Shown piece by piece: positions 1 to 64,000 of a DNA stretch of 64,000 nucleotides. A program made the position numbers and the translations under genes. Source of the stretch: Candidatus Sabulitectum silens (GTDB lineage Bacteria; Fermentibacterota; Fermentibacteria; Fermentibacterales; JCC-6); assembly GCA_001875255.1 (NCBI GenBank), contig MJAN01000003.1, forward strand, positions 53,186-117,185, in the 5' to 3' direction. Below the pieces are notes generated by a model. It had not been told where the DNA came from, made no database searches, and saw only the letters and a list, made by a program, of their open reading frames with translations. How positions within the stretch are numbered: position 1 is the first letter of the stretch; every line of letters begins with the position of its first letter.

Positions 1-930
1 GGCTGCGGTAGTGGCTTCTCATTATGTAGAGCCTTACCACCATGGGATCCCACTCCTTGAACAGATCTCTCAGAAGGGTGAAGTTTCCAAGGCTCTTGCC
101 CATCTTCTGCCCGTTGACGGTCACCATATTGTTGTGGAACCAGTACCTTACGAAGGGCTTGCCTGTGATCGATTCCGACTGTGCGATCTCGCACTCGTGG
201 TGGGGAACGAGTTCTCCAGCCCTCCTCCGTGTATGTCAACGGTGTCTCCGAGGTATCTCATGGACATGGCGGAGCACTCAAGGTGCCAGCCGGGGTATCC
301 CCAGCTCCATGGGCTGTTCCATTTCAGGATGTGGTCATCCCCTGCCTCTTTCCAGAGGGCGAAGTCCCTTGGGTCCCTCTTGCCCTCCGCCGCCGCTACC
401 CTTGTTCCGGACATCTGGTCCCCGCCGGTCCTGCCGGAGAGCTTTCCGTAATCGGGGAAGGATGAAACGTCAAAGTACACATCACCTCCTGAAACATAGG
501 CGTTGCCATTCTCAAGCATTTTCTTCACCATTTCTATCTGCTCGGGAATGTGACCGCTTGCCCTGGGTGAGATGTCCGGCCGACGGACGTTCAGGGCGTC
601 CATGTCGCGAAAGTAGCTGGCTGTGTACTTCTCGGCGATCTCCATGGGCTCCAGCTTCTCCAGCCTGGCCTGCTTCTGAAGCTTGTCCTCACCGGCGTCG
701 GCGTTGTCGGTAAGATGCCCTACATCGGTGATGTTCTGCACGTACCGCACCCTATGGCCCAGGTGCCTCAGATACCTTACCAGGACGTCGGAGCAGACAT
801 AGCTCTTGCCATGCCCCAGATGGCTGTGGCCGTAGACCGTTGGTCCGCAGACGTAGATGCCCACGAAGGGGGGATCAAGGGGCTGAAACTCTTCCTTCTT
901 CCTTGTGATGGTATTGTAAATGGATAACAC
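1..930 (-). CDS. cysS: cysteine--tRNA ligase (partial, 3' end beyond window start; one apparent frameshift near 185-195)
   Basis: ORF 148..930 (GTG start) carries the class I aaRS HIGH region [17 protein letters not shown]. After a frame change inside a ccccacc run near 190, the protein continues [12 protein letters not shown]...[12 protein letters not shown] (KMSKS-type) to position 1. Confidence 0.9.
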
Positions 931-1920
931 TAGAGGGCTCCCTTCAGGTAGTCGATCTGCATCGAGACCCGTACCTTCTCCATGGTCTCCCCGCCGGCTT
1001 CCACCGCCCTTCGGGTTCCCTGCCTGAGTATCTCTTCGATGACCCCGGGTCTCTGGAATTCCTTCCTTCGCTCCCTGATGGGTTCCAGCAGGCTTCCAGC
1101 TTGTTCGCCAGGTTCTTCTTGCAGGCGACGCATCCCACTTCCCCGGCTCTGCAGGCGGTCTCTATCCCGGGGACCTCTTCGGCGTTGAAAGCCTGTGGTA
1201 GGCAAAGATCGTGCAGATCTCAGGGTGGCCCGGATCGGTCTTCCTGATCCTGGCGGGGTCGGTGACGGCGCTCATGACCTTCTTCCGGATCTCATCGGGG
1301 TTGTCCTTGAGGTATATGGCGTTCCCCAGGGACTTGCTCATTTTCGCGTTGCCGTCGAGACCCACAAGCCTGGAAACCTCGCTCACCATGGCCTCAGGCT
1401 CGGGGAAAACCTCGCCGTAAAGCTCGTTGAACCTCCTCGCCACGAACCTTGTAACCTCCACATGGGGCAGCTGGTCCTCCCCCACTGGAACGAGGTTCGC
1501 CCTGCAGAACAGGATGTCCGCCGCCTGGCTTACGGGATATCCCAGGAAGCCGTATGTCATGTCCGTGTAGCCGTACTGTTTAGCCTCGGTCTTTATGGTG
1601 GGATTGTGCCTCAGGCGGCTGACCGTGGTGTAAAGGCCGAAGAGCACCGTAAGTTCCGCTATCTGTGGGACCATGCTCTGAACGAAAATGCTGACCTTGT
1701 CGGGGTCGAGCCCGGCGGAAAGGTTATCCAGGGCCACTTCCCTTACATTTTCGCCCAGGAGCTCCGGTGTCTCCCAGTGGGTGGTCAGGGCCTGCACATC
1801 CGCCACTATGATGAAGGTGTCGTACTGTTCCTGAAGCCTCACCCTGTTCCTGAGTGAGCCAACATAGTGACCGAGATGGAGCGGGCCGGTTGGCCGGTCG
1901 CCGGTAAGAATTCGTTTCAT
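930..1920 (-). CDS. trpS: tryptophan--tRNA ligase (two apparent single-base frameshifts near 1170 and 1095)
   Basis: N-terminus ILTGDRPTGPLHLGHYVG and KMSKS are in ORF 1162..1920. The C-terminal GCVACKKNLANKLE and PIRERRKEFQ...VRVSMQIDY lie in two other frames (ORFs 944..1138, 930..1205). Both breaks restore by adding one base to a short homopolymer. Confidence 0.9.
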
Positions 1921-1933
1921 CTGATGGGTTTCC

Positions 1934-2942
1934 TTAAGAGTTGATCTTTACCGGTGAATCGGGGTCCCTGAAGTTCCTCAGGTCGATCTCTCCGGTGTGT
2001 TTGTCGATGATGTTCAGCACGTTCTCAACGGTTTCCCGAACAGCGGGACAGACCATGGTATACCCCTCGAGATACCTTAGCGTCCGGGGAATGTGCTGAA
2101 GATATTTCTTCCTTCCCAGGGCCCTGTACTGGTAGGCGAAGGTGCCCAGGGCCTTGAGGTTCCGCTGCAGGGCGGCGAAAACGAACTCGAACATGTTCGC
2201 CCCGTTTATCCCCAGTATGAATGCCTGGGCCATGCCCCTCCAGTGGTCGCCGCAGTCCCGGTAGCTGTCACGGAGAATGCTGGCCAGGTCGTAGCAGGGC
2301 GGACCCTGCCGGGCATCCTGCCAGTCTATGATGAAAACCGAATTGTTCTTGATCATGAGGTTGGCCGAGTGGTAATCCCGGTGGGTGAACACCGACCTCC
2401 GGTTCCCATGGCCCTTTCGCAGAGCTCCCTCATCAGCCTCTGGGTTTCCATCAGTTCGTCTACAGGAACCCGAAGCAGTCTGAAGAACAGGTGTTCGAGG
2501 GTATGCTCCAGCTCCGCCATGAAAAACTGGTGGTGAAGTACCTTCTGCCGGCGATGCTTCCGCTGGACTTTATGGGGTTGATCTCCCTCTGAAGCTTCCT
2601 CAGAAGGCCCAGGGCCTGCTGAAGCATCTTCGTGTACTCGGCGTCGTCCTTTATGTCGCAGAGTCGGGTGCTGCCCAGGTCCTCCTGTATGACGTAACCC
2701 CGGGATTCATCGCTTATGATTATCTCAGGAACGGGAAAATCCATTCCCCGGAGAAGGTTGTGTATGTCCAGCCATGGCCAGAGGGGGGTTCTCGTGCTGT
2801 CCATGGCCACATAGGTATCGCCCCGGGACTCTATGCGGTAAAACTCCCTCTTGGAGGCGTCCCCGGCCACAGGTGTGATCGAGTCGATCTCGCCATAGCT
2901 GGCTTTTATCCATCTGGCCAGGTCTTCCATTCTGTCAGTCAA
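1934..2942 (-). CDS. phosphotransferase-family kinase (APH/choline-kinase fold; AmgK-like candidate), frameshift about 2400-2460
   Basis: N-lobe ORF 2460..2942 and C-lobe ORF 1934..2392 with HRDYHSANLMI...IDWQDA (catalytic loop and DxD-type metal-binding motif of aminoglycoside-phosphotransferase-like kinases). Confidence 0.7.
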
Positions 2943-3790
2943 TCAGGGCTCCTTCGAAAAAAACCAGGGCAGAACGGTATCCTCGGCGGCTGCGCCGGGA
3001 AGGACCGATGAGCCTTCAAGAAGCACGGAATTCCTTACCACCGCGCCACCATGAATAATACAAGATGCATCGATAAGGTAAAAGCCCTCCAGTGAAGCTC
3101 CGGCGCGGACCTCGGCCAGGGGATGAACGAATGAACCCCGGGAGAGGGCATAGCGGCGATAGAGCTCCGTTTCCCCGGTGTCGTGCCACCGGGCGGTGGA
3201 GTGGTGACCATGTATGGAAAAACCCCTTTCCCGGAAGGCCTTCCTGAGTCCGGTAAAAAAGCCGGGGCCGGTACCCGGTGCCCCGGCGCATCGGGCAACC
3301 TCCGGGGAGATAACGCTCACCCCGGCATAATGGGCCCGGGTGCCGGAAACCGACAGGGTGCCGTAGTTACCAGTTTCGGGAAATTCGGCGGTGAGCACCG
3401 TCCATCGGGAGTTCAGGCTGATGTGATCCAGAAGAAGGTCGGCCAGGGGGATATCCATGACGAAATCGGTGTTGCATAGGATCCAGGTTCCCTGAAAAAC
3501 ATCCTGATTCAGCCCAAGGGTCCCTTTGCGCCCAGGGGGTTCCTCAAGGAAGGAAAGGATCTTTCCAGGCCAGTGTCTGCGAACCTCGGCCATGACCAGT
3601 TCCGGACACCTGGAGGAGTTGAATGCCATTACCTCGGGCTCCAGGCCGGCGAATTGACCCACGAGATTTCCCAGAACGGTGGTTTCTCCTATGGGAAGCA
3701 GGCACTTCGGCCTGGCAAATGAAAGGGGTTCCGCCCTCGTGCCGTAACCGGCGGTGAGGAACAGAACCCCCTGGATCGATCCGGCGGCCG
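2943..3790 (-). CDS. sugar-1-phosphate nucleotidyltransferase (RmlA/MurU-like); start codon not resolved
   Basis: GVLFLTAGYGTRAEPLSFARPKCLLPIGETTVLGNLV, a G-x-G-T-R NTP-transferase signature. The ORF-track N-terminal extension (3791-3944) overlaps the next gene and is probably not translated. Confidence 0.7.
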
Positions 3791-3792
3791 GA

Positions 3793-3993
3793 CTAGCCGT
3801 AGATCTCTTTTCTGTTGCAGCCGCACACCTTAACCCTTCGCCTCTGGGGTCTCCAGGTGTTCTTGGAACCGCTGAGGGAGGCGATATAAACGATTGCCGT
3901 TCTGTCCTCTCCGCAAACCGGGCAGGTTTCCCTGCGGACATCACGGATCTCGTGAGCGAGCTTGGCCGCGAAGGTTCTTTCTTTCTTGGGCAT
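3793..3993 (-). CDS. small zinc-ribbon protein, function unknown
   Basis: 66 aa, basic, with CPVCG ... CGC cysteine pairs. Tightly packed between the nucleotidyltransferase and the GH57-like gene. Confidence 0.4.
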   Translation of the reverse strand: MPKKERTFAAKLAHEIRDVRRETCPVCGEDRTAIVYIASLSGSKNTWRPQRRRVKVCGCNRKEIYG

Positions 3994-5117
3994 TATCTAT
4001 CCTTTCCCGCCATGGCCGGTATTTTTCCTGCAAGCTCCATGACCCTGTCAAGGAGTTCACCCCGGGGGATCCCCGCCAGGGCGGCTTCAATTATCATCAG
4101 TATGCCCCTGCGGACCTGCGAAAATGACTCGCGGCCCGAAGAAGCCCACCACAGAGGGCACGAGTATAACATTTTGTCAACCTCGTCGGCAACCCCGTCC
4201 CGGCGTTTCCCGGTGTAGTGTTCCAGAACGAAGAGGAGAAGGTCCCGGTAGGTCCTGTGGTTTGCGTTTCCCGAGTGATTCCAGAGGGGGTATGGTTCGC
4301 CGGCCTCCATATCGGGAAAGGTGGTCGACCAGCTTCCCGCCGGAAGGCGGGTTTCCTTCAGTGGGAAGCGTTTCAGTATCCTGTCCAGGGAGGATATCCG
4401 TATTCCATCAAGTATTGAGATCTCCTCCAGGAAGGGCAGAAGGAAGGAATCAATGGCTTCCGCCCTGTGATGACCGAAGGTTCTCCATCCATGGCCAGGA
4501 TAACGTAGGAATCATCCTTTCCGGTCCACTGGAAAAGGTCCTGCACCATTCTTTCCGCCATCTCACCGCCGTCATGTCCATGGAAGGATATCCTGTTCGA
4601 CCAGAAATTGCTTCTAAGGAAAACCGCCGTTCCCCCCACCGAGGGGATCCATCTTGATGGTACTTCGCCCTTGGCGTATACCCAGGGCACATCGTCGGTT
4701 ATCGCCCAGTTGTAGCCCAGTTCTCCCAGAACGCGAAGGGTTTCCTCATCCAGGGCCATCTCCGGAGGAAGACACCCCCGGGCCTGTATACCTCCCCGAT
4801 AAGCCTGCTGTTGCCTGAATCGTTAAGTGCCAGCTGGCGGGTGATCTCCTCCACGGGGATAAGGGGAAGATGGGATGATAGGCTCCGCTTGCGGTGAAGC
4901 TGCAGCAGGATAGCCGGGATACTCTTTCAAGTGTCTCAGGAGCAAGTTCCGCCAGCTGTTCCGTCAGGGAAAGGTTCATGTTCACCGTGATCTCGGAATC
5001 GGTCTCGGAAAGCATCTCGAATATAGGTTCGTAGCACTCCCGGTTGATGCGTTTCACAACATCCGGGTCCTGAGTGGGAGGCTGGTAGAAATGCAGGAGC
5101 AGTCCTATGTGTTTCAT
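3993..5117 (-). CDS. glycoside hydrolase family 57-like protein (two apparent frameshifts)
   Basis: N-terminus MKHIGLLLHFYQPPTQDP resembles the GH57 HxHQP start. The remainder is spread over ORFs 4746..5117, 4373..4759 and 3993..4310. Confidence 0.55.
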
Positions 5118-5133
5118 ACAGGTTCATTCTCCT

Positions 5134-5898
5134 TCACGGCCAGGAGGACATCCATTCCCGGAACCAGGTGGAGGCCTCCGCTGCGGAGCCCCCTGAAAGG
5201 GCTATCTCCATGAAACCCTGGCTTCCCCTGAGGAACAGGAGTTCCCTGCCCGAGGGTTCATCGGCATAGCAGCTTACGGTTTTCAGGGGAATGCTCCCTC
5301 CGGAGGTCATCAGGTCTGTCACAACAAGACCCGCCACCTGTTCAGGTGTTAGACTGAGAATGCAGTTGCCGAAGTGATCGGTGTGGAGAACCGAGGCGGC
5401 AAGGCCTTCCGCCGATGGTGCTCCCTGTGGAAAGGGCAGCAGGACCGGGTTATCATGGGGTTCCAGGAAATCGGTCCAGCCCGGGTCCACGGAGAGCCTT
5501 GCGGCGCAGGGGGCGAAGTAGTCCCTTCCGTGGAATGTGTTAGAGGCATTCCTTTCCGGGGGAGGCAGTTTCCAGAAGGAAACGGGTCCGGGGAGAAGTG
5601 AAACAAGGCCATTGTCCGGAGCCACCAGGTACCTGCCCCGCCATAGGGCTGCGAGGCCGAGCCTGTCTGTGCCCACCCCGGGGTCCACCACCACCAGGGT
5701 CACAGAGCCGCAGGGAAGGTGCGGAAGGGCTGCCCGAAGATGGAAGGCTCCATGGAGAACATTTCCCCGCCCCACCTTCGGAGTAAGGTCGATCACCGGT
5801 GTGTCATAACCGGCGAAGGAGAGGATGGCGGCCTTCATCTGGGCGGTGTAGGTATCTTCAGCGCCGAAATCCGAAAGAATGAACACCGGTGTTTTCAT
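5134..5898 (-). CDS. SAM hydroxide adenosyltransferase family protein (DUF62, fluorinase/chlorinase-like fold)
   Basis: Intact 254-aa ORF with FILSDFG...VVDPGVGT motif characteristic of DUF62. Confidence 0.8.
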   Translation of the reverse strand: MKTPVFILSDFGAEDTYTAQMKAAILSFAGYDTPVIDLTPKVGRGNVLHGAFHLRAALPHLPCGSVTLVVVDPGVGTDRLGLAALWRGRYLVAPDNGLVSLLPGPVSFWKLPPPERNASNTFHGRDYFAPCAARLSVDPGWTDFLEPHDNPVLLPFPQGAPSAEGLAASVLHTDHFGNCILSLTPEQVAGLVVTDLMTSGGSIPLKTVSCYADEPSGRELLFLRGSQGFMEIALSGGSAAEASTWFREWMSSWP

Positions 5899-5911
5899 GG
5901 CTGGCTTCCCC

Positions 5912-8168
5912 CTATCTGTGCCTTATGACCACAAGTGTGCGGTCGTCCGCCTGGGCTGCGCCCCCGGAGTGGTCGTCAACGGCCCTTAGGACCCTTTCGA
6001 CTATCTGTTCCGCGTTGAGGTCCCTGTGGTTGAGCACCGTTCCGGTCAGTCCCTGAACACCGAACTCGGAATCATTTTCGTCCATGGTCTCGGTGATGCC
6101 GTCGGTATACAGTACCAGAACATCCCCGGATCGAACCTGCCGGGTTCCGAAATCGTAATCGGAGTCCTTTATCACCCCCATCAGCAGGCCGCCCTCACTC
6201 AGCTCTTCCACATCCCCTGACCGGGAAATGAGCAGCGGGGGGTTGTGACCGGCGTTGCAGAAGGTGAGCATACCGCTCCGGGTATTGAGCACACCATAGA
6301 AAAGGCCAACCAGGCTGGATACCTCGGCCCCTACGGTGAGATCGGAATTAACCCGCTTCATTATCTGGGAAATATCGAAGAGACTCTTGACGCTGGCCCC
6401 AAGGGTTCCCTTCATGCCCGCCATGGTCAGAGCGGCGGGTATCCCCTTCCCGGCCACATCCGCCACTGCGATCCCCAGATTCCCCGTCTGGAAGGGTGAA
6501 GAAATCATAGTAATCGCCTCCCACTTCCCGGGCGGAACCGTAGTAAACCCCGATATCATAGTTCTCATATCTGGGGCTTCCTTGGGAAGAAGCCCCGCCT
6601 GGATCCTCCGGGCAGTACCCAGTTCCTCCGCCAGGGAATCCCCGCCGGAAAGCCTTCCCAGATAGAGATCGGGAAGTTTCTCACGGAGTTCCCTGGAGTT
6701 GGTTACCGAGGGATGACCGGTAACCAGGTTCACCACGGCGTTGCGAACCTCCTCGGACCTGTCGCCGAGGAGAGCGGTGAGTTTCGCGATAAGCCGGGGA
6801 TCTCAGGTATGTGTTCCAGTGAAGAGATGCAGTCAACGGCCTTCAGGCGAACGGAGCCATCGGGGTCATCCAGGAGTCTGGTAAAGAATGAGGTCTTTTC
6901 CAACACCGACGGCGCCGCGGCTCGGTTGGCTCCCCTCAGAACGCTTATCCTTACATATGGGTCGTCATCTGTTATCAGTTCCGCCGGGGAACCTCCGGAG
7001 AGGGCGCCTTCAGTGGAGAATTCGGCAATGGCCTCCCCCGCCGCGGCCCTGACGGACCTCTCTTTGTCCCGGGAGAGCTTTTCAAGGAAGCCCAGCTCCC
7101 TTTCCTCGGATATCCCAAGTCTTCTGATACCCACTGCCAGGGCCTTCCTCACAGAGGGATCGATATCGGAAGCAAGGGTATCCATACAGGCATAGGCCCC
7201 GTCGCCGAAGGATGACCTGTTCCAAAGAAGAAGCAGGGAAGCCTGGACCTTTCCTCGACGGTTCCCTTCCCCGCCAGCTGAAGGATCACCTCAAGGGCGA
7301 TCATGGCAACATCCTCCCTGCCCCCGGCCAGCAGCTGGGACAGGGACTCCCTTCCTCCGTATCCTTCGGAAGATATGGTGATCCGAAGGAGTTTCTTCTG
7401 TTCGTCGGGATCCAGTATCCGAATGTAGGGCAGCACCATAGATGCCATCTTGTTGCTCTGGGGCATTTCCTCCGCGATCAGCCCCCAGAGCACTTCCTTT
7501 TCACCGGAGTTCAGGTCTTCATAGTTCATGAGCATGCACTGGGCAACCCTTCGCAGGTCGTTCTCCGGGATGTTCGAAAAAAGCGTTTCCCTTATGGAGG
7601 GATCGAAGAACCGTATCCTGGCCCCGATGGTGTAGGCAACTATGCCCCGTCCTCCGTCTGGAAGCCTCTGCATGAGAAGCCAGAGCAGGTCCCCCGGTTC
7701 CCCTTCGAAATCCCCGGGCTGCCTGTTCATGAGTCCCCGGACCAGGGACTGCAGTTCAGCGGTGTTCTCCGAAGCAAGGGTCTCGTTGACCACCGCCATT
7801 TCCCTTTTGGAAAGCTCGGGGAAACGCCTGCCCAGAAGGAACAGAAGGAACCCCCGCACCGTGGAGGAGCCGTCGTCTATGAACCTGTCCACGAAACCGC
7901 CGGGATCACCGGCCATGCCCCACAGGTCGATACTCTGAAGAAGGTAGCCCCTGACCCTTTCATCGGGATCGGAGGCGGCGGCTTCCACCAGGTCCCTGAA
8001 GTAGTGGTCCTTCCTGAGCCAGGGATTGCCCAGGGCAACCGCCAGGGCCCTTTTTGACTCCACCGGACCGGATTCCAGTATGTGCCTGCACAGTCCCTCG
8101 GCGGCCCTGTCGAATGCCTCACGATCGGAAAGGAGCATTGCGAAAAAGTCCGCAAGATTGTCCTGCAT
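5912..8168 (-). CDS. HEAT-repeat domain fused to PP2C-type serine phosphatase (SpoIIE/RsbU family); frameshifts near 6735 and 7170
   Basis: ORFs 7149..8168 and 6730..7185 carry repeated xVRxxAxxAL HEAT/PBS-lyase-type units. ORF 5912..6736 carries the SpoIIE signatures LLPKEAPDM...GIAVADVAGKGIPAALTMA...YTDGITE. All are in series on one strand with no gaps. Confidence 0.7.
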
Positions 8169-8304
8169 GGGCTCCCGTGAAGCGGAAAAAGAAGTCTGGA
8201 CTTCTCCGAGGAAGAGAGGTGTCTGTACATGTGGGCAATGTTGTAGCCGGCCCTTCTGTGACCTGCGTCCCTGCTGTTTAGAAGGGTTTCCATCACAACC
8301 CTTA

Positions 8305-9525
8305 TCAGAGGGCTTCCCCCCCGGACAGTTCCGCCATGCCCCGGTCTACGGCGCTGAGTACAAGCGTGTCTCCGCTGCACAGATGGGCATTCCCATCGAT
8401 GGATAGCCTGCGGAAGGGAGATTTGCCCTGTGCCGCGGCGGTATTTGCGTACATTTCTTCCAGAAGGGTCTCCGAGGGGAAGGTTTCCCTCAAAAGGAAA
8501 TGAAGCCTTGACCATATCTCCGAAAGGGCGGACTTGAACACCGATTCCGGCACTATGGGTTCGAACAGGGAGAGCAGTATCAGTTCTGCCTTAGAGAAAA
8601 GGTCGAGGTCCTTGAAGGAGGCCAGGACCTTTTCGCCCTGTTCTATTCTCCACTGTCTGTTGGTCTCCGGGGATGGAAGTTCCACATGGGCGTCTCCGAA
8701 AAGGCTGAAGAGCCCGGCCATCCGGGGATCGGAGGAAGAGAGCACCACCCGTCTTCTGGAGTCGGTGGCCCTCAGGATGATGGTGAAGACCGAATGGAAA
8801 AGATGCAGGGGGTGTATTTCGGTCTGCTTCCTTATGGAATCGATATCGAAGAGAATGGCGCAATCCTCGGGGCCCCTCAGCTTTCTCTCCACGTTAGGGG
8901 CAACCACGTTTTCCTCAAGAAGCTCCATGGGAACTAGACCCTGGTCCGCCGCCTCCATGAGAAGAAGCCTTGCCATTGTGGTCTTTCCCGCCCCGAGGGA
9001 ACCGGACAGACACACGAAACCCCTGTCCCTGAAGATCGACGAGGCGCGGAGTAAACTCTCACGGTCTACGGATTCCCCGGCGACACCCTTCCATGACCGG
9101 ATGAGCTCTTCACCGGATGGATAAGAGTTCAGCCCCCGGTTGAGACCCTTCAGCCACCCCTGGACCGAGTTGAGTACCAGGGAGACCATATCCGCCCTGT
9201 CCTTGTAGGTCCAGCACCTGTTCCATTCCCTGAGCTTGGAGAAAATGGGCTCGGAATAGGACGGTTCTCCCGTTACCAGGGCACCGATGGGAACCCCCAT
9301 GCGGAACAGCGAGAAGAAACGGGACCTTGCCCCTGCGGAGGGTGAACTGCCTATCAGCAGCAGGGCGGCATCGGGAACCGTACCGGTAAAGCCCTGCACC
9401 AGAGTAACCGCCCCGGCCCATTCAGGCGGGCGCAGCTTCCCCGCCTGTGAAACGAAGACCGAATCCTCCCCATCGGGAAGAACGCCGGCATCCGCCCATA
9501 CGAGCAGCTCGAAACTGTCAGGCAT
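8305..9525 (-). CDS. P-loop NTPase of unrecognised family with non-canonical N-terminal domain
   Basis: Intact 406-aa ORF. Walker A CLSGSLGAGKTTMARLLL, putative Walker B CAILFDID. The N-terminal ~100 aa (LLVWADAGVLPDGED...AALLLIGS) shows no recognisable catalytic motif. Sits between the RsbW-like kinase and the PP2C phosphatase. Confidence 0.6.
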   Translation of the reverse strand: MPDSFELLVWADAGVLPDGEDSVFVSQAGKLRPPEWAGAVTLVQGFTGTVPDAALLLIGSSPSAGARSRFFSLFRMGVPIGALVTGEPSYSEPIFSKLREWNRCWTYKDRADMVSLVLNSVQGWLKGLNRGLNSYPSGEELIRSWKGVAGESVDRESLLRASSIFRDRGFVCLSGSLGAGKTTMARLLLMEAADQGLVPMELLEENVVAPNVERKLRGPEDCAILFDIDSIRKQTEIHPLHLFHSVFTIILRATDSRRRVVLSSSDPRMAGLFSLFGDAHVELPSPETNRQWRIEQGEKVLASFKDLDLFSKAELILLSLFEPIVPESVFKSALSEIWSRLHFLLRETFPSETLLEEMYANTAAAQGKSPFRRLSIDGNAHLCSGDTLVLSAVDRGMAELSGGEAL

Positions 9526-9535
9526 CAGAGCTCCG

Positions 9536-9952
9536 TCAGTTAAGAGGCCAGATAAGCGTGGCCCGGGTCTTTCCTTCGGGGTTCAGGCCGTAGTCGAGCC
9601 ACCTGGCAAGGTTCCTGGCGATAAGAACACCCCTGCCGCGGCAGTTGATGAGCTCCTCTCCCTCGCCGGGCCTGTGGCCCAGCTCGGCATCGGGCTGCCA
9701 GCTCCCGCAGTCGTCCACCATGAACTGAAGCCTTCCCGGGAAGGCATCGATGGAAATGGTGACCGTTTTCGCAGGGTCCCCGGCATTACCGTGTTCCATA
9801 CCATTCTTCACCACTTCCATCACCGCTATGGACAGGCTGGTGACATCCTCTTCCTCAACCCCGGCTGCAAGGCCGACTTTCTCTACGAAAACCTGAATGG
9901 TCTCAAGAAGAAGCTCATCCCCCGGAACGGTGAGTACTATTCCCTTAAGCAA
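9536..9952 (-). CDS. anti-sigma-factor-type serine kinase (HATPase_c, RsbW/SpoIIAB-like)
   Basis: 138 aa with N-box-like VMEVVKNGMEHGN and G-box GRGVLIARNL, typical of GHKL anti-sigma kinases. Confidence 0.85.
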   Translation of the reverse strand: MLKGIVLTVPGDELLLETIQVFVEKVGLAAGVEEEDVTSLSIAVMEVVKNGMEHGNAGDPAKTVTISIDAFPGRLQFMVDDCGSWQPDAELGHRPGEGEELINCRGRGVLIARNLARWLDYGLNPEGKTRATLIWPLN

Positions 9953-9954
9953 GA

Positions 9955-10296
9955 TCAGCCCTTCAGGCTTTCAAGTGCTTCCTGCTCGTCGGTGTAGGTC
10001 TCGAAGATGGTTATGAGCTTGGTGATTATGAAGAGCTCGTGGATCTTCTTGGTGGCGTTGAGAATAGCCATTTTTCCGCCAACTCTGGAGATGGATGTAT
10101 GTCCGCTGACAAGGACTCCCAGCCCGGAACTGTCCATCCAGCTCACTCCGCCGAGATCCAGGAGAACATTGCCCATGTCGTTGTTCACAGCGGTCTGGAA
10201 AACGGTCTGGAGCTCCATGAGATCCGGGCCGCTGATGACCTTGCCGTGGAGCCTTATTATCTTGATGCCTTCCTTCATTTCCTCTTTGATCTTCAC
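9955..10296 (-). CDS. STAS-domain anti-sigma-factor antagonist (RsbV/SpoIIAA-like)
   Basis: KIIRLHGKVISGPDLMELQTVFQ...LLDLGGVSWMDSSGLGVLVS (conserved phosphorylatable Ser in the DSSG context). The likely GTG start at 10296 sits 6 nt after AAGGAGG. Confidence 0.85.
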   Translation of the reverse strand: MKIKEEMKEGIKIIRLHGKVISGPDLMELQTVFQTAVNNDMGNVLLDLGGVSWMDSSGLGVLVSGHTSISRVGGKMAILNATKKIHELFIITKLITIFETYTDEQEALESLKG

Positions 10297-10302
10297 TGTA
10301 AC

Positions 10303-10309
10303 CCTCCTT
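10303..10309 (-). promoter_or_regulatory. Shine-Dalgarno (AAGGAGG) for the STAS gene and downstream partner-switching operon
   Basis: Reverse complement of 10303..10309 reads AAGGAGG, followed after 6 nt by GTG in frame with the STAS ORF. Confidence 0.5.
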
Positions 10310-10507
10310 GAAAGAGATCCGTTGAAATTCACCAACTCATGAAGAATAGATAATTATCGGGCCGATGTCATGAGCAGAGAACAAAGTCCCTCCAGTTCAC
10401 AAGGCCTCTGCCCTCCAGGAACGCCCTTATCCGCTGTCTTGCTCCGGGTTCCCTGGAGGCTCCCAGGACTGGGATTCCGTCGTGGTGGTCCCAGGTGCTG
10501 CCCGGTA

Positions 10508-11374
10508 TCACCGGAGCCCCCTCAACAGCGGTCTGGTAATCCTTTCCACCGGAGCCAGGAAAGCCGCTATGGAAAACCCCTCCCTTTTCATGTGGCCGGA
10601 GAGGCGCCTGGCGCACTGGCCGGTGCCGGCGATGTATACCCTTTTGTCGGCGAGGCAGGGCACATGCTTCAGATACATCGCCCTGGTCTTGTAAAAGGAG
10701 GTAAGGGAATACATGGGGGAACTTCGGCTGAAACGCTCCCTTCTCTCCCTCCAGGCCAGGAGCGTCTTCGGTACCCTGTAGAATCCGTATCCCGTGCTCC
10801 ACAACCTGAGCCAGAGCTCATAATCCTCGGGAAGCCCTATGTCCCGGTATCCACCGGCCTCAAGGACGCCCTTCCTGCTGTAGAACGCCGTGGGATGGGG
10901 AACCGGGCTTTCGATGAAAAGGGAGTGTTCTATTTCCTCCGGCGTCTCCGTGGCATTGATCCAGCTTTCATACCGTCTGTAACCCCGGCTTACCAGCCTA
11001 TCTGGAAAACAGCGGACCCGGGATGTTATGATGGTCCTTTCCCCCAGCTTCTCCCCGGCACGGTGCTGAAGCATTAGCCTTTCCGGATGGCAAATGTCGT
11101 CACTGTCGAACCTGGCGATCCATTTGCCCCCTGCCTGCCCAAGCCCGGTATTAAGGGCCTGGACGAAACTGCCCTTGCAGTCCAGCAGCCTGAACCGGGG
11201 ATCCGCGGAGGCGTATTCTGCGGCTATCCTTCGGGAACCGTCCCTTGACATGTTGTCCAGCATCAGCACCTCGAAATCGGTAAAGGTCTGATCGACAAGG
11301 GATTGAAGAGCCCTTTGAATAAAGTCACCGGTGTCCTTGAATGGCATTACAACGGAAACCGCAGGGGCAACCAT
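10508..11374 (-). CDS. family 2 glycosyltransferase
   Basis: VSVVMPFKDTGDFIQRALQSLVDQTFTDFEVLMLDNMSRDGS...FDSDD, a GT-A fold DxD-type signature. Confidence 0.8.
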   Translation of the reverse strand: MVAPAVSVVMPFKDTGDFIQRALQSLVDQTFTDFEVLMLDNMSRDGSRRIAAEYASADPRFRLLDCKGSFVQALNTGLGQAGGKWIARFDSDDICHPERLMLQHRAGEKLGERTIITSRVRCFPDRLVSRGYRRYESWINATETPEEIEHSLFIESPVPHPTAFYSRKGVLEAGGYRDIGLPEDYELWLRLWSTGYGFYRVPKTLLAWRERRERFSRSSPMYSLTSFYKTRAMYLKHVPCLADKRVYIAGTGQCARRLSGHMKREGFSIAAFLAPVERITRPLLRGLR

Positions 11375-12165
11375 TCAGCGCATTCCTTCATAGGCATCGG
11401 CGAGGTCTGAAACGGTGATGACCGGAGGGCTGCAGGCAAGCCCCACGCAGAGCTGGGCATAGGGCCAGCCGGTCATGGGAAGATAGGCCTCTTCCATCAG
11501 AAGGGAGTCCCCGGGAAGTGTAGGGTCCAGGATGTCCACATTGTCACCGGCCAATCGGTTAGCCTCCGCTGCAAGCTGGCCTGTGAGGGGGTCTCCCGGG
11601 GGGCCCACCACATAAACATGGATATAGATCTCCTCCTCAGGGGGGAGGGGCTCCCCAGCGGAGGCTCCGTAGAGCGCGGCAGAGAACCATTCCCCGCTCC
11701 GGGCTCCCACGGCCCTTCGGGACTCTTCACCCCCGCCGTCGAGAACAATGGTAACCGGAAGTGCGTCAGGCAGACCGTATCTGGCTGAAACGGTTTGCGC
11801 TTCGGAGGGGTTCAGCCATACCACCGTGAGACCCACCGGACGGTTCTCAAGGAAACTGCTCAGTGTGGAGAGATCGGGATCGCCTATGTCCACCGCCAGG
11901 AAAACTGCGTCTCCCTGCAGTTCCCTCTGCAGATGTTCCAGTTCGGGAAGCTCACGAACGCAGGGAGCGCACCAGGTGGCCCAGAAATTAAGAAGGACCG
12001 GCCTTCCGTCTGCTTCCGCCAGCACGCTGTCCAGGGCGGCGATCCCCAGAATAAGTTCGCCCCCTGGCCATACCCTTCGACGGTATGGTGGGAGAGAAGG
12101 ACCACAGGGACCGGAACAAGGAGAAGAAGGGTAAGGGGGATCCAGAAATGCCTTCTCATCTTCCC
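11375..12165 (-). CDS. thioredoxin-like thiol:disulfide oxidoreductase (TlpA/ResA family), frameshift near 12025
   Basis: [20 protein letters not shown] (WCxxC). The N-terminal membrane anchor [22 protein letters not shown] is found in the adjoining frame (ORF 11884..12270). Confidence 0.7.
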
Positions 12166-13031
12166 GCTCCGTGTGAGATGGCCTTCACGGGACAGGAGGA
12201 AATGCACTTTCCGCACCTTATGCACTCGGCACTTGAGGGTTCGAGGTATATGTCGATGCCCATGGGACACACCTTACCGCACTTCCCGCAGCTGACACAG
12301 GAATTCGATACCTTCATCCTCACAACGGAGACCCTGCCGAGGATACCCCATGCGGCCCCAAGCGGACACAGGGCCCTGCAGAAGGGTCTTTCCACTGTAA
12401 CCGCCCATAAAAGAACAAGAACGGCGATGGATGTTTTCCACCAGAACAGAAAGCCCAGTTCGAACTCGATAGACGAGGCAGAGACCAGTGGCCAGCCTGC
12501 CAGGGAAGTTCCCGCGGGACAGACGATCTTACAGAACCAGGGGTCGCCGGCCCCCCCGGGAACGGTCCTTAGGAATGCTGGAAGGGACAGTACAAGAATG
12601 AACAGCAGCGCGTATTTAGCCGGCCTCAGGGAATCCTGAAAGGAAAGACGGGGAGATGGGATCCTGTAAAGAATGTCCTGCAGAAGCCCGAAGGGGCAGA
12701 ACCATCCGCAGGCGAATCTGCCGGCAATGAGACCCACAATGGCGATGAATCCAACCACGGCCCCCACTATGAGGGCGTCCGGACGCATGGTGGCAAGCAT
12801 CCCCCAGAAGTTCGGTGTGGCGAGAATGGACTGAAGGCTGCCAAGGGGACAGGCGAGGACACTTGATGGACAGCTGTAGCAGTGGAGCCCCGGGATCATG
12901 GCAACCTTTGACGAGCCTGTGTATATGGTGCCGGAAACCCACCCGGAAAGGTGCAGATTCGTGGCGAGAAGAGCGCCGAACTGCACTGTCCTCCTCAGGA
13001 GGTTCTGGTTAATCAGCCTATTCCTATGCAT
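12156..13031 (-). CDS. membrane-bound 4Fe-4S polyferredoxin (CcoG/NapH/FixG-like)
   Basis: Multi-TM N-terminus with CGWFCPFG motif, then two CxxCxxCxxxCP clusters ([24 protein letters not shown]). Confidence 0.7.
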
Positions 13032-13140
13032 TCCAGACAGATATTCACGGCTTTAAAGAGAATGGCGAAGGGATCGCCAAGGATGTAGCCCGCCACCATT
13101 AAGGCGGTGGCCAGAAAAAGCAGGAGATACCTGAAAAAAC

Positions 13141-13215
13141 TGGAGGCGGCGACCAGATTCGAACTGGTGAATGGTGGATTTGCAGTCCACTGCCTTCCCA
13201 CTTGGCCACGCCGCC
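13141..13215 (-). tRNA. tRNA-Cys (anticodon GCA)
   Basis: Reverse complement GGCGGCGTGGCCAAGTGGGAAGGCAGTGGACTGCAAATCCACCATTCACCAGTTCGAATCTGGTCGCCGCCTCCA folds as a cloverleaf: 7-bp acceptor stem, GTGGA/TCCAC anticodon stem with loop CTGCAAA, TTCGAAT T-loop, encoded CCA. Confidence 0.9.
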
Positions 13216-13268
13216 TTTCAGGTTCATTGTTCACCGGAGGGCAATCATACAAAACAGAATGCAATAAA

Positions 13269-13907
13269 TCAAGAGCCGTCGGTCCAGTCAAGGCCCACCC
13301 AGAAACCCTCTTCCCAGGTCATGTCCCCCAGTGGCGTCTCAATGGTGGGAAGGGCGAACATGCTCAGCCTTCCGAGGTGTTCCTCGTCCCGGATGTTGCC
13401 GTCTATACCACCCACCGCAAGGGCAAGGTCGATCACACCGGCGGGTCCCAGTATGTCCAGCACCTGGAAGGCGTCGAAGCCGATCCCCAGATCCAGAACG
13501 GCAGTCAGGCCGTCGTCCCCTATGCCGAACTGGCCGGTGAAGAGGCCCTGGGCAACCTGGATAAGTTCCTCGGCGGGGCCCTCTTCGGCATCCATGAAAA
13601 CATCATAGTCCAGGGAAGTGAGTGTAATGGATATCTTCGGAAGCCCGGATTCCCCGGTGTTTGGATTCCTGATCCCAAGGCCGAGATCGAAGTCCATCGG
13701 GCATTCTCCCTGGAGCCAGTAGGAGGCGACCGTTGCCGCCTGGGTAACCGAAAGGCTTCCCAGTTCGGATATGTCTATTCCGCAGATGCTGAAGTCACTG
13801 GTGTTCTCCACCCTGAAGGTTGCCCTCATGAATGAAAGGGCGTCGGTGATCCCGCATCCGGTCAGAAGAAGGAAAGCCGCAGTAAGTAGAATAGCTGTTT
13901 TATTCAT
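13269..13907 (-). CDS. lipoprotein, function unknown
   Basis: Signal peptide ending in the lipobox LLTGC. The acidic mature region has no recognisable catalytic motif. Confidence 0.5.
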   Translation of the reverse strand: MNKTAILLTAAFLLLTGCGITDALSFMRATFRVENTSDFSICGIDISELGSLSVTQAATVASYWLQGECPMDFDLGLGIRNPNTGESGLPKISITLTSLDYDVFMDAEEGPAEELIQVAQGLFTGQFGIGDDGLTAVLDLGIGFDAFQVLDILGPAGVIDLALAVGGIDGNIRDEEHLGRLSMFALPTIETPLGDMTWEEGFWVGLDWTDGS

Positions 13908-14503
13908 GTCCCTCTATCCTCTCAAGTATCTGTTCAGCCGTGGCAGGATCAGCCATGGCGGGGATGTCCTCTATCGGCACCCCCAGAAGATACATGGAAA
14001 CCTCCCCCGCCATACCGAACGCCTCCGGTGTGCCGACCTCAGCCGCGGCTATCACGAAGGCGGCGGAGATATCCAGGCTCCAGGCATCGCTCCGGGGTAC
14101 ATTATCTCCATGGCTCTCTGAAAGGCATCGTTCAGCAAGCCCCGGGAAAGGAGAAGTTCGATTTCCGAGGACACATCCCCGTAGTAGTCACCTTCGCCTT
14201 CATCGATAAGTGTCAGGTCCCGGTTTTCCCCAACGAGATACCAGGCGAAAACATAGTCTGCTGTGAAGGGCATCTGAGAAATCACCTCCAGCGTGCCGTC
14301 CTCCGGGGAATACTCGCAAAAGGTTTCGCGGGATTGAAAGAAAGGGGAAAGGGAAGCCACCGGGACACCTTCACGGAGTCCAGGGCAAGGGCGATATCGA
14401 ATTCCATGGGACCGGTTTCCCTGAAAAGGAGCTCTCCCCCGTCCAGCCCATCAACAGCAATCTGCGGTTGTCCCAGGGCAAGGATAAGCAGGATCACGTG
14501 CAT
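13904..14503 (-). CDS. secreted hypothetical protein (two apparent frameshifts)
   Basis: N-terminal signal-like MHVILLILALG (ORF 14282..14503) continues through ORF 14052..14360 and a third frame to a stop near 13904. Confidence 0.4.
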
Positions 14504-14679
14504 GGTCGCCTCCTTCCGGCGGGTATTCCTCCGGAATCTATATAACCGTCGCCGGGGCCGGAGGCAACGGATGCCTTTACCGGTTGATACCGGAAATTGG
14601 CATTTTTGTTCCCATGCTTTATATGTTGTGCCCTAAAAACTTACGAGATCTATTTGTCAAATTTACGGATGGCTTTGGG

Positions 14680-14755
<76 letters not shown>

Positions 14756-14771
14756 TCCGATGAAGCGTGGC

Positions 14772-14802
14772 CGTATATGCAAAACCGTCATTTATGTGTC
14801 AA
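14772..14802 (-). promoter_or_regulatory. candidate sigma70-type promoter for tRNA-Gly
   Basis: On the minus strand: TTGACA (14797-14802), about 19-nt spacer, TATACG (14772-14777), 16 nt upstream of the mature tRNA 5' end. Confidence 0.4.
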
Positions 14803-14877
14803 GGGTAAGGGGCCGGTTGCACCGGGAATGTCGATTCATTATTTATGAAACCCGCGGAATCTCTGTTTTCTCAACCA

Positions 14878-15565
14878 TGAGGGGTCGGTCATTAACAGCA
14901 ACGCCGTAGACAGAATTCTTCAGAGGGTCTGGGCCTTCATCACCAGGGAAGAATGGGACAAGGCCGAGGAGCTTCTGGACAAGCTCATCGCGGGGAAGCC
15001 CTGGGACAAGAAGCTCCTGCTGAACAAGGCCCAGCTCAGGAAACGGATGTGGCTGGCTACCGACCGTGAGGACTACGACCTCCTGAAGGATGCCCTCCAC
15101 CTCTTCTCCCGCTGCCACCTTCTCACAGGCAATGCAGAGGCGGGGATCAACACCGCCACACTGCTCCTGCTCAGCGGGAACGAGCGGGAAGCCTACAGGA
15201 AGGCCGCCGAGGTCTCAGCCCATTGCCGGAACCTGATAATGGAGGGAACCGGTGAGCCCGACGGCTATCTGTCGGCGATCATGGGCGAGGCGAACCTCAT
15301 CAGGGGCAGGCACGAAGCGGCCCAGAGCTGGTATGAGACCGCATGCTCCCAGAACGAGTCCATTTCCGAGGTTTTCACCGAGAACATGAACCTTCTACTG
15401 GACCACACCGTTCCGGAATCCAACACAGTGAAGAAGATACGAAGGGCCCTCAGGCGTAGTCTCCCTCTCCACGCTCCATGCGTCGGATATCCCGAACTTC
15501 TCAGCAGAACCCTCAGGTCCGCGGAATCCTCCGCGGTGGAGAAGGAACCCACCCTTACTTTGTAG
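14878..15565 (+). CDS. hypothetical helical protein (apparent frameshift shortly after ATG 14878)
   Basis: Long open frame ...AVDRILQRVWAFITREEWDKAEELLDKL...NTATLLLLSGNEREAYRKAAEV with TPR-like helical character. The in-frame Met of the ORF track (15047) is internal. The 3' end overlaps the SPOR gene, so one terminus is mis-set. Confidence 0.35.
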
Positions 15566-15891
15566 TAAGCTCCGGACCGGTCTATGAAAACGGTCTCGCC
15601 GGTTACCGCCCCGACACGCTCCCTTAGAGCCTCGGCGGCCTGAAGGGTTCCGCAGGCGGCTATCTGAACGCTCCAGGGGCCGGAGCTGCCGTCCTCCTCC
15701 GACGGGGGCCGGTCACCTGCGGGAAATGCTATGGTAGTAACCGGCCCGAAGCCCTCGAAGGGGTCTCCGGAGTAATCCGGCGGATCCGCATAGGGGTCCG
15801 GAGGAAGACCCCGGTCTCCGCTGGAGGTACTGGTCCCGCAGGCGGAGGCCAGAAGGATAAGGGCCAGTGGAACAGTTCTCTTAAATGTCAT
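15265..15891 (-). CDS. SPOR-domain lipoprotein (peptidoglycan-binding); true stop probably near 15480
   Basis: Lipobox ILLASACG, Pro/Asp-rich linker, then SPOR-like WSVQIAACGTLQAAEALRERVGA...GAYYKVRVGSFSTAEDSADLRVLLRSSGY. The distal 70 aa look like out-of-frame read-through. Confidence 0.6.
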   Translation of the reverse strand: MTFKRTVPLALILLASACGTSTSSGDRGLPPDPYADPPDYSGDPFEGFGPVTTIAFPAGDRPPSEEDGSSGPWSVQIAACGTLQAAEALRERVGAVTGETVFIDRSGAYYKVRVGSFSTAEDSADLRVLLRSSGYPTHGAWRGRLRLRALRIFFTVLDSGTVWSSRRFMFSVKTSEMDSFWEHAVSYQLWAASCLPLMRFASPMIADR

Positions 15892-16653
15892 GTGGGTACA
15901 ACACCTCCGTAAGTGTAAGACCGCAGGGGGGAAGGGATGGCCCCGCGGCGGTCCTGCTTCCCGATCCGAGTATCTCAGTTACCCTTTCAGGCGGTATCCA
16001 TCCCGCTCCGGAGCGGAAAAGGGTACCGGACCATATTCTAACGACTCCCCGGAGGAATCTGTTAGCGGATATGGTGAACTCCCAGCCATGGCTGTTCTCC
16101 ATGGCGTCGGCCCCGGTCACCGTCATGTCCCAGGTGGAATTGCCGCTGCCCTCCTTTGAAAAACCCCGCCATGTGTTGTTCCCCAGGGAAAGCTCCGCAG
16201 CCCTCTTCATCGGAGCCAGCGCCAGGACCGGGAAACCCGGCTGGTATTCATAGAGCCTTCTCAGGGGTCCGGGGTCCTCCCTATCCTGTATACATAGCTT
16301 CTGGACAGGGCATCGAACCTTGCGTGGAAGCCATCGGGCACGGTACTGACGGAAAGACAGTGAACGCTTCGGGGCAGGAGGCCGTTCAGCCCTCCCCTTA
16401 TTCGGGGGAGCTCTTCATCGCGGATGTCGAGATGGGCCGGCATGGCAAGGGCATGTACCCCGGCATCGGTCCTGCCGGCGCCATGTATCCTGCAGGGTCT
16501 TCGGCAGAGCTTTTCAAGGGCGGATTCTATCACTCCCTGAACCGTCGGGAGGCCCGGCTGTACCTGCCATCCGCTGAAGGGGGTACCATCGTACCGGAAC
16601 CTGAGAAGGATCCTCATCCAAGGCTCCCTGAAAGGGAGAGGATGAAGAAGCAC
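15881..16653 (-). CDS. truA: tRNA pseudouridine(38-40) synthase (frameshift about 16210-16260)
   Basis: N-terminal RYDGTPFSGWQVQP...GAGRTDAGVHA (catalytic Asp) in ORF 16261..16653. C-terminal ISANRFLRGVVRIWSGTL...AAGPSLPPCGLTLTEVLY in ORF 15881..16210. Confidence 0.85.
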
Positions 16654-17204
16654 CAGGAGAGCACCGCAACAAAGACCGTCAGGGGCCCCGGAGGTCTCCG
16701 GGGGCCGGGGGGTGATCCACCGGCACCAAGGGCGTCGGTAACGGTCATGGTCAGCCGCTCCCTTACCGGCCTTCCCCGGTGGGCCTTCCAGTATTCACCG
16801 GCGGCGGAGGCCGCACCGCCGGCGAGGATCATGGTTTCCGAAAGCCTTTCCGCAGGGGTAAAGCCCCGGGCCATCCCCAGCACCGAGGCGATGCCCCCGG
16901 GGCCCAGGGAGCCGGCGAAGTAGACACCGGCGGAAAGGGCGCACACCCAGCGAAGTGCTGCCAGGGCCCCGGAGGAGTTCCCGGTGGCCAGGGCCCAGAT
17001 AAGGAAAAGCACCGGCCCCGGGGAAATGAACAGCAGGTTCCTGAAATACTTGAGGCGAAAGTGAACCAGGGAAGCCAGGGGAAACAGGGCGAAACAGGGA
17101 AGAAAGGCCGCGGGACACAGAAAAGCTGAAGCGGGAACCGCCAGGAGAGCGGCGAAGACCATTATGTCAGCCGCCAATTCGATCCTTTCCTTTCTGCGGG
17201 GCAA
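16614..17204 (-). CDS. polytopic membrane protein (possible ECF-transporter T component, CbiQ family)
   Basis: About 5 hydrophobic helices. The position immediately upstream of truA mirrors the ecfT-truA arrangement common in Firmicutes. No diagnostic motif confirmed. Confidence 0.35.
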   Translation of the reverse strand: MPRRKERIELAADIMVFAALLAVPASAFLCPAAFLPCFALFPLASLVHFRLKYFRNLLFISPGPVLFLIWALATGNSSGALAALRWVCALSAGVYFAGSLGPGGIASVLGMARGFTPAERLSETMILAGGAASAAGEYWKAHRGRPVRERLTMTVTDALGAGGSPPGPRRPPGPLTVFVAVLSWCFFILSLSGSLG

Positions 17205-18150
17205 GTTTCTTCTGAACGAGACGGAACTCTATGGGAGGTGCCGACTGGAACTCCAGTTCCTCGCCGGTGATGGGATGAATGAACCCAAGGGTTTCAGCAT
17301 GGAGCATCTGGTGACCGGCAAGTCGAATGGCGTCGGATACCGTTTCCCGGTTGCCACGGGTGGAGGGGAATCCCCTGGGGTTCATCCCGCCGTACTTCAT
17401 GTCCGCCACGATGGGGCACCGCTTCATCACCGACATGTGAACCCGTATCTGATGGGTCCTTCCGGTTTCCAGCCTGCATTCTATGAGGGATGCTATGGAA
17501 TACCTTCTGAGTATCCTGTAGTTCGTCACCGCCCTTCTGCCCCCCTGTATCACCGTCATTTTCTGCCGGTTGGCCGGATCCCGGCCGATTGGGCCGTCTA
17601 TCCTTCCCTCGGTGGGTGATGGGGCTCCCCAGCAGAGGGCCAGATACCTTCTCTTCACCGTTCGCGCCGCCAGCTGGGCAGCAAGGTGTCTGTGGGTCTC
17701 GTCGTCCTTGGCCACCATGATGAGACCGGTTGTGTCCTTGTCCAGCCGGTGGACGATCCCGGGCCTCAGTTCACCGGAAATACCGGACAGGGAGCCCCGG
17801 CAGTGATGCAGCAGGGCATTCACTAGCGTACCCCGCCTGGTGCTGGGAGTGGGGTGCACCACGAGGCCGGCGTGCTTGTCTATCACTATCAGATGGCTGT
17901 CCTCGTGAACGATGTCCAGGGGAATGTTCTCAGGGGTGAGGTCGATGGGTTCGGGGTCGGGAACGCTCAGGGATACCACCTGGCTCTCCCGGAGCCTGGT
18001 TGACGGTTTGGCCGGGGCCTCCCCGTCAACCTTCACATGACCGTTCCTTACCAGTGTGCTGATGTAGCTCCTGCTGAGGCCAAGGTCTTCCTGAAGGGCC
18101 AGAAAGCTGTCCAGCCTTATCCCCGATTCGTCCTCCTCCACCTGATACTC
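17167..18150 (-). CDS. rluD: 23S rRNA pseudouridine synthase, RluA family with S4 domain (RluD-like); start near 18150 (TTG/GTG)
   Basis: S4-like GIRLDSFLALQEDLGLSRSYISTLVRNGHVKVDG. Catalytic core GLVVHPTPS...HRLDKDTTGLIMVAK...GRTHQIRVHM. The ORF-track N-terminal 120 aa are Arg/Pro-rich read-through. Confidence 0.85.
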   Translation of the reverse strand, partial: EYQVEEDESGIRLDSFLALQEDLGLSRSYISTLVRNGHVKVDGEAPAKPSTRLRESQVVSLSVPDPEPIDLTPENIPLDIVHEDSHLIVIDKHAGLVVHPTPSTRRGTLVNALLHHCRGSLSGISGELRPGIVHRLDKDTTGLIMVAKDDETHRHLAAQLAARTVKRRYLALCWGAPSPTEGRIDGPIGRDPANRQKMTVIQGGRRAVTNYRILRRYSIASLIECRLETGRTHQIRVHMSVMKRCPIVADMKYGGMNPRGFPSTRGNRETVSDAIRLAGHQMLHAETLGFIHPITGEELEFQSAPPIEFRLVQKKLAPQKGKDRIGG

Positions 18151-18171
18151 AGGAACGCCCAAGCAGTCTAT

Positions 18172-18624
18172 TGCTCCCTGAGAATGAGGTGGTATCCGAA
18201 CTGTGTTTCCACCACGCCGGACATTCCGCCAACGGGAAGGGCGAAGGCAGCCTCCTCGAAGGGGGAACCATGGCGCCCCTGCCGAACTCGCCCAGCATTC
18301 CGCCGTCCTGTCCCGAGGGACAGTCTGAGTACTCGATGGCCGCCTGTGTGAAGGTGATCTCGCCGGCCTGGATCCTTTCTTCAACACCCTGAATGAGTTC
18401 CAGGGCTTCCTCGGGGGTCCTGTCAAAGGGACCTTCAACGGCGCAGCCGTCGTAGCAGACCAGTATGTGCCTGGCGGTGACCACCGTGGGGGCCTTCCTC
18501 CACGGGAACCTCCTCTACCGTTTCCACGGTTCAGGGGTGACATCCGCCGCTTCCTCCACCGGTTCTTCCTGGCCGCAGGCAAACACCAGCATCAGGATGG
18601 GAAGTGCGTAGATCAGTTTCTTCA
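18172..18624 (-). CDS. parvulin-type peptidyl-prolyl isomerase lipoprotein (frameshifts)
   Basis: MKKLIYALPILMLVFACGQEE signal/lipobox from ATG 18624. PpiC core ARHILVCYDG...TQAAIEYSDCPSGQDGGMLGEFGRGAMVP in ORF 18149..18484. The C-terminal part continues in another frame. Confidence 0.7.
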
Positions 18625-18783
18625 TTACAGCTCCTTTTCTGTTATTGGCCAAAGACGATCAACGGGGAAATATAGCTTGTTCTTTCCGGTGTTGACACCG
18701 ACGGAGTGCGCAACCGATAGTATCGGTGTGTACATATTGCATTTTTTGCCCCCAGTTAATGAACGCAGAAAGGAGGTCCTATC

Positions 18784-19984
18784 TTGGACCGAACTTCCTT
18801 CTTCAGCCACCGTGCCAACTCCATGCAGAGATCGGTGATAAGGGAACTGCTCAAGCTCACCAACAAGCCCGAGATCATTTCCTTCGCCGGAGGTCTGCCG
18901 GCGCCGGTAACCTTCCCGGTGGAATATGTGAGGAAAGCAGTTACGAAGGTTCTCGATGAAGAACCGGAAAGGGCTCTGCAGTACGGCGCCACCGAGGGCG
19001 ACCCAAGGCTGAAGGGCAAACTTGCTGAGATCATGCGGAAGGACGGCATCGATGCCGACCCCGAGAACATCATGGTCACCACCGCCAGCCAGCAGGGTCT
19101 GGAGCTCATGGCAAAGGTGTTCTTCAACCCTGGAGACACCTGTGTAGTGGGCCTTCCCACATATCTCGGAGGCCTTCAGGCCATCAAGAGCTACGGCGGA
19201 GTTCCGGTGGGGGTCGAACTCGACGAACACGGAATGATCCCCGGGAAGCTCGAGGAAACCCTGGACAGGCTCGAGGGAGAGGGCAGACGCCCGCGGCTCA
19301 TATACATCATCCCCGATTTCCAGAACCCGGCGGGGGTTACCATTCCAGGGGAGAGAAGGGCTGAGATAGTGAAGATCGCCCGGGATCGGGACTACCTGAT
19401 AGTTGAAGACACCCCCTATCGCCAGATCAGGTTCAGGGGAGAGCACCAGCCAACCTTCCAGAGCCTGGCCCCGGAACGGGTCCTCAGCCTCTACACATTC
19501 TCCAAGATAATGCTTCCCGGCTTTCGACTGGGCTGGGCCTACGGACCGGACTGGCTGGTGAACAAAATGGTCATGGCCAAGCAGTCAATGGACCTCTGCA
19601 CCCCCCCTTCAACCAGGCGATCACCTACACATGCTGGAGGCGGGAGCCCTTGAGGCAGGGCTCAAGGAAACCATAAAACTCTACCATAAGAGATGCGACA
19701 TAATGCTGGCCGAGCTCAAGGCCAACCTGGGCGATGTCACCGGTGTAACCTGGACCGAACCCGAGGGCGGCCTTTTCCTGTGGCTCACGGTACCCGAAGG
19801 GGTAAGCACCGACGACATATTCGTGAAGGCAGTGGAGGAGAACGTTGCCTATGTTCCCGGCAGCGCCTTCTATCCCAACAACGACAACCACAGGTCAATG
19901 AGGCTGAACTTCAGCTACTGCAACGAGGAAAAGATCATCGAGGGCTGCCGAAGGCTGGGCAAGCTGATAAAGGAAGTCCTTTAG
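18784..19984 (+). CDS. PLP-dependent aminotransferase, class I/II (LysN/AAT-like), frameshift about 19600-19640
   Basis: SVIRELLKLTNKPEIISFAGGLP...TFSKIMLPGFRLGWAYGP (Lys-containing SK motif). The C-terminal domain is in ORF 19631..19984. AAAGGAGG lies 7 nt before the TTG start. Confidence 0.8.
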
Positions 19985-19996
19985 ATAACCGCTTGA

Positions 19997-20018
19997 GGGG
20001 CGCCGGGTCCGGCGCCCC
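19997..20018. terminator. GC-rich hairpin between convergent genes (bidirectional terminator candidate)
   Basis: GGGGCGCCGG / CCGGCGCCCC perfect 10-bp arms flanked by TTTCCCTT. Lies between the + aminotransferase stop (19984) and the minus gene stop (20025). Confidence 0.5.
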
Positions 20019-20024
20019 TTTCCC

Positions 20025-21206
20025 TTATCTGAGATATACCTGTCCCCAGAAAATGTCCGAACCTTCTTCCCCCCGGGGTGTGTGCTCGCCAAGTACGAAG
20101 TACTCGTTGAATCCCCCGGGGAAGACCCCCACGGGGATCTGTGAACCCTCTGCACTGATAATGTACACCCTCATCTCCCCGGATGGGTCCATGGGGGCCA
20201 GAAAAGCATTCAGCCCTTCCACTTCAAAGGGTCTCTCCCCCCGGGGTCCTGTCCAGCCGGCGATCATTGCCCCGCCGTCCTCCATGGGCTCCAGTGATGT
20301 GAGGGAGGTATTGTGATCGTACCTGTTGGGGAGGTTCCATAACTCGTTCAGCGCCGGGTCGAACAGGAACAGATGACCCTGAAGGTGAAAACTGCCCCTG
20401 ATATCCGATGTTACAGCACAGAGGATGGTCCCCTGGGGAAGCTCCAGGAAATCCTCCACCTGGATCACGAACTCCGCTTCGAGGTCGGGGCAGGCCCTCC
20501 AGAGCTCGTTTCCCCGGGAATCCAGCCTGATTATGTCAACGGAGGACTGAAAGCCCTCCAGCTCCACACCAAGGATGAAACTCCCGTCATAAAGCACTTC
20601 CAGGGTGGTGCCCTGGATGTCCCTCCCCCTGAAACCGGGGACCTCGGCGCACCAGCTTAGATCGCCATGGAGACCAAGGGCCCCGGTGAACAGAAACCCT
20701 CCATCGCCGGTTGCCGCCCCTGCTATGATCAGTTCCCCGTCATCCAGGTACTCCATTGATGTTATGGTGATCCCACCGTACTCTTCGGGAAATCCGGTTA
20801 CGGGGTCCCGGGAGGAATCCTCCGGCGAAGCTGTATCCATGACAAGAAGCTCGGCGTCACCGGGAAGCAGCCTGCTTCCCAGGGCCAGGGCCAGCCGTGA
20901 TCCGGGAAGGAAGCAGGGGGTAACCCAGTGCTCCATGACTTCTATGTCGAAGAGAATCGGTGTGCTCCCGGTTTCTGCCCCGTATCTGTCCAGTGAAAGC
21001 AGGCTCCATGTCCAGAGGCCTTCCCCTTCGTTGAGCACCACAAGGCTGTAGGAAGAAAGGTCTTCGGACCGGGAGCATGCCGCTATATGATCCCTCCCCG
21101 GCCGGGTGGTGACCCTGCTCCTGGTCCAGGTGAGTGTCTCCGGGGACGAGGCCGTGGTGAACACCGCGATAACCGAAAACAGAAAGATCATGGTTCCCCC
21201 TTTCAA
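20025..21206 (-). CDS. secreted hypothetical protein (possible beta-propeller)
   Basis: N-terminal signal MIFLFSVIAVFTTASS. Gly/Asp-rich repeats. No catalytic motifs recognised. Confidence 0.5.
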   Translation of the reverse strand: MKGGTMIFLFSVIAVFTTASSPETLTWTRSRVTTRPGRDHIAACSRSEDLSSYSLVVLNEGEGLWTWSLLSLDRYGAETGSTPILFDIEVMEHWVTPCFLPGSRLALALGSRLLPGDAELLVMDTASPEDSSRDPVTGFPEEYGGITITSMEYLDDGELIIAGAATGDGGFLFTGALGLHGDLSWCAEVPGFRGRDIQGTTLEVLYDGSFILGVELEGFQSSVDIIRLDSRGNELWRACPDLEAEFVIQVEDFLELPQGTILCAVTSDIRGSFHLQGHLFLFDPALNELWNLPNRYDHNTSLTSLEPMEDGGAMIAGWTGPRGERPFEVEGLNAFLAPMDPSGEMRVYIISAEGSQIPVGVFPGGFNEYFVLGEHTPRGEEGSDIFWGQVYLR

Positions 21207-21282
21207 GATACTGGGCCTTTGACATCCGCAGGGCTATTGGGGATTATAATGGCTGCGGGCTTTCCGCTGGAATGGAGATCCA

Positions 21283-22869
21283 TTGACATCAAAGGAACCG
21301 CCCTACGGCGTGATCGATTCCCTCATTCAAAGGGCCTACTCCATTTCCAGCAGCGACCCCGAAGAAAGCAGGAAGCTTGCTGAAAGGGCGGAGGAGCTAT
21401 CAGACAGGGAGAACTGCGTAAGGGGAATCGCCCGGGCCAAACATCTGATAGCCCTCTATCATCTCCGCAGCGGCGATCTGCGCTCCGCCGTTGAGATAAG
21501 CCGTGAGGCCCTTGATATTTTCCATAACATCGGCGACGAGAACGGAATCAGCAGCACACTGAACACCCTCGGCATAGCCTTCAGGAACACCGGAAGCTTC
21601 GACAGGGGCCTCGACTGCCTCATGAAATCCCTTAAGATCGAAAAGAAAAGGAACGATCCGGGAAATCTGGTAAAGCTCTACGGCAACATCGGGAACATCT
21701 TCGACAGCATGGGGCAGTACCCCGAAGGTCTGCAGTACTACACCAAATGCCTGGAGCTGGCGGAGGAGCTCGATGACAGCAATGTAAAGGCCGACGCCTA
21801 CAGCAATCTGGGAACCTGCTATCACCATCTGGGGGAAACGGGAAAAAGCGCCGGTGCCCACAGAAAGGCCCTGAAGATAAGGGAATCCCTTGGCGATCAG
21901 GAGGGCATATCCTTCTGCCTCAATAACCTGGGAATGATATACGAGGATCAGGGCAAGCATGACAGGGCCCTGAAGTACTACCTCAGGTCCCTGGACATCA
22001 AGATCCGTCTTGGAATGAAACTGGAAACCGCCAGGATATGCAACACCATCGGAAGCCTCTTCACCATAACCGGAGACTACGAAGCCGCAGGGAAATACCT
22101 TGAAAAGGGTTCGAAGCTTGCCCGTGAGGTAAGCAGCCAGACCGCCCTCCGGGAGAATCACATCTGCCTTTCCAATCTCTACAGTGCCACGGATAATTTC
22201 GAACTTGCCCTGGCCCACCACCGGGAGTTCCACAGACTGGACAGGCAGATACTGAACTCCACCAGGATAGCCAGCATGGAGGCACAGCTGGAGCTGATGA
22301 ACGGGGAACTATACGCAGCCAACAGGAAGCTGGAGGAGGCCAACTCGAAGCTGAGCACTCTCTCCATAACCGACGGCCTGACCGGAATAAGCAACAGAAG
22401 AAGGTTCGACGAGTTCCTGGGGTCGGAATGGAACAGGTGCAAGAGGAGATCCGCGCCGATTTCCCTGGTAATGATAGACATAGACTTCTTCAAGCTCTAC
22501 AACGACACCCGGGGCCACACCGCCGGTGACAGTTGTCTGAGGACCATCGCCGGGACCCTGAGGAAGGCGGCGAACCGCACCACCGACCTCGTGGCCCGGT
22601 ACGGTGGTGAGGAGTTCGCCGCGGTTCTGTCGGAAAGCGATTCACAGGGGGCGGTGAAGGTTGCCAGAAAGGCCAGGAGCGGTGTGGAGGACCTGTGCAT
22701 ACCCCACGAATCCTCCCCGGTGTTGCCTGTTGTCACCGTGAGCATCGGAATAGCCACAATGATTCCCGGACCCGGTGATGACCCCGGCGAACTGGTTAAA
22801 AGGGCGGACAAGGCCCTTTACTACTCCAAGACCAGCGGCAGGAACCGAATAACCATGTACGACGGCTAG
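21283..22869 (+). CDS. TPR-repeat diguanylate cyclase (GGDEF domain)
   Basis: Multiple TPR units (LNTLGIAF..., YSNLGTCYHHLG..., LNNLGMIYEDQG...), a coiled-coil, then a GGDEF domain with DGLTGISNRRRF...RYGGEEFAAVL (GGEEF active site) and a likely inhibition-site RxxD. Confidence 0.85.
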   Translation: MTSKEPPYGVIDSLIQRAYSISSSDPEESRKLAERAEELSDRENCVRGIARAKHLIALYHLRSGDLRSAVEISREALDIFHNIGDENGISSTLNTLGIAFRNTGSFDRGLDCLMKSLKIEKKRNDPGNLVKLYGNIGNIFDSMGQYPEGLQYYTKCLELAEELDDSNVKADAYSNLGTCYHHLGETGKSAGAHRKALKIRESLGDQEGISFCLNNLGMIYEDQGKHDRALKYYLRSLDIKIRLGMKLETARICNTIGSLFTITGDYEAAGKYLEKGSKLAREVSSQTALRENHICLSNLYSATDNFELALAHHREFHRLDRQILNSTRIASMEAQLELMNGELYAANRKLEEANSKLSTLSITDGLTGISNRRRFDEFLGSEWNRCKRRSAPISLVMIDIDFFKLYNDTRGHTAGDSCLRTIAGTLRKAANRTTDLVARYGGEEFAAVLSESDSQGAVKVARKARSGVEDLCIPHESSPVLPVVTVSIGIATMIPGPGDDPGELVKRADKALYYSKTSGRNRITMYDG

Positions 22870-22969
22870 AACAGGGAAACGGCCTCTTCGGGGTCTGTTC
22901 ATTTTTCACTTCCGCTGATATGTTCTGGCAAATGAATCCTCAGTAATAACAGAAGAAAGGAAAGCTTTC

Positions 22970-23938
22970 ATGGATCTTTCCACCGTGTATATGAGCATGA
23001 AGCTCCGAAACCCCGTAATAGTGGGCAGCTGCGGCCTCACCGGAACGGTAGACAGGCTGAAGGCGTGTGCCGACGCCGGGGCAGGGGCCATTGTGCTCAA
23101 GTCCATTTTCGAGGAACAGATAGAAAGCGAACTGGGACACATGGTCAGCGACAGCTGGTATCCCGAGGCCGCCGACTACATAGGCAACTACGGCATGCAG
23201 AATGCCCTGGGCAGCTATCTGAAGCTCCTTGAAGGGGCAAGGAAGGCCACGGACATTCCGGTGATCCCCAGCATCCACTGCTTCGGAACGGGAAAGTGGA
23301 CCGAATGGGCATCACAGCTGGAAAGGGCGGGAGCCTCGGCCATCGAGCTGAACGCCTTCATCCTGCCCTCTGATCCCAGGCGAACCGGCCGGGAGAACGA
23401 AAACATCATCCTTGACATCGTCGGCGACATAAAGTCCAGGGTGACGGTGCCGGTGGCGGTGAAAATAGGTTCCCACTTCTCCAGCATCTCCGGCTTCGTA
23501 AGGGAACTGGACGAGATCGGAACCGACGGGGTGGTGATCTTCAACCGTTTCTTTGATATCGACTTTGACATTGACAAGCTGAAGGTCATCGACGGCGGTC
23601 AGTTCTCATCCCCCGGGGAAACCCTGGGGGTCCTCAGGTGGGTAAGCCTCCTCAGCCCGATGACCTCCTGCGACATCTGTGCCACAACGGGGATCAGTAA
23701 TGGAGCCGATATGGTGAAGCATCTCCTGGCCGGGGCGAACGCGGTGCAGGTGGCCTCAACCCTTTACAAGAACGGAACCGGCGTCATTTCCCGTATGCAC
23801 GGTTTCCTGGCGGACTGGATGCGCAGCCATAACTACAGCTCCATAGAGGATTTCCGTGGAGAGCTGAGCAGTTCTAAAAGCGGTAATCCAGCTGAGCACC
23901 GCAGGGTGCAGTTCATGAGGGCTTCTGTAAAGGCCTAG
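22970..23938 (+). CDS. dihydroorotate dehydrogenase-family TIM-barrel flavoprotein (DHOD/PreA-like)
   Basis: MKLRNPVIVGSCGLTGT...GAIVLKSI...IPSIHCFGT...IELNAF...NRFFD..., the DHO_dh family pattern. Confidence 0.7.
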   Translation: MDLSTVYMSMKLRNPVIVGSCGLTGTVDRLKACADAGAGAIVLKSIFEEQIESELGHMVSDSWYPEAADYIGNYGMQNALGSYLKLLEGARKATDIPVIPSIHCFGTGKWTEWASQLERAGASAIELNAFILPSDPRRTGRENENIILDIVGDIKSRVTVPVAVKIGSHFSSISGFVRELDEIGTDGVVIFNRFFDIDFDIDKLKVIDGGQFSSPGETLGVLRWVSLLSPMTSCDICATTGISNGADMVKHLLAGANAVQVASTLYKNGTGVISRMHGFLADWMRSHNYSSIEDFRGELSSSKSGNPAEHRRVQFMRASVKA

Positions 23939-24780
23939 CCCCCCCGGCGGCAACCAGCCAGCTCCCGGCCCCGGCAAGCAGAAGGCCCGCTGCGAAGTGG
24001 AGGGACACCCCTTCACCCAGGAGCGCCACCGCCAGAAGGGTGGTCACCGCCGGCTTAAGAAGGAATATGGTGGAGGCGTTCCCCGCCCCCATCTTCCTTA
24101 TGGTTCCCATGAAGGTCATGTAGCCGATGCCGCTGACACCGATGCCCATGAAGAGGAACACCGGCAGTTCTCGAAAAAGGGGCTGCGGACTCAGACTGAC
24201 CCCCTGAGGAGAAGCCAACCGGAAAGGGCAGCGGTGCCGAACAGGAAGGAAAGGGTATTGATCACCAGGGGGTCCAGCTTCAGAGAGGCCCTTCGCCCTA
24301 TGATCATGTACAGGGCGAAGGTGATTGATGCCAGTAGTGCGTATATGGTGCCGGAATCCACACTCATCCTGTGAAGTCCCGTAACGAGGACCAGTCCCCC
24401 ACACCGAGAAGAAGGCCCAGTATCCTCTTTCCGCTGAGTTTCTCCCAGCCCATAAGTGAAGCGGCAACAACAACGAAAACAGGGTTCGAACAGAAAATGG
24501 TGGCCGCCCGGGACGCGGTTGTGTGCTTCACAGCCAGCTGAAGCAGGGACATGCTGAGAAACGTGTTCAGCACTCCCATGAGGGCCAGCGGGGCAACTGA
24601 TCTCCACTTCATCCCCAGAGGCCTTCTTTTAAGAAGGAGTACCGTCCCGAGAACGGCGGCCCCGGAGAGGAACCTCCACAGCGTGAGCACCAGGGATCCA
24701 CGGAGCCCATCAGGGGCTTGCTGGCCACCTCCATCCCGGCGAAGAGAAGAAGGGTGGCAATATAGTTCAGAACACCCAAA
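23935..24780 (-). CDS. EamA/DMT-family transporter (two apparent frameshifts)
   Basis: Three overlapping minus ORFs (24364..24807, 24191..24607, 23913..24473) each encode 3-4 TM helices with EamA-like TIFCSNPVFVVVAASLMGWEKLS and MGAGNASTIFLLKPAVTTLLAVALLGE. Confidence 0.65.
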
Positions 24781-24797
24781 GGCCGCCGCCTGAAAAC

Positions 24798-26744
24798 CTA
24801 TCTGCACTCCGCCACTATCTCGATGAAGCTCTCCGCCCTGAGGCTGGCGCCGCCCACCAGGGCTCCGTTAACATCGGTCCCTGCCATTGTAGCCTCGGCG
24901 TTATTCGGCTTGACGCTGCCCCCGTATATTATTCGCAGGTCCCTGGCGAAGTCGTTGCCCTCGAGGTTCGCCACCCAGCCCCGGATCAGTGAATGAACCC
25001 TCTGGGCTTCCTCGGGGGTTGCTGTCTTTCCGGTACCTATGGCCCATACCGGCTCATAGGCGATGACCAGGTTGAAGGGAGTGGCCTCGTCGTGGCCGCC
25101 CAGGGCAGCCTCGATCTGACCCCTTACCACTTCCTCGGTCCTTCCGGCTTCCCGCTCCTCCAGCAGCTCACCCACGCATAGAACGCAGTAGAGTCCGGAC
25201 CTGAGACCGGCTATCAGCTTCCTGCGCACTATTTCGTCGGTTTCACCGAGTATGTGCCTTCTTTCACTGTGTCCGGCCAGGAACCACTTGCATCCGGCCT
25301 CCAGAAGCATTTCCGAGCTTATCTCACCGGTAAAGGCTCCCCTTTCCTCCCAGAACAGGTCTTGGGCGCCCAGATCCACCCCGGCCTTGTCCGCCAGGTT
25401 CGAGAAGGAACGGAGAAGGGTGAAGGGGGGAACACCACCACATCGGCGCCGAAGTAGTTGACGTTCCCCTCGTCAAGGGCGGTGAGATAGTCCATTCCCA
25501 TCTCGTATGTGCCGTTCATCTTCCAGTTGGCGCCTATGAAGGGTTTCACACCGTCTATTTTCAGGTGTTCCAGTGCCGGGAGTTCCTCACCCTGAAGAAG
25601 CTTCAGGGAGGCTCCCCCCCCGGTGCTTACATGGGTTATCTGCTCCGCCACACCGGCTTCCCTCACCGCCCTCATGCTGTCGCCTCCGCCTACCACGGCG
25701 TCGGCGCCGAAACTGGTGGCGTCGGCCATGAAGGCTGCCAGCTTCCTGGTTCCAACATCGAAGGGGGGAACCTCAAAGAGTCCCATTGGGCCGTTCCATA
25801 CGATGGTCTTGCTGTCCATCATGGTCCGCCGGAAGAGATCGATGGTTTCCGGTCCGATATCGAAACCCGCCATGTCCGCCGGAAGATTGTCGTACCGGTA
25901 GGCACCGGCCTGGGAGCCCTCCTCCCTGGACGGGGCACAGATTATGTCCCGGGGAAGCAGAAGGTTCACTCCCCTCTCCTCTGCGGCTTTGATGATATCC
26001 TTCGCGGTCTGTATGCGGTCTTCCTCCACAATGCTTTTTCCGGTTTCCAGCCCCATGGCGCGGAAGAAGGTAAAGGCCATTGCACCGCCCACTATCAGGT
26101 TGTCCAGCTTGGGAAGGACATTCTCGATAAGGGCGACCTTATCGCTGATCTTAACGCCTCCCAGGATCACGGTGTAGGGTTTCCTGGGGTGTTTGATTAT
26201 CTCGCCGAAAACCCTCAACTCCTGCTCCACCAGGAAGCCTACGTATCCTCCGCCCAGTATTCCCGGAATTCCAACCATTGAGGCGTGCTCACGGTGACTG
26301 GTTCCAAAGGCGTCATTCACGTAGATGTCCGCCAGGGCCGCAAGTTTCCTTGAGAAATCGGGATCGTTGGAGGTTTCCTCGGGATGGAACCTCAGGTTCT
26401 CAAGAACGAGCATCTCCCCCGGGGCCAGGCCTGCGGCCATGGCCTCCACCCTTTTTCCTATGCAGTCGTGGGCGAAGAGGATCCTGGTTTCCTTAAGTAT
26501 TTCCCTGAGCTTCTCCGCCACGGGCTTCATGCTGAACGGGATCCATTTTCCCTCCGGGTCTTCCCAGATGGGAGGCGAGGATCACTGGAGAACCCTGTTC
26601 CGTGAGGTGTCTGATGGTCCTGAGGACGGACCTTATCCGGGTGTCGTCAAGTATTTTGCCACCCTCGATGGGTACATTGAGGTCCGCCCGGAGGAAGATC
26701 CTTTTCCCTCCGGTCTTCAGGTCTCTTATTGAGGGGTACTGCAT
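24798..26744 (-). CDS. pgk/tpiA: phosphoglycerate kinase fused in frame to triosephosphate isomerase (PGK::TIM); frameshifts near 26500 and 25380
   Basis: PGK N-terminus SIRDLKTGGKRIFLRADLNVPIEGG and core ...GGGDSMRAVREAG...STGGGASLKLLQGEELPALEHLK. It runs without a stop into the TIM N-terminus IDGVKPFIGANWKMNGT. TIM C-terminus ...HSERR...AYEPVWAIGTGKTATPEEAQ... is in ORF 24798..25379. Confidence 0.85.
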
Positions 26745-26745
26745 C

Positions 26746-27761
26746 TCAGAATCCCTTTTTGGCCATCTTGACCAGCATGTCCACCATTCTCGCGGAGTAT
26801 CCCAGCTCGTTGTCATACCAGGAAAGGACCTTGAGCATCCTGCTGCCCATCATTCTGGTCACATCGCCGTCAAAGACGCTGCTGTGGGGGTTGCCCACCA
26901 CATCGGAGGAAACTATGGGCTCTTCGGAATACTGAAGCACGCCCTTGAGGGTTGTTTCAGCGGCCTGCTTCATGGCGGCGTTCACCCCTTCGGCGGTGGC
27001 GTCGGTCTTCAGTGTGCAGACCAGGTCAACCAGTGAGCCGTCGGGTACCGGGACCCTTACGGCCATGCCGTCGAGTTTGCCCTTCAGCTCCGGGATCACC
27101 AGGGAAACCGCAGCGGCGGCGCCGGTGGTGGTGGGTATCACATTCACAGCGGCGGCCCGGGCCCTGCGCATGTCGGAATGGGGAAGGTCGAGTATCCTCT
27201 GGTCGTTGGTGTAGGCGTGGATGGTGGTCATTATTCCCAACTCTATGCCGAAGGTGTCGTGAAGCACCCTGGCAACCGGAGCCAGGCAGTTCGTGGTGCA
27301 GCTGGCGGTGCTTACGACATGGTGCCGCTCGGGATCGTAGAGGTCACAGTTCACACCGTAGACAACGGTGATGTCAGCCCCGGGGGAACCCTTGGCAGGG
27401 GCGCTTATCAGCACTTTCTTTGCCCCGGCCTGAATGTGAAGGGCGGCCTTTTCCCTGGTCCTGAAGAACCCGGTGGACTCAACCACCATGTCAACGCCCA
27501 TTTCCTTCCATGGAGCTTCGCCGGTTCGGGCTGGCTGAGTACCCTGAAGGAGTCTCCCCCGGCCTTTATGCTGTCGCCCTCAACGGCCACTTCACCGGGG
27601 AATCTGCCGTGGACGGAATCGTACTTCAGAAGATGAGCAAGCATCTTCGGGTCGGTGAGGTCGTTCACCGCCACTACGTCAATCTCGTCGTGCTTCAGGG
27701 ATTCTCTGTAAACCAGTCGTCCGATTCGACCAAATCCGTTTATTGCTATCTTAACAGACAT
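26746..27761 (-). CDS. gap: glyceraldehyde-3-phosphate dehydrogenase (one frameshift near 27510)
   Basis: [16 protein letters not shown]... then after the break ...VVESTGFF...ISAPAKG...[13 protein letters not shown]...WYDNELGYS. Adding one C in a CC run restores the frame ([12 protein letters not shown]). Confidence 0.9.
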
Positions 27762-27774
27762 TATTAACCTCCTA

Positions 27775-28811
27775 TCAGCCGAAGAATAGTTCCGCTGTTT
27801 CTATGTCAGATTCCGGAACGGTCTTCAGTGTTCCCACAGCCTCGGAAAGGTCCGCGGCAACAACTTCCGTTCCCCTTAGAGCAGCCATTTTTCCGTTCTC
27901 CCCGGATTCGGCGATCTCCACTGCCCTCACCCCCAGCCTTGTTCCCAGGACACGGTCGAATGCCGAGGGACTGCCTCCCCGCTGAACGTGACCCAGGACC
28001 ACGTGGCGTGTTTCAAGGCCGGTCCTGTCCTGAATTTCGTTCTTCAGGACCTCGCCGATACCTATCCCCGTACCGAGCTGAACATGGCCAAAGGCATCGG
28101 TTTCCGCCGAGTGGTAGACATGCCTGGCAAGCCCGGGGTCGATGGCCCCTCGGCCACCGCCACAATTGCGTATCTTCTTCCCTGCTCATATCTTTTACGG
28201 AGAGCGTCGCAGAGCTTGTTGGTATCGAACTCCTTCTCCGGTGTCAGTATGAAATGAGCCCCGCCTGCAATTCCTCCATGGAGGGCCATCCAGCCGGCGT
28301 GGCGGCCCATGATCTCAACCACCATCACCCGTTCATGGCTTTTCGCGGTGGTTTTCAGTTTGTCAAGGGAATCCATCACATAGTTAATGGCGGAATCGAA
28401 ACCGAAGGTGAAATCCGTTGCTGAAAGGTCGTTATCTATGGTCTTGGGCACGCCGACCACGGAAACGCCCATTTCCGCCAGTGTCACCGCCACCCCAAGG
28501 GTGTCTTCTCCTCCCACGGCAATGAGAACGTCGATCTCGTTCTTCTCCATGGTCTCCCTGATCCGCTGGAATCCGTTCTCCACCTTCCGGGGGTTGGTGC
28601 GGGATGAGAACAGTATGGTCCCGCCCTGGGTGTGAATGTCCAGAACGCTGTCGCGGTCCAGGCTCACCGAGGTGTCTTCGATGGCGCCCTTCCAGCCCCT
28701 TAGAAAACCGGTCACCCTGTGACCGCCGGCCTCGGCCTTCACCACCACTCCACGAATAACGGCATTGAGTCCCGGGGCGTCGCCTCCGCCTGTCAGTATT
28801 CCTAAATGCAC
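27775..28811 (-). CDS. pfkA: ATP-dependent 6-phosphofructokinase (frameshift about 28060-28130)
   Basis: MHLGILTGGGDAPGLNAVIRGVV...AVGGEDTLG...VGVPKTIDNDL...VVEIMGRHAGW. C-terminal MVLGHVQRGGSPSAFDRVLGTRLG in ORF 27775..28002. Confidence 0.85.
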
Positions 28812-28814
28812 TTG

Positions 28815-31264
28815 TTACCTCCTGATCTTTTCCTGAAATCGGCAGGGTGATTCCCCCGCGGCAGAAATAATTCCGGCAAACCTGTCGAACTCTTCCAGGG
28901 ACAGGGACTGTCCGCCGTCGGAAAGGGCTTTGTCCGGGTCGGGGTGAACCTCTATCATCAGGCCGTCGGCCCCGGCGCCCAGCGCCGCCAGTGACAGGGG
29001 AAGGATCAGGTCCCTCCGCCCGGCTGCGTGGCAGGGGTCTGCGATAACCGGAAGCCCGATGGAATCCCTGGCCAGGGGAATGGCGGATATGTCAAGGGTG
29101 GCCCTTGTCCAGGTTTCGAAGGTCCTTATGCCCCTTTCACAGAGAACGATGTGCTCGTTTCCCTCCTTAAGGATGTACTCCGCAGCCAGAAGCCACTCCT
29201 CCACGGTGGCCATGAAACCCCGCTTCAAAAGCACCGGCATGCCGCTTCGCCCTATCTCGCTCAGGAGTATGAAGTTGTGCATGTTCCTGGCGCCGACCTG
29301 AAGCATGTCCACATACTCGGCGGCGGTCTCTATCTGCTCAGGGGACATCACCTCGGTAACCACGGGAATACCGAATTCGTCCCCGGCTTTCCTGAGTATG
29401 CGAAGGGCCTCCTCGCCGAGTCCCTGGAACGAATAGGGGCTGGTCCGGGGTTTCCAGGAGCCGCCCCTGAGGACACCGGCGCCGCTCTTCGCCACTGTTT
29501 CCGCTGTCCTGAGGACCATTTCCTCGTTCTCAACGGAACATGGGCCGGCGATCAGCACCGGACCCGGGCCGCCGAAAACGGCGTTCCCCACTATCACGTG
29601 TCTGATAGGCATGCTAACCCTTCCCAGACTGTTCACGATGTATCTGATAACCTCGCGGACAATGCTGTCGGAGAGGGGGCCGGGGTTATGCCCCATGGCA
29701 TTCTTGACCTGCTCCTCGACCCAGTTCGGGTTGAAACGGGAATCGATTTTTTCCATCAGATCCGCTCTCGCATTCAGTAGTTTAACCAGATCGACATCGA
29801 GCCGAAGAAGCTCGGATCTGTAGTCCGGTTCTACGTCCTCCCGGCCTATCTTGGCCCTGTCAAGCTTGCCTGAGACAGTCCTCGGGAGGCCCAGAACGAA
29901 ATTGTACTTCCTTGGCATCTTGAAGTCTTCAAGGATGTTCATCAGAAAGCTGCGGAGGTCCGGAACGGAGAGTTCCTCGCCGCCCCGGAGCACGATGTAT
30001 GCCACCGGAGCCTCTCCCCTGCCGGGGATGTCCTCTCCCACAACGCAAACATCCCTTACCGCCGGGTGCTTCAGTATGGCAAGCTCCACCTCGCTGGGAT
30101 ACACCTTCAGCCCCGAGGCCTTTATCAGCCCTCCACGCCTTCCGGTGAAGTAGAGCCTGTGGCCTTTCCTTGTGAAGATGTCACCGGTACGGTACCAGCC
30201 ATCTATGAGTACCTCGGATGAATCGGATCTCTCGCCGAGGTAGCGGTTCACTATGCCCTCGCCGGCTATCCAGAGTTCACCCCTGCCGTCCTTCTCCACC
30301 ACTCCGTTGTCCCCGCGGAGCTGTATGTCGTAGCCGCTGACCACCCTTGAGAATCCGGCGATCCCCGGTTCGCCCACAAGGACCACCCCGGAGGTTTCCG
30401 TGCTTCCCCATACCGGGGTTACATCCTTTCCCGTTCGGTCCCGGAATGAACCCAGGAACCGGTCGGTAACCCTCATGCCACCGGCTTCGATTATCCTCAG
30501 AGAGGAAACGTCGGCATCCTCCCGGGACACCAGTCGGCTCATGGCGTCGAGCTGGGGCGGAAGCCCCATGAGGAAGGTAACGGCATGGTCCCTTATCATT
30601 TTCAGGTGTTCCCGGGGGTAGACCGAGGGCTCAAGGACCGTGGTGGCCCCGAGGTAAAGCCCCCTGAGGAATATCTCGTGGGGGTGTCCGATTACACCGA
30701 AAAGGGACATGAGCACATCGGAATCGGTAAGGCCGAGGGTTTCGCATACCGCGGCGGTGTTGACCATGAGTTCCCTGTGGGTGCTCACGGCCACCTTCGG
30801 AAGACCGGTGGAGCCGCTTGTGACATTCATGTAGAAGTCGTCAAATACCCCAACCGTAGGGGTTCCCCGGGCTGAAAGTGCAGGGGATGTGATGTCGTTC
30901 CTGGAGAAGGGAAGGATAGTTCCCGCCTTCCATCCCTCGACGTCCATTCCCTCCCAGCAGAGGATGAATTTCTTGTTCCACCTGGTGAAGACCATCTCCC
31001 TGTCCTCGGAGAGCCAGCTGGGATTCAGGCCGAGAAACCTGCCCCCACCCGGGATATGGCGGTGAAGGCAACCGGCAGGCTGCATTCCCTGCCCACCTGA
31101 ACGCCGACAAGGGTGTCCTTTTCCACACCGGCACTGAGAAGCCGTCCGGCCAGATGCTCCGATGCCCGGTGCCACTGGGCGAAGGTAAGGGAACTCCGGC
31201 CATCCAGGATGGCGGTTCTGTCAGGTCTTTCCATGGCCCACTTCTCCAGCAGGCCATGGATGGT
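28815..31264 (-). CDS. AMP-binding (acyl-adenylate-forming) enzyme continuous in frame with chorismate mutase-like segment and 3-deoxy-7-phosphoheptulonate (DAHP) synthase; frameshift near 31030
   Basis: N-terminus MTIHGLLEKWAMERPDRTAILDG (ORF 31025..31435). Adenylation core TSGSTGLPKV, WGSTET, YRTGD, VSGKLDR. Then with no stop RSELLRLDVDLVKLLNARADLMEKI (AroQ-like helix). Then the KDO8PS-type DAHPS catalytic domain LIAGPCSVE...RGGSWKPRTSPYSFQGLG...GARNMHNF...ADPCH. Confidence 0.7.
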
Positions 31265-31274
31265 CATGCTCTCT

Positions 31275-32406
31275 CTAATCAACCTTTTTGCCGCACTCAG
31301 GGCAGAACTTGCTGCCCCCGGGAACATCGGCGCCGCACTCACACTTCTTTCCGGCTCCCGCCCTGGCTCCGCACTCCGGGCAGAACTTGCTGCCCGGGGG
31401 TATTGAACTTCCGCAGGCGGCGCAGGACACCGCAAGGGGTTTTCCGCACTCGGGGCAGAACTTGCCGTCCTTGACTGTCTTTCCGCAGGAGGGACAGGTT
31501 ACACCGGAAGGAGCCGGGGCAGCCTGGCCACCTCCGCCCCCTCCGCCTCCGGAGGGCTGATTCATGGCCTGGCCCATCTGGTTGGCCATGGCCATTCCCA
31601 TGCCCAGTCCGGCACCCATTCCAACACCGGCGCCGGCGTCCTCCGCCCCTGCGGTTGCGGCGTCGCCCATTGCGGTGGCTGTCTTGAAGCGCATGTATTC
31701 GTTCATGTCCCCAGGGCCCCCATGGCGCTTCTCTCGTCGATGCGCTTCTGGACCTCCTCAGGGGGGGTGATGGCGCTTATGTAGAAGTCCACCATCTGTA
31801 TTCCGTATTTGCTGAAGTCGTCGGCAAAACGGCTCTTGGCCAGGGTTCCAAGTTCATCGTAGTAGGCGGCCAGGTCGAAAATGGTCTCAAGTGTCTCGCC
31901 CAGCAGGTCCGCAAGCCTGCTTATTATCATGTTCTTCAGGAAGCTCTCGATGGAGTCGGTGGAATACCTGCCCTCGGTTCCAACGATCTTGTTAACGAAA
32001 AGCTGGCTGTCCACCACCTTCATGGAGAAGTTTCCGAAGGCCCGGAGCCTCACCATGGAGAGCTCCTTGTCACGGAAGATGATGGGCTCCTTGGTTCCCC
32101 ACTTCATGTCGGTGAAGGTCTTTTTGTTCACATAGTAAACCTCGCACCTGAAGGGCGTGCCCTCTCCGGAGAAGGCCATGTCCACAAGGCCGGCGAGGAG
32201 CGGGATGTTCTGTGTGGTGAGTGTGTGTCTTCCCGGTCCCAGCACATCCATTGCCTTGCCGTCGCGGTAGAACACCGCCTCCTGGTTCTCACGTACCACG
32301 CACTGGCTTCCCAGACGGAACTCCCCGGAACCTGCTCGGGTATCCTGTGGGCCATGGATTTTCCGGTACTGTCAAGGAACTCGATTATTTCAGGCCGCTT
32401 GAACAT
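31275..32406 (-). CDS. SPFH/band-7 domain protein with three C-terminal zinc-ribbon repeats (YdjI-like); two frameshifts
   Basis: MFKRPEIIEFLDSTGKSMAHRIPEQ (ORF 32128..32406). SPFH body NQEAVFYRDGKAMDVLGPGRHTL... Gly-rich linker. Then TCPSCGKTVKDGKFCPECG / VSCAACGSSIPPGSKFCPECG / CECGADVPGGSKFCPECG. Confidence 0.7.
31295..31470. repeat. intragenic tandem repeat, about 75-bp period x3, encoding KFCPECG zinc-ribbon units
   Basis: ccgcactc(a/c/g)gggcagaacttgc(t/c)g occurs three times at about 31293, 31367 and 31444. It lies inside the SPFH gene. Confidence 0.6.
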
Positions 32407-32418
32407 GTCTCACCCTCC

Positions 32419-32979
32419 CTAATCGATCGGTGTATTGTTCTGAAGGTCGATCATGAGCGCACTGCGACCCTCGAGTTTGTGAATGAATTCGTCGAGGCCT
32501 GAAATGGCCACATCCAGGGCTTCGCTGATGCCGGTTCCCGATTCCACCGCGGCCCCCACCGCCCTGAAGTCTGTTTCCAGCTTCTCGGTGTCTTCGGTGA
32601 GGGAGCAGTCGAACTGGTAGAGCTTGTCCAGCTCGTTCTCCTGAACCTTGTGCATGTCGAACCAGCCCCTGTATCCCCTGGAGGCGAAACGAACCATGTC
32701 CGCCGCCTTTTCCAGCTTCTTGGTGAGCCTGTCGAAACCTCCAGCGGCGGTGAGGGCCCCGGGGCCCTTCAGGTTCGCAAGACCGCTTGTGGCAAGGGCG
32801 TTAAGCCCTTCCAGCCTCTTTGCCAGCATGGAGCGGAAAAGGGCGTCGTTGTCCCTTCTTTCCTCCTTGGCCTTGTAGCCCTTGTATCCCGGAATAATCC
32901 TTATGGCCTTTTCCAGGAAATTGAGCTGTCTTCCTTCGCTCATTTTACCCTCCCAGGATGATTGTTCTGTCAGCTGCAA
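32419..32979 (-). CDS. hypothetical coiled-coil protein adjacent to the SPFH gene
   Basis: Intact 186-aa ORF, Lys/Glu-rich helical prediction. No enzymatic motif. Confidence 0.4.
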   Translation of the reverse strand: MQLTEQSSWEGKMSEGRQLNFLEKAIRIIPGYKGYKAKEERRDNDALFRSMLAKRLEGLNALATSGLANLKGPGALTAAGGFDRLTKKLEKAADMVRFASRGYRGWFDMHKVQENELDKLYQFDCSLTEDTEKLETDFRAVGAAVESGTGISEALDVAISGLDEFIHKLEGRSALMIDLQNNTPID

Positions 32980-33027
32980 CCATGAATATCATACCTATGT
33001 ACTAAGCCTCTTCGCGTCAATAACGCA

Positions 33028-34022
33028 CTACCTTACGGCATTAATGTTCCTGGCGTGACCGGCGGCGGTGGTGGCGAAAAGGTGTTCCCCGGAACCATCT
33101 CCCCTGCTTACGAAGAAAAGATAGCCTTCGGTGGTGTCCGGTTCGGCAACCGCCATCAGTGACGCGGTCCCCGGGGAGCATATGGGCCCCGGGGGCAGAC
33201 CGTTGTTCCTGTATGTGTTGTAGGGGCTCTCTATCTCCAGATCACTGAAAAGCAGCTGCTCCCGTACCTCGCCCAGGGCGTACTGAACCGTGGCGCAGCT
33301 CTCCAGGCGCATTCCCCTTCTAAGTCTGTTGATGAAAACACCGGCAACAAGGTCCCTTTCACCGTCCGAGGCCGCCTCCCTTTCAACGATGGAGGCCAGT
33401 ATAACGCCCTGGAACGGGGTCAGTCCAACCGCTTCGCACCGGGCTTTCCACCCGGCGTCCATCACTCCCTGGCCGGTGGCCACGATCCTGTTCACCACCT
33501 GCCATGACCTGAGTGTGTCGGCGAATTCGTATGTCTCCGGGAAAAGATAGCCCTCGAAGCAGGGTATGTTCATGGCGCTGAGGAACTCGTTGTCACGGGA
33601 GAGGGACTCGAGCTCCTCCGGCGGGAAGCCCATGGCGCTGGAGAGCAGTTCCAGGCTCTCCTCCTGTCGAAGACCCGGGGGAAGTGTAACCCAGACCGTG
33701 GGCACAGGGATCACATCCCCCCTTGTGAACATGGTAAGCATTGTGTCTATGGCCATGGTGTCCGACAGGGCGTACCTCCCCGCCTGGAGCGACTGGCCGT
33801 TGAAGAACCGTCTGTAGCGCAGAAGGACCATCCAGCGGCTTCTGACCAGCCCGCTGTCCTCCAGGGCAGCGGCGGTGGTCCGGACTCCCCAGCCCCTTTC
33901 AAGGGCCAACTCGATGTTCCTGCCGGTGCCCGGGGGGCTTTCCAGCTTCCTGTACAGGAGCAGCGCCGCCAGGATCACAGCCAGGATCACAGCAAGGAAC
34001 CGCAAAAGGATCTTGGATCTTT
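33028..34022 (-). CDS. mltG: endolytic murein transglycosylase MltG (YceG family)
   Basis: Start MKRSKILLRFLAVILAVILAALLLY (TM anchor), then a YceG-like body ...VTLPPGLRQEE...CFEGYLFPETYEF...GVILASIVEREA.... Confidence 0.85.
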
Positions 34023-34023
34023 T

Positions 34024-34440
34024 CATAATATGTTCAGGTACCTTTTCAGTATTTCGCAGGCGGCCAGGGAATCCACATGACCCTTCCTGTCCTTCCTGCC
34101 GGTAAGACGCACAGCCTCCCTCGACGAGCGGGCCTCGTTCACCAGGTGAAGGGCAAAACCCATCTCCTTTATCCTTTCTGCGAGAACCTCCACCTCGCTG
34201 CTCAGCTCGGTGGGTTTCCAAGGGCCGACAGGGGGTGCCCCAGAACCACCTCCACCTCTCCGTATCTTTCCTCAGTTCATCCAGCCTGTTCAGTATGTCC
34301 TTCCATGTTCCCCGGACTGGCTCCGAGGGAAGGACAACGCCCTGGATATGCACCGCAATACCGGTTCTCCTCCTGCCGTAGTCCACTGCGAGAAGCACCA
34401 TCAGAACACCCTTCGCCTGAGGTCCGCCATCCCGGCCCTG
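34024..34440 (-). CDS. ruvX: Holliday-junction-resolvase-like putative pre-16S rRNA nuclease YqgF/RuvX (frameshift)
   Basis: VLMVLLAVDYGRRRTGIAVHIQGVVLPSEPV, an RNase-H-like YqgF start. The remainder lies in an adjoining frame and ends immediately before mltG. Confidence 0.7.
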
Positions 34441-36052
34441 TACATCAGGAAACTCACAATGGCTCCAACGGGCATCATCAGGAACACGATGGAGTCCCGT
34501 ACCGGCCCGGCCAGCATGGCCTCGGTGAAATTGTCGGTCATGTAGCGCCTGGTCACAACGGAAAGGACGGTTACCACAAAAAGCACGAAGGCAACCGAAG
34601 CGAAGGCGGTAATGATCCCCCCCTGACCGCTGGAAACGCTCACAGCACTCCCTTCGCCGCTTTTCAGGAAAATGCAGCCCATTGTGATGTTGATGGTGGA
34701 CAATACGAATGCGGTGATGAAAATGCAGGCCACGGACTCTATCTGAAGCAGGGCTCCGGCACCGATGCTTCTGGTGGAAAGCCAGGCAAGAACGCTGGCG
34801 GGAAACACCGATAGCAGCAGGGTCTGCGTCCACTTTGAGCGGTAGAAGAGCTCCCTGCCCCGTGGCAGCTGTATCATGGCGTGAGACCCGGGGCCTCCAT
34901 GCTGGGTGCTGGAAAGGCGAACCTCACCATCATGGTTGCCACCACGAAGGCGCTGAAGGAGATGTTGATGAATATACCAACGGCAAGCCAGTAGGGATTG
35001 CCGAAGTCGATGGGGAATCTGTTCAGGTTGATGACATAGATCGCGAACATCCCTGCCAGAAGCCCCAGCTGGCTCCACTGGACCGGGTCCCTGAGGAACA
35101 GGAGCACATCCTTCTGAAAAATTGTGGAAGCCCGGCCCCCGTCCCTGAAGAAAAGGGATGACTGGTAACGAACGGAAACCTCGGCGGAGCGGTTCCAGGC
35201 CTTGAGATACTTTCCAGAGGCAAGGAAAAGCGCCGCCAGAACCAGAAGCATGGCCTGGCAGGCAAGCAGAAGACCGGAAACCAGGCTGCCCCCCACCCAT
35301 GGCCCGGAGGAAAAGCGAATGGGGCCAGTATCCGGTGTTCTGGCTGGGCAGGCCGGAAACGAACTCCTGCAGTCCCCCCAGCTGCATCCCCGGGGCCTCT
35401 TCAATTACGAGATCGGTGCTGGTGCCGCTGGCAAAGAAAAAGAGGGCTCCGCTTCCAGCGATCAGGGCGATCCCCCCGAAGAGCTTCCAGCCGTTCATCC
35501 CCCCCAGCCGCCCGAGGAGCACCGTTACCACTGTTCCCAGGGCGGTCCAGCACAGAAGCATCAGGGGATAAAGGAGAAAGCCCAGGGTAAGGTGTACCTC
35601 GCTGAAGGCCAGACCACGGGCGAAGGCCAGAAGGATGGGATAGCCCATTAGAAGCATTGTCCAGCCGGCATTGAACCAGCTTCCAGCACCGCGGAAACCG
35701 CCATGGAGGAGTGGTTGGCCGAGGAGGCGAAGAGAAGGGTCGTCCGGGGAGAACGGTAAAGGGAGGAGTTCCCGGTGATCAGCGAGGAAACCCCCACGAA
35801 CACACCGAAGGCAAGGAGGGCCATACCGAACAGCCGGGAGGCCAGGGCGGTGCCGAAACCGTAGAGTTCAGCATCGAGGGAGGCCAGGTAACGAAAAAGC
35901 CCCCGGAACATGTGGTAGAAGCCGAAGGCCATCACCCCCATGGTTATGACTCCGGCAATGAGCTTCAGACGGTTGTTCTCCCACTCCTCCGCCAGACCCC
36001 CGGCGAAGGAGCGGAGCTGCATTAAAAGAAGGATTCGCAGATGGCTGAACAT
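34440..36052 (-). CDS. large polytopic membrane protein (possible ABC-2/putative ABC exporter permease), multiple frameshifts
   Basis: ORFs 35648..36052, 34874..35404 and 34401..35657 together encode more than 10 hydrophobic helices (e.g. LIAGVITMGVMAFGFY, LLAGMFAIYVINL, VAFVLFVVTVLSVV). No soluble domain. Confidence 0.4.
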
Positions 36053-36094
36053 ACCCGAAGATACTACCGGTGAGGTCCCGGTAAACAGATGCCC

Positions 36095-36601
36095 CTATTC
36101 CGTAAGTGCCCTCACTATCTCACCGAAAAAGATCACATGGTAATCCTTTTCCGGGTAGGCGGAGGCTCCGGCGTCGGTTATGAAGCCGGAGGGGTCCATG
36201 GGCTGGCGGTATATCTTCCTGCACTCCAGGATGAGGGAAGCCTCGTTGTAGGCCGGAGAAAGCACCTTTTCCGACGGTCTCAGGGTCAGCCGGGTCTCCG
36301 ACAGCTTGTCGCGGTCCTTTCCGGATACCGTTCCCAGGTGTTTCAGGGCATCCCTGTACTCCGGGGGAAATCCGCACAGGGTGAAGCAGCTTGAATTCTC
36401 AATGTATTTCAGTGTGTGCCTCTGGGGCCTTACCACCACCTGAACGAAGGGACGGTTCCACATGCAGCCAATGCTTCCCCAGGCCACTGTCATCATGTTG
36501 CAGTCATCCATGGTGCCCGATGTAAGCAGAAGCCACTGGTCCTTCCAGAGGTCCATAGGCTTTAGAACGAGGTTACCCGGGGAGATGGTTCTCATATTCA
36601 T
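36095..36601 (-). CDS. flavin reductase-like FMN-binding split-barrel protein
   Basis: 168 aa with LKPMDLWKDQWLLLTSGTMDDCNMMTVAWGSIG, matching the Flavin_Reduct fold. Confidence 0.7.
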   Translation of the reverse strand: MNMRTISPGNLVLKPMDLWKDQWLLLTSGTMDDCNMMTVAWGSIGCMWNRPFVQVVVRPQRHTLKYIENSSCFTLCGFPPEYRDALKHLGTVSGKDRDKLSETRLTLRPSEKVLSPAYNEASLILECRKIYRQPMDPSGFITDAGASAYPEKDYHVIFFGEIVRALTE

Positions 36602-36608
36602 TTCCTCC

Positions 36609-37864
36609 CTATACTCTGAAGAGTATCCTTTCGTCGTTGAACATTTTCAGTGTGATGAAGACCAGCACCGCCGCGGCAAGCAGGCTGCTTCCCGCGGAGA
36701 AGAACACGTTTCCCAGAGCACTCCGCCGGTGAAGATGTCCTTCAGGCAACCAGGGAATTGAACACCGGCGCTGTCCGCATCCAGCCCGGAGGGTTTCCGC
36801 GGACTGCATGGTGGTGAGGCCCATGACCATCACAGCCACATAGACGGGCATTATCATTCCCTGACCCTCCTTGAGGTTCCTGGCCCAGGTGGACACAAGC
36901 AGAACGATGCTGGATATGAGGACAGCAAGGGGCAGAACGATCACGCCGAACTGCAGGATGTCGGCGGTTCCCATGGTATATCCGGAAACGGTCTTCCCCC
37001 CTCGCTCATCATTTCAAGGAGGTATCCCGAAGCTATCTTAAGACCGATGACGGAACTCACGGCCCCTACTATGGCGGCGATCATCACCGAGATCATCTTG
37101 CCGAGAACGATGGAAAGCCTTCCCACCTGGTTCACCAGAAGAACGGCAAGGGTTCCCCTCTCCTTTTCTCCGGCGACGGTGTCCAGCCCCACCTTCATGG
37201 CGTTGGCGAAGAGGTAGATCACTATGAAGAAGGGAACCATTACGCCGATTATCTTTCCCATCAGGCTGCCCTCGGCGGCCAGGTCGTAGTTCTCCGGAGG
37301 CATCCCGCTGTTCACGGTTACCGCGGAGAGTATGCCCGGTGGAAGCCCGGCCCCGGCCACCCTCAGGCTTACAAGTGAATCGTCCAGGGCCTGAAGGATG
37401 GCTGTAATGTTGCCGAGGGCGTGCCGGGAATAGTCCCCGGTTGAATTGTGGTAGGCGGAGATGTCGAAGGAAGGATAATCCCAGTCGGGGTCATCCATGG
37501 CCGGAGGAAACACCAGAAGAAGCTCCATCTCCTTTTCGGAAACGAGCTGCCTCATGGAATCAAGGCTGGACACGCCGGCGGGAATGAGCTCGGCGTTCAT
37601 GGATCCGAGGGCAGCCAGGATCACACCGGCTCCCTCCCGTGAACTCTCCGGTACATGGATGGCTATACTTGGTCTGTAGGCGGCGATATCGGCATCCCTG
37701 GACCTGTCGGCCCGGCCCATGAAGGAGTACATGAGGGGAAGCATTCCCAGGGGAAGCACCACCAGCATGAAAAGAAGCTTCCTGTCGGTGAATATCCTGC
37801 GAAGCTCCTTTTTCAGAATTATGAAGCTGTCATTCAGCATTTTCACCCTCCCCGGGAAGGACAT
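36609..37864 (-). CDS. ABC-2-type transporter permease (NatB-like), frameshift near 36960
   Basis: N-terminal TM segment, large extracytoplasmic loop, then 5 TM helices (MVPFFIVIYLFANAM..., LAVLLVNQVGRLSIVLGKMISVMIAAIVGAV...). Confidence 0.65.
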
Positions 37865-38589
37865 GGCTGAAGAAGAGATCCTCCAGGTTGTCCATACCGC
37901 TTCCTCGAAGCACTTCCTCCAGGGTTCCCTCTTCCTTCAGGCGACCCTTTACCAGTATGCCGAACCTGTCACAGAGCTTCTCAGCGATGGTCATGATGTG
38001 GGTGGAAATTATCACGGTCTTTCCCCGCCGGGCGCACTTAACGAGGAAGTCGGTGACAGCCTTGGAAGTGACCACATCAAGGCCGTTGGTGGGTTCGTCG
38101 AAAATGATCACCCGGGGTCGTGTACCAGGCTTATGGCAACGGCGGTCTTCTGCTTCATTCCCGTGGACAGGTCATCTATTCGCCGGTGGCGAAGTCCTCC
38201 ATCTTCAGTTCCCGGAGGAGGGTCTGCTTTCTGGACCTTATCAGGGATCCCTCCATTTTGTTCAGCTGCCCGAACCAGTCTATCATGTAGTCAGGTGTGA
38301 AGTAGCCGTCCAGCTTCATGTCAGATGTGAGGAAGCCGATCATGGACCGGAATTCCCTCTGGTGCTCAAGGACGTTGTATTCGTCTATCCATACATTGCC
38401 TGAGGTGGGCTTAATGAGAGTGGAAAGGCATCTCAGGGTGGTGGTCTTTCCCGCCCCGTTGGGCCCCAGGAGGCCGTATATCTCACCGGGCAGGCACTGG
38501 AAGGAGAGTTCGCTGACAGCCCTGGTCTCCCCGGAGGAGGATCCCCGGCGGTTCCTGAAAACCTTTGTGAGCCGGTCAACCCTCAGCAA
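37830..38589 (-). CDS. ABC transporter ATP-binding protein (frameshift about 38110-38180)
   Basis: Walker [13 protein letters not shown] (ORF 38176..38589). Walker B and D-loop [12 protein letters not shown]-loop ISTHIM (ORF 37830..38111). Confidence 0.8.
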
Positions 38590-39120
38590 CTTCCACCTGC
38601 CCTTCCTTGCCGGGTCCTTTCAAGGAAGGCGTTCATGCCTTCCCTTGTGGCAAGCTCCCCTTCCTCGGCCACGGGCATTTCCGGGAACCTTTTCATGAGG
38701 ACCTTCGCAAAGATCCCTGTGCCGCTCCGGGAAAGGACTCCCCGGGAATGGAGCCTGGCGGTGCACCTGGAACAGGAGGGGGAGCCGGATTTCAGTATGA
38801 AACCGGCGATATCCATGTTCTCCAGCCTGTCAAGGAACCTGCCGGACCAGCAGGTGAGCAAATCGGTCATGTCCTCTCCGGTGCCCACGGTCCTGACCCT
38901 TACCCCTCCCGGTTCTGCGTAAAGGTCCATGGGTTCCCTGGGAACGGGAAGGCCGCAGCCCACCTCGGGACAGAACTTTACCAGCTCGGCCCTGATGTTC
39001 AGCTGGTCCATGATGAACTGGCTCAGGGCATGGCCGCCGTTGTACCTCACCTTCATGCCGGTGAGGCATCCGCTTATTCCGATCAGGGGAATTATGGCCG
39101 TATCTCCAGGCCGCTGAGTA
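38583..39120 (-). CDS. DUF523-family protein (TudS-like 2-thiouracil desulfurase fold candidate)
   Basis: [22 protein letters not shown]...[18 protein letters not shown] resembles the DUF523 cysteine motifs. The upstream 60 aa of the ORF track are probably not translated. Confidence 0.55.
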
Positions 39121-39231
39121 TGGTGTTCTCCGAGGGCTCGTCCACCTGTACCTCCAAAGGCCTTTGGTCGACGTTCTCGCAGCAGTGAATGCGGTACTTC
39201 ACAAGCCTGTCCCGGTGAACCCTGTACCTTG

Positions 39232-39621
39232 TCAGGATACAGCAGTCCCCCTGGAGGAGGACCTGTCAAGCATGGGATCGAAATGTCTTTCCCCGCCGTC
39301 GGCAAGCCTCAGAACATAGCTGTGCGAATCGGGGATCCCCGGCAGGGGCACGCCCCTGAAGGATGCCGAGGCCGGGGGACCCTCGGCCAGCACCGACCCG
39401 TCTGAAAGCTTCCATTCCCTTTCGGAGGTTTCAGGGCCTTCGCCCTGGCAGGTCACCCCGGGTGAGTCTTCGAAGCCCGCCGCCGGCGGCGGCTCAAGGG
39501 GCCCTTTCAGCTCACCCACGTCCCTGTCCGTGTCACCGCACCTGCTGCAGAACCAGAAAGCAAGTGAGCCGCTCTGGTAGAACCTCGCCGTCCAGAGGTG
39601 CCTGTCGCCTTCACAACCCAT
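39232..39621 (-). CDS. hypothetical protein (may be an out-of-frame continuation of a neighbour)
   Basis: 129-aa ORF with CSRCGD cysteine pair and no other signature. Confidence 0.25.
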   Translation of the reverse strand: MGCEGDRHLWTARFYQSGSLAFWFCSRCGDTDRDVGELKGPLEPPPAAGFEDSPGVTCQGEGPETSEREWKLSDGSVLAEGPPASASFRGVPLPGIPDSHSYVLRLADGGERHFDPMLDRSSSRGTAVS

Positions 39622-39809
39622 TGAAACAACCCCTTATCTGACCTTTGTAAACACCGTAAACAGTTTTCCAGGGCGTAATATACCCCAAACACCCGGGAAA
39701 GCAGCAACTTCCTTCGGAAGTCAGCCCGGGTGAGGACCTCTGCCCGGTTTTCCAAAGGAGGGAAACATTGCTATGTTACCCGGTGCAATGCCAGCAGGGA
39801 AAGGAAAAA

Positions 39810-40322
39810 ATGATAACCAGTACCGACTGGATACAGGAACTTGGTCTCCTTCCCCATCCCGAGGGAGGCTACTACCGAGAGTTCTACCGCTCGGGGCATT
39901 CCCTCGAGGCGGAGGTCCTTCCTTCCGGTTACAAAGGCAGGCGCAGCCTTGGCTCCATTATCTATTATCTGCTGACCGGGAACGATTTCTCGGCATTTCA
40001 CCGGCTCCCTGCTGACGAAACCTGGCACTTCCACTACGGTTCGGCCTTCCTTCTTCACCTCATAAGCCCGGGGGGCATATACAGCAAGGTCAGGCTGGGG
40101 ATGGACGTACATGTTGGAGAGGTGCCCTGCCACACCATACCCGCGGGGTATTTCTTCGGGGCCGAGGTGGCCGAGGAGAATTCCTTCGCCCTTGCGTCAT
40201 GCACTGTAATGCCGGGCTTTTCCTTCGAGGATCTAATAATGCCCGGGAGAGACCAGCTCATAGGCATCTTTCCGGATCTTTCCAATGAAATAATGCATCT
40301 CACCAGGGAAAAGCGATCATGA
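39810..40322 (+). CDS. cupin-superfamily protein (DUF985)
   Basis: MITSTDWIQELGLLPHPEGGYYREFYRS...SIIYYLLTGNDFSAFHRL...ETWHFHYG, the DUF985 cupin pattern. Confidence 0.6.
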   Translation: MITSTDWIQELGLLPHPEGGYYREFYRSGHSLEAEVLPSGYKGRRSLGSIIYYLLTGNDFSAFHRLPADETWHFHYGSAFLLHLISPGGIYSKVRLGMDVHVGEVPCHTIPAGYFFGAEVAEENSFALASCTVMPGFSFEDLIMPGRDQLIGIFPDLSNEIMHLTREKRS

Positions 40323-40770
40323 ACAAATTTGAAGACGTGATCCTCGACGACGACAACTGCTTCGCCTGCGGCACCGGAAACCCGTGGGACTCAGGCTGAA
40401 GTTCAGCATCGAACCGGATTCAGGCAGGGCGGAAGCCAGAACGGTGATAGCGGAACACTTCAACGGATGGTTCGGCGCGGTCCACGGCGGGATAATAACA
40501 ACCCTGCTGGACGAAACAATGGTATACGCATGCACATCCATAGGATGGATGACCGTAACGGGCACCATCGAGGTGAAGTTCCACAGACCGGTCCCACGGA
40601 GGAGCCATAGTCATCACCGGAGAGGTGGAAGAGAACCGGGGAAGGTCCATAACCGCCAGGGGAAGGATCGAGCACAGCGGTGAGATCCTGGCCACCGCCA
40701 GGGCGGTAATGATCCCCATAAGGAACGATGAGAACGCCCTTGCCTCCATCAGGGACAGGCTCATTCAGTG
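40320..40770 (+). CDS. PaaI/YbgC-type hotdog thioesterase (two apparent frameshifts near 40380 and 40600)
   Basis: MNKFEDVILDDDNCFACGTGNPWDSG, then LKFSIEPDSGRAEARTVIAEHFNGWFGAVHGGIITTLLDETMVYAC. The C-terminus continues in a third frame to a stop near 40770. Confidence 0.65.
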
Positions 40771-41445
40771 AGAAGAGCCCTTCTGATACCCGGGATAGGC
40801 GGCACCGCCGACTGCTGGAACCCGCTATTCACAGGAAGGCTTCAGTCCTGTCTCACCGTTGATAAGGTGGAACTGCCCGGGGCCGGGGAAACCATAGGTC
40901 AGATGGCCGAAGGGCTATCCCTCTCACCGCCGCCGGATATCGTCATAGGCTTCTCCATCGGCGCCGCGGTGGTTCAGGAAATGCTGGTATCCCCCTCCTC
41001 CCGGGTTTCAATGGCTGTCCTGATGGCTCCCCCGGCGGGAAAACGTTTCCCCGGGCCGCCGAAGAGCGCCCACGATTTCTCCGACGGAAGGGGAAGGTGG
41101 TCCGCATCCATGCTGGAAATGATGTTCACCCCGGCCTGGCTGGCGGCCCATCCCGATGTCACCGAATTCTTTCCCCGGGTAAAGAGGTCCATTCCCGGGG
41201 ATATCCTGAAGGTCCAGAGCCTGGCGATAAACAGTTGGAAGGGCCGCATTGAAGAACTTGCCCGGTTGAAGACGCCGGTGCTCATTCTGGCCGGTCGCCA
41301 CGACATAATAACACCGGTGGTACATGCCAGGGCTCTCCACGAAACGATGCCCTGCTCCAGAATTACCGTCATGGAAACCGGCCATGGCTTTCCCTGGCAG
41401 TGTCCCGTTGAAACCGCGGACGCAATATTGGAGTTTGCCCGGTGA
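40768..41445 (+). CDS. alpha/beta-fold hydrolase
   Basis: GFSIGAAV nucleophile-elbow-like motif and C-terminal HG. 225 aa, overlaps neighbours by 4 nt on each side. Confidence 0.7.
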   Translation: MRRALLIPGIGGTADCWNPLFTGRLQSCLTVDKVELPGAGETIGQMAEGLSLSPPPDIVIGFSIGAAVVQEMLVSPSSRVSMAVLMAPPAGKRFPGPPKSAHDFSDGRGRWSASMLEMMFTPAWLAAHPDVTEFFPRVKRSIPGDILKVQSLAINSWKGRIEELARLKTPVLILAGRHDIITPVVHARALHETMPCSRITVMETGHGFPWQCPVETADAILEFAR

Positions 41446-42557
41446 AAATACTAGGACAGATATCCGGAGGACTGGAGGAACTGGGTTCCAGGGAACTGGA
41501 AAAGCTGGGCGCCCTGTCAATAAGGCCGGTCTTCAGGGGGGTGTTCTTTGAAACGGACACCGCCGGCGCCATGAGGATAAACTACAACTCACGGCTTTTT
41601 GACAGGTTCCTGCTTCCAGTGGCCTCCTTCCCCTGCCACAACTCCGACCAGCTCTATTCCAAGGCCCTCAGGTTTCAGTGGGAGAACATATTCGGCATAA
41701 ATTCCACATTCGCCATTTCCGCTGCTGTTTCCGGGGGAAAGATACGCCATTCAAGGTGGGCTGCCCTGAAGCTGAAGGATGCCATTGCGGATCACTTCAG
41801 GGAGATCTGCGGCAAAAGGCCATCGGTGGACAGGCACCTGGCCGACGTGAACATCGACCTCAGGGTGAGGGGAGCCGTGGCCGAGGTAAGGCTGGACCTT
41901 TCGGGAGGAGCCCTTCACAGAAGGGGTTACAGAAGGGAAACCATCAAGGCTCCAATGCGGGAGACCGTTGCCGCGGCGGCCCTTGAAATGACCGGATGGA
42001 ACGGAGAGAAACCCCTGGTGGATCCCATGTGCGGTTCAGGCACCCTTCTATGCGAGGCCCTGATGAAGTACTGCAGGATCCCCGCCGGTTTCTACAGGGA
42101 CAAATGGGGTTTCTATCGAATGGAGGGCTTTTCAAAGCTGGAATGGAAGAATGTGAAGGCCGAATCCGACAACGATATAATCTCCCTGCCCGAGGGACTG
42201 ATCTCCGGCAGCGACATCTCACACCAGGCGGTTAACGCCGCCAGGGCAAACCTGGAGACCTTCCGACAGGGCGGCCTTGTGAAGGTCCGCCAGCAGGACT
42301 GGCACGATAACCCGGGCTATCGGTCAATGGTGATACTAACCAATCCGCCCCATGGAATAAGGCTAATGGAGGAAACCGCCGGGGCCCTGATCACCCAGTT
42401 CGGGGACTTCCTGAAACAGAGGTGCAGCGGTTCCGAGGCTTACATCTACCTGGGCGACACAGCCCTTCTGAAAAAGGTGGGGTTGAGGTCCACCTGGAGG
42501 AAGGAGCTGACCTCGGGGGGGCTGGACGGCAGACTGGCCAGGTACGACCTCTACTGA
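41442..42557 (+). CDS. THUMP-domain RNA methyltransferase (RlmL/COG0116-like class I SAM MTase)
   Basis: THUMP-like N-terminus, then VDPMCGSGTLLCEA (SAM motif I) and ILTNPPHG (motif IV N/DPPY-type). Confidence 0.8.
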   Translation: MKILGQISGGLEELGSRELEKLGALSIRPVFRGVFFETDTAGAMRINYNSRLFDRFLLPVASFPCHNSDQLYSKALRFQWENIFGINSTFAISAAVSGGKIRHSRWAALKLKDAIADHFREICGKRPSVDRHLADVNIDLRVRGAVAEVRLDLSGGALHRRGYRRETIKAPMRETVAAAALEMTGWNGEKPLVDPMCGSGTLLCEALMKYCRIPAGFYRDKWGFYRMEGFSKLEWKNVKAESDNDIISLPEGLISGSDISHQAVNAARANLETFRQGGLVKVRQQDWHDNPGYRSMVILTNPPHGIRLMEETAGALITQFGDFLKQRCSGSEAYIYLGDTALLKKVGLRSTWRKELTSGGLDGRLARYDLY

Positions 42558-43971
42558 TACTCCTCTATCACCTCTTCCATCAGTTCTGATATCCTCTTTG
42601 AAGAATAGGGCGTCACGGCGTCGGTTGCCGTGACCGCAGCCCAGGCCTTCCGGGCATTATCCATATCACTTCCGGCGGTTTCGAGAACTTCCTCCGGAGA
42701 GGGGAAGAACCTTGCCACTCCCTCGGCCTGGGCCGCCCGGGCAACCTTCGAGGCAACATATGAGAAAAGCCCGGTCTCATTCATGGAAGGGAGTATCCTT
42801 CCCGGTCCGATTATTCCCCTTACGGCGTAACCGGCGATGGCCCTCGCCGCGGACACCGCCATCCTGTCGGTTATGGAGGTGGCCCCGGTGAGCAGGACCC
42901 CCTTCAGTATTCCCGGAAAGCCAAGGGAATTGTTCACCTGGTTGGGGAAGTCTCCCCTGCCGGTGGCCACGATGGCCGCCCCGGCGTCCAGGGCCTCGGA
43001 GGGATAGATCTCGGGAACCGGGTTGGCGCAGGCGAAAACAATGGCCCCGTCGGCCATTTTCCTGATCCAGGCGGGATGAACCACATCCGGTCCCGGTCTT
43101 GATGCGGCAATGAACACATCGGCTCCCAGGGCGGCTTCCCTTATCCCCTCTATCTTCTCAGGGTTGGTCTTCATGCACAGCTCTCTGTGCCATGACCAGT
43201 CATCCCCCTGGAACTCATCCAGCCTGCCGGAGTGAAGACCACCTCCGGAATTGAAGAGGATCATCTTCTCAGGGTCGGCACCGGCGGTTATCGCCAGTCT
43301 TGCCGCGGTGGAGTTCGAAGCCCCTGCGCCGAAGAAGACCATTCTGACCTCTTCCAGCTTCTTGCCTACTATTTTCAGGGAGTTGAAAAGCCCGGCAAGT
43401 ACAACGCAGGCTGTTCCCTGGGCGTCGTCGTGCCATACCGGCACCGGACAGGAGCTCTGGAGTTCCCGGAGCACCCTGTAGCAGCCGGGCTGGGCGATGT
43501 CCTCCAGGTTTATCGCCCCGAATGAAGGGGCAATGGCGTTCACGGTATTTACGAACCTGTTCATGTCTCCCCGGATGTCCAGGCACAGGGGAACGGCGTC
43601 GAAACCACCCAGGAGTTTCATTATGAGGGCCTTCCCCTCCATCACCGCCATACCCCCCGGGGGGTCACATCGCCGTCGCCCAGTACCCTGGTGGAATCGC
43701 TTACCACAGCCACGGTGCGTCCCCTGCAGGTGTGGGAAAAGGATACCTCGACATTGTCCCTTATGGCCCTGGAAACCGAGGAAACCCCCGGTGTGTACCA
43801 GGCCTCCAGCCAGCCGTGGTCCACCTGGTCCACAAGGGGAATGGTCATCATCTTGCCCCGGTAATGGCCGTGGGCGTCAAGGGAGAGGCGGTAAAGGAAC
43901 TCCGTTGCCGCCTCGTCCCTGGTGTTCTCTGGAAGTCTTTCCCGCAGTTCTGCCAGGCCTGTGAAGGTGTC
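42551..43971 (-). CDS. NAD(P)-dependent malic enzyme (several frameshifts)
   Basis: N-terminal LSLDAHGHYRGK...LEAWYTPGVS...VAVVSDSTRVLGDGD (ORF 43642..43851 plus another frame). Core MEGKALIMKLLGGFDAVP...FFGAGASN...ANPVPEI (ORF 42551..43651). Confidence 0.8.
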
Positions 43972-43974
43972 ATT

Positions 43975-44531
43975 TCAATCCCCCGTGTTCTTTTCATAAA
44001 TGTTCCCGCCATGAAGGTCCCAGGCCACGAATACCGGAAGCCGCTGAACCACCAGCAGGGATACCGCTTCGGGCCCCAGGTGGTCCCAGGCAATTACCCG
44101 CCTTGAAATGATCCGGGTGGCGCAGAGGGCGCCGGCTCCGCCCACCGCCGCCAGGTAAACGGCGCCGTATTCCGCAAGAGCGCCCTGGTGGCCCGGTCCA
44201 TGTCCCCCTTGCCAATGGCGGTCCTCATTCCCATTTCCAGCATTTTTTTCGCGAAGGGCTCCATCCGTGAGGATGTGGTGGGCCCGCATGAGCCGCAGGG
44301 CCTGCCCGGGGGGGCCGGTGATGGGCCCATGTAGAAGACCGGGACCGACGAAAGGTCAAAGGGGGCGATGCCTGACTCGGTGATAAGCTGGTGGGCGGCG
44401 TCCCGGGCGCTGGCCACCACTCCCGAGATCATTATGAGCTCCCCGGCGGCGAGCTCACCCAGACAGGACATGTCCCCGGGAAATGTCAGACTTCGCATGA
44501 GGCCGCTCTGTGGGCATGGCACTCCACGCAC
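43975..44531 (-). CDS. class I fumarate hydratase / Fe-S hydro-lyase beta subunit (frameshift near 44290)
   Basis: ISGVVASARDAAHQL...PVFYMGPSPAPPGRPCGSCGPTTSSRM...AIGKGDM (ORF 44094..44531). Then AVYLAAVGGAGAL...VIAWDHLGPEAV (ORF 43975..44289). Confidence 0.75.
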
Positions 44532-45370
44532 ACCGTTACCGGCAGTGATGCCATGTGGCAGGGCAGTTGGGCAATCCGGACCTCCAGCACAGTGGTTCCG
44601 CCGCCAAAGCCCTGGGGTCCTATTCCCAGGGCGTTAAGCCTGTCCCTCATTCTGTTCTCCAGGACCGCCAGGGCCGGTTCCTGATTCCCGGAGCCCGGCT
44701 CCCTGAAGAGGGCCTTCTTTGCCAGTATGCCGCTTGTTTCAAGTGTTCCCCCTATACCTATGCCCAGGAAGACCGGCGGGCAGGCCCTGGAGGCCCCTGC
44801 TTCAAGGCACCTTTCCGCCAGGCCCATGACCCCCTCTTCCCCGGAAAGGGGCGGAAGCATGGCGGAGCGGGACACATTTTCGCATCCCGCTCCCTTGGCC
44901 ATGATGGATATCTTCAGCCCACTGCCCCGGACATGGTCGATATACAGCACCGCCGGGGAATTGCTCATGGTGTTGGCCCTTCCGGTGAGGGGAGGGAAGA
45001 CCTGGGAGGGGCGAAGATACCATTGCGAACAGGCCCTTCGAACCCCTTCGTCAACGAATTCACTCAGTGGGCCGTTCTCAAGGCACACCAGATTGCCCAG
45101 CTCGATATGGACCACTGCGGTGCCGGTATCCTGGCATATGGGAAGGCCGGTCTCCCCGGCGCAGCGGAAGTTCTCCAGCTCTATGGCCAGGGCTTCCCTG
45201 CCAGGGCCGGGAGGCTCCCCCTCAAGTGCCTGTTCAAGAAGGTTCTTTACACCGGGATCAGGGGTGGTGCACACCTCTTTGTAGAGGTATGCGACCGCTT
45301 CTGCCACAGCTTCGCCCCGGATCATTCTCACTTCGTTGGTCATAGGGGGTAATATGCTGCTTTCGCTCAT
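44486..45370 (-). CDS. class I fumarate hydratase / Fe-S hydro-lyase alpha subunit
   Basis: GLPICQDTGTAVVHIELG...VMGLAERCL...PVFLGIGIGGT, a TtdA/FumA N-terminal catalytic domain with the cluster-ligand Cys in context. Its 3' end overlaps the start of the beta ORF, so the two may be one fused gene. Confidence 0.8.
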   Translation of the reverse strand: MSESSILPPMTNEVRMIRGEAVAEAVAYLYKEVCTTPDPGVKNLLEQALEGEPPGPGREALAIELENFRCAGETGLPICQDTGTAVVHIELGNLVCLENGPLSEFVDEGVRRACSQWYLRPSQVFPPLTGRANTMSNSPAVLYIDHVRGSGLKISIMAKGAGCENVSRSAMLPPLSGEEGVMGLAERCLEAGASRACPPVFLGIGIGGTLETSGILAKKALFREPGSGNQEPALAVLENRMRDRLNALGIGPQGFGGGTTVLEVRIAQLPCHMASLPVTVCVECHAHRAASCEV

Positions 45371-45663
45371 TCCCTGACATGTTCCAGCCCCACGGAGATA
45401 AGTGTTTCCACATGGGAATCAGCCAGGCGGTAATGAACATGCCTGCCTTGCTTCCTTTTATCCACAAGACCGGCGGTCCTCAACAGCCTCAGCTGGTGTG
45501 AAACGGCGGAGACGGATACATCCAGCTGCTCGGCAATGGCGCAAACGCACTCCTCACCCTTGAGAAGGATAAGGAGTATTCGCAGCCTGGTGGGATCCGA
45601 GGCGTTCCTGAAAAGGTCGGCAAGGCTCTGAAGCTCTTTATCGTTCACATACTCCACATTCAC
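45367..45663 (-). CDS. ArsR/SmtB-family metalloregulator
   Basis: ASDPTRLRILLILLKGEECVCAIAEQLDVSVSAVSHQLRLL: winged HTH with the ArsR-type CVC metal site. Confidence 0.85.
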   Translation of the reverse strand: MNVEYVNDKELQSLADLFRNASDPTRLRILLILLKGEECVCAIAEQLDVSVSAVSHQLRLLRTAGLVDKRKQGRHVHYRLADSHVETLISVGLEHVRE

Positions 45664-46693
45664 ACCCCCGGGATCCCTCGCTTTTTCCTGAAGACCTGAG
45701 TTTTTTCAGTATCCCTTTAACTGCAAGTACTATCATACCGGAATAGAGCAGCCCCGCGGCAATCCCCGGCAGAAGCCCCGAACCCTCTGAGTGCCCCTGG
45801 AGGGGCGGAAGCGGCGCCGGTATCTCAAGGCCGTTGAGAAGAAGGCCGGCGAGGAGGCTTATTCCCGTCACCGAAATGATGTAACTGTTGAAGGAGACCT
45901 TACCTAGTGTCTTGCGCACCGCTCCCATGGTGGCGGCGTTGGTAACCGGGCCGGCAAGAAGGAAAACGAGGGCGCTGCCCACGGGAAATCCCGCGTGAAC
46001 CAGAGCGGCGGCCACGGGTATTGAGGATACCGAGCAGACATACAGGGGTATTCCCAGGGCAAGGGCGGCAAGAAGACCAAGGGGACCAGAAAGCAGAGGG
46101 TATCCGGAAAGCTGCCCTGGCTCAACGAAGAGCATTATGAGGACGGACACCCCTATCCCCCCCAGCAGCCAGAGGTATATGTCGGCAAAGAGGGTCTTGA
46201 AGGCGTAGTTCCATATTCTTTTCAGAATGCCCCCTCCTCCCGGAGGACCTCGGCTTCCCCGGGTCGGTAACCGGGTTCCCGCCTTCGATGAGATCCACCG
46301 TGGTTCCGCTTATCACTCCGGAGATGAAGGCGGCGGCAACCTTCACAAGGGCCACCGGCCAGCCGAGCATGGCCCAGGTGGGAAGAATGGAGTCCACACC
46401 GGTCTGGGGGGTACTGGACAGGAAGCTGACCACCGCCCCCCTGCTGGCGCCCTCCTTCCTGAGTGAAAGGGCGGCGGGGAGCACCCCGCATGAGCACAGG
46501 GGGAGTGGAATGCCTATGAGGCTTGCCTTCACGGCGCTTCCGGCACCGGGTTTCCCCATGTGCCTGAAGATCCTGTCCTTCTTGACGAAGACATGAAGCA
46601 GACCGGCGATGAACAGGCCAAGGAAAAGCGAGGGGGCAAGGGCCTGGCCGGTTGACCAGAAGCCCCCGGCAAGCTCTGTGAGAAAGGACATGG
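45638..46693 (-). CDS. DUF318/ArsP-type permease (frameshift near 46130)
   Basis: GIPLPLCSCGVLPAALSLRKEGASRGAVVSFL (CSC motif of PF03773 permeases), then 6+ further TM helices in ORF 45638..46150. Directly downstream of arsR. Confidence 0.7.
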
Positions 46694-46772
46694 AAACCTC
46701 CGCGGTAATTGTTATACTTGAACAACTGTTCAAATATAAGAAAGCGTAAGGTTCAGTGCAACCATTCCAGGT

Positions 46773-47267
46773 TCAGCCCCCGGCCAGCATGCCTTTCAGG
46801 GATAACTCCACCGGCGCAGCCGCCTTCGACAGAGTGTTCAGGAAGGGGTCCTCCTCCGGTGACGGCCTGATGGCACCGTAGTCGTCGATTATTCGAAGGC
46901 CTCTGGTCATGTCCTTTTCCCGGGACCTCCGGGCGCCTTCCCTGATCTGGGCTATGAGGTCAAGGAGTTCCCCGGCCTCCCCGGGGTTCATGGAGCCGGA
47001 CCGGTATATCTCCAGAAGCCGGAATGTCCTGAGGCACTTCCTGTAGGCTGAGATCCCCGCAAGGCGGTCTGTCTCCGTTACGAAGTTCTTTCCCGCTCCC
47101 TCGGGGGTGATCCCGTTGCAGGCCTCCAGCCTCGCCAGCGCGTCGGCCACCCCTTCAAGTACTGAGGGGGTAAAAACGCCGGTTTCCACAGGTGTCTTCA
47201 CCGATCTCGTTCTTTGCCTGTACTTCCAGAGGTTCCTCAGAAGGGAATAGAGGTTTGAATGAAGCAT
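46773..47267 (-). CDS. hypothetical protein (possibly the C-terminal part of the hexapeptide-repeat gene)
   Basis: 164-aa ORF contiguous with 47237..47821. No motif. Confidence 0.3.
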   Translation of the reverse strand: MLHSNLYSLLRNLWKYRQRTRSVKTPVETGVFTPSVLEGVADALARLEACNGITPEGAGKNFVTETDRLAGISAYRKCLRTFRLLEIYRSGSMNPGEAGELLDLIAQIREGARRSREKDMTRGLRIIDDYGAIRPSPEEDPFLNTLSKAAAPVELSLKGMLAGG

Positions 47268-48456
47268 CCAGCCCGGAACAAGCCGGCACCAGCCTCGGGA
47301 ACACCATCCGGTCTGGCCATGGGCAGCGTGATGAGGGAGAAGGGGTATTCCACCCTCTGGGGAAGGGTGGTCATTCCGGTGGCAATAACGGAATAGGGGC
47401 TTCGGCTGAAATCCGAGGGGAACTTCACCGATGTGCCCAGGCCAAAGAAAAACCGGTTCCCGGCCGGATCTCCTGGTCGGGGAGCCTTGAGGTGTGATTG
47501 CTTCCTATGTTGGCTCCGTAGCCTATGTTCCCCCTGCCCCCGGGCCATAGCGCCGCTATGAGAAGGGACTGATGGTGCATTCCGGTGAGTGGGCCCACGA
47601 CCGATGCGGTGATCTCCCCCTGACCCAGAACGCTGTCCGCCCCGAGGAAGGATGATGTGAGCTTGCCGTGCTTCTCCACCAGGGAGCATTCTCCTGCTAT
47701 GGAATCCTGAACCGCGGCCATGGAGTCCGCTGAGGCGTTCCACTGCAGTACGCTGTTCCTTACCAGTGAGCCGTCGCAGGCCGACGAACCGGGGAAGAGC
47801 AGTGAGCCCCTTACGGCGCATGCTCCGTCCACCGACGAATTCTCAAGGAAAACACTGTTCTCTATCACCGGGCAGCACCTGATCAGGGAATTCTTTCCGA
47901 TGGAGCCGAAAAGGCTGTCCTTCATTCCTTCAAGGAGTTCCCTCAGCTCTGGAACATGTTCCCTTCCCGGTGCCGAGGCCAGAAAGGCAGCATCCCCGTG
48001 GGTCATGTTACCGAGGAGGGGGATGGCCCTTTCCCCGGTTTCCAGCCCCCCCTGTATGCTTGCCTGAAGAAAGCCGGGAAAACCCTTCCATTCCACGGAG
48101 CCGCAGTATTCCACCCGGGCACCGGGGAAAAGGGTGTATCCGCTTACAAGGCCGGTGGATACCACCGTGACAGGTCCGATGATACGGCAGTTGGAGAAAA
48201 CCGTTCCGGACAGTTCGCCTCCGGGCAGATGAATGGATACATCCCCGTTGAAGCGGCAGTTCCTTATGAGTTCTAAACCGGTGGAACCGGTGACCTTTAC
48301 GCCCTTCCAGTTCCCGGAGTGGCACCCCCGGGAAACCAGGCCCTTTATCTCCCCTTCAGTGACATCCCTGAGCTCCCGGTGAAAAAGGTTTCCAGCACCG
48401 GGAAAAAGGGCCTTGAAACCAGTGAAGTCATACAATGCGGTTCCTTCTTTCACCAC
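47237..48456 (-). CDS. left-handed beta-helix (hexapeptide-repeat) protein, frameshifted
   Basis: Imperfect hexapeptide units (e.g. RCCPVIENSVFLENSSVDGACAVRGSLLFPGSSACDGSLVRNSVL) typical of LbH-fold proteins across ORF 47425..48456. Confidence 0.5.
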
Positions 48457-49293
48457 GGGTCCAGGCGGCTATGTTCATGAGTGCCTCGGTGGTTCGTCTC
48501 TGGAGGGCCTCGGATGTGTTGTAACCCACATGGGGGGTAATTATCACGCCGGGAATATCCCTGAGGGGGCTGTTACCGGGCAGGGGTTCCGGGGTGGTCA
48601 CATCAAGGGCCGCCCCGCCGAGATGGCCGGAGGACAGCAGCCGCAGCAGGGTTTCCTGGTCCACAAGCCCCCCCCTGGCGGTGTTCACGAGAATTGCTCC
48701 CTTTTTAAGGCTGATAGCCTGTCTTCATTAAGGAAGAACGCTGTTTCCCCGGTAAGGGGAAGGTGAAGGCTGATGATGTCCGATCCCCGGAGGACCTCGT
48801 CCAGTTCAAGGTACTCCCCGGGAAAAGCGGAGCTTCTTGACCTGCTCCAGCCCACCACCCTGCACCCTGCGGTCTTGAAAAGCTCAGCGGTCCGGTTTCC
48901 AATGCTGCCTGTTCCAATGATGCCCACGGTCTTTCCGCATAGTTCAATACCGTGTTCCCGCCTGGGGTCCCTGAGGGACTTAACCGTGAGGGCGAAGGCA
49001 AGTTCGGAAACGCTTCGAGTGGAATAACCGGGCACATTGCTCACCGCCACGGAGAACTCACTGGCGGAGTGGGTATCTATGTGGTCGTATCCGGTGAATG
49101 CAACGGATACGATACCGCCGGTGAGCTTCTTCATCATCTCCCGGTCGACGGAGCGTCTTACTGTGATAAGGGCCCGGTGTCCGTCGGGTTCGTTCCCCCC
49201 CTGTATCTTCCATCCCGGAAGGATACCCGCCGCGGCGGCGATGGTCCTGGCCGGGGATATGCCCGGCTCCTGAAGTATGAGCAGCCTGTTCAA
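48428..49293 (-). CDS. D-isomer-specific 2-hydroxyacid dehydrogenase (frameshift near 48690)
   Basis: NAD-binding GKTVGIIGTGSIGNRTA. Catalytic NTARGGLVD...ALDVTTPEPLP...ITPHVGY. Confidence 0.8.
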
Positions 49294-49294
49294 A

Positions 49295-50706
49295 TCAGAG
49301 ACTTTCCAGAAGATTCACCAGGAAGGCAAGGAAGAGGTCCACCGATTCGATGCGGACCGACTCTCCGGGCACATGCACATCGTTGATGTCCGGCCCGAGG
49401 CTTATCATGTCCAGGTCTCCGGCCCTCTGCCCTATGATGCCGCACTCAAGGCCTGCGTGTATCGCCTCGATGGAGGGCTCCATTCCCAGTATCTCCCTGC
49501 AGGATTCCCCGGCTTTTTCAAGGAGTTCCGATGAGGTGTCCGGGGCCCAGCCGGGATAACCCTTCCCCGGAACACACCTTCCGCCGGCAAGCCTGCCCCC
49601 GGCGGTAATGGAATCGGTAAGGGCGTTCTTGGCGGATTCCAGGGCACTCCTTACACTGAGAAGTATCTCCAGGGAATCTTCCCTCCAGGAGGCGATTGCC
49701 AGGTTGCAGGAGGTTTCCACGAGGTCGTCCACCACTCCGCTCATTTTTCCACGCCATGGGGCAGCGCCAGGAGAAGGTCGATCATTGATGACGAGGAATC
49801 ACCGGTGAGCCTTTTGTCAACACTGCACTCCCTGCACTTCACGGATATGCTTTCCTCGATGCCGGCATACTCCTCGGCGAGATCCTTCCTTATAAGGGAG
49901 CAGAGGGTTCTCGCCCTAACGGGATCGTCAACGGAAGCACCGCCGAGGCCTGTCTTGGTATGGCGTTGTGCTTCGTGCCTCCGGTGAATCTCACCAGCCT
50001 TCCGTTCATGGCTTCCCTGAGCTGATGGCATATCCTCGCGGCAAGTTTGATGGCATTGGCGTTCTCGGAGCCTATCTCCATTCCGGAATGGCCTCCGTTC
50101 AGCCATCCACGGTTATCTCCACACCGGTTCCGGAATACTCCTCGAACCGGCCTTCGAGGGTGATCATCACATCCCTGCCCCCGGCACAGCCGATTATGAG
50201 AACACCGAGCTCCTCGGAATCCAGGTTGATCAGCCTTTCGGCCTGAATCCATTCCGGAGCCATTCCCAGGGCGCCTATCAGCCCCCGCTCCTCGTCCACG
50301 GTGAAGACGCATTCAAGGGGGGGAAGGCCGGGGTACTCTCCGTCAAGAAGCTCCAGCATCACCGCAACGCCTATTCCGTTGTCCGCACCCAGGGTGGTTT
50401 CCCTTGAGATCAGCACTTCCCCTTCGATCTCGGCGTTGATGGGTTGGGTAAGGAAGTCGTGTGTACTGCTGCTGGTCTTCTCCCCCACCATGTCAATATG
50501 GGCCTGGATGGCCACCGGTTCACCCCTGCCCGGTTTCCTTACAAGTACGTTGCCAAGCTGTCGGAGGAGCACTCAAGCTCCCTTTCCCCGGCGAAGTTGA
50601 TAATGTATCTGGACAGTGCCGACTCATTTCCGCTTGTATGGGGGATTCCGCAGATATCCCTGAAAAACCTCCATACCGGTTTATCCTTCAGTTCCCCTGG
50701 AAACAT
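49295..50706 (-). CDS. pepD: Xaa-His dipeptidase (PepD, M20C); at least three frameshifts
   Basis: VWRFFRDICGIPHTSGNESALSRYIINFAGE (N-terminus), AIQAHIDMVGEK (metal ligand His/Asp), GADNGIGVAVMLELL, and C-terminal lid fragments across ORFs 50539..50886, 50099..50572, 49890..50312 and 49295..49744. Confidence 0.75.
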
Positions 50707-50746
50707 CAGAGCTCCTGTTCGAAAGTTTTGAGAAAGTGCCGAAACA

Positions 50747-51391
50747 CTACTTTTCCCGTGTTGAGATCCGGTCCCCCTGAAGGGTTTCTTCCAGGCTGAG
50801 GCCGTTCTTCCTGAATATTTCGGGGTCGGCGGCGAAACAGGCGTTTCCGCTCTCCCTGTCAAACTCCGGATGGAACTGGGTTCCAAAAAGTCTGAGCTCC
50901 ATGTTAACGAAGGCCTGTATCTCGGTGTGGGAGTTGGAAGCGGTTATCACCGAGCCCGGGGGAAGCCTGACCGCTCGGTCGTAGTGGGACTGCCAGACGC
51001 GAAGCATACCCGCCGGGCCGGGAACCGGCCATGACGGAAGGAAATTCACAGGAAGCCAGCCAACCTCCGCCGAGGGGCATTTCCCCACGGCGTCCCTTCC
51101 GCAGAGGGCCATTGCCAGAAGCTGGTGGCCGTAGCAGATGCCCATTTGAGGCACCGAGCCCGTGGATGACCTGATGAACTCCCGGGCTCCTTCCAGAAAG
51201 GGGTGTGAATCGGTGATGGACAACGCCGAACCGGAATGGACCACAGCACTGTAACAGGAGGGGTCCAGGGCCGGGAAAGGGCTTTCCGACCGGATTCTCA
51301 GCACGCATAGAGGCTCTTTGAACCACCTGCCGATGTTGTCGCCGGATCTGCGGTCAACGGAATAGTCAAGGATAAGAACCGGTTTTTCCAT
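50747..51391 (-). CDS. class I glutamine amidotransferase-like protein
   Basis: MGICYGHQLL (nucleophile Cys in a G-x-C-x-G context) and FHPE (catalytic His-Glu). Confidence 0.7.
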   Translation of the reverse strand: MEKPVLILDYSVDRRSGDNIGRWFKEPLCVLRIRSESPFPALDPSCYSAVVHSGSALSITDSHPFLEGAREFIRSSTGSVPQMGICYGHQLLAMALCGRDAVGKCPSAEVGWLPVNFLPSWPVPGPAGMLRVWQSHYDRAVRLPPGSVITASNSHTEIQAFVNMELRLFGTQFHPEFDRESGNACFAADPEIFRKNGLSLEETLQGDRISTREK

Positions 51392-51502
51392 CTGCCACGC
51401 CCCTCTGAAAGGAATTGTTCACCACAACAATAACCAACACCTGAAAACATTTGCAACAAGCATTGTCCGGCAGTATCATTCCTGCAATGCCGAAGGGAGA
51501 AT

Positions 51503-52508
51503 ATGTCACCGGGAATCATTGCCAGGAAGAACCCATTCCCCTACTTCCGACCGGTCAGTCCCGCCAGGAAACTGCTTGTGCGAATGGACACCACCAATTA
51601 CTGCAACCTCAGGTGCTCGATGTGTCCCATGCGTCTTTCCGACGGCGACCGGAACAGAAAATGGCACCACATGGAACAGGAGTCTTCGACAGGATATCCT
51701 CGGAGGTCTTCCCCCTTGCCCGGACCGTTGGCATCTCCTGCGGGGCGGAACCCCTGGCCAACCCCCGTTTCACCCACCATCTGAGAGCCCTGTATGAAAG
51801 CGGTGTTCCCTACCGGGAAATGGTCACCAACGGCACCCTTCTAACCCGGGGGATCATCGATGAACTGCTTGAATACCCCCCACCAGCCTCTTCGTTTCCG
51901 TGGACGGCGCCACCGGGGAGACCCACGGAAGGATCAGGGACGGAGCCGACCTCAGCCACATAGTTAGAATGCTGAGGTTACTGACCCGGCTGAAGGGAAG
52001 GCGGAGGTTCCCCATGATAGGCCTAAGCACCACCCTTCAGCGTGACAACTACCATGAACTGGAGGGGATCGTTTCCCTGGCCGCCGACGTGTCCGCCAGC
52101 TCCTGTGGTGTGGTTCCCCTGGTTCCCTACCAGGGGCTGAACACCATGGACAGAGTGGTTGACATTGATTCACCCGATGTGGCGGAGCACATTCGCAGGG
52201 CCGGGGATAAGGCGGAAAAGCTGGGAATACGCTTCCACCTGTCCCAAAATGTCTCCCGGGGCGGTGCCCCACATCCCTGTCCCTATCTTGAAAGCACCGT
52301 TTACATAGACCCCGACGGCTCAATTTTCCCATGCCCCTACTGGAACACGGAGAACCCCCTGGGCAATGTCATGAAGGGTTTTCGGGGAATATGGCGGGGA
52401 GAAACCTATGAGAGGCTCCGCGCAGGGGAGTTCAAAAAGGAAGACAACTGCCCGGCCTGCCCCGAGATTACCCGTGGAACCAGAGAGGTCATAAAGGGAA
52501 AACAATGA
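51503..52508 (+). CDS. radical SAM enzyme with C-terminal SPASM/twitch domain (frameshifts near 51680 and 51900)
   Basis: VRMDTTNYCNLRCSMCPM (CxxxCxxC). GAEPL glycine-rich SAM motif. C-terminal CPYLESTVYIDPDGSIFPCPYW...GNV...CPACPE, the SPASM-type auxiliary cluster motifs. Confidence 0.75.
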
Positions 52509-53025
52509 TCAGGGGAAGGCGGTAATTCCCATGAATGAGGTTACCTTCCACTGGTCATCCTCGTAGTCGAGAAGGGCCTGCTGGGGGATCTCTGCCCCGC
52601 TTGCGGTTTCAAATATCATTTCAACCGTTGCCCTGCGCCTGTCAACCATTACCGTATCTATCCTGAGTTCATAGGGTATGTATCTGGCGCTGATCATGGG
52701 AAGGGAGAGTGTCTGGGCCAGATAGTCCACCGGATCCCAGTTCCTGGCGGTTTCCAGCTCGATCTGGTAACCGGCGCTGGTAAGCCGTCTGAGGGTGCCT
52801 TCGGGGTCGCTCCTGAGGCTCTGTTTGATGGTGTTCAGCATAGCCTCCACCTGGGCCATGGCTTCAGTGGAGAAAAGTTCTGCCGCCACAGGACCTTCGC
52901 CGCTCTGGAGGGCATCCATGAACTGTTCGACACCGGCCCTTACAAGAGAATCGGTTTCAGCATCTGCCCCGGCTGATGAGCCGGCGAAGAAGGCTAAAAA
53001 TACAAGCAGTACGAGATTTCTCATG
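52509..53025 (-). CDS. secreted hypothetical protein
   Basis: Signal peptide MRNLVLLVFLAFFAGSSAGADA. 170 aa, no motif. Confidence 0.5.
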
Positions 53026-53093
53026 CTTCCCCTCCGTGAGTGTTCTCCACAGCATAATAGAAAAAGCTGGAGCAAGCCGCAAGGGGCACCGGA

Positions 53094-54310
53094 CTAAAGG
53101 TTTTCTCCCCAAATAACCAGCGTGTTCTTCAACCCCTCAAGGGCGATCTCCAACCCCTCCACGGCCACCCATTCCCGTCTGGAATGGAACAGCTCACCCC
53201 CGGTGGGAAGGTTGGCGGTGGGAACCCCCATGAAACTCAGCCTCGAACCGTCGGTGCCTCCCCTGATGGAGCCCTCCACGGATTCCAGACCCAGGCGGCG
53301 AAACCCCTCAAGGGCGTAGTCAAGCAGCCTTCTGTCCTTCCGCAGTATCTCCCCGGGATTGCTGTACTGCTCCTTCATCTCCAGTTCTATACCGGCGCCG
53401 GGAAAAAGTGCCGCCAGACAGTCCCTTATGGCCTCCATCCGCCTCCGGCGCTGAACCATTCCCTCGGTGGTGAAATCCCTGAGGATGGTCTTCACCTCGG
53501 CAAAGCCGGTGGTTCCCCTGACACTCATTGGATAGTCATATCCCTGGAGGCCCCTGCTGTTCTCCGGCATTTCCTCGGAGGGCATCAAGGAGACCAGCTC
53601 CCCGGCTATTCGAACGGCGTTGATCATGCTGCCGGCGGCGCTTCCCGGGTGAACTTCCCTGCCGGTTATTCTCCAGTCCGCCGACCAGGCATTGAAGGTT
53701 TCCGAGGAAACTTCCGTGACCTCACCGCCGTCGACGGTATAGGCGAAGCTTGCTCCGAACCTGTCCACATCGAAGTTGTCCACCCCCTGCCCACTTCCTC
53801 GTCCGGTGTGAAGGCAACGGTTATTCCGGGCCTTCTGACCAGGGGATTTTCCATGAACCATCTGCAGGCCTCCATTATTATCGCCACACCGGCCTTGTCG
53901 TCGGCACCGAGAAGTGTGCTTCCGTCGGAGGTGATAATGGTGCCTCCACGGTAACGGTCCATGTCGGCGCACTCTTCGGGATCTATCACCACGCCTTCCG
54001 AAAGGGTTATGGCCCCTCCGTCCCAGTTCTCGTGAAACACAGGCCTGACATTCTCACCCGGGGCTTCCGGGGATGTGTCCACATGGGCGATGAGACCGAT
54101 GACCTCATCCCCCTCCCCGCCGGGCACCCTTCCGTAGAGAACCCCTTCGGTGGACAGGTGGACGTCCTCCATGCCCATGTCGGCCATTTCCCTCTGGAGG
54201 ATCCTCAACAGGTCGAACTGAATCCCCGAAGAGGGGCTTCCCTTTCCCGAAGGATCCGAGGCGGTGTGAACGGCTGCGTACCTTATGAACCTTTCCACGA
54301 GGGAATTCAT
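53094..54310 (-). CDS. pepT: peptidase T (tripeptide aminopeptidase, M20B); frameshift near 53770
   Basis: MNSLVERFIRYAAVHTAS...GLIAHVDTSPE...LLGADDKAGVA...FTPDEEVG (ORF 53666..54310). C-terminal ...SIRGGTDGS... (ORF 53094..53972). Confidence 0.8.
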
Positions 54311-54349
54311 GGGTTGCTCCTTTCAGGGAATATTGTCCGGATAGTATAA

Positions 54350-55116
54350 TTGCCAGCAGAGCAGCCAACCATAATAGGGAGTGTGCACCGAATGAACCGT
54401 TTCCTCACGGAAAGGGACATCGCCCGGTTTCTGGGCCAGAGCCTGCCCGACGCAAGGAAGGCCATAGGCGGCAGCAGGCTTAAAAGCATCCTGCGCCAGG
54501 GGCATACGGTTTACCACCGGGACGACGTTATGAACTGGATGGCGGAAAATTTCAGTTCCCTGACCACCGAAAGGCTCATGAAGGCCGATGTATCCTCCGG
54601 TGACCACGGCGGTCTCGATCCCTTCACCTGCGGTCTGACACAGCTCCTCCAGGGAGGCAGGGTCTTCTTTCCTCCGAAAACATCCACCAGATCCTCGGTG
54701 TTCAGGTGCCTTTCCGAGAAGGCGGTGGAACTCGGTGCCGTCTACGACCAGAACGAACTCAGGGAACAGCTGGAAAGCCGGGAAGATGTGGTTTCAACCG
54801 CCCTCAGGTGCGGCGCCGCCCTGGTACATCCCTGGAGATAGCGAAGATCTATGTGGAGCATGAACTTCTGCTTCTCATGATACCCCCCCACCCCCATCCC
54901 CTTCGGGGGAACCGTCGGGAAGGCTCCACTTCCCTTTTCTTCCTTCTGCTCTTTCCCGACCCCCACAGACATATTCACATACTGGCCAGGCTGAACAGAC
55001 TTTTGAGAGATCAGGAATTCATTGAGTCCCTTCTTGAGTCCATAACTGAAGAAGAGGTGATAAACGCCGTTGAACACCGCGAACTGGAAGTTATCAGTTC
55101 AAGTGTCAAGAGCTGA
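54350..55116 (+). CDS. HTH domain fused to PTS EIIA type-2 (Ntr/fructose family) domain; frameshift near 54840
   Basis: N-terminal FLTERDIARFLGQSLPDARKAIGGSRLKS resembles an excisionase/MerR-type HTH. The downstream ...ALRCGAALVHP and ...HILARLNRLL...INAVEH match the PTS_EIIA_2 fold, with a phospho-His context. Confidence 0.55.
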
Positions 55117-55127
55117 TTGGAGGAAGG

Positions 55128-56048
<921 letters not shown>

Positions 56049-56049
<1 letters not shown>

Positions 56050-56510
56050 TGGACAGGGCATACAAGGTTTACGCCATAGACAACGGTACGGTCATCGACC
56101 ACATCCCCACCCCCCTGGCCCTCAAGGTGGTGGAGATACTGGGCATAGGCAACGAGGGCATATTCACCATAGGCGTGGGGTTCCACTCAAAGAAATACCC
56201 CGGGGGCAAGGACATAGTCAAGATAGAGAACCGTATTCTCCTTGAAAGCGAAACCGACACCATAGCCCTCATCGCCCCGGACGCCACCATAAACATCATA
56301 AGGGAGGGCAGTGTAAGCGAAAAAAGGAGGATCTCAGTTCCCCGGGTGATACACGGAGTGATGGAGTGCCCCAACCCCAACTGCGCCACCAACAGGCTCG
56401 GCGCCCACAGGCACTTCACCCTGGAAGACAAAAAGGCCGTGAAGTACCGCTGCGCCTACTGCGAAAGGGTAACCGAGGTTTCTCCAAAGAACCTCACCGC
56501 CCCGGAATAG
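56049..56510 (+). CDS. pyrI: aspartate carbamoyltransferase regulatory subunit
   Basis: Intact 153 aa. VIDHIPTPLALKVVEILG, and zinc domain CPNPNCATN...CAYCE. Confidence 0.9.
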
Positions 56511-56531
56511 CAGCACTTCCACAGAAAAGCT

Positions 56532-56556
56532 GAAGCCCCGGCGGAACCGGGGCTTC
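56532..56556. terminator. stem-loop between convergent pyrI and the FG-GAP gene (bidirectional terminator candidate)
   Basis: GAAGCCCCGG cggaa CCGGGGCTTC: perfect 10-bp stem, 5-nt loop, 22 nt after the pyrI stop. Confidence 0.5.
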
Positions 56557-56576
56557 AATCGTTCATGGTTCATCCG

Positions 56577-58405
56577 CTAGGGCAGAACTACCACCCTCTG
56601 GGCGGCCATTGTTTCAGGTGTCTGCATTATCACGGAATAGTTGCCCGCGGGAAGAGCGGAAACCACAGCCGTGTAGACACCGGGGGTCATTTCACCCTGG
56701 TTCACAACGGCAACTGTCCTTCCGGTAACATCGTACACCGCAACGCTCACCCTGCCGGCCTGCTCGACATTGTAGCCTATGGTGAAGGCTCCGGAGACTG
56801 GGTTGCCGGACATGATCCAGACCTTCCTGCCGTCGATGGGGGCGGTGCCCTGGTCTTCAAGACTGACCGGATCCCAGAGGACTGTAACATCCTTCAGGGA
56901 AGGGGTGGCGTTGGGATTGCTGGTTGCCAGCTCCACCCGGTACTGCAGATAGCTTCCGCCCTGGGAAACCACCGATGAGAGGTCGCCGGGGGAGGTTATC
57001 CAGGCGCTCCAGGGGCCCATGTTCCCCGAATCGTAGGAGGTCTTCAGCTGGAACCTTACGCTGGTTCCCCCGGGAAGGGTTGTTGCCCAGTAGATGTAGT
57101 CCCACTCCACCATGTTGGGGTCCGGGGGCTCGATGTTGATTATGGAACTGCGAAGTATTCCGGGGGAGGTGAATCCGCTCACCCTCCACCAGCTTATCTT
57201 GTCACCGTAGAAGGCGCAGCCAGGACATCAGGGGCTCCGTCGCCGTCGATGTCCCCGGCGGAAACACCCAGTGCGCCCTGGAAATAAGTTGAAACCGAGA
57301 ATGTTTCCCAGGCCTCACCGAGGTATTCCCTGTTCTTGCACCAGATTATCTTGTCCTCGCCAAGACTGGCGGCGGTGATGTCGGGATAGCCGTCGCCGTC
57401 CATGTCATGGGCGCTGATGTCGTAGATCTGCTGCCCGGAGGCGCCGTTCATCTGGTGTGAGGTCCAGGAACTCTGGGTATCGAGGAAATCGTACCACCTG
57501 AGGTTGCCGGTGCTGGAGGAGGAGGCTACCGCGAAGTCGTCGGCGCCGTCGTTGTTGAAGTCGGCAACGGTTATGGAAACCGGGTTGTTGTAGTTGTTCT
57601 CGATGGTGTATTTCGACCATGAATAGCCGTAGGGCGATTGTGAAATGTAGGCAACCACATCGTTCTGGCTGTTGCTTGCGGCGGCCACGTCGATGTGGCC
57701 GTCTTCGTTGAAGTCGCCCACATCAACAGCGTAGGCCCCCATGAGGGCGCCGTCGATGTAGTTGATGTTCCAGTTGTTGGATGTGCCGTCGTTCTTCCAC
57801 CAGCACACATCGCCGGAGAGGGAGGAAACACCCACCACATCGGTGTTGCCGTCGCCGTCGATGTCCGCTGCCCTTATCTGTCTGGCGTCGAAACCGGAAG
57901 CGATGGTGGTACTTGCGCTCCAGCCCCCGGGGAAGTAGCGGAAGAGGATGATCTTGTCCTCATCGCCGCTGGATGCCACGATGTCCCTGTAGCCGTTCCC
58001 GTCGAAGTCGGCCACGGCGATGAACCTGGGATTGGAGACCGATCCGACGGTGCGCTTGGTCCAGGAGGTTCCCTGTCCGTTGGTGTTCTCCACCCAGAAG
58101 ACATCGTCGGAGTTGTAGCCGCAGGAGGCTACGTCGAGATCGCCGTCGAGGTCCATGTCAACGGCTATCACATAGTAGGGACCGTTGCTGGTGGCGATGG
58201 AGTTCTCGCTGCGGTCCACAATGAGCTTAAGCTGGCCGGGTTCGGTGTCCCAGTCCATCTCGTCGGCCACATCGAACCTGTTTGACCAATCGGTGACCGG
58301 TCCGGGTATACCCGGGCCGCCTTCCCATGTGGTCTGGGTCTCACTTTCGGCGTAGGCCCCGGTGAAAACCAGAAGCAGAACCGCGCATAACAATAGATTC
58401 CTCAT
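56577..58405 (-). CDS. secreted FG-GAP/VCBS-repeat protein with T9SS C-terminal sorting domain (frameshift near 57190)
   Basis: Signal peptide MRNLLLCAVLLLVFTGAYA. At least 6 repeats of the form xxADFDGDGxxDxxxxS (FG-GAP). C-terminal segment RVSVAVYDVTGRTVAVVNQGEMTPGVYTAVVSALPAGNYSVIMQ matches the Por/T9SS CTD pattern. Confidence 0.75.
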
Positions 58406-58472
58406 GTATATTCCCCCTTTTAAATTGGCGTACGCGTAATCCGTGAAAGTATCGCATAAAAACCGGCAACAG

Positions 58473-59039
58473 TCAATACCTTAGGAGATTAACCGTTTTG
58501 CCCCGGGACCTCTTGTTAAGGTACCGGTCCCGCTCGCTGAAAACGCATCCGCAGTAGGGCTGTCTGTACATCCCCGCTTCCCGGGACAGGGCAATGGACC
58601 TTTTGTAGAGGTGGGTGAAGTCATGGTGAATGTATTCCACACCGACTGTCCGGGCTGCTTTCTCCCCGGCTTCACGGATCATCTCCCGGTTCTGGTAGGG
58701 GCTGACCAGCAGTGTGGTTGTAAACCGTGGAATACCCATCTCAGAAGCCCTGACGGCGGTTTTAAGCATTCTGTCCAGGAAACAGGCTGAACACCGGTTT
58801 CGGGCTCCCAGGAGCATCTCCAGCGTTGCCTCGAGGGGATAGTCCCGGAATATCTCCACAGGAAGATCCACCCCGGGGGCCCAGGCCTCCAGTGCGTCGA
58901 TCCTTCGTTTAAGTTCCTTCCAGGGCTGTATGGCCGGGTTGTAGAAATACCCGGAAACGGAATCTCCACCGGAGCGAAGCTCCTCCAGAACAGCGGTTGC
59001 GCAGGGAGCGCAGCAGATGTGAAGCAGGATACTGTCCAT
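58473..59039 (-). CDS. queH: epoxyqueuosine reductase QueH (DUF208)
   Basis: ILLHICCAPCATAVLEEL...YFYNPAIQP...CSACF...CGCVFSE, the conserved Cys set of QueH. Confidence 0.8.
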   Translation of the reverse strand: MDSILLHICCAPCATAVLEELRSGGDSVSGYFYNPAIQPWKELKRRIDALEAWAPGVDLPVEIFRDYPLEATLEMLLGARNRCSACFLDRMLKTAVRASEMGIPRFTTTLLVSPYQNREMIREAGEKAARTVGVEYIHHDFTHLYKRSIALSREAGMYRQPYCGCVFSERDRYLNKRSRGKTVNLLRY

Positions 59040-60055
59040 CAGAGGGGAAGCTCCTCCTGTCCGGCCCTGGTGTAGCCAAGGTGCCTGTAGGCAAGACCGG
59101 TGGCCACCCTTCCCCTGCTGGTCCTGTTCAGGAAACCCCTGGCCAGAAGGAAGGGTTCAACAACGTCTATCAGCGTGTCCCGTTCCTCGTTGAGGGTAGC
59201 GGCAATGGCGGATACGCCCACGGGCCCTCCGCCGTAGTGCTTTATTATCACCGTGAGATAGCTTCTGTCCAGGCGGTCGAGACCCGCCTCGTCAACTCCA
59301 TTGATGTCCATGGCCTCGATGGCGGTACCTTCGTCCACCGCTTCACGGCGCATTACCTGGGCATAATCCCTGACCCTCTTCAATAGCCGGTTGGCTATTC
59401 TGGGCGTGCCCCTGGATCGCAGGGCCACTGATTCGGACCCCCCTTCGGTGATGGGGGTTTCCAGTATGCCCGCCGACCGCCTGATAATTGTGCAGAGGTC
59501 GTTGCTGTCGTAAAACTCCAGATGCATGGAGAAACCGAACCGGTCCCGGAGGGGGCCGGTGATGAGCCCGGCCCTGGTGGTGGCCCACTATGGTGAAATG
59601 GTTCAGTTCCAGCTTCACCGTTCTGGCGTGGGCCCCGGGTCTATCACCATGTCTATCTGAAAATCCTCCATGGCGGGATAGATGTACTCCTCCACTATCC
59701 TTGGAAGCCTGTGTATCTCGTCAATGAAAAGAACATCCCCGCGGGAAAGGTTGGTGAGTATCCCCACCAGGTCAGCCGGCCTTTCAAGGGCAGGGCCTGA
59801 GGTGCAGACGATCTCCGCGTCCATTTCCGCGGCGATCACGTGGGCCAGTGTCGTCTTTCCGAGGCCCGGAGGGCCGTGGAAAAGCAGATGGTCCAGGGGC
59901 TCGCCCCTCTCCCTTGCGGCCTGAACCGCTATCTTGAGGTTCCTGATAATTCGTTTCTGCCCTATGTACTCCGAGAAATCCTTTGGCCTCAGGGAGGTGA
60001 ACTCCCTCTCCTCGGAGGCGTCGTCGGTGCTTCGTATGATGGATTCCAGGGACAT
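59039..60055 (-). CDS. ruvB: Holliday junction DNA helicase RuvB (frameshift about 59530-59620)
   Basis: [15 protein letters not shown] (Walker A), [10 protein letters not shown] (Walker B) in ORF 59615..60055. C-terminal winged helix in ORF 59039..59527. Confidence 0.9.
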
Positions 60056-60056
60056 T

Positions 60057-60650
60057 TCAGCTCCTTGCCTTCATGGCGGCCCGGACTATCTCCGAAGGGG
60101 ATGCCGTGGGACCGGTCTTCTCCACCGCGGCGTTGACCAGCGAGACAGCCTCCGATGGCGGAATACCCAGCTGTTCGAGGATGGCCCTTGCGTCCGAGGC
60201 GTTGCCGGGCCGGGTAGAAGAAGCCGAAGTTTCGGTGCTGAAACCGGATAATGAGTCCTGCAGCTTGGCAATGATCTGCTTCGCCCTGGAGCTTCCGATA
60301 CCCGGCAGGGATTTGAGGACGCCTATGTCCCCTGCTGCTATGGCGGAGGCCAGCTCCCCCGGGGGAATGGTCATGGCCCTTACGGCGGCCCGAACACCTA
60401 TTCCGGAAACGCTTATGAACTTCGTAAAGAAGTCGCGGTCCCTGGTGGATGGAAAGGCAACCGCAAGGGGAACCCCCCGGTTCCCCTCGTTGATTATCTG
60501 AAACAGAAGGTGATAACGGGCTTCCTCTCCAACGGAAACATGTCTGAGGAAATAGCCCGGGGCCAGAAGACTGAGGACCACCGGGCCAACCTCCAGAAAG
60601 ATATTCTGGCCGTCGGTTCCCCATACCCTTCCGCTTATGCTCTCAAGCAT
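60057..60650 (-). CDS. ruvA: Holliday junction branch-migration protein RuvA
   Basis: [31 protein letters not shown]...LFQIIN...[20 protein letters not shown]...[16 protein letters not shown] (HhH motifs). Confidence 0.85.
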
Positions 60651-61131
60651 GCCTCTCCCCTTCGTAGAGTGCCAGGGCAACGGCAATGGCGTCGCTTACA
60701 TCCAGGGGTTTCAGCTCACCCTTCATGGCGAATATCCTTCTTACCATTCCGTTCACCTGTATCTTGCTCGCCCGTCCGTTCCCGGTGACGGACTTTTTCA
60801 CACGGCTGGCAGGTATGGATTCCACCGGAATCCCCTTCAGCCCCGCGGCAAGGCAGAGAACTCCCCGGGCATGCCCCATTATTATGGCGGTGGTGGGGTG
60901 TTTGTAGTGGGAGTAAATTTTCTCCAGGCCCATCACCTGGGGCCGATACTTCTCGATCACCTGGGCAATTCCCTGGTAAAGCTCTGTCAGCCTGGGGGTT
61001 ATGGGGTCGGAAGCCCTTGTTCTGATGGTTCCTGCGTCAAGAAGCTTCAGCGAGGAGCCCCGTGAGGCTATCACTCCGAACCCGGTTATGTTCAGGCCGG
61101 GATCCACCCCCAGGATAATTTTGTCAGGCAA
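60643..61131 (-). CDS. ruvC: crossover junction endodeoxyribonuclease RuvC
   Basis: IILGVDPGLNITGFGVI (catalytic Asp)...EKIY...AAGLKGIPV...DAIAVALA. Confidence 0.9.
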   Translation of the reverse strand: MPDKIILGVDPGLNITGFGVIASRGSSLKLLDAGTIRTRASDPITPRLTELYQGIAQVIEKYRPQVMGLEKIYSHYKHPTTAIIMGHARGVLCLAAGLKGIPVESIPASRVKKSVTGNGRASKIQVNGMVRRIFAMKGELKPLDVSDAIAVALALYEGERHA

Positions 61132-61857
61132 CTACTCCGCCATGTCGAAGTTGGTGTGCAGCGCCTGTACATCGTCGTGCTCCTCCAGGGCCTCCAGAAG
61201 CTTGATCACCTTATCCGCCTCCTTGCCCTCCAGTTCAACGGTGTTGGCGGGAACCTTCGTGACCTCGGCGGACTCCACGGCTATGCCTCCGGCTTCAAGG
61301 GCCTTCTTAACCTCAAAGACCTGCTCAGGTGATGTGGTTGCTATTATCACGCCGTCCTGCTCCTGGACATCCTCCAGACCGGCTTCCAGGCCGGCTTCCA
61401 GCACGTCGTCCTCTCCGTGGAGGGAACCGTCGATGGTTATCTGGCCCTGCTTGCTGAAGAGGTAGGCCACGCTGTTCTTGGAGCCCAGGCTTCCCCCGCC
61501 CTTGGTCAGGATGTGCCTGATCTCCGCGGCGGAGCGGTTCTTGTTGTCGGTGAGAACCTCCACTATCATGGCCACTCCACCCGGGGCGTAGGCTTCGTAG
61601 ACCATTTCCTCGTAGGTAACGCCCTCGAGCTCTCCGGTGCCCCTTTTGATGGCCCTCTCTATGTTGTCTCCTGGCATGTTCTGGCTCTTTGCGGTGTCTA
61701 TGGCCACACGGAGCCTGGGGTTCATCTCAGGGTCGCCTCCCCCCTGCCTGGCCGCCACGGATATTTCCTTCACCAGCCTGCTGAAGATCCGGCCCCTGGC
61801 GGCATCGGCCTTGCCCTTCTTGTGTTTTATGGTGCTCCATTTATTATGTCCGGACAT
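61132..61857 (-). CDS. yebC: YebC/PmpR-family transcriptional regulator
   Basis: MSGHNKWSTIKHKKGKADAARGRIFSRLVKEISVAARQGGGDP, the canonical YebC start. Intact 241 aa. Confidence 0.9.
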   Translation of the reverse strand: MSGHNKWSTIKHKKGKADAARGRIFSRLVKEISVAARQGGGDPEMNPRLRVAIDTAKSQNMPGDNIERAIKRGTGELEGVTYEEMVYEAYAPGGVAMIVEVLTDNKNRSAAEIRHILTKGGGSLGSKNSVAYLFSKQGQITIDGSLHGEDDVLEAGLEAGLEDVQEQDGVIIATTSPEQVFEVKKALEAGGIAVESAEVTKVPANTVELEGKEADKVIKLLEALEEHDDVQALHTNFDMAE

Positions 61858-61997
61858 TGGGTTTCTCCTTTTTTATGGGTTTTCGTCTGGTCTAGTTTAG
61901 AATGTATGGGGGCCAAGGTCAAGTTTGGGGCCGATGTGCTCCAGGATATCGCTCCACCGGGGAACCGCCCTTCTGAAGAACGAAACCCCTGTTTCGC

Positions 61998-62605
61998 CTA
62001 TGAGCACCTTTCACCCCGGGGAAAGCAGGGAAGTACCACCACGGAACTGCGTGCCGCGGAGATCACCAGTTCGATCTCGGCCAGCCAGTCTGATTTCTCG
62101 GTTTCCTCCCCACCGCAACGCACCTGGCCAGCACCAGGGCATCCTCGGGACTCACCGAACCGCCGGAAACCTTCGGGAATCCCGCTGCTCCGTCGATGAC
62201 AGGTGGAACACCCTCGAGGCACCGGCTGAGATTCACTCCTATCCCGGGAAGCCCGTCCACGGGAAAGGCCGGGAACAGGAACTCCCTTCTTTCGGAGGAA
62301 CCGCCTGTATCCCTGTGCTTTCCAGGCAGTGTATCGCTGTCGAACATGGACCCGAAACTGAGTATAGTGGTGGTAAACTCGTTCCTTACGGTCCTCTTGA
62401 GAACATGAACCGCCGCGCTTACCCTCCAGAAGGGAAGAGGAATGCCGGAACCGGGAAGGGCCCTGTGCTCCACTGAAAGGGGTTCCAGGCCCTTGCCCCC
62501 GCCGGCGAAACACCTGCCGCATGTGGAGCAGATGAAGACGCAATCGGTTCCCAGCCCTGAAAGGGGTGAACCGCATCCCCGGCAGACAAGCCTGGTAATC
62601 TTCAT
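61998..62605 (-). CDS. hypothetical protein with N-terminal double-CxxC zinc ribbon (frameshift near 62070)
   Basis: MKITRLVCRGCGSPLSGLGTDCVFICSTCGRCF then about 150 aa without motif. Confidence 0.4.
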
Positions 62606-62735
62606 ATGTGGCTGTCCATCCCTCCGTGTTTCGAGGCCAGTTTAAGGAACCTGGCGGAAAGGGCCACCAGCCCCCACAGCATGAAAAGGATCACAATAAG
62701 TACCGGGCCAATGGCCATGGCAGGGGAAAAAATGA

Positions 62736-63637
62736 TCAGGAGCACAAGGGGAAAAGCCCGGCCCATATGCTTCCCAGTACCCTGCAAACCCTTTTCCAGT
62801 GCCTTGAATCCGCCGGAAAGGTTCCCTTCAGGACCTGGCCGCTGAATCCGTCCACCACGGTCCTGAACGTCCTTTCTCCCAGGGAGTAGTCCACGGTCCA
62901 CAGGGGATAGTGTACCAGCCGTTCCCGGACCCCGGTAACAGCCAGGTACATGGATCGCTGTTCAAGACCCACTCCAACCCCCTCGCACAGCCTGGAAATG
63001 TAGCCCTCGGCCTCTTCCCTTGCCTTCGATATGGGAACTGTGGGATCCACCACATGGGCCCCCTCGGGAAGCCTGCCTGAATCGAAGACCTCCAGAGGAA
63101 GCCCGCCGCCGGAACGGCCCAGGGCCATTCCGGAAAGGCCCATCTGGGATCTTATGCCCAGGGAGGGAATGCCCAGGGGTTCCAGCCGGGCGGCGCTTAT
63201 GATCATTTCGATGCCGTTGCTTATCTGGTGCTCCTCCGCCCTTACGCCCTTCCTCTGCTTTATTGTCCTTATGATGGAGCCCTGGCCGCCGTCCTCCCCC
63301 TCCACCGCCGCCTTTATCTTCCTCTCCCTGTAAACCGGCTTTACTCCGAAAACATACCCGTCAACCCTGCTCGCTATTAACCAGAAGGCACATAGGCCAG
63401 GAAGGGCTTCTGCACCCGGCATTCAGAGAATACACCCCCGGACAGCTCCTCCAGTTTCCTCCTGACCGATCGAAGGACACCGGTGGAATTCACCTTTGCC
63501 GGAAGGATGTACCTGTTCACCGTACCGCCGAGAAAAAGTGGGGTGTCGCAGTGGGAGCACACCGTGTTGCTGCTGCCCTCGCTCACCTCCAGCAGTCCGG
63601 CGCAGCAGGGGCAGGAAAGGGTTACGAGATCGCTCAT
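62736..63637 (-). CDS. hypothetical protein with N-terminal double-CxxC zinc ribbon (frameshift near 63400)
   Basis: MSDLVTLSCPCCAGLLEVSEGSSNTVCSHCDTPLF (ORF 63377..63637) continues into ORF 62736..63422. Architecture parallels the adjacent 61998..62605 gene. Confidence 0.4.
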
Positions 63638-63867
63638 TCCTTCCGGCCCATGATCCGTGGGAACAGTTCCGGAATGAAAATGGCAGCGGCCATTGAGGTA
63701 ACGGCGGCCCAGAAGAGGGAGACCCCACGCAAAAGGAAAAAGATCACCAGGGCCGGAACAACACCCCGGAAGAAGGCCTTGAGTGATTCCCGCATTGGAT
63801 CTAACCCCTCCGGTGAAGCCGCAGCAGGGGGCTTTCCGGGAATGCCGCCGCTGACGGCATCCACCAT
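63634..63867 (-). CDS. small membrane protein, hypothetical
   Basis: 77 aa with one long hydrophobic stretch VVPALVIFFLLRGVSLFWAAVTSMAAAIFI. Start overlaps the downstream gene by 4 nt. Confidence 0.25.
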   Translation of the reverse strand: MVDAVSGGIPGKPPAAASPEGLDPMRESLKAFFRGVVPALVIFFLLRGVSLFWAAVTSMAAAIFIPELFPRIMGRKE

Positions 63868-64000
63868 GGTCCCCTGGCCGGATGAGGCGCTGAGAACAAC
63901 AAGAAAGGGGTGGTAGATAACTCCCCTCTCTCCAGTCAGATCGGGGTCAGGCGGAATGACCGTGCCCTCGGCGGCTTCACTGTCCCAGACCCTTCTGTCC

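Follow-up and report, generated by a model that had tools for sequence, protein, structure and literature searches.

The 64,000-nt stretch of Candidatus Sabulitectum silens DNA analyzed here (the window) carries on its minus strand the parts of a partner switch, namely a STAS antagonist, a GHKL kinase and a PP2C phosphatase, together with a P-loop NTPase, and this raises the question of how many genes are present and how an NTPase could take part in such a switch. A preliminary description of the sequence had counted four genes, with an NTPase of unknown type encoded separately between the kinase and a HEAT-repeat phosphatase. Our analysis supports a partner-switching-type operon (STAS, GHKL kinase and PP2C) containing a P-loop NTPase and HEAT repeats. 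The number of genes, however, is close to certain to be three and not four: a STAS antagonist, its kinase, and one 1205-aa STAND/HEAT/PP2C phosphatase.

Single-base assembly errors split one phosphatase gene

The four-gene layout comprised, besides the STAS and kinase genes, a 406-aa Walker A/B NTPase (8305-9525), a 137-nt spacer and an intact HEAT-PP2C ORF of about 750 aa (5912-8168). The NTPase ORF and its motifs are indeed there: the ORFs of the unrepaired window include one of 406 aa closed by a stop codon, and the same product is annotated in the public record (P0001). However, this stop codon lies past a run of G (at about 8317) from which one nucleotide is missing, and the ORF proved to be the N-terminal half of the phosphatase. 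No intact ORF of about 750 aa is present at 5912-8168, which instead holds three listed ORFs in three frames and a pair of compensating shifts within the PP2C domain, although the HEAT repeats and the SpoIIE/PP2C domain expected there were both recovered by Pfam. The supposed spacer (8169-8304, minus strand) is coding; it encodes GGSPLIRVVMETLLNSRDAGHRRAGYNIAHMYRHLSSSEKSRLLF, residues ~402-448, which links the NTPase with the HEAT repeats and is conserved and in-frame in relatives (L001/P0004 and P0005-P0010); the deletions near 8317 and 8189 shift it into a third frame. With the ~750-aa ORF broken, the spacer coding and the stop codon placed after a missing nucleotide, three genes remain rather than four.

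Alignment to the related locus L059 (85% nucleotide identity) located six 1-nt indels on the minus strand between 6485 and 8317: five deletions, near 8317, 8189, 7234, 6799 and 6572, and one insertion, near 6485. Their positions hold to about ±6 nt and most lie at homopolymer runs, and the tblastx frame path agrees with these positions. Repair of the six indels yields a protein of 1205 aa with zero stops, identical to the L059 protein at 1112 of the 1205 positions. In related loci, we found 55 distinct intact phosphatase ORFs, each a single frame of 1202-1206 aa, and a profile search with the P-loop ORF retrieved six intact proteins of 1203-1206 aa, each having nSTAND3, HEAT and SpoIIE domains. 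The intact single-frame relatives, the indel alignment and the stop-free repair refute a free-standing 406-aa NTPase, and the proposal that a separate NTPase acts in trans, as gate or scaffold of the kinase/phosphatase pair, is thus left with almost no probability, the NTPase being on the same polypeptide as the phosphatase in all 55 intact relatives.

The split could also mean that the gene is a true pseudogene, recently decayed in the source organism, with the STAS and kinase genes left without a phosphatase. Six frameshifts fall within 3.6 kb while none is found in the STAS gene, the kinase gene or the first 1.2 kb of the phosphatase gene, and one relative (L001) has lost the family-2 glycosyltransferase (GT2), the STAS protein, the kinase and the NTPase N-terminus; both observations speak for decay. 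Nevertheless, the indel density within the gene (1.65 per kb) equals that of its surroundings, where ~27 uncompensated 1-nt indels are evenly spread over 14.7 kb (~1.8 per kb). Relative to L059, nearly all 1-nt indels are deletions on the window side, mostly at homopolymers. Other genes of the window are likewise split, housekeeping genes and essential glycolytic ones among them; the split genes are those for PFK, a 2-hydroxyacid dehydrogenase, GAPDH and GT2, and a further one that we take, from its sequence rather than from Pfam, to be of the GH57 type. Furthermore, no in-frame stop remains after repair, and the repaired gene compared with a close relative gives a dN/dS of 0.05 overall, which shows purifying selection. 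Among the inter-indel segments, dN/dS is at most 0.10 in the six that are computable (dS is undefined for the seventh, of 31 codons) and lies between 0.008 and 0.10 in the five computable segments downstream of the first frameshift. Genuine decay is therefore very unlikely. The gene only seems split: single-base assembly errors produced the four-gene layout with its 137-nt spacer.

The STAS-kinase-phosphatase operon and its neighbourhood

The first gene of the operon (9955-10296, minus strand) is intact and encodes an RsbV/SpoIIAA-like STAS antagonist of 113 aa (Pfam STAS, E 2e-13) from a GTG start, 6 nt downstream of a Shine-Dalgarno sequence, AAGGAGG, read from the sequence at 10303-10309; the STAS gene and the AAGGAGG had been correctly recognized in the preliminary description. 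The product scores 60.9 bits against NCBIfam TIGR00377 (anti-sigma factor antagonist; cutoff 53.45), and its top solved-structure match is SpoIIAA (1th8_B, E 1e-12), in which DSSGLG aligns with DSSGLG. Ser56 in the motif WMDSSGLG is the predicted phospho-acceptor; the motif is invariant in at least 98% of the 70 STAS sequences compared, whose lengths range from 112 to 118 aa and are mostly 113 aa. The second gene (9536-9952, minus strand) is also intact and encodes, as previously assigned, an RsbW/SpoIIAB-like GHKL serine kinase (138 aa; Pfam HATPase_c_2, E 1.4e-16). Its TTG start lies 2 nt past the STAS stop codon, not 3 nt as earlier counted, while the 10-nt spacer between the kinase gene and the next gene stands. 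The kinase family profile matched the solved structures of RsbW (6m36_A, E 1.1e-10), SpoIIAB (4e-6) and the kinase domain of Rv1364c, in this order. The N-box (E..N..EHG) and the G2 box (RGRG.LIARNLA) are conserved, and the G1 box reads D.G.W (DxGxW, not DxGxG), as in Rv1364c. The phosphatase gene (5912-9525, minus strand) starts with ATG at 9525, with GGAG 6 nt upstream.

The gene-neighbourhood comparison proposed in the preliminary description revealed that the STAS and kinase genes lie directly upstream of the phosphatase gene in all ~70 loci with enough upstream sequence. The spacers in relatives are -4 to 7 nt (STAS-kinase) and -4 to 18 nt (kinase-phosphatase), except in two loci where the phosphatase gene follows the kinase gene after 50 and 84 nt. 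The related loci all come from the uncultured phylum Fermentibacterota, in which 54 species-level genomes carry one locus each, and the best explanation is that the three-gene operon is ancestral to and conserved across this phylum. Downstream, a SAM hydroxide adenosyltransferase gene (SAM_HAT; 5134-5898, minus strand; Pfam and synteny) begins 13 nt past the phosphatase stop codon and keeps this position across the phylum. Upstream, the GT2 gene (10368-11374, minus strand; Pfam, comparison with L002, and synteny), frameshifted near 10516 in the assembly, is found at the same position in most relatives and is missing from some; L001 is without GT2, STAS, kinase and NTPase N-terminus alike.

As noted earlier for the adjacent genes, no sigma factor gene was found near the operon in the window, nor within 10 kb in any of the 81 related loci, by a sigma-70-type search with a single SigF query, which ECF sigmas could escape. 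This result bears on how the three proteins are wired. In the B. subtilis sigB operon the genes are ordered rsbS-rsbT-rsbU, which is equally the STAS-kinase-PP2C order seen here. By such wiring, the kinase would be an RsbT-like activator that binds the phosphatase, at its N-domain or HEAT arm, once the STAS protein frees it, and the substrate would be a second STAS protein elsewhere. RsbT binds the N-terminal region and linker of RsbU and thereby activates it (PMC12143880), and the sigma search gave no nearby target for an RsbW-like anti-sigma role, both in keeping with this possibility. However, the STAS protein is SpoIIAA/RsbV-like in its DSSGLG motif and above the TIGR00377 cutoff, RsbW and SpoIIAB are the top kinase profile matches with RsbT absent from the solved-structure matches, the conserved neighbourhood has no RsbR-like or RsbX-like genes, and one STAS protein, one kinase and one phosphatase already make a closed circuit. 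We thus regard RsbS/RsbT/RsbU-like wiring as unlikely and retain the RsbV/RsbW/RsbU type.

Domain architecture of the 1205-aa phosphatase

The domain architecture of the phosphatase is, like the gene count, close to certain. Residues 1-130 (9136-9525, minus strand) form an alpha/beta domain with a flavodoxin-like three-layer fold and the invariant residues P34, W36, A37, D52, R67, P79 and W105; the end of beta-3 has no conserved receiver-type phospho-acceptor Asp. This fold is generic, gives no family assignment and overlaps the TIR and deoxyribosyltransferase folds. It is followed by an NTPase module (residues ~150-401; 8323-9078, minus strand) assigned to the STAND class by Pfam nSTAND3, an AF2 model and Foldseek, in place of its earlier description as unknown. 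Its Walker A (GSLGAGKTT) and Walker B (CAILFDID) motifs are invariant in relatives. The nSTAND3 score in the window is just above the cutoff (28.6 against 27.2 bits) and 28-39 bits in relatives, and the P-loop profile reaches bona fide nSTAND3 proteins (P0017-P0020). In the AF2 model (pLDDT 77), the P-loop core is followed by helical and winged-helix-like subdomains and then by repeats. The Foldseek search that had been proposed for this module returned the Avs5 filament (9nc9) as the top PDB match (E 1.7e-5). Owing to differing domain orientations, solved STAND/AAA+ structures give low TM-scores (0.2-0.3).

The HEAT/ARM region (6680-8322, minus strand) is all-helical and spans ~550 aa, with approximate boundaries at residues ~402-950. 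Pfam HEAT, HEAT_2 and HEAT_EZ match the 6730-7185 piece in the window and residues ~780-940 of intact relatives. The aligned relatives conserve this region moderately (0.52-0.68), and no block of it is hypervariable. In the C-terminal part (5912-6679, minus strand), a linker helix with the conserved pattern ..AEEL.TAR.IQ..LLP precedes a PP2C domain of the SpoIIE type (Pfam SpoIIE, E 4.4e-45). The metal-binding motifs of this domain are all present, and GGDYYDFF, DVAGKGIPAALTMA, NAGHNPP, YTDGITE and DDRT are conserved motifs in the 55 sequences compared. Conservation of the linker (0.70) exceeds that of the HEAT region (~0.55).

Membership of nSTAND3, the family of Avs5, could point to an Avs-like STAND system for anti-phage defence or conflict, with the PP2C domain or the N-domain as effector, the latter overlapping in fold with TIR and deoxyribosyltransferases; Mrr_cat nuclease N-domains in distant relatives also speak for it. 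In Avs5 and the present protein, helical repeats lie C-terminal to the NTPase, and both presumably switch through NTP-dependent oligomerisation. Avs5, however, carries its SIR2 effector at the N-terminus and, as a defence gene, has a patchy distribution, whereas the present protein has a C-terminal PP2C catalytic output and a small alpha/beta N-domain, and its gene belongs to a signalling operon conserved vertically across the phylum. No PADLOC model matched above noise; in 54 species across the phylum the gene is single-copy, its position is fixed and its housekeeping synteny is conserved; its product is of near-constant length (1202-1206 aa), its repeats lack a hypervariable block, its dN/dS is 0.05, and it is always accompanied by the STAS and kinase genes. 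A defence function is accordingly highly improbable.

A proposed partner switch gated by a STAND ATPase

We propose that the operon encodes a partner switch of the RsbV/RsbW/RsbU type in which a STAND ATPase gates the input phosphatase. We consider this mechanism, as a whole, more likely than not; what we infer in it is each biochemical step, the control by NTP, the kind of signal and the output. The kinase would phosphorylate Ser56 of the STAS protein and, when free, hold a target. The PP2C domain would dephosphorylate STAS-P, and unphosphorylated STAS would capture the kinase, releasing the target. The STAND module may gate the PP2C activity: at rest, with ADP bound, the phosphatase would be held monomeric or closed by its HEAT arm and N-domain, and a ligand on the HEAT repeats or N-domain would trigger nucleotide exchange and oligomerisation, which could join PP2C domains and linker helices into an active dimer, comparable to the regulated dimerisation in RsbU, RsbP and related phosphatases. 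Gating by dimerisation is the established mechanism of RsbU-type PP2Cs (PMC12143880). The higher conservation of the linker relative to the HEAT repeats also counts in favour of the proposal. Counted against it are the near-threshold nSTAND3 score, the low TM-scores, the DxGxW G1 box, the generic fold of the N-domain, the lack of a nearby sigma gene by the SigF query, and the gene order, to which rsbS-rsbT-rsbU-like wiring also corresponds.

In the RsbV-RsbW-RsbU/RsbP (sigma-B) and SpoIIAA-SpoIIAB-SpoIIE (sigma-F) modules of Bacillus, the same three components are encoded together as in the present operon: a STAS antagonist with a phosphorylatable serine in DSSG, a GHKL serine kinase of small size, and a PP2C phosphatase of the SpoIIE family that bears a conserved linker helix. 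The operon differs from these modules in the DxGxW G1 box of the kinase, in having no sigma gene within 10 kb by the one SigF query, and in the presumed sensory region of the phosphatase, which is ~1000 aa of STAND NTPase and HEAT repeats instead of a four-helix bundle or a PAS, GAF, HAMP, receiver or membrane domain. In agreement with the earlier view of an undescribed variant, no description of such a STAND-fused partner-switch module was found in the literature searched.

The closest analogues of how the phosphatase probably works are STAND proteins of the MalT/PknK type. In MalT-type proteins, an NTPase module is followed by a helical-repeat sensor and a C-terminal output and is activated by ligand- and ATP-dependent oligomerisation, and M. 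tuberculosis PknK is a STAND protein fused to a signalling effector. The domain order is as in the present protein, with a sequence relationship at the level of the STAND class only; the output here is a PP2C feeding a partner switch, and in the MalT/PknK type a DNA-binding domain or kinase. M. tuberculosis Rv1364c, a PAS-PP2C-RsbW-RsbV fusion, likewise represents a partner switch without an adjacent sigma gene, and among solved structures its kinase domain is one of the nearest to the present kinase, with the same G1 variant. Its phosphatase, kinase and STAS domains follow a PAS sensor in one chain, whereas here they are distributed over three genes with a STAND ATPase as the presumed sensor.

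Reconstruction of the NTPase-phosphatase gene

The two small genes that lead the operon are intact on the minus strand, in keeping with the preliminary description of this DNA. The STAS gene (9955-10296; ORF map and Pfam STAS) begins with GTG and is preceded by the consensus AAGGAGG, read from the sequence at 10303-10309 on the same strand, 6 nt upstream of the start codon. The RsbW/SpoIIAB-type kinase gene (9536-9952; 138 aa; Pfam HATPase_c_2, E 1.4e-16) starts 2 nt past the STAS stop codon. The preliminary description continued with a free-standing 406-aa P-loop NTPase, a 137-nt spacer and a ~750-aa protein of HEAT repeats fused to a PP2C phosphatase, and this part had to be revised. A minus-strand ORF (8305-9525) that encodes both Walker motifs, A and B, and matches Pfam nSTAND3 marginally does begin 10 nt beyond the kinase gene, but the window contains no ORF for a ~750-aa protein at 5912-8168. 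Instead, three minus-strand ORFs in three frames cover that stretch: one in its own frame on the ORF map (7149-8168), a HEAT ORF in a second frame (6730-7185; Pfam) and a SpoIIE ORF in a third (5912-6736; Pfam SpoIIE, E 4e-45). Three-frame translation revealed a further pair of compensating shifts within the PP2C domain, because GVYYGSAREVGGDYYDFF sits in another frame. The supposed spacer (8169-8304) encodes, in a third frame, the peptide GGSPLIRVVMETLL...SSSEKSRLLF, which is shared with P0004, the protein of the related locus L001. In L001 a continuous frame links the C-terminal end of the P-loop protein, by way of the spacer equivalent, to the HEAT region.

Homologue searches indexed by word, whether started from the 406-aa ORF or from an alignment of the NTPase, gave just 3-4 fragments; it took an exhaustive profile search, built on the P-loop region, to recover six intact proteins of 1203-1206 aa, whose Pfam layout comprises nSTAND3 at aa ~150-270, HEAT repeats at ~780-940 and SpoIIE at 1013-1204. 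Genome and metagenome collections, when scanned, yielded 54 + 23 loci, one per genome, and all of those with a taxon name belong to Fermentibacterota (Hyd24-12: Ca. Sabulitectum, Aegiribacteria and Fermentibacteraceae). Every locus that is long enough carries a single frame running from the NTPase into the PP2C domain, 1204-1249 codons in length (1308 codons in one locus). Since 55 distinct intact relatives carry NTPase and PP2C in one open frame, as a single protein of 1202-1206 aa, we rejected a free-standing NTPase; the phosphatase gene spans 5912-9525 and has 1205 codons.

The split in the window was examined against a related locus, L059 (NPIE01000961.1), which is 85% identical in nucleotide sequence to positions 1-14663 and differs from them by 41 indel events. 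Uncompensated 1-nt events account for roughly 27 of these; almost all are deletions in the window, mostly at homopolymers, and the 1-nt indels are distributed evenly from position 205 to 14597. The phosphatase gene holds six (deletions near 8317, 8189, 7234, 6799 and 6572, and an insertion near 6485), in agreement with the six frame changes detected by tblastx. The deletion near 8317 lies in a run of G and creates the stop codon that falsely ends the 406-aa protein, and that near 8189 lies in a run of T. Judged by this sequence comparison, the split is an assembly artefact. We consider it very unlikely that the gene is a genuine pseudogene in this organism, and rejected this reading on four counts. 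First, the indel density within the gene is the same as around it (1.65 per kb versus ~1.8 per kb over the 14.7 kb compared). Second, other genes of the window are split as well. Third, repair of the six sites yields a 1205-aa protein with zero stops, identical to the L059 protein at 1112 of its 1205 residues. Fourth, dN/dS against L059 is 0.05 overall and 0.008-0.10 in the six inter-indel segments (dS is undefined for the seventh, of 31 codons), indicating strong purifying selection on the sequence downstream of the apparent frameshifts.

The other split genes are that of a family-2 glycosyltransferase upstream of STAS (GT2; near 10516), those of PFK, a 2-hydroxyacid dehydrogenase and GAPDH elsewhere in the window, and one that, reading its family from the sequence, we take to be apparently GH57-type. 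Indel-affected regions of the window comprise 1-14663, 24801-28814 and 47428-50572. With ~1.8 single-base indels per kb over those 14.7 kb of the assembly, raw ORF maps yield false gene boundaries, and the practical lesson is that those of the window are unreliable.

Domain architecture of the phosphatase

In the PP2C domain the metal-binding aspartates are intact, and the motifs GGDYYDFF, DVAGKGIPAALTMA, DVAGKG, NAGHNPP, YTDGITE and DDRT are conserved. The linker that precedes it (...AEEL.TAR.IQ..LLP) shows higher conservation than the HEAT region. The NTPase had been described as a P-loop protein of unknown type; the first half of this description stands, as the Walker A (G178, G180, K181, T182, T183) and Walker B (D227, D229) residues are invariant, whereas the second gives way to an assignment to nSTAND3 (PF20720). 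The score of the window ORF is marginal, at 28.6 bits against a cutoff of 27.2, relatives score 28-39 bits, and the family profile also reaches proteins with nSTAND3 scores of 98-155 bits. The AF2 model of the NTPase (pLDDT 77) runs from a P-loop core through a helical bundle to a helix-hairpin-helix, winged-helix-like unit; its elements include helices at 290-360, a beta-hairpin at 371-384 and a helix at 387-400, with the HEAT repeats next. As modeled, this order would correspond to the STAND layout of core, helical domain, winged helix and repeats. For the N-terminal domain, a response-regulator receiver was considered and rejected on the criterion of an acidic pocket, a Thr/Lys switch and, where beta-3 ends, a conserved phospho-acceptor Asp, a combination that the domain does not show.

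In a Foldseek search of the NTPase against the PDB, the best match was the filament of Avs5, an nSTAND3 protein (9nc9, E 1.7e-5), followed by REC-AAA+ enhancer-binding proteins. That the locus is itself an Avs-like defence system is nevertheless very unlikely, and this reading was rejected: PADLOC yielded noise-level matches alone, the defining set of Avs/AVAST features, with a toxic effector domain and a patchy distribution in defence islands, was not found, and the locus is fixed, single-copy and syntenic phylum-wide, with constant length and a dN/dS of 0.05.

The STAS-kinase pair and a proposed circuit

The STAS protein is single-domain, scores above the cutoff of TIGR00377 ('anti-sigma factor antagonist') and has SpoIIAA proteins as its top solved-structure matches (1th8_B, E 1e-12). 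Its WMDSSGLG segment, unchanged in at least 98% of 70 sequences, aligned to FMDSSGLG of SpoIIAA, and the S-to-A mutant chain 1tid_B places the predicted phospho-serine at Ser56. The family profile of the kinase best matched RsbW (6m36_A, E 1.1e-10), followed by SpoIIAB (4e-6) and the kinase domain of Rv1364c, whose G1 box, D-x-G-x-W, is the same. The N-box (E46, N50, H54, G55) and the G2 box (R105-G108, L110-A112) are invariant. A DSSG-containing STAS protein, a GHKL kinase with N, G1 and G2 boxes, the PP2C aspartates and linked, co-conserved genes together identify the locus as a partner-switching-type module. The preliminary description had noted no adjacent sigma factor gene, and a search with a single SigF query, of a kind that could miss ECF sigmas, likewise detected no sigma-70-type gene, either across the 64-kb window or, at 81 loci, within 10 kb.

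The simplest closed circuit for the three genes is a classical partner switch. The kinase would phosphorylate Ser56 of the STAS protein, the PP2C domain would reverse this phosphorylation, and the unphosphorylated STAS protein would sequester the kinase, freeing the kinase's target. The gene order is also compatible with RsbS/RsbT/RsbU-like wiring, in which the kinase would be an activator of the phosphatase; this is unlikely, however, given that the STAS protein is SpoIIAA/RsbV-like, that the kinase is nearest to RsbW and that the conserved neighborhood has neither RsbR nor RsbX genes. A stressosome-type RsbR/RsbS/RsbT-RsbU arrangement, with an RsbS-type STAS protein, an RsbR co-antagonist, an RsbT activator kinase and an RsbX feedback phosphatase, was not found either, the 64-kb window containing one STAS gene and no further STAS or PP2C genes.

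STAND NTPases pass from closed monomers to oligomers upon ligand binding and nucleotide exchange, and both MalT and the NLR/Avs immune receptors rely on this ATPase switch. In RsbU-type PP2Cs, activation comes from regulated dimerisation via the linker and switch helices, irrespective of the sensor upstream, and the known inputs of partner-switching phosphatases (PAS, GAF, HAMP, receiver and RsbT-binding domains) all appear to control PP2C dimerisation (PMC12143880). From these two behaviors we propose that the NTPase, the HEAT arm and the N-domain would form a nucleotide-gated assembly switch that unites the PP2C domains. The closest working analogue in architecture is presumably MalT, with its NTPase module, helical-repeat sensor and C-terminal output. 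We tentatively suggest, as a possibility short of probable, that STAND-ATPase oligomerisation is a hitherto unrecognised input to bacterial partner switching: a phylum-wide, single-copy 'signalosome' phosphatase would use its HEAT arm or flavodoxin-like N-domain to sense an intracellular ligand, undergo ATP-dependent assembly and so activate the PP2C dimer, with a non-adjacent, possibly non-sigma output in Fermentibacterota.

A STAND ATPase would thereby be a different input ahead of the same PP2C, nucleotide-gated and cooperative, and would link two signalling paradigms so far studied separately. We rate the module as a variation on partner switching and on STAND signalling ATPases, not as a new category. 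A full-text literature search found no description of a partner switch in which a STAND NTPase is combined with a PP2C phosphatase, the Fermentibacteria genome papers mention neither sigma factors nor RsbU nor this phosphatase, and in the 2020 conflict-systems paper PP2C appears solely in an unrelated GTPase context. Public databases name members of the family just 'SpoIIE family protein phosphatase', 'RsbU' or 'hypothetical protein'; beyond the family, matches are limited to the PP2C domain (~20% of the query), in proteins where its partners are GAF, PAS or HATPase domains. Clean and conserved, the module lends itself directly to tests in vitro; its biology is inferred, in an uncultured phylum.

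Conservation of the operon and neighboring genes

In all ~70 loci with enough upstream sequence, the STAS gene (112-118 aa, mostly 113) and the kinase gene (137-139 aa) lie directly upstream of the phosphatase gene, so the neighborhood of STAS, kinase, P-loop and PP2C is conserved among relatives. The spacers measure -4 to 7 nt between STAS and kinase and -4 to 18 nt between kinase and phosphatase, except at two loci (50 and 84 nt). A single copy, a constant length and conservation together with STAS and kinase across the uncultured phylum make the module a probable core regulator in the physiology of Fermentibacterota. Phylum-wide, the larger arrangement Fer4 - redoxin - GT2 - STAS - kinase - phosphatase - SAM_HAT is maintained too, with GT2 absent in a few loci. 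The SAM hydroxide adenosyltransferase gene (SAM_HAT; 5134-5898 in the window) overlaps the phosphatase gene or follows it within about 30 nt in nearly all of ~60 loci (13 nt in the window), and the two may be co-transcribed; promoter and terminator scans gave chance-level output and were uninformative on this point.

L001 is the sole exception, with ~2.4 kb (GT2, STAS, kinase and the first ~165 NTPase codons) replaced by 54 nt. There, positions 9745-9799 of ENA contig_133792 correspond to 9028-11421 of the window, and the redoxin gene directly adjoins the sequence for Walker A. The gap represents either a true deletion with a decaying phosphatase gene or a misassembly; the same contig is also full of frameshifts.

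In four Aegiribacteria loci (L035, L038, L040 and L046), GT2 lies ~7.7 kb upstream of STAS. The gap in L035 (1873-9059), directly upstream of the operon, is occupied by a two-component phosphorelay cluster consisting of a PAS histidine kinase, a receiver protein, a receiver-PAS protein and a Cache-HAMP-GAF-PAS hybrid kinase, and the other three loci have a gap of similar size. The L035 cluster may be an added input layer.

Elsewhere in the window, minus-strand ORFs for PGK (25322-26581) and TIM (24801-25472), which lie in different frames, share ~150 nt, and the match to the TIM profile begins at its position 38. PGK-TIM fusions are known from Thermotoga, and 24801-26581 may be such a fusion gene broken by an assembly indel or, equally, two adjacent genes. 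Two further minus-strand ORFs, 2943-3944 (333 aa) and 13269-13907 (212 aa), have good coding statistics and no Pfam match, and the 212-aa ORF is conserved in L001.

Follow-up and report, generated by a model that had tools for sequence, protein, structure and literature searches.

An open reading frame of 406 aa on the minus strand of our window (the whole stretch of DNA analysed, 64,000 nucleotides) raised the question of what this P-loop protein is and whether it is complete. The first-pass annotation had placed it at 8305..9525 as one of the few genes in the window with an intact frame. The ORF is indeed present at these positions, open from ATG to stop, and the gene caller used on the public contig gave the identical 406-aa product (P0001). 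Its length and its intactness did not hold. The ORF is the front third of a gene shortened by sequencing error, and the real frame runs from 9525 to 5912 (minus strand, as for all features given below) and codes for about 1,205 aa that comprise an N-terminal domain, a STAND NTPase, HEAT repeats and a PP2C domain. The 406 residues correspond to residues 1-403 of the real protein plus three spurious residues (EAL, after SGG) and a false stop. In the window the reconstructed gene is split over five frame segments, and six single-base (1-nt) edits turn them into one ORF of 1,205 aa whose sole stop is the terminal one. This stitched protein is colinear end to end and almost gapless with six intact relatives (1,203-1,206 aa; 40-66% identity), and the gene is unbroken and single in the short-read contigs L005, L006 and L007. 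Furthermore, the frame chains of the window and of L001 are broken at differing places, each chain spanning the breaks of the other.

The false stop at 8305 is caused by the first of the six breaks, J1 (8316..8322), where a G7 run is one G short. The additional G is present in L089, assembled from the same organism, and the frame also stays open across J1 in P0021 and P0004. J2 (8186..8190) is a T5 run one T short, read through by L089 and P0021. J5 (6573..6576), a C4 run one C short, and J6 (6482..6485), a G4 run with one surplus G, form a compensating pair within the PP2C ORF; between them the called ORF carries 31 wrong residues and has lost the metal-binding motif AREVGGDYYDFF, the PP2C motif match being visible only once both sites are corrected. 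Over 12,380 bp, L089 and the window differ by no mismatch and by 16 one-base indels, which include exactly the J1, J2, J5 and J6 edits; these four of the six breaks are proven to be errors of the window only. The window overall contains about one indel per 0.8 kb, the GT2, GH57 and APH genes being affected too and the tRNA-synthetase genes also shifting frame in comparison with a relative, and frameshift errors of the Ion Torrent data were reported by the authors of the source paper (bioRxiv 10.1101/146886). The window is assembled from Ion Torrent data, with an indel in roughly every kb; its ORF lengths, apparently intact frames and apparent small genes are not to be trusted at face value, and even the open PP2C ORF conceals a pair of compensating frameshifts that wipes out a catalytic motif.

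These data bear directly on whether the 406 residues could be a stand-alone P-loop protein (small kinase, TsaE-like, KaiC-like or short STAND) acting as accessory ATPase of the neighbouring STAS/kinase pair. The frame open from ATG to stop and the same product on the public contig speak for it, but the deletion that makes the stop is absent from L089 and P0021, both from the same organism, and all relatives stay in frame to about 1,204 aa. In addition, the TsaE match of the ORF (19.3 bits against a cutoff of 26.6) is limited to residues 165-191, TIGR00150 reaches 14 bits against 60.1, and the AAA_22 and AAA_16 matches are likewise below cutoff and confined to the Walker A stretch. We regard this explanation as extremely improbable, and the TsaE or small-kinase and KaiC-like alternatives of the first-pass annotation are not supported. 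Searches of the 406-aa ORF against Pfam, NCBIfam, PADLOC and the PDB gave matches at the level of the Walker A motif only; those to TsaE, FtsE, a PEP-CTERM ATPase and GarA/FHA-like proteins were dismissed as noise.

The remaining breaks, J3 and J4, occur in more than the window. J3 (7231..7238) is one base short, probably the second G of CCCTG[G]C, in every assembly of the organism (window, L089 and L090), and its restored reading, RLPWLLLWNR, agrees with the family consensus RLPWFLLWNR; the shortfall may be a systematic Ion Torrent error or a real frameshift. J4 (6791..6799) is one base short in CCCCGG[G]CTT, in the last HEAT repeats just ahead of the PP2C linker; it is common to the window and L089, and frame 3 of L001 and all intact relatives read through it. 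The recurrence of J3 and J4 in every assembly counts against our preferred reading, as the gene could truly be disrupted in this strain. In that case it would be a recent pseudogene or split gene and would yield a 792-aa protein (N-terminal domain, STAND and a partial repeat arm) with, at best, separate HEAT and PP2C fragments. In favour of a true disruption, eight neighbouring genes of L089, about 8.8 kb in all, are free of frame breaks and neither site is a long homopolymer. Both are, however, short G-runs adjoining C-runs, the assemblies probably all go back to one Ion Torrent data set with author-reported frameshift errors (bioRxiv 10.1101/146886), and L090 proves that indel errors occur in Logan assemblies too. 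At about 0.08, the chance that two L089 errors in 12.4 kb would both land in the 3.6-kb gene is not negligible. Moreover, 108 of 109 family-invariant columns are retained past J3, which argues against decay, and the correct frames contain no stop across about 440 residues. We consider a true disruption rather unlikely. Two further origins of J3 and J4 were rejected: programmed -1 ribosomal frameshifting, as a slippery heptamer of the X XXY YYZ type is missing from both sites (and J1, J2, J5 and J6 are demonstrable assembly errors), and a methylation-motif origin, a mere thought raised by the restored sites being CCNGG, as the data are Ion Torrent and not nanopore.

At the front of the reconstructed protein lies a separate domain (aa 1-130; 9136..9525) with a three-layer alpha/beta, flavodoxin-like fold that is specific to the family. 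The first-pass annotation had called the N-terminal domain unassignable and this stands, since no superfamily could be assigned from Pfam, NCBIfam or PADLOC. Its invariant residues are P34, W36, A37, D52, S63, R67, P79 and W105. The fold comparison of the domain was with solved structures. A response-regulator receiver, which would also call for an acidic pair after beta1 and a Lys after beta5, was rejected for want of a phospho-acceptor Asp at the end of beta3 (G/Y/N/N/S/D at that position). A TIR or nucleoside 2-deoxyribosyltransferase-like domain was set aside too, as the domain does not combine a catalytic Glu that is conserved with a match to the profile of such a family.

The NTPase module follows (aa 155-403). 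Its P-loop core (aa 155-290; 8656..9063) consists of helix alpha0 and five strands in the AF2 secondary structure and contains the Walker A motif GSLGAGKTT (aa 175-183; 8977..9003) and a Walker B motif of the hhhhD type, AILFDID (aa 223-229; 8839..8859). Both had been recognized in the first pass and both are invariant across the family, with G175, G178, G180, K181, T182, T183, D227 and D229 identical in seven sequences; beta4 is covered by a conserved segment, RATDSRRR-hhhh-SSS. What had been described as a C-terminal helical region is the helical lid and winged-helix-like part of the NTPase (aa 291-403; 8317..8655), with invariant LPxP and PFRR motifs, and about 540 aa of HEAT repeats and the PP2C domain come after it. 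In the AF2 model (mean pLDDT 80) residues 155-290 form the core, residues 291-346 are helical, and residues 352-401 make up a winged-helix-like part that includes a hairpin. This predicted arrangement has the STAND layout of core, helical domain, winged helix and C-terminal repeat region, and STAND structures align with the predicted model across 190-255 residues.

The class of the NTPase is suggested by profile matches in both directions. The Pfam profile nSTAND3 (PF20720, cutoff 27.2 bits) gives a marginal match, with 28.6 bits for the ORF and 26.7 bits for the full protein, and in the window protein it covers the Walker A region alone (profile positions 4-52 of 155). Scores of 28.2-38.7 bits are reached by the six relatives, in which the match extends over profile positions 3-115 of 155 at best. 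Conversely, canonical Mrr_cat+nSTAND3 proteins come up with E = 5e-5 to 4e-4 when 1.84e9 sequences are searched with the family profile. From this marginal match and the model, the NTPase probably belongs to a divergent nSTAND3 or AAA+-STAND type; STAND was one of several classes offered in the first pass. The Walker B motif reads D-x-D and is without an adjacent Glu, so that ATP hydrolysis may be slow or absent. Together with the weak nSTAND3 match, this lack of a catalytic Glu favours a degenerate scaffold in which nucleotide is bound constitutively or never and regulation comes solely from the HEAT arm or from binding of the RsbW-like kinase to the N-terminal region; such a partnership has a precedent in RsbU, whose activation by the HATPase-family partner RsbT is established (PMC12143880). 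Against this, sequences that share only 40% identity agree without exception in the Walker A signature GxxGxGKTT, in the aspartates of Walker B and in the RATDSRRR and SSS segments, and the nucleotide-binding domain, at a mean identity of 50%, is better conserved than everything apart from the linker and the PP2C domain. The invariant motifs and the high conservation argue for a working nucleotide site, and we find a degenerate scaffold unlikely.

The repeat arm (aa 404-945; 6695..8316) is made of HEAT-type repeats, about 540 aa long, with a recurring D-x-x-P-x-VR motif. The stretch at about aa 771-945 is matched by Pfam HEAT and HEAT_2, and PDB profile matches of the arm are to alphaRep and the PP2A-A subunit. 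Among relatives the identity of the arm is 35-41% and 367 columns contain zero indels; being virtually free of indels, it is not diversifying. A conserved linker (aa 946-1010, 59% mean identity) leads into the SpoIIE/PP2C (PPM) phosphatase domain (aa 1011-1205; 5912..6500), which matches Pfam PF07228 in the stitched protein with E = 1.5e-44 and 152.7 bits against a cutoff of 25, over profile positions 1-191 of 192. The PP2C motifs GGD1006YYD, D1024VxGKG, NAGH, YTD1143G and D1195D1196 are invariant, and the nearest solved relatives of the domain are Rv1364c, RssB and SpoIIE. Pfam recognizes SpoIIE, HEAT and nSTAND3 in each of the six relatives as well as in the stitched protein. The first-pass annotation held that a confident match to a characterised family of unrelated function would speak against its reading; the confident match exists for the whole gene in SpoIIE/PP2C, while the function is not unrelated, being linked to the STAS and kinase genes alongside.

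These neighbours, which the first-pass annotation had advised checking, proved to be the key to function. A gene at 9955..10296 codes for a STAS anti-sigma-factor antagonist of 113 aa, with a GTG start after AGGAGG and the phosphorylatable motif SWMDSSGLG (Pfam STAS, E = 2e-13; TIGR00377, 60.7 bits against a cutoff of 53.45). In an alignment with SpoIIAA the identical MDSSGLG, the motif around SpoIIAA Ser58, is retained. It is followed by a gene (9536..9952) for a 138-aa RsbW/SpoIIAB-like serine kinase or anti-sigma factor (Pfam HATPase_c_2, E = 1.4e-16) with the invariant boxes N, G1 and G2 (E..N..HGN, DDxG and RGRG), whose stop lies 10 nt upstream of the start of the phosphatase gene. Three adjacent co-oriented genes, a phosphorylatable STAS Ser and the N, G1 and G2 boxes of the kinase are the features of a partner-switching module, and all of them are present here. 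The adjacency of kinase and phosphatase genes is kept in L002, L004, L005, L006, L007 and L089, and the full order of STAS, HATPase_c_2 and phosphatase, a conserved three-gene operon, in L002, L005, L006, L007 and L089, with gaps of 2-16 nt. We think it probable that the flagged ORF represents the first 403 residues of a 1,205-aa phosphatase of this three-gene partner-switching operon, equipped with a STAND-type input module. Neither a sigma-factor Pfam domain nor another output gene was found among the called neighbours in L005, L006, L007 and L089, and the missing sigma or output gene in a conserved neighbourhood counts against our preferred reading, as does the marginal and partial nSTAND3 match.

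The range of the family is narrow. An exhaustive profile search of 1.84 billion representatives found the six intact relatives, which public records name 'SpoIIE family protein phosphatase', and a word-indexed homologue search found 4 proteins only, all fragments. MCK5786513.1, NLP06239.1 and MCK5116536.1 are intact orthologues. Among the relatives found, the combination of N-terminal domain, STAND, HEAT and PP2C occurs only in the uncultured phylum Fermentibacterota. Long matches in other phyla proved to be tandem PP2C genes lacking a Walker A motif and not STAND fusions. A distant relative of the N-terminal domain, NTPase and HEAT part (hhalign 98.7%) is P0018, from candidate division CSSED10-310; it is cut by the contig end before any PP2C region, and no further relatives of P0018 were found. 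In the literature searched, where coverage was incomplete and a null result is absence of evidence only, this domain combination was not described.

Across Fermentibacterota the operon has a fixed neighbourhood (Fer4, redoxin, GT2, the operon, SAM_HAT, GH57, nucleotidyltransferase, APH and tRNA synthetases), constant in genomes whose proteins are only 40-66% identical, and no mobile-element genes were found near the gene. This context weighs on the idea of an Avs-like anti-phage or conflict system, in which the HEAT arm would sense a phage protein and the PP2C effector would rewire the cell by way of the STAS/kinase pair. Avs5 defence proteins and Mrr_cat+nSTAND3 proteins have nSTAND3 as their NTPase, and a tripartite layout of NTPase plus repeats is typical of such sensors. 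However, PADLOC gives Walker A noise only (E at least 0.015), the gene keeps its place in conserved housekeeping surroundings away from mobile-element genes, its length is fixed at 1,203-1,206 aa and the repeat arm is conserved and virtually indel-free rather than diversifying. A role in defence thus seems very unlikely.

We infer how nucleotide switching, oligomerisation, the direction of regulation and the output could be connected in the preferred reading, a partner-switching phosphatase with a STAND-type input. At rest the NTPase would hold ADP, with the HEAT arm packed against it and the PP2C domains apart and inactive. A cue bound by the HEAT arm or the N-terminal domain could then lead to exchange of ADP for ATP, and the NTPase modules would oligomerise and bring the C-terminal linkers and PP2C domains together as an active dimer, as in RsbU, SpoIIE and RssB. 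The active phosphatase would remove the phosphate from STAS~P, free STAS would bind the RsbW-like kinase, the target sequestered by the kinase would be let go, and ATP hydrolysis would reset the switch. The PP2C phosphatases of this family become active when any of a variety of N-terminal sensor domains drives their dimerisation through the linker (PMC12143880), and nSTAND3 NTPases such as Avs5 work by oligomerisation (PDB 9jap and 9nc9; bioRxiv 10.1101/2025.07.08.663546). The position of the PP2C effector C-terminal to the repeats counts against this explanation, the classical STAND order being effector, NTPase and sensor. A vertically inherited, housekeeping NLR-like (STAND) ATP switch that gates a PP2C directly and drives a STAS/RsbW partner switch is the fuller form of this explanation, and we put it forward tentatively, with slightly less than even confidence.

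Partner-switching cascades govern stress responses, sporulation, biofilm formation and virulence, and how signals enter them via the PP2C phosphatase is an active question. In the current picture, diverse small sensor domains dimerise the phosphatase via a helical linker (PMC12143880). An input of roughly 1,000 residues made of STAND and HEAT parts would add an ATP-dependent oligomerisation switch to the known PP2C inputs and, if true, would be an undescribed route for signals into these cascades. It would also place the STAND logic of sensing, oligomerising and activating in routine physiology, not in defence or cell death, and would join NLR/STAND sensors and partner switching, two paradigms usually kept apart.

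Lastly, parts of the protein resemble several known systems. Receiver+AAA+ proteins of the NtrC family (NtrC1, NtrC4, NtrX, LuxO and VpsR) also have a flavodoxin-like N-terminal domain followed by an AAA+-class NTPase and are high Foldseek matches of the two-domain model, but here the phospho-acceptor Asp at the end of beta3 and the sigma-54 interaction motif are absent and the ORF has no Pfam match to Response_reg or Sigma54_activat. The outputs of the signalling STAND regulators MalT, AfsR/LAL regulators, PknK-type kinase-STAND fusions and PH0952 are DNA-binding or kinase domains, usually N-terminal, whereas here a C-terminal Ser/Thr phosphatase would feed a partner switch; the sequence relation to these proteins ends at the P-loop. 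The nSTAND3 STAND NTPases (Avs5/AVAST type 5 SIR2-STAND, PDB 9jap and 9nc9, and Mrr_cat-nSTAND3) share the Walker A/B core with its preceding helix, behind which come helical and winged-helix parts as well as alpha-helical repeats; they have a reciprocal but weak profile match with our family and are among its top Foldseek neighbours, of which SAMD9 comes first. In contrast to them, the Pfam match is here marginal and partial, the N-terminal domain is no nuclease or SIR2 effector, the enzyme domain is a C-terminal PP2C, and the gene, passed on vertically, keeps a fixed chromosomal context and has a conserved rather than diversifying repeat arm. In output the protein resembles the PPM phosphatases of partner-switching systems of the RsbU/RsbP/SpoIIE/RssB type, including M. 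tuberculosis Rv1364c, which also have a C-terminal SpoIIE-family PP2C with all metal-binding motifs, a conserved helical linker ahead of it and adjoining genes for STAS and an RsbW-like kinase. Our locus differs from them in having no sigma factor gene in its neighbourhood and in its sensor: those listed for the known phosphatases are PAS, receiver, GAF, HAMP and RsbU-N domains (PMC12143880), whereas here the input is a STAND and HEAT region of roughly 1,000 residues.

The 406-aa P-loop ORF (8305..9525, minus strand) contains both motifs claimed for it in the first-pass annotation, Walker A GSLGAGKTT (8977..9003, minus strand, aa 175-183) and Walker B AILFDID (8839..8859, minus strand, aa 223-229), as seen in the sequence, but its length proved to be largely a sequencing-error artefact. 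The HMM search proposed at that stage revealed very little: Pfam nSTAND3 matched residues 155-204 only, marginally above cutoff (28.6 against 27.2 bits), while TsaE, AAA_22 and AAA_16 all stayed under their Pfam cutoffs, and the NCBIfam, PADLOC and PDB sequence matches were Walker A noise. PADLOC gave no defence-system match for this ORF. Three further ORFs follow downstream (unassigned, 339 aa; HEAT; SpoIIE/PP2C), in frames that all differ and each overlapping the next.

A word-indexed search returned four relatives of the ORF only. The relative P0004 runs through the position of its stop and continues in what are two other frames in the window. Moreover, chained tblastx matches, together with a list of the open segments, revealed repeated frame shifts from the P-loop to the PP2C domain both in the window and in L001, a contig carrying a 75%-identical relative; the breaks fall at different places in the two, and each sequence spans the other's breaks without a stop. 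The six window breaks (J1-J6) lie in or beside short homopolymer runs (G7, T5, C4, G4 and two GG/CCC contexts), and six single-base edits yield a single 1,205-aa ORF spanning 9525..5912. When 1.84 billion representatives were searched exhaustively with a profile, only 16 proteins were recovered, among them six intact relatives (1,203, 1,203, 1,204, 1,204, 1,206 and 1,206 aa) that align end to end with the stitched protein at 40-66% identity, nearly without gaps; in short-read contigs the gene is one ORF of 1,203 or 1,204 aa. In addition, the 90% cluster of the flagged ORF includes P0021 (792 aa), whose first 768 residues agree with the stitched protein in 766 positions. Its contig, L089, from the same organism, shows 0 mismatches to the window across 12,380 bp; the two differ by 16 single-base indels, of which 15 are bases missing from the window. 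The edits at J1 (G-run 8316-8322), J2 (T-run 8186-8190), J5 (C-run 6573-6576) and J6 (G-run 6482-6485), all on the minus strand, exactly match L089 indels. Because L089 with P0021, the intact relatives and the short-read contigs bear out the reconstruction, the ORF's stop at 8305 results from an assembly error; the frame had been taken as intact, a claim that fails since L089 lacks this stop at the J1 G-run.

The same kind of error extends well beyond this gene. Over the whole compared stretch (2158..14522), the window has indel sites relative to L089 at about 14326, 12064, 10521, 8322, 8190, 6576, 6485, 5174, 4868, 4770, 4482, 3539 (2 nt), 3524, 2526 and 2395, affecting the redoxin, GT2, SAM_HAT, GH57, nucleotidyltransferase and APH genes. 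Frame shifts were also seen in the tRNA-synt_1b (Trp/Tyr-tRNA synthetase family; 948..1923) and Cys-tRNA synthetase (2..927) genes, twice and once, respectively, when compared to the clean but more distant contig L005; since these essential genes are broken, assembly error rather than gene decay is supported. The paper on Ca. Sabulitectum silens, whose draft genome is the probable source of the window, names Ion Torrent PGM as the sequencing platform for its metagenomes and Newbler as the assembler, and it reports frameshift errors (bioRxiv 10.1101/146886); the window indels probably stem from homopolymer errors of this combination, which makes ORF lengths unreliable anywhere in the window. 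Even the PP2C ORF (5912..6736) remains open despite the indel pair J5/J6 at 6485..6576: between them it translates as DMRTMISGFTTVPPGKWEAITMISSPFQTG, the true sequence being RYENYDIGVYYGSAREVGGDYYDFFTLPDG, so that this compensating pair hides the metal-binding GGDYYD motif in a seemingly intact ORF.

The two other breaks are common to more than one assembly, J3 (about 7231-7238) to the window, L089 and L090, another contig of the same organism, and J4 (about 6791-6799) to the window and L089. That eight genes around this one in L089 show no further frame break speaks for real mutations at both sites, but this reading is rather unlikely: the assemblies probably share one set of Ion Torrent reads, L090 carries an indel error of its own, and at both sites a short G-run adjoins a C-run. 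Furthermore, J3 with its G restored reads RLPWLLLWNR where the family consensus has RLPWFLLWNR, 108 of the 109 family-invariant columns past J3 are preserved, and no stop interrupts the correct frames. We therefore consider a systematic sequencing error at J3 and J4 to be the likely explanation.

The stitched protein joins a STAND-type NTPase module, a HEAT arm and a catalytically complete PP2C domain in one polypeptide. The HEAT-type repeat arm (aa 404-945) has Pfam HEAT and HEAT_2 matches at 771-945, D..P.VR motifs recurring from 520 onward, and PDB profile matches to alphaRep and PP2A-A. It is followed by a strongly conserved linker and a complete SpoIIE/PP2C domain (aa 946-1205; Pfam E = 1.5e-44) in which every metal-binding motif is invariant and which, among solved structures, is closest to Rv1364c, P. 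aeruginosa RssB and SpoIIE. Mean identity is 33% in the N-domain, 50% in the NBD, 44% in the helical/WH part, 41% and 35% in the repeat arm, 59% in the linker and 55% in PP2C, and indels are nearly absent across the domains, a pattern which, judged from the alignments, is that of a vertically inherited orthologue and not of a diversifying defence sensor.

Directly upstream of the flagged ORF lies a gene for an RsbW-like HATPase_c_2 kinase (9536..9952, minus strand) with its N, G1 and G2 boxes kept, and directly upstream of this a STAS gene (9955..10296, minus strand) keeping the SpoIIAA MDSSGLG phospho-site motif; the gaps are 2 nt between STAS and kinase and 10 nt between kinase and flagged ORF, with Shine-Dalgarno-like sequences at both starts. 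The conserved order is Fer4 protein, redoxin, glycosyltransferase (GT2), STAS, HATPase_c_2 and phosphatase, then SAM_HAT (SAM hydroxide adenosyltransferase-like), GH57, a 66-aa ORF, nucleotidyltransferase, APH-family kinase and tRNA synthetases, identical in the window, L089, L005, L006 and L007; L002 and L004 cover its upstream part. The operon is thus flanked (window about 2400..5900 and 10368..13031; L005, L006, L007, L089) by Fer4/redoxin/GT2 on one side and SAM_HAT/GH57/nucleotidyltransferase/APH on the other. This neighbourhood suggests a possible connection with alpha-glucan or sugar-nucleotide metabolism, to which whatever the partner switch controls might be related.

Within the operon, STAS is the presumptive PP2C substrate and the RsbW-like kinase its presumptive phosphorylating enzyme. 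STAND proteins are ADP/ATP switches in which ligand binding on the repeat arm leads to oligomerisation. Avs5 filaments (9jap, 9nc9) are examples of such oligomerisation (bioRxiv 10.1101/2025.07.08.663546), and PP2C phosphatases of the RsbU, SpoIIE and RssB type are activated once N-terminal modules join two linkers and phosphatase domains (PMC12143880). From this knowledge we infer a mechanism in which a cue would trigger nucleotide exchange in the NTPase module, the modules would then oligomerise, and PP2C would in turn dimerise and become active; it could then dephosphorylate STAS, which would capture the kinase and free the kinase's putative partner. This scheme is weakened by the marginal nSTAND3 match, the unusual placement of the enzymatic domain C-terminal to the repeats, a Walker B of D-x-D form and the missing output.

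In a one-genome-per-species collection, full-length matches came from Fermentibacterota only, while other phyla matched through the PP2C domain alone. The names carried by the relatives are Ca. Sabulitectum, Ca. Fermentibacteria and Ca. Aegiribacteria. Long matches from other phyla were rejected as STAND fusions, being tandem PP2C genes without Walker A. Loci of Ignavibacteria, Bacteroidota, Zixibacteria, Caldithrix and Latescibacterota have two large, neighbouring PP2C genes (600-900 aa each) in the same orientation; Walker A is absent from all these paired loci (L013, L018, L019, L023, L026, L030, L033, L037, L038, L044, L045, L054, L058), and paired RsbU-like phosphatases are a different and apparently widespread arrangement. 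A remote homologue of the N-domain/NTPase/HEAT part (hhalign 98.7%, columns 46-641) is P0018, a 738-aa partial protein truncated by the contig end (L088 5001..7216; GCA_042576305.1, candidate division CSSED10-310), a singleton in 5.8 billion proteins with a HATPase_c_2 gene (277 aa) about 3.5 kb upstream. Among the relatives, L001 (ENA ERZ25039527 contig_133792) passes at 9700..9830 from the redoxin stop directly to '...MKATDRCFGRGFVCLSGSMGAGKTT', missing about 2.4 kb with GT2, STAS, kinase and phosphatase residues 1-160; either a genuine deletion variant lacking the N-domain and the partners or a misassembly could account for this, and the contig itself is full of frame breaks. The C-terminal 26 residues of P0003 (QGVHFRTGREACRASPQRPMQQRGPT; L004 1166..1250, JGI 3300006668), near the contig end, are unlike those of all relatives, probably through a further frameshift or an end-of-contig artefact.

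As a phosphatase, the stitched protein belongs to the SpoIIE/PP2C family, a name that public records already carry, and its gene belongs to a canonical partner-switching set. A STAND NTPase with a HEAT arm as phosphatase input module was not found described in the searchable literature, and the phosphatase with this input is, as far as sequence collections reach, restricted to the uncultured phylum Fermentibacterota. The sensor domains reviewed for PP2C phosphatases are PAS, receiver, GAF, HAMP and RsbU-N (PMC12143880), whereas here their place is taken by a STAND NTPase and a HEAT arm.

Follow-up and report, generated by a model that had tools for sequence, protein, structure and literature searches.

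The window, by which I mean the whole 64,000-nt stretch of Candidatus Sabulitectum silens DNA that was analysed, carries on its reverse strand two adjacent genes that run together in the sequence as given. Gene 1 (29617..31264, minus strand), matched by the database proteins P0001 and P0033, is predicted to encode an acyl/aryl-CoA-ligase-like enzyme of the ANL superfamily that ends in a tail resembling chorismate mutase (CM). Gene 2 (28815..29612, minus strand), from an ATG at 29612 to a stop at 28815-28817, is predicted from HMMs and from comparison with the loci L001 and L005 (see below) to encode a bare type Iβ DAHP synthase (DAHPS) of 265 aa, with no regulatory extension of its own. The window's ORF list contains one ORF of 786 codons (28815..31175, minus strand) in which Pfam and NCBIfam models find the domains of both genes in a single frame: AMP-binding at residues 114-313, AMP-binding_C at 362-437, CM_2 at 453-515, and DAHP_synth_1 at 539-770. 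The CM_2 match is weak, its 17.9 bits falling below the Pfam cutoff of 27. PF00501 and PF13193 both exceed their gathering scores on this ORF (97.6 and 61.3 bits), and AMP-binding is also matched (44.3 bits) on a separate ORF, 31025..31435, that covers the N-terminus of the ligase in another frame.

A first-pass annotation of this DNA took the region to be one frame of about 820 aa joining ligase, CM, and DAHPS. Its local observation was accurate: translation of 29811-29880 (minus strand) gives ...TVSGKLDRAKIGREDVEPDYRSELLRLDVDLVK..., free of stops, and within ORF 28815-31175 the ligase does read directly into the AroQ-like helix. The single long frame, in contrast, does not exist. The span from 31264 to 28815 is 2450 nt, not a multiple of 3, and the ATG at 31264 lies in a different frame that meets a stop at about 31025. 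The ligase itself is broken at 31043..31047 (minus strand), a homopolymer deletion where the plus strand has five Cs and six are expected (CCCCCC in L005), which leaves the N-terminal ORF in a different frame from the remainder of the gene and so precludes a continuous reading.

A second homopolymer deletion lies at the junction between the CM-like tail and DAHPS, at 29618..29620 (minus strand), where the gene strand reads GGG and GGGG is expected. The expectation comes from L005, a contig of the same strain that shows no substitutions relative to the window over 5849 nt, and from L001, the locus of a 95%-identical orthologue, both of which have the fourth G. In L001 the order is GGGG, TAG, one base, ATG. 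With GGGG, the window would read GGA AGG GGT TAG C ATG, so that the ligase would end ...NSLGRG-TAG and the ATG of DAHPS at 29612, preceded at a distance of 5 nt by the purine-rich GGAAGGGG, would follow after 1 nt. The TAG is present in the window (29614..29616, minus strand) and latent: with one G missing it is no longer in frame, and translation of the ligase continues through the join into DAHPS as '...NSLGRVSMPIRH...'. Both L001 and L005 are annotated with separate genes, a 571-aa ligase and a 265-aa DAHPS, the ligase of L005 being itself split by a frameshift of L005's own. A stop (TAG, TGA, or TAA) separates tail from DAHPS in all 30 of the 30 tail-bearing loci that have a DAHPS match nearby. 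Most Fermentibacteria have a spacing between -4 and about +8 nt; in most of the others it reaches about 70 nt at most, and in one locus it is about 1 kb. The same-strain contig, the orthologue, and these 30 loci thus agree that CM-like module and DAHPS do not form one polypeptide of the AroA(G) type. As judged by the second assembly and the orthologues, then, the continuity seen in the window would be the product of a one-base deletion, and two separate, tightly packed genes have almost certainly been merged by an error of sequencing or assembly. The first-pass annotation had considered that two genes might have been merged by indels, which was right as to the merger. It suspected the AMP-binding/CM junction (29780-29900) and a compensating pair of errors, however, and what comparison with L005 and L001 reveals is a single deletion at the CM-to-DAHPS junction (29612-29620), the place where stop and start codons emerge once the G is restored.

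How far should L005 be trusted? Its only differences from the window are eight single-base homopolymer indels, and at each of the eight the variant that leaves the ORF intact is the one that matches L001. Two of the eight are homopolymer errors of L005, which therefore is not by itself an error-free reference. In the window, 12 of 21 syntenic genes have a broken frame, among them those for PFK, GAPDH, PGK-TIM, and the ligase, and nearly all the lesions are losses of a single base within a run. A published Sabulitectum genome was built with Ion Torrent data, and frameshift errors were explicitly reported for it (PMC5763382), which may bear on the window. At roughly one homopolymer indel per kb, any odd fusion or split found here needs first to be checked against relatives.

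Perhaps instead the frameshifts are real and the window is part of a decaying genome full of pseudogenes. That would account for so many broken genes within 21 kb and for the gene for GAPDH, which is interrupted in the window and in L005 alike. It would not account for two assemblies with no substitutions between them that nevertheless disagree at eight homopolymers, always with the L001-like variant intact, nor for lesions that are almost exclusively single-base losses from runs and that strike core glycolytic genes, in a genome whose sequencing may have been subject to the Ion Torrent errors just mentioned. I consider genome decay very improbable.

A narrower version holds that the strain truly has the one-base deletion and makes a genuine ligase-CM-DAHPS protein of about 820 aa with three functions. 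The ORF is, after all, open in the window as given, and its tail and DAHPS portions together exceed the cutoff of the bifunctional DAHPS/CM family NF009239 (363 bits against 279, over residues 451-771), matching model positions 8-351 of 360, in effect end to end. That score is obtained only on the fused translation, probably an artefact, and would support common descent rather than architecture. A triple fusion would also be a plausible evolutionary intermediate between the arrangement in Fermentibacteria and that in locus L074, described below. Against it, L005, from the same strain, has both GGGG and the stop; the ligase is frame-broken 1.4 kb upstream, so that the protein could not be made from the ATG at 31264; and lesions of the same kind afflict those 12 of 21 neighbouring genes. 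No triple fusion appeared among the matches listed in the protein and locus searches: the best 120 listed matches out of 5.8 billion proteins each cover at most 62% of the fused ORF, and the best 150 matches to the tail profile, out of 1.84 billion cluster representatives, are all 600 aa or shorter. There is very little chance that such a protein exists in this strain.

One might still suppose that ribosomes undergo a programmed +1 shift at GGU-UAG-C, yielding some fused protein that the window happens to mimic. In the Sabulitectum clade DAHPS does lie in the +1 frame immediately after the stop. From species to species, the spacing (-4, +1, +2, +8 nt) and the stop (TAG, TGA, TAA) vary, so the frame required is not conserved; the junction has no slippery motif; and DAHPS has its own ATG behind the purine-rich stretch. 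The idea is barely credible.

The ligase-to-CM junction is a different matter. Between 29700 and 29900 there is no indel in the window relative to L005 or L001, the two independent assemblies are collinear and identical across the junction, and over 100 proteins in the databases, 540-600 aa long, have the same junction. An indel error at this position can be dismissed on the grounds of the indel-free comparison and of conservation in every homologue, contrary to the earlier suspicion about 29780-29900. The fusion of the ligase to the CM-like module is real and conserved.

Corrected, gene 1 would encode about 550 aa from the ATG at 31264 (MTIHGLLEKW...); in the window it suffers the frameshift at 31043-31047 and loses its stop. 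P0033 is 100% identical to it, and P0001, annotated from an upstream start and hence 571 aa long, is 95% identical. By its domains and core motifs its product is predicted to be an ANL adenylate-forming enzyme. Translation and alignment place motif A3 (YMNVTSGSTGLPK, of the TSGxTGxPK type) at 30795..30833, the hinge motif A8 (GWYRTGD, of the GWxxTGD type) at 30180-30200, and A10 (PRTVSGKLDR, with the catalytic Lys) at 29856-29885, all on the minus strand, and the motif residues of all three are invariant in an alignment of 67 sequences. The AlphaFold2 monomer model of P0001 is a confident ANL fold, with a mean pLDDT of 87.5. The best single-domain matches to the ligase among solved structures, at 147 bits, are benzoate-CoA ligase (4EAT, 2V7B) and 4-chlorobenzoate-CoA ligase (1T5D), with which it shares the full set of intact ANL core motifs. 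It differs from them in its tail: none of the solved ligase relatives has a C-terminal CM-like extension, and the query is unmatched beyond about residue 504. The ligase part reaches the cutoff of no NCBIfam CoA-ligase family (PRK06187, the best, 203 bits against 476; benz_CoA_lig 146 against 375; MenE 141 against 330). Assignment of a substrate was abandoned, given these scores and the generic nature of the ligase's neighbours in the PDB, which are aryl-CoA ligases and NRPS A-domains; the 194 bits scored by LgrA are the sum of two A-domains.

The tail (PDYRSELL...NSLGR[G]; 29617..29828, minus strand) is about 70 aa long and is a three-helix AroQ-type domain of the subtype that regulates DAHPS, to go by profile matches to the PDB, a residue census, and AlphaFold2. 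Its homology to AroQ/CM_2 is established: the closest solved relatives of the tail profile are 2D8D, 3NVT, 5J6F, and 5GMU (E values 2e-16 to 1e-11, the lowest for 2D8D), and the model of P0001 has three helices at 503-528, 534-546, and 554-570, with 10-residue block means of pLDDT of about 71-89. The best match, 2D8D, is a stand-alone protein of 90 aa from Thermus thermophilus, labelled 'DAHP synthase/chorismate mutase'. It demonstrates that this subtype of CM can exist apart from DAHPS, though as a small free-standing protein and not as the C-terminal appendage of an ANL enzyme. The others (E values 7e-13 to 1e-11) belong to the CM-DAHPS proteins of Bacillus subtilis (AroA(G), CM domain 5GMU), Listeria monocytogenes (3NVT), and Geobacillus (5J6F).

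Does the tail catalyse anything? The polar active set of AroQ enzymes consists of R11', R28, K39, D48, R51, E52, and Q88 in EcCM, equivalent to R10', R27, K38, D47, R50, E51, and Q86 in BsCM_2 (PMC5526877), and the 57 tails from Fermentibacteria were scored on the BsCM_2 active-site list of that paper. Every one of them has R or K at the R10 position and keeps R27, and the D47 position is D or N. The loop bearing K38 is deleted in 57 of 57, R50 has become W in 56 of 57, E51 has been replaced by V, L, A, or M in every one, and Q86 is absent, the protein ending before that position. Of the seven polar residues used in catalysis, the tail has thus lost four (K39, R51, E52, and Q88 by EcCM numbering; K38, R50, E51, and Q86 by that of BsCM_2), all retained in BsCM_2 and LmCM (PMC5526877), and it does not present the catalytic AroQ set. 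It is under purifying selection despite these losses.

It has to be asked nevertheless whether the genes are separate and the tail a working mutase, in which case gene 1 would be a bifunctional ligase/CM that supplies the cell's CM activity. R10 and R27 are conserved, the related CM_2 domain of B. subtilis is measurably active (PMC5526877), and one member of the family is named 'chorismate mutase' in UniRef. Moreover, the fusion tails scanned from outside Fermentibacteria score 37-63 bits, above the Pfam CM_2 cutoff, and CM_2 is found in the precomputed Pfam annotation as well. The tail in the window falls well short of that cutoff, however, and the K38 loop, R50, E51, and Q86 are lost or replaced throughout the Fermentibacteria census; even in the candidate phyla LCP-89 and Zixibacteria, manual alignment finds tails with no Lys at K38 and usually no E51. 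A working mutase is improbable, and I infer from the residues that the tail is not one. More probably it dimerises and binds a ligand, acting as a regulatory or docking module. Since the two carboxylate-binding arginines are kept, it could still bind a dicarboxylate resembling prephenate or chorismate. Another reading, attractive in principle, took the tail for an isochorismate-pyruvate lyase like PchB that would supply a salicylate-adenylating enzyme. It was rejected: the match to PchB has an E value of only about 0.09, and the tail lacks the residues common to IPL and CM.

The product of gene 2 scores 263.9 bits against PF00793 and exceeds the cutoffs of the type Iβ DAHPS models NF006421 (392 bits, above 335) and TIGR01361 (363, above 268), while KDO8PS models give 118-121 bits, under their own cutoffs. 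The metal and substrate motifs of DAHPS, GPCSVE, KPRTSPY, DPCH, and E-x-HPDP...SD, are all found in the translation, and the enzyme is predicted to be a type Iβ DAHP synthase. The first-pass annotation likened the locus to the CM::DAHPS of Bacillus AroA(G). This is sound as homology, the solved structures closest to the tail being CMs attached to DAHPS: the N-x-G-P loop is found in the tail, the DAHPS is likewise of the Iβ family, the order is CM and then DAHPS, and the ORF boundary falls within the inter-domain linker. It fails as architecture, in that the CM-like module in this lineage is part of the ligase polypeptide, covalently joined to the upstream enzyme, with a stop codon before DAHPS.

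Type Iβ DAHPSs are a textbook case of allostery by recruitment of regulatory domains, CM-like or ferredoxin-like. What is found here is the regulatory module of DAHPS placed on another enzyme, the product of the gene directly upstream, phylum-wide and with a remodelled pocket. The split arrangement, ligase-CM-like followed by DAHPS, is a real and undescribed variant; full-text searches found no paper on a fusion of AMP-binding and CM or on a DAHPS-linked ligase family, and nothing relevant on Fermentibacteria and shikimate. It is also recurrent, a ligase with a degenerate CM-like tail being encoded just upstream of a bare DAHPS in Fermentibacteria and in LCP-89 and Zixibacteria, with the exception of one clade. 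In that clade (P0109, locus L088) the ligase bears the tail, yet there is no DAHPS within 6 kb, which implies that the tail does not need a neighbouring DAHPS in order to function.

The other way of distributing the three modules, a ligase and then a CM-DAHPS, is found in some Desulfobacterota. In L074 a tail-less ligase overlaps a classical 359-aa CM-DAHPS gene by 4 nt, and in L039 and L040 the order is ligase, ADH, CM-DAHPS. Tail-less sister ligases occur in EPS-type operons of Desulfobacterota, Nitrospirota, and Planctomycetota; they are 30-33% identical to the ligase of the window and share its family-specific motifs VWGSTET and HPHE, and at five of their loci a gene for CM-DAHPS lies next to the ligase or close by. 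They differ in having no tail and in their conserved neighbours: instead of glycolysis genes, these comprise genes for a Bac_transf sugar transferase, for an IolM-like Zn-dehydrogenase, and for Wza/Wzc. Sister lineages with a classical CM-DAHPS and a tail-less ligase make this a testable case of domain hand-over, possibly of trans-allostery.

I propose that gene 1 (31264..~29617, minus strand) encodes an ANL adenylate-forming enzyme whose AroQ CM-like C-terminus is of the subtype usually carried by type Iβ DAHPS, that gene 2 (29612..28815, minus strand) encodes a bare type Iβ DAHPS of 265 aa starting 1 nt past the TAG of the ligase, and that a change of GGGG to GGG, an error of the type that affects about half of the neighbouring genes, merges the two in the window. 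The tail may then link the ligase functionally, perhaps physically, to the DAHPS translated with it. The arrangement would amount to a 'split AroA(G)': the boundary between the two ORFs, once ahead of the CM module, would now lie behind it.

A bolder extension is possible, though I think it more apt to prove wrong than right: that ligase-CM and DAHPS assemble into a hetero-complex by which the start of the shikimate pathway, or in LCP-89 and Zixibacteria of a pathway to DAHP-derived glycans or lipids, is coupled to activation of a carboxylic acid, and that the boundary migrated between ligase plus CM-DAHPS (Desulfobacterota) and ligase-CM plus DAHPS (Fermentibacteria, LCP-89, Zixibacteria). 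If so, DAHPS would have handed its allosteric CM-like module to the neighbouring adenylate-forming enzyme, and the locus would document an ORF boundary crossing a domain between adjacent genes. There are precedents for allosteric assembly of CM and DAHPS, including in trans, as the proposed model would have it: MtCM and MtDS of Mycobacterium tuberculosis form a non-covalent complex (PMC4281200), and in the DAH7PS-CM of Prevotella nigrescens the CM is on the C-terminus of DAHPS (PMC8408635). Neither involves a third enzyme, and the mycobacterial system differs further in its type II DAHPS and catalytic CM, to which the tail profile is weakly matched (E value about 0.006-0.008). Whatever its mechanism, an uncharacterised family of DAHPS-linked ligases is brought to notice here. 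Outside Fermentibacteria the ligase/DAHPS pair lies in clusters of the glycan or lipid type, so its role may not be the control of aromatic amino-acid synthesis.

The open reading frame at 28815..31175 on the minus strand (786 codons) does carry three modules without interruption. Pfam places AMP-binding at ORF residues 114-313, AMP-binding_C at 362-437, a sub-threshold CM_2 at 453-515 (17.9 bits, gathering score 27) and DAHP_synth_1 at 539-770, all four within a single frame, and no stop codon occurs around 29811-29880, where the translation is ...PRTVSGKLDRAKIGREDVEPDYRSELLRLDVDLVKLLNARADLMEKI.... The read-through from adenylate-forming ligase to chorismate mutase (CM) to DAHP synthase (DAHPS) noted in the first-pass annotation is thus present in the window. 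NCBIfam assigns the C-terminal part to the type Iβ DAHP synthases (NF006421 at 392 bits, cutoff 335; TIGR01361 at 363, cutoff 268), and NF009239, the model for bifunctional DAHPS/CM, spans residues 451-771 (363 bits against 279). One continuous frame of about 820 amino acids, however, does not exist. The ligase N-terminus (MTIHGLLEKWAMERPDR..., ATG at 31264) belongs to ORF 31025..31435, which is in a different frame and stops near 31025, and the 2450 nt from 31264 to 28815 are no multiple of three.

With the whole ORF as query against 5.8 billion proteins, every one of the approximately 120 strong matches listed is 540-600 aa long and covers only about 61% of the ORF, consisting of AMP-binding, AMP-binding_C and a CM-like tail, whereupon the protein ends. 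Their sources are Candidatus Sabulitectum, Aegiribacteria and Fermentibacteria, with Zixibacteria, LCP-89 and others at greater distance. P0001, the closest among them (95% identical), has the C-terminus '...IVNSLGRG', and on L001, the contig that encodes it, the ligase gene occupies 10001-11716 and DAHPS is a gene of its own, 265 aa, at 11718-12515. Aligned at the boundary between tail and DAHPS, the window reads GGGAAGGGTTAGCATGCC and L001 reads GGGAAGGGGTTAGCATGCC. The version with four Gs is GGA AGG GGT TAG, C, ATG, so that the ligase ends '...GRG' at a stop and DAHPS begins 1 nt on, while the three-G version of the window is translated G R V S M P, in frame with DAHPS.

The decisive comparison is with L005, a contig of the same strain from the Logan assembly of SRR3166460. 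Over 5849 nt it differs from the window by no substitutions and by eight single-base indels, all within homopolymer runs. L005 has the fourth G at 29618-29620 and also a sixth C at 31043-31047, which restores the N-terminal frame of the ligase. It lacks a base itself at two of the other sites, and at all eight the variant that leaves the ORF intact is the one in common with L001. There is very little room for doubt that the tri-domain frame is no real feature, only the artefact left where an indel-rich assembly has lost one base of a homopolymer run.

The junction between ligase and CM-like tail, the one checked in the first-pass annotation, is a different matter: it is genuine, kept in homologues, and window, L005 and L001 are collinear across it (29700-29900). 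The ligase::CM-like fusion is real and conserved. It is also rare, found in about 10 of the best 150 cluster representatives matching a tail profile (fragments counted), and a literature search found no paper describing it.

Errors of the same kind abound nearby. When 21 genes called on L001 were translated and compared by tblastn with the syntenic part of the window (19639-41232), 12 showed at least one frame change, amongst them phosphofructokinase (at 28150), GAPDH (27515), PGK-TIM (25431 and 26537/8), the Band_7/zinc-ribbon gene (31709 and 32333), RuvX, two ABC-transporter genes and the ligase. Single-base homopolymer deletions occur there about once per kb, and nearly all unpaired blastn gaps are single bases absent from the window, many in short homopolymer runs. 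The same error process is responsible for a second chimeric ORF (33028..34833, minus strand, 601 aa), which crosses the 3' part of an ABC_tran_2 gene out of frame and continues through RuvX into YceG, three separate genes in L001. A draft genome published for Sabulitectum silens rests on Ion Torrent data, and according to its authors CheckM could not be used because of frameshift errors (PMC5763382); from taxonomy and type of error, I infer that the window comes from that project. Any ORF-level oddity in the window should be compared with relatives before it is believed.

Might the cell itself join the two frames? Sampling one genome per species, a scan yielded 80 loci, and in the full set 30 loci have a tail-bearing ligase and a nearby DAHPS match. 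In all 30, the tail ORF closes with TAG, TGA or TAA before DAHPS begins. Most Fermentibacteria have a spacing between -4 and about +8 nt (three of their loci go up to ~60 nt when measured by alignment start); most other lineages stay within about 70 nt, and locus L034 has ~1 kb. That both spacing and stop codon vary argues against programmed frameshifting. None of the loci surveyed contains a ligase-CM-DAHPS fusion, and none of the best 150 tail-profile matches, out of 1.84 billion cluster representatives, exceeds 600 aa.

What, then, is the tail? A profile built from 16 tails was compared with solved structures. Its best relative is the 90-aa 'DAHPS/CM' protein of T. thermophilus (2D8D, E 2e-16), then the N-terminal CM domains of the DAHP synthases of Listeria (3NVT), Geobacillus (5J6F) and B. 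subtilis (5GMU), with E 7e-13 to 1e-11, whereas other AroQ enzymes are far weaker (E ~0.006-0.008 for M. tuberculosis CM, ~0.09 for PchB, 0.6 for E. coli CM). The tail also keeps the N-x-G-P...D loop of DAHPS-attached CM domains, with N, G and D invariant and P in 65 of 67. The active site of the B. subtilis domain, BsCM_2, comprises R10', R27, K38, D47, R50, E51 and Q86, equivalent in that order to R11', R28, K39, D48, R51, E52 and Q88 of the E. coli enzyme (PMC5526877). In a census of 57 Fermentibacteria tails, by BsCM_2 numbering, position 10 is R or K and position 27 is R in all 57, and position 47 is D or N. K38 is gone, its loop 7-8 residues shorter in every tail; R50 is W in 56; E51 is V, L, A or M in all 57; and Q86 is absent, the protein stopping one or two residues short of it. 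The substituted residues are themselves conserved, which argues that the tail is a remodelled domain under selection and not a decaying one. Judged by the standard AroQ mechanism, a tail with such residues is not expected to be a chorismate mutase. In other phyla, the tails scanned exceed the Pfam CM_2 threshold; in a manual alignment they too lack Lys at the K38 position and usually E51 and Q86. AlphaFold2, given P0001 with 67 homologues, predicts a confident ANL fold (mean pLDDT 87.5) and models the tail as three helices (503-528, 534-546 and 554-570; pLDDT about 71-89 in 10-residue block means). The profile also found P0158, 455 aa, in which an N-terminal CM_2 is fused to YceG (MltG). In Fermentibacteria, YceG is encoded upstream of the ligase, three genes away, a parallel that is possibly coincidence.

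The CM-like domain of related DAHP synthases serves in feedback regulation, and its role is viewed as regulatory rather more than as catalytic (PMC5526877). Bienzyme allostery is described in Prevotella (PMC8408635), and non-covalent CM-DAHPS complexes in M. tuberculosis (PMC4281200). The pairing of ligase-tail with DAHPS is a new form of this theme, in which CM-like regulatory modules are tied to type Iβ DAHP synthase. The ligase has all ANL catalytic motifs and is nearest to aryl-CoA ligases among solved structures; none of the NCBIfam ligase models tested on it reached its curated family threshold. I propose, with rather less than even confidence, that the tail is a regulatory or docking module that would dimerise, bind a dicarboxylate and link the co-translated DAHPS, bare in the window, to the ligase.

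That proposal is weakened by three kinds of neighbourhood. One tail-bearing clade (L088) has no DAHPS within 6 kb of the ligase-tail. In LCP-89 and related loci the ligase-tail/DAHPS pair occurs with a Wzx-type flippase (L004 and L089; also L032, L034 and L066 by gene-cluster comparison), joined in L004, L032 and L089 by a B12-radical-SAM enzyme. The clusters at L004 (6001-13773) and L089 (6001-13764) run ligase-tail, DAHPS, Polysacc_synt flippase, B12-binding radical-SAM, SPASM radical-SAM and PMT_2 glycosyltransferase, with a lipid-A-type acyltransferase in addition in L004; there, DAHPS looks unlike a gene for aromatic amino acids. Lastly, tail-less ligases lie in a strongly conserved operon (L029-L076) of Bac_transf, ligase, IolM-like dehydrogenase and Wza/Wzc-type export proteins, a module whose function I did not find described in the literature. 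Bac_transf, a polyprenyl-phosphate sugar transferase, is fused to an NTP_transferase domain in the one member scanned (L044), and the Zn-dehydrogenase scores 519 bits with the NCBIfam model of scyllo-inosose 3-dehydrogenase IolM, whose cutoff is 450. Across Desulfobacterota, Nitrospirota and Planctomycetota, 33 loci contain the dehydrogenase and 29 contain the sugar transferase. From these clusters and this operon, the ligase family may serve a glycan or lipid pathway.

Tail-less relatives are common in those same three phyla, at 30-33% identity and sharing the VWGSTET and HPHE motifs. In five loci the tail-less ligase has a classical CM-DAHPS gene adjacent or close by: in L074 (3929-6600) the ligase stop overlaps the start of a 359-aa CM-DAHPS by 4 nt, in L039 (3938-7873) and L040 the IolM-like dehydrogenase intervenes, and in L048 and L061 CM-DAHPS lies just upstream. 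The order of modules is the same, ligase, CM, DAHPS, with the ORF boundary placed either before or after CM. When after, it falls exactly in the CM-DAHPS linker. Whichever arrangement they come from, the DAHPS catalytic domains resemble the window enzyme to about the same degree (51-59% identity). A genuine fusion of all three modules could be imagined as an intermediate, one that the window imitates by accident. In a manual alignment, the CM-DAHPS gene at L074 and L039 shows a degenerate CM domain, with F for R27 and M for Q86.

In Fermentibacteria, unlike the glycan- or lipid-type settings above, the neighbours of the ligase/DAHPS pair are glycolysis genes. PGK and TIM form one 649-aa fused gene in L001 (14588-16537), which is Sabulitectum-type, and the window is collinear with it by tblastn at 24801-26744 (minus strand); in Aegiribacteria and other Fermentibacteria (L002, L003) they are separate. 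A PGK-TIM fusion is known in Thermotoga. Upstream of the ligase lies a Band_7 (SPFH) gene (31275-32406, minus strand) with a Gly-rich linker and repeated C-terminal zinc-ribbon (DZR) motifs, split by frameshifts into three ORFs in the window; its adjacency to the ligase is kept in most Fermentibacteria loci. The window also encodes tRNA-Cys(GCA) at 13141-13215 and tRNA-Gly(GCC) at 14680-14755, both on the minus strand.
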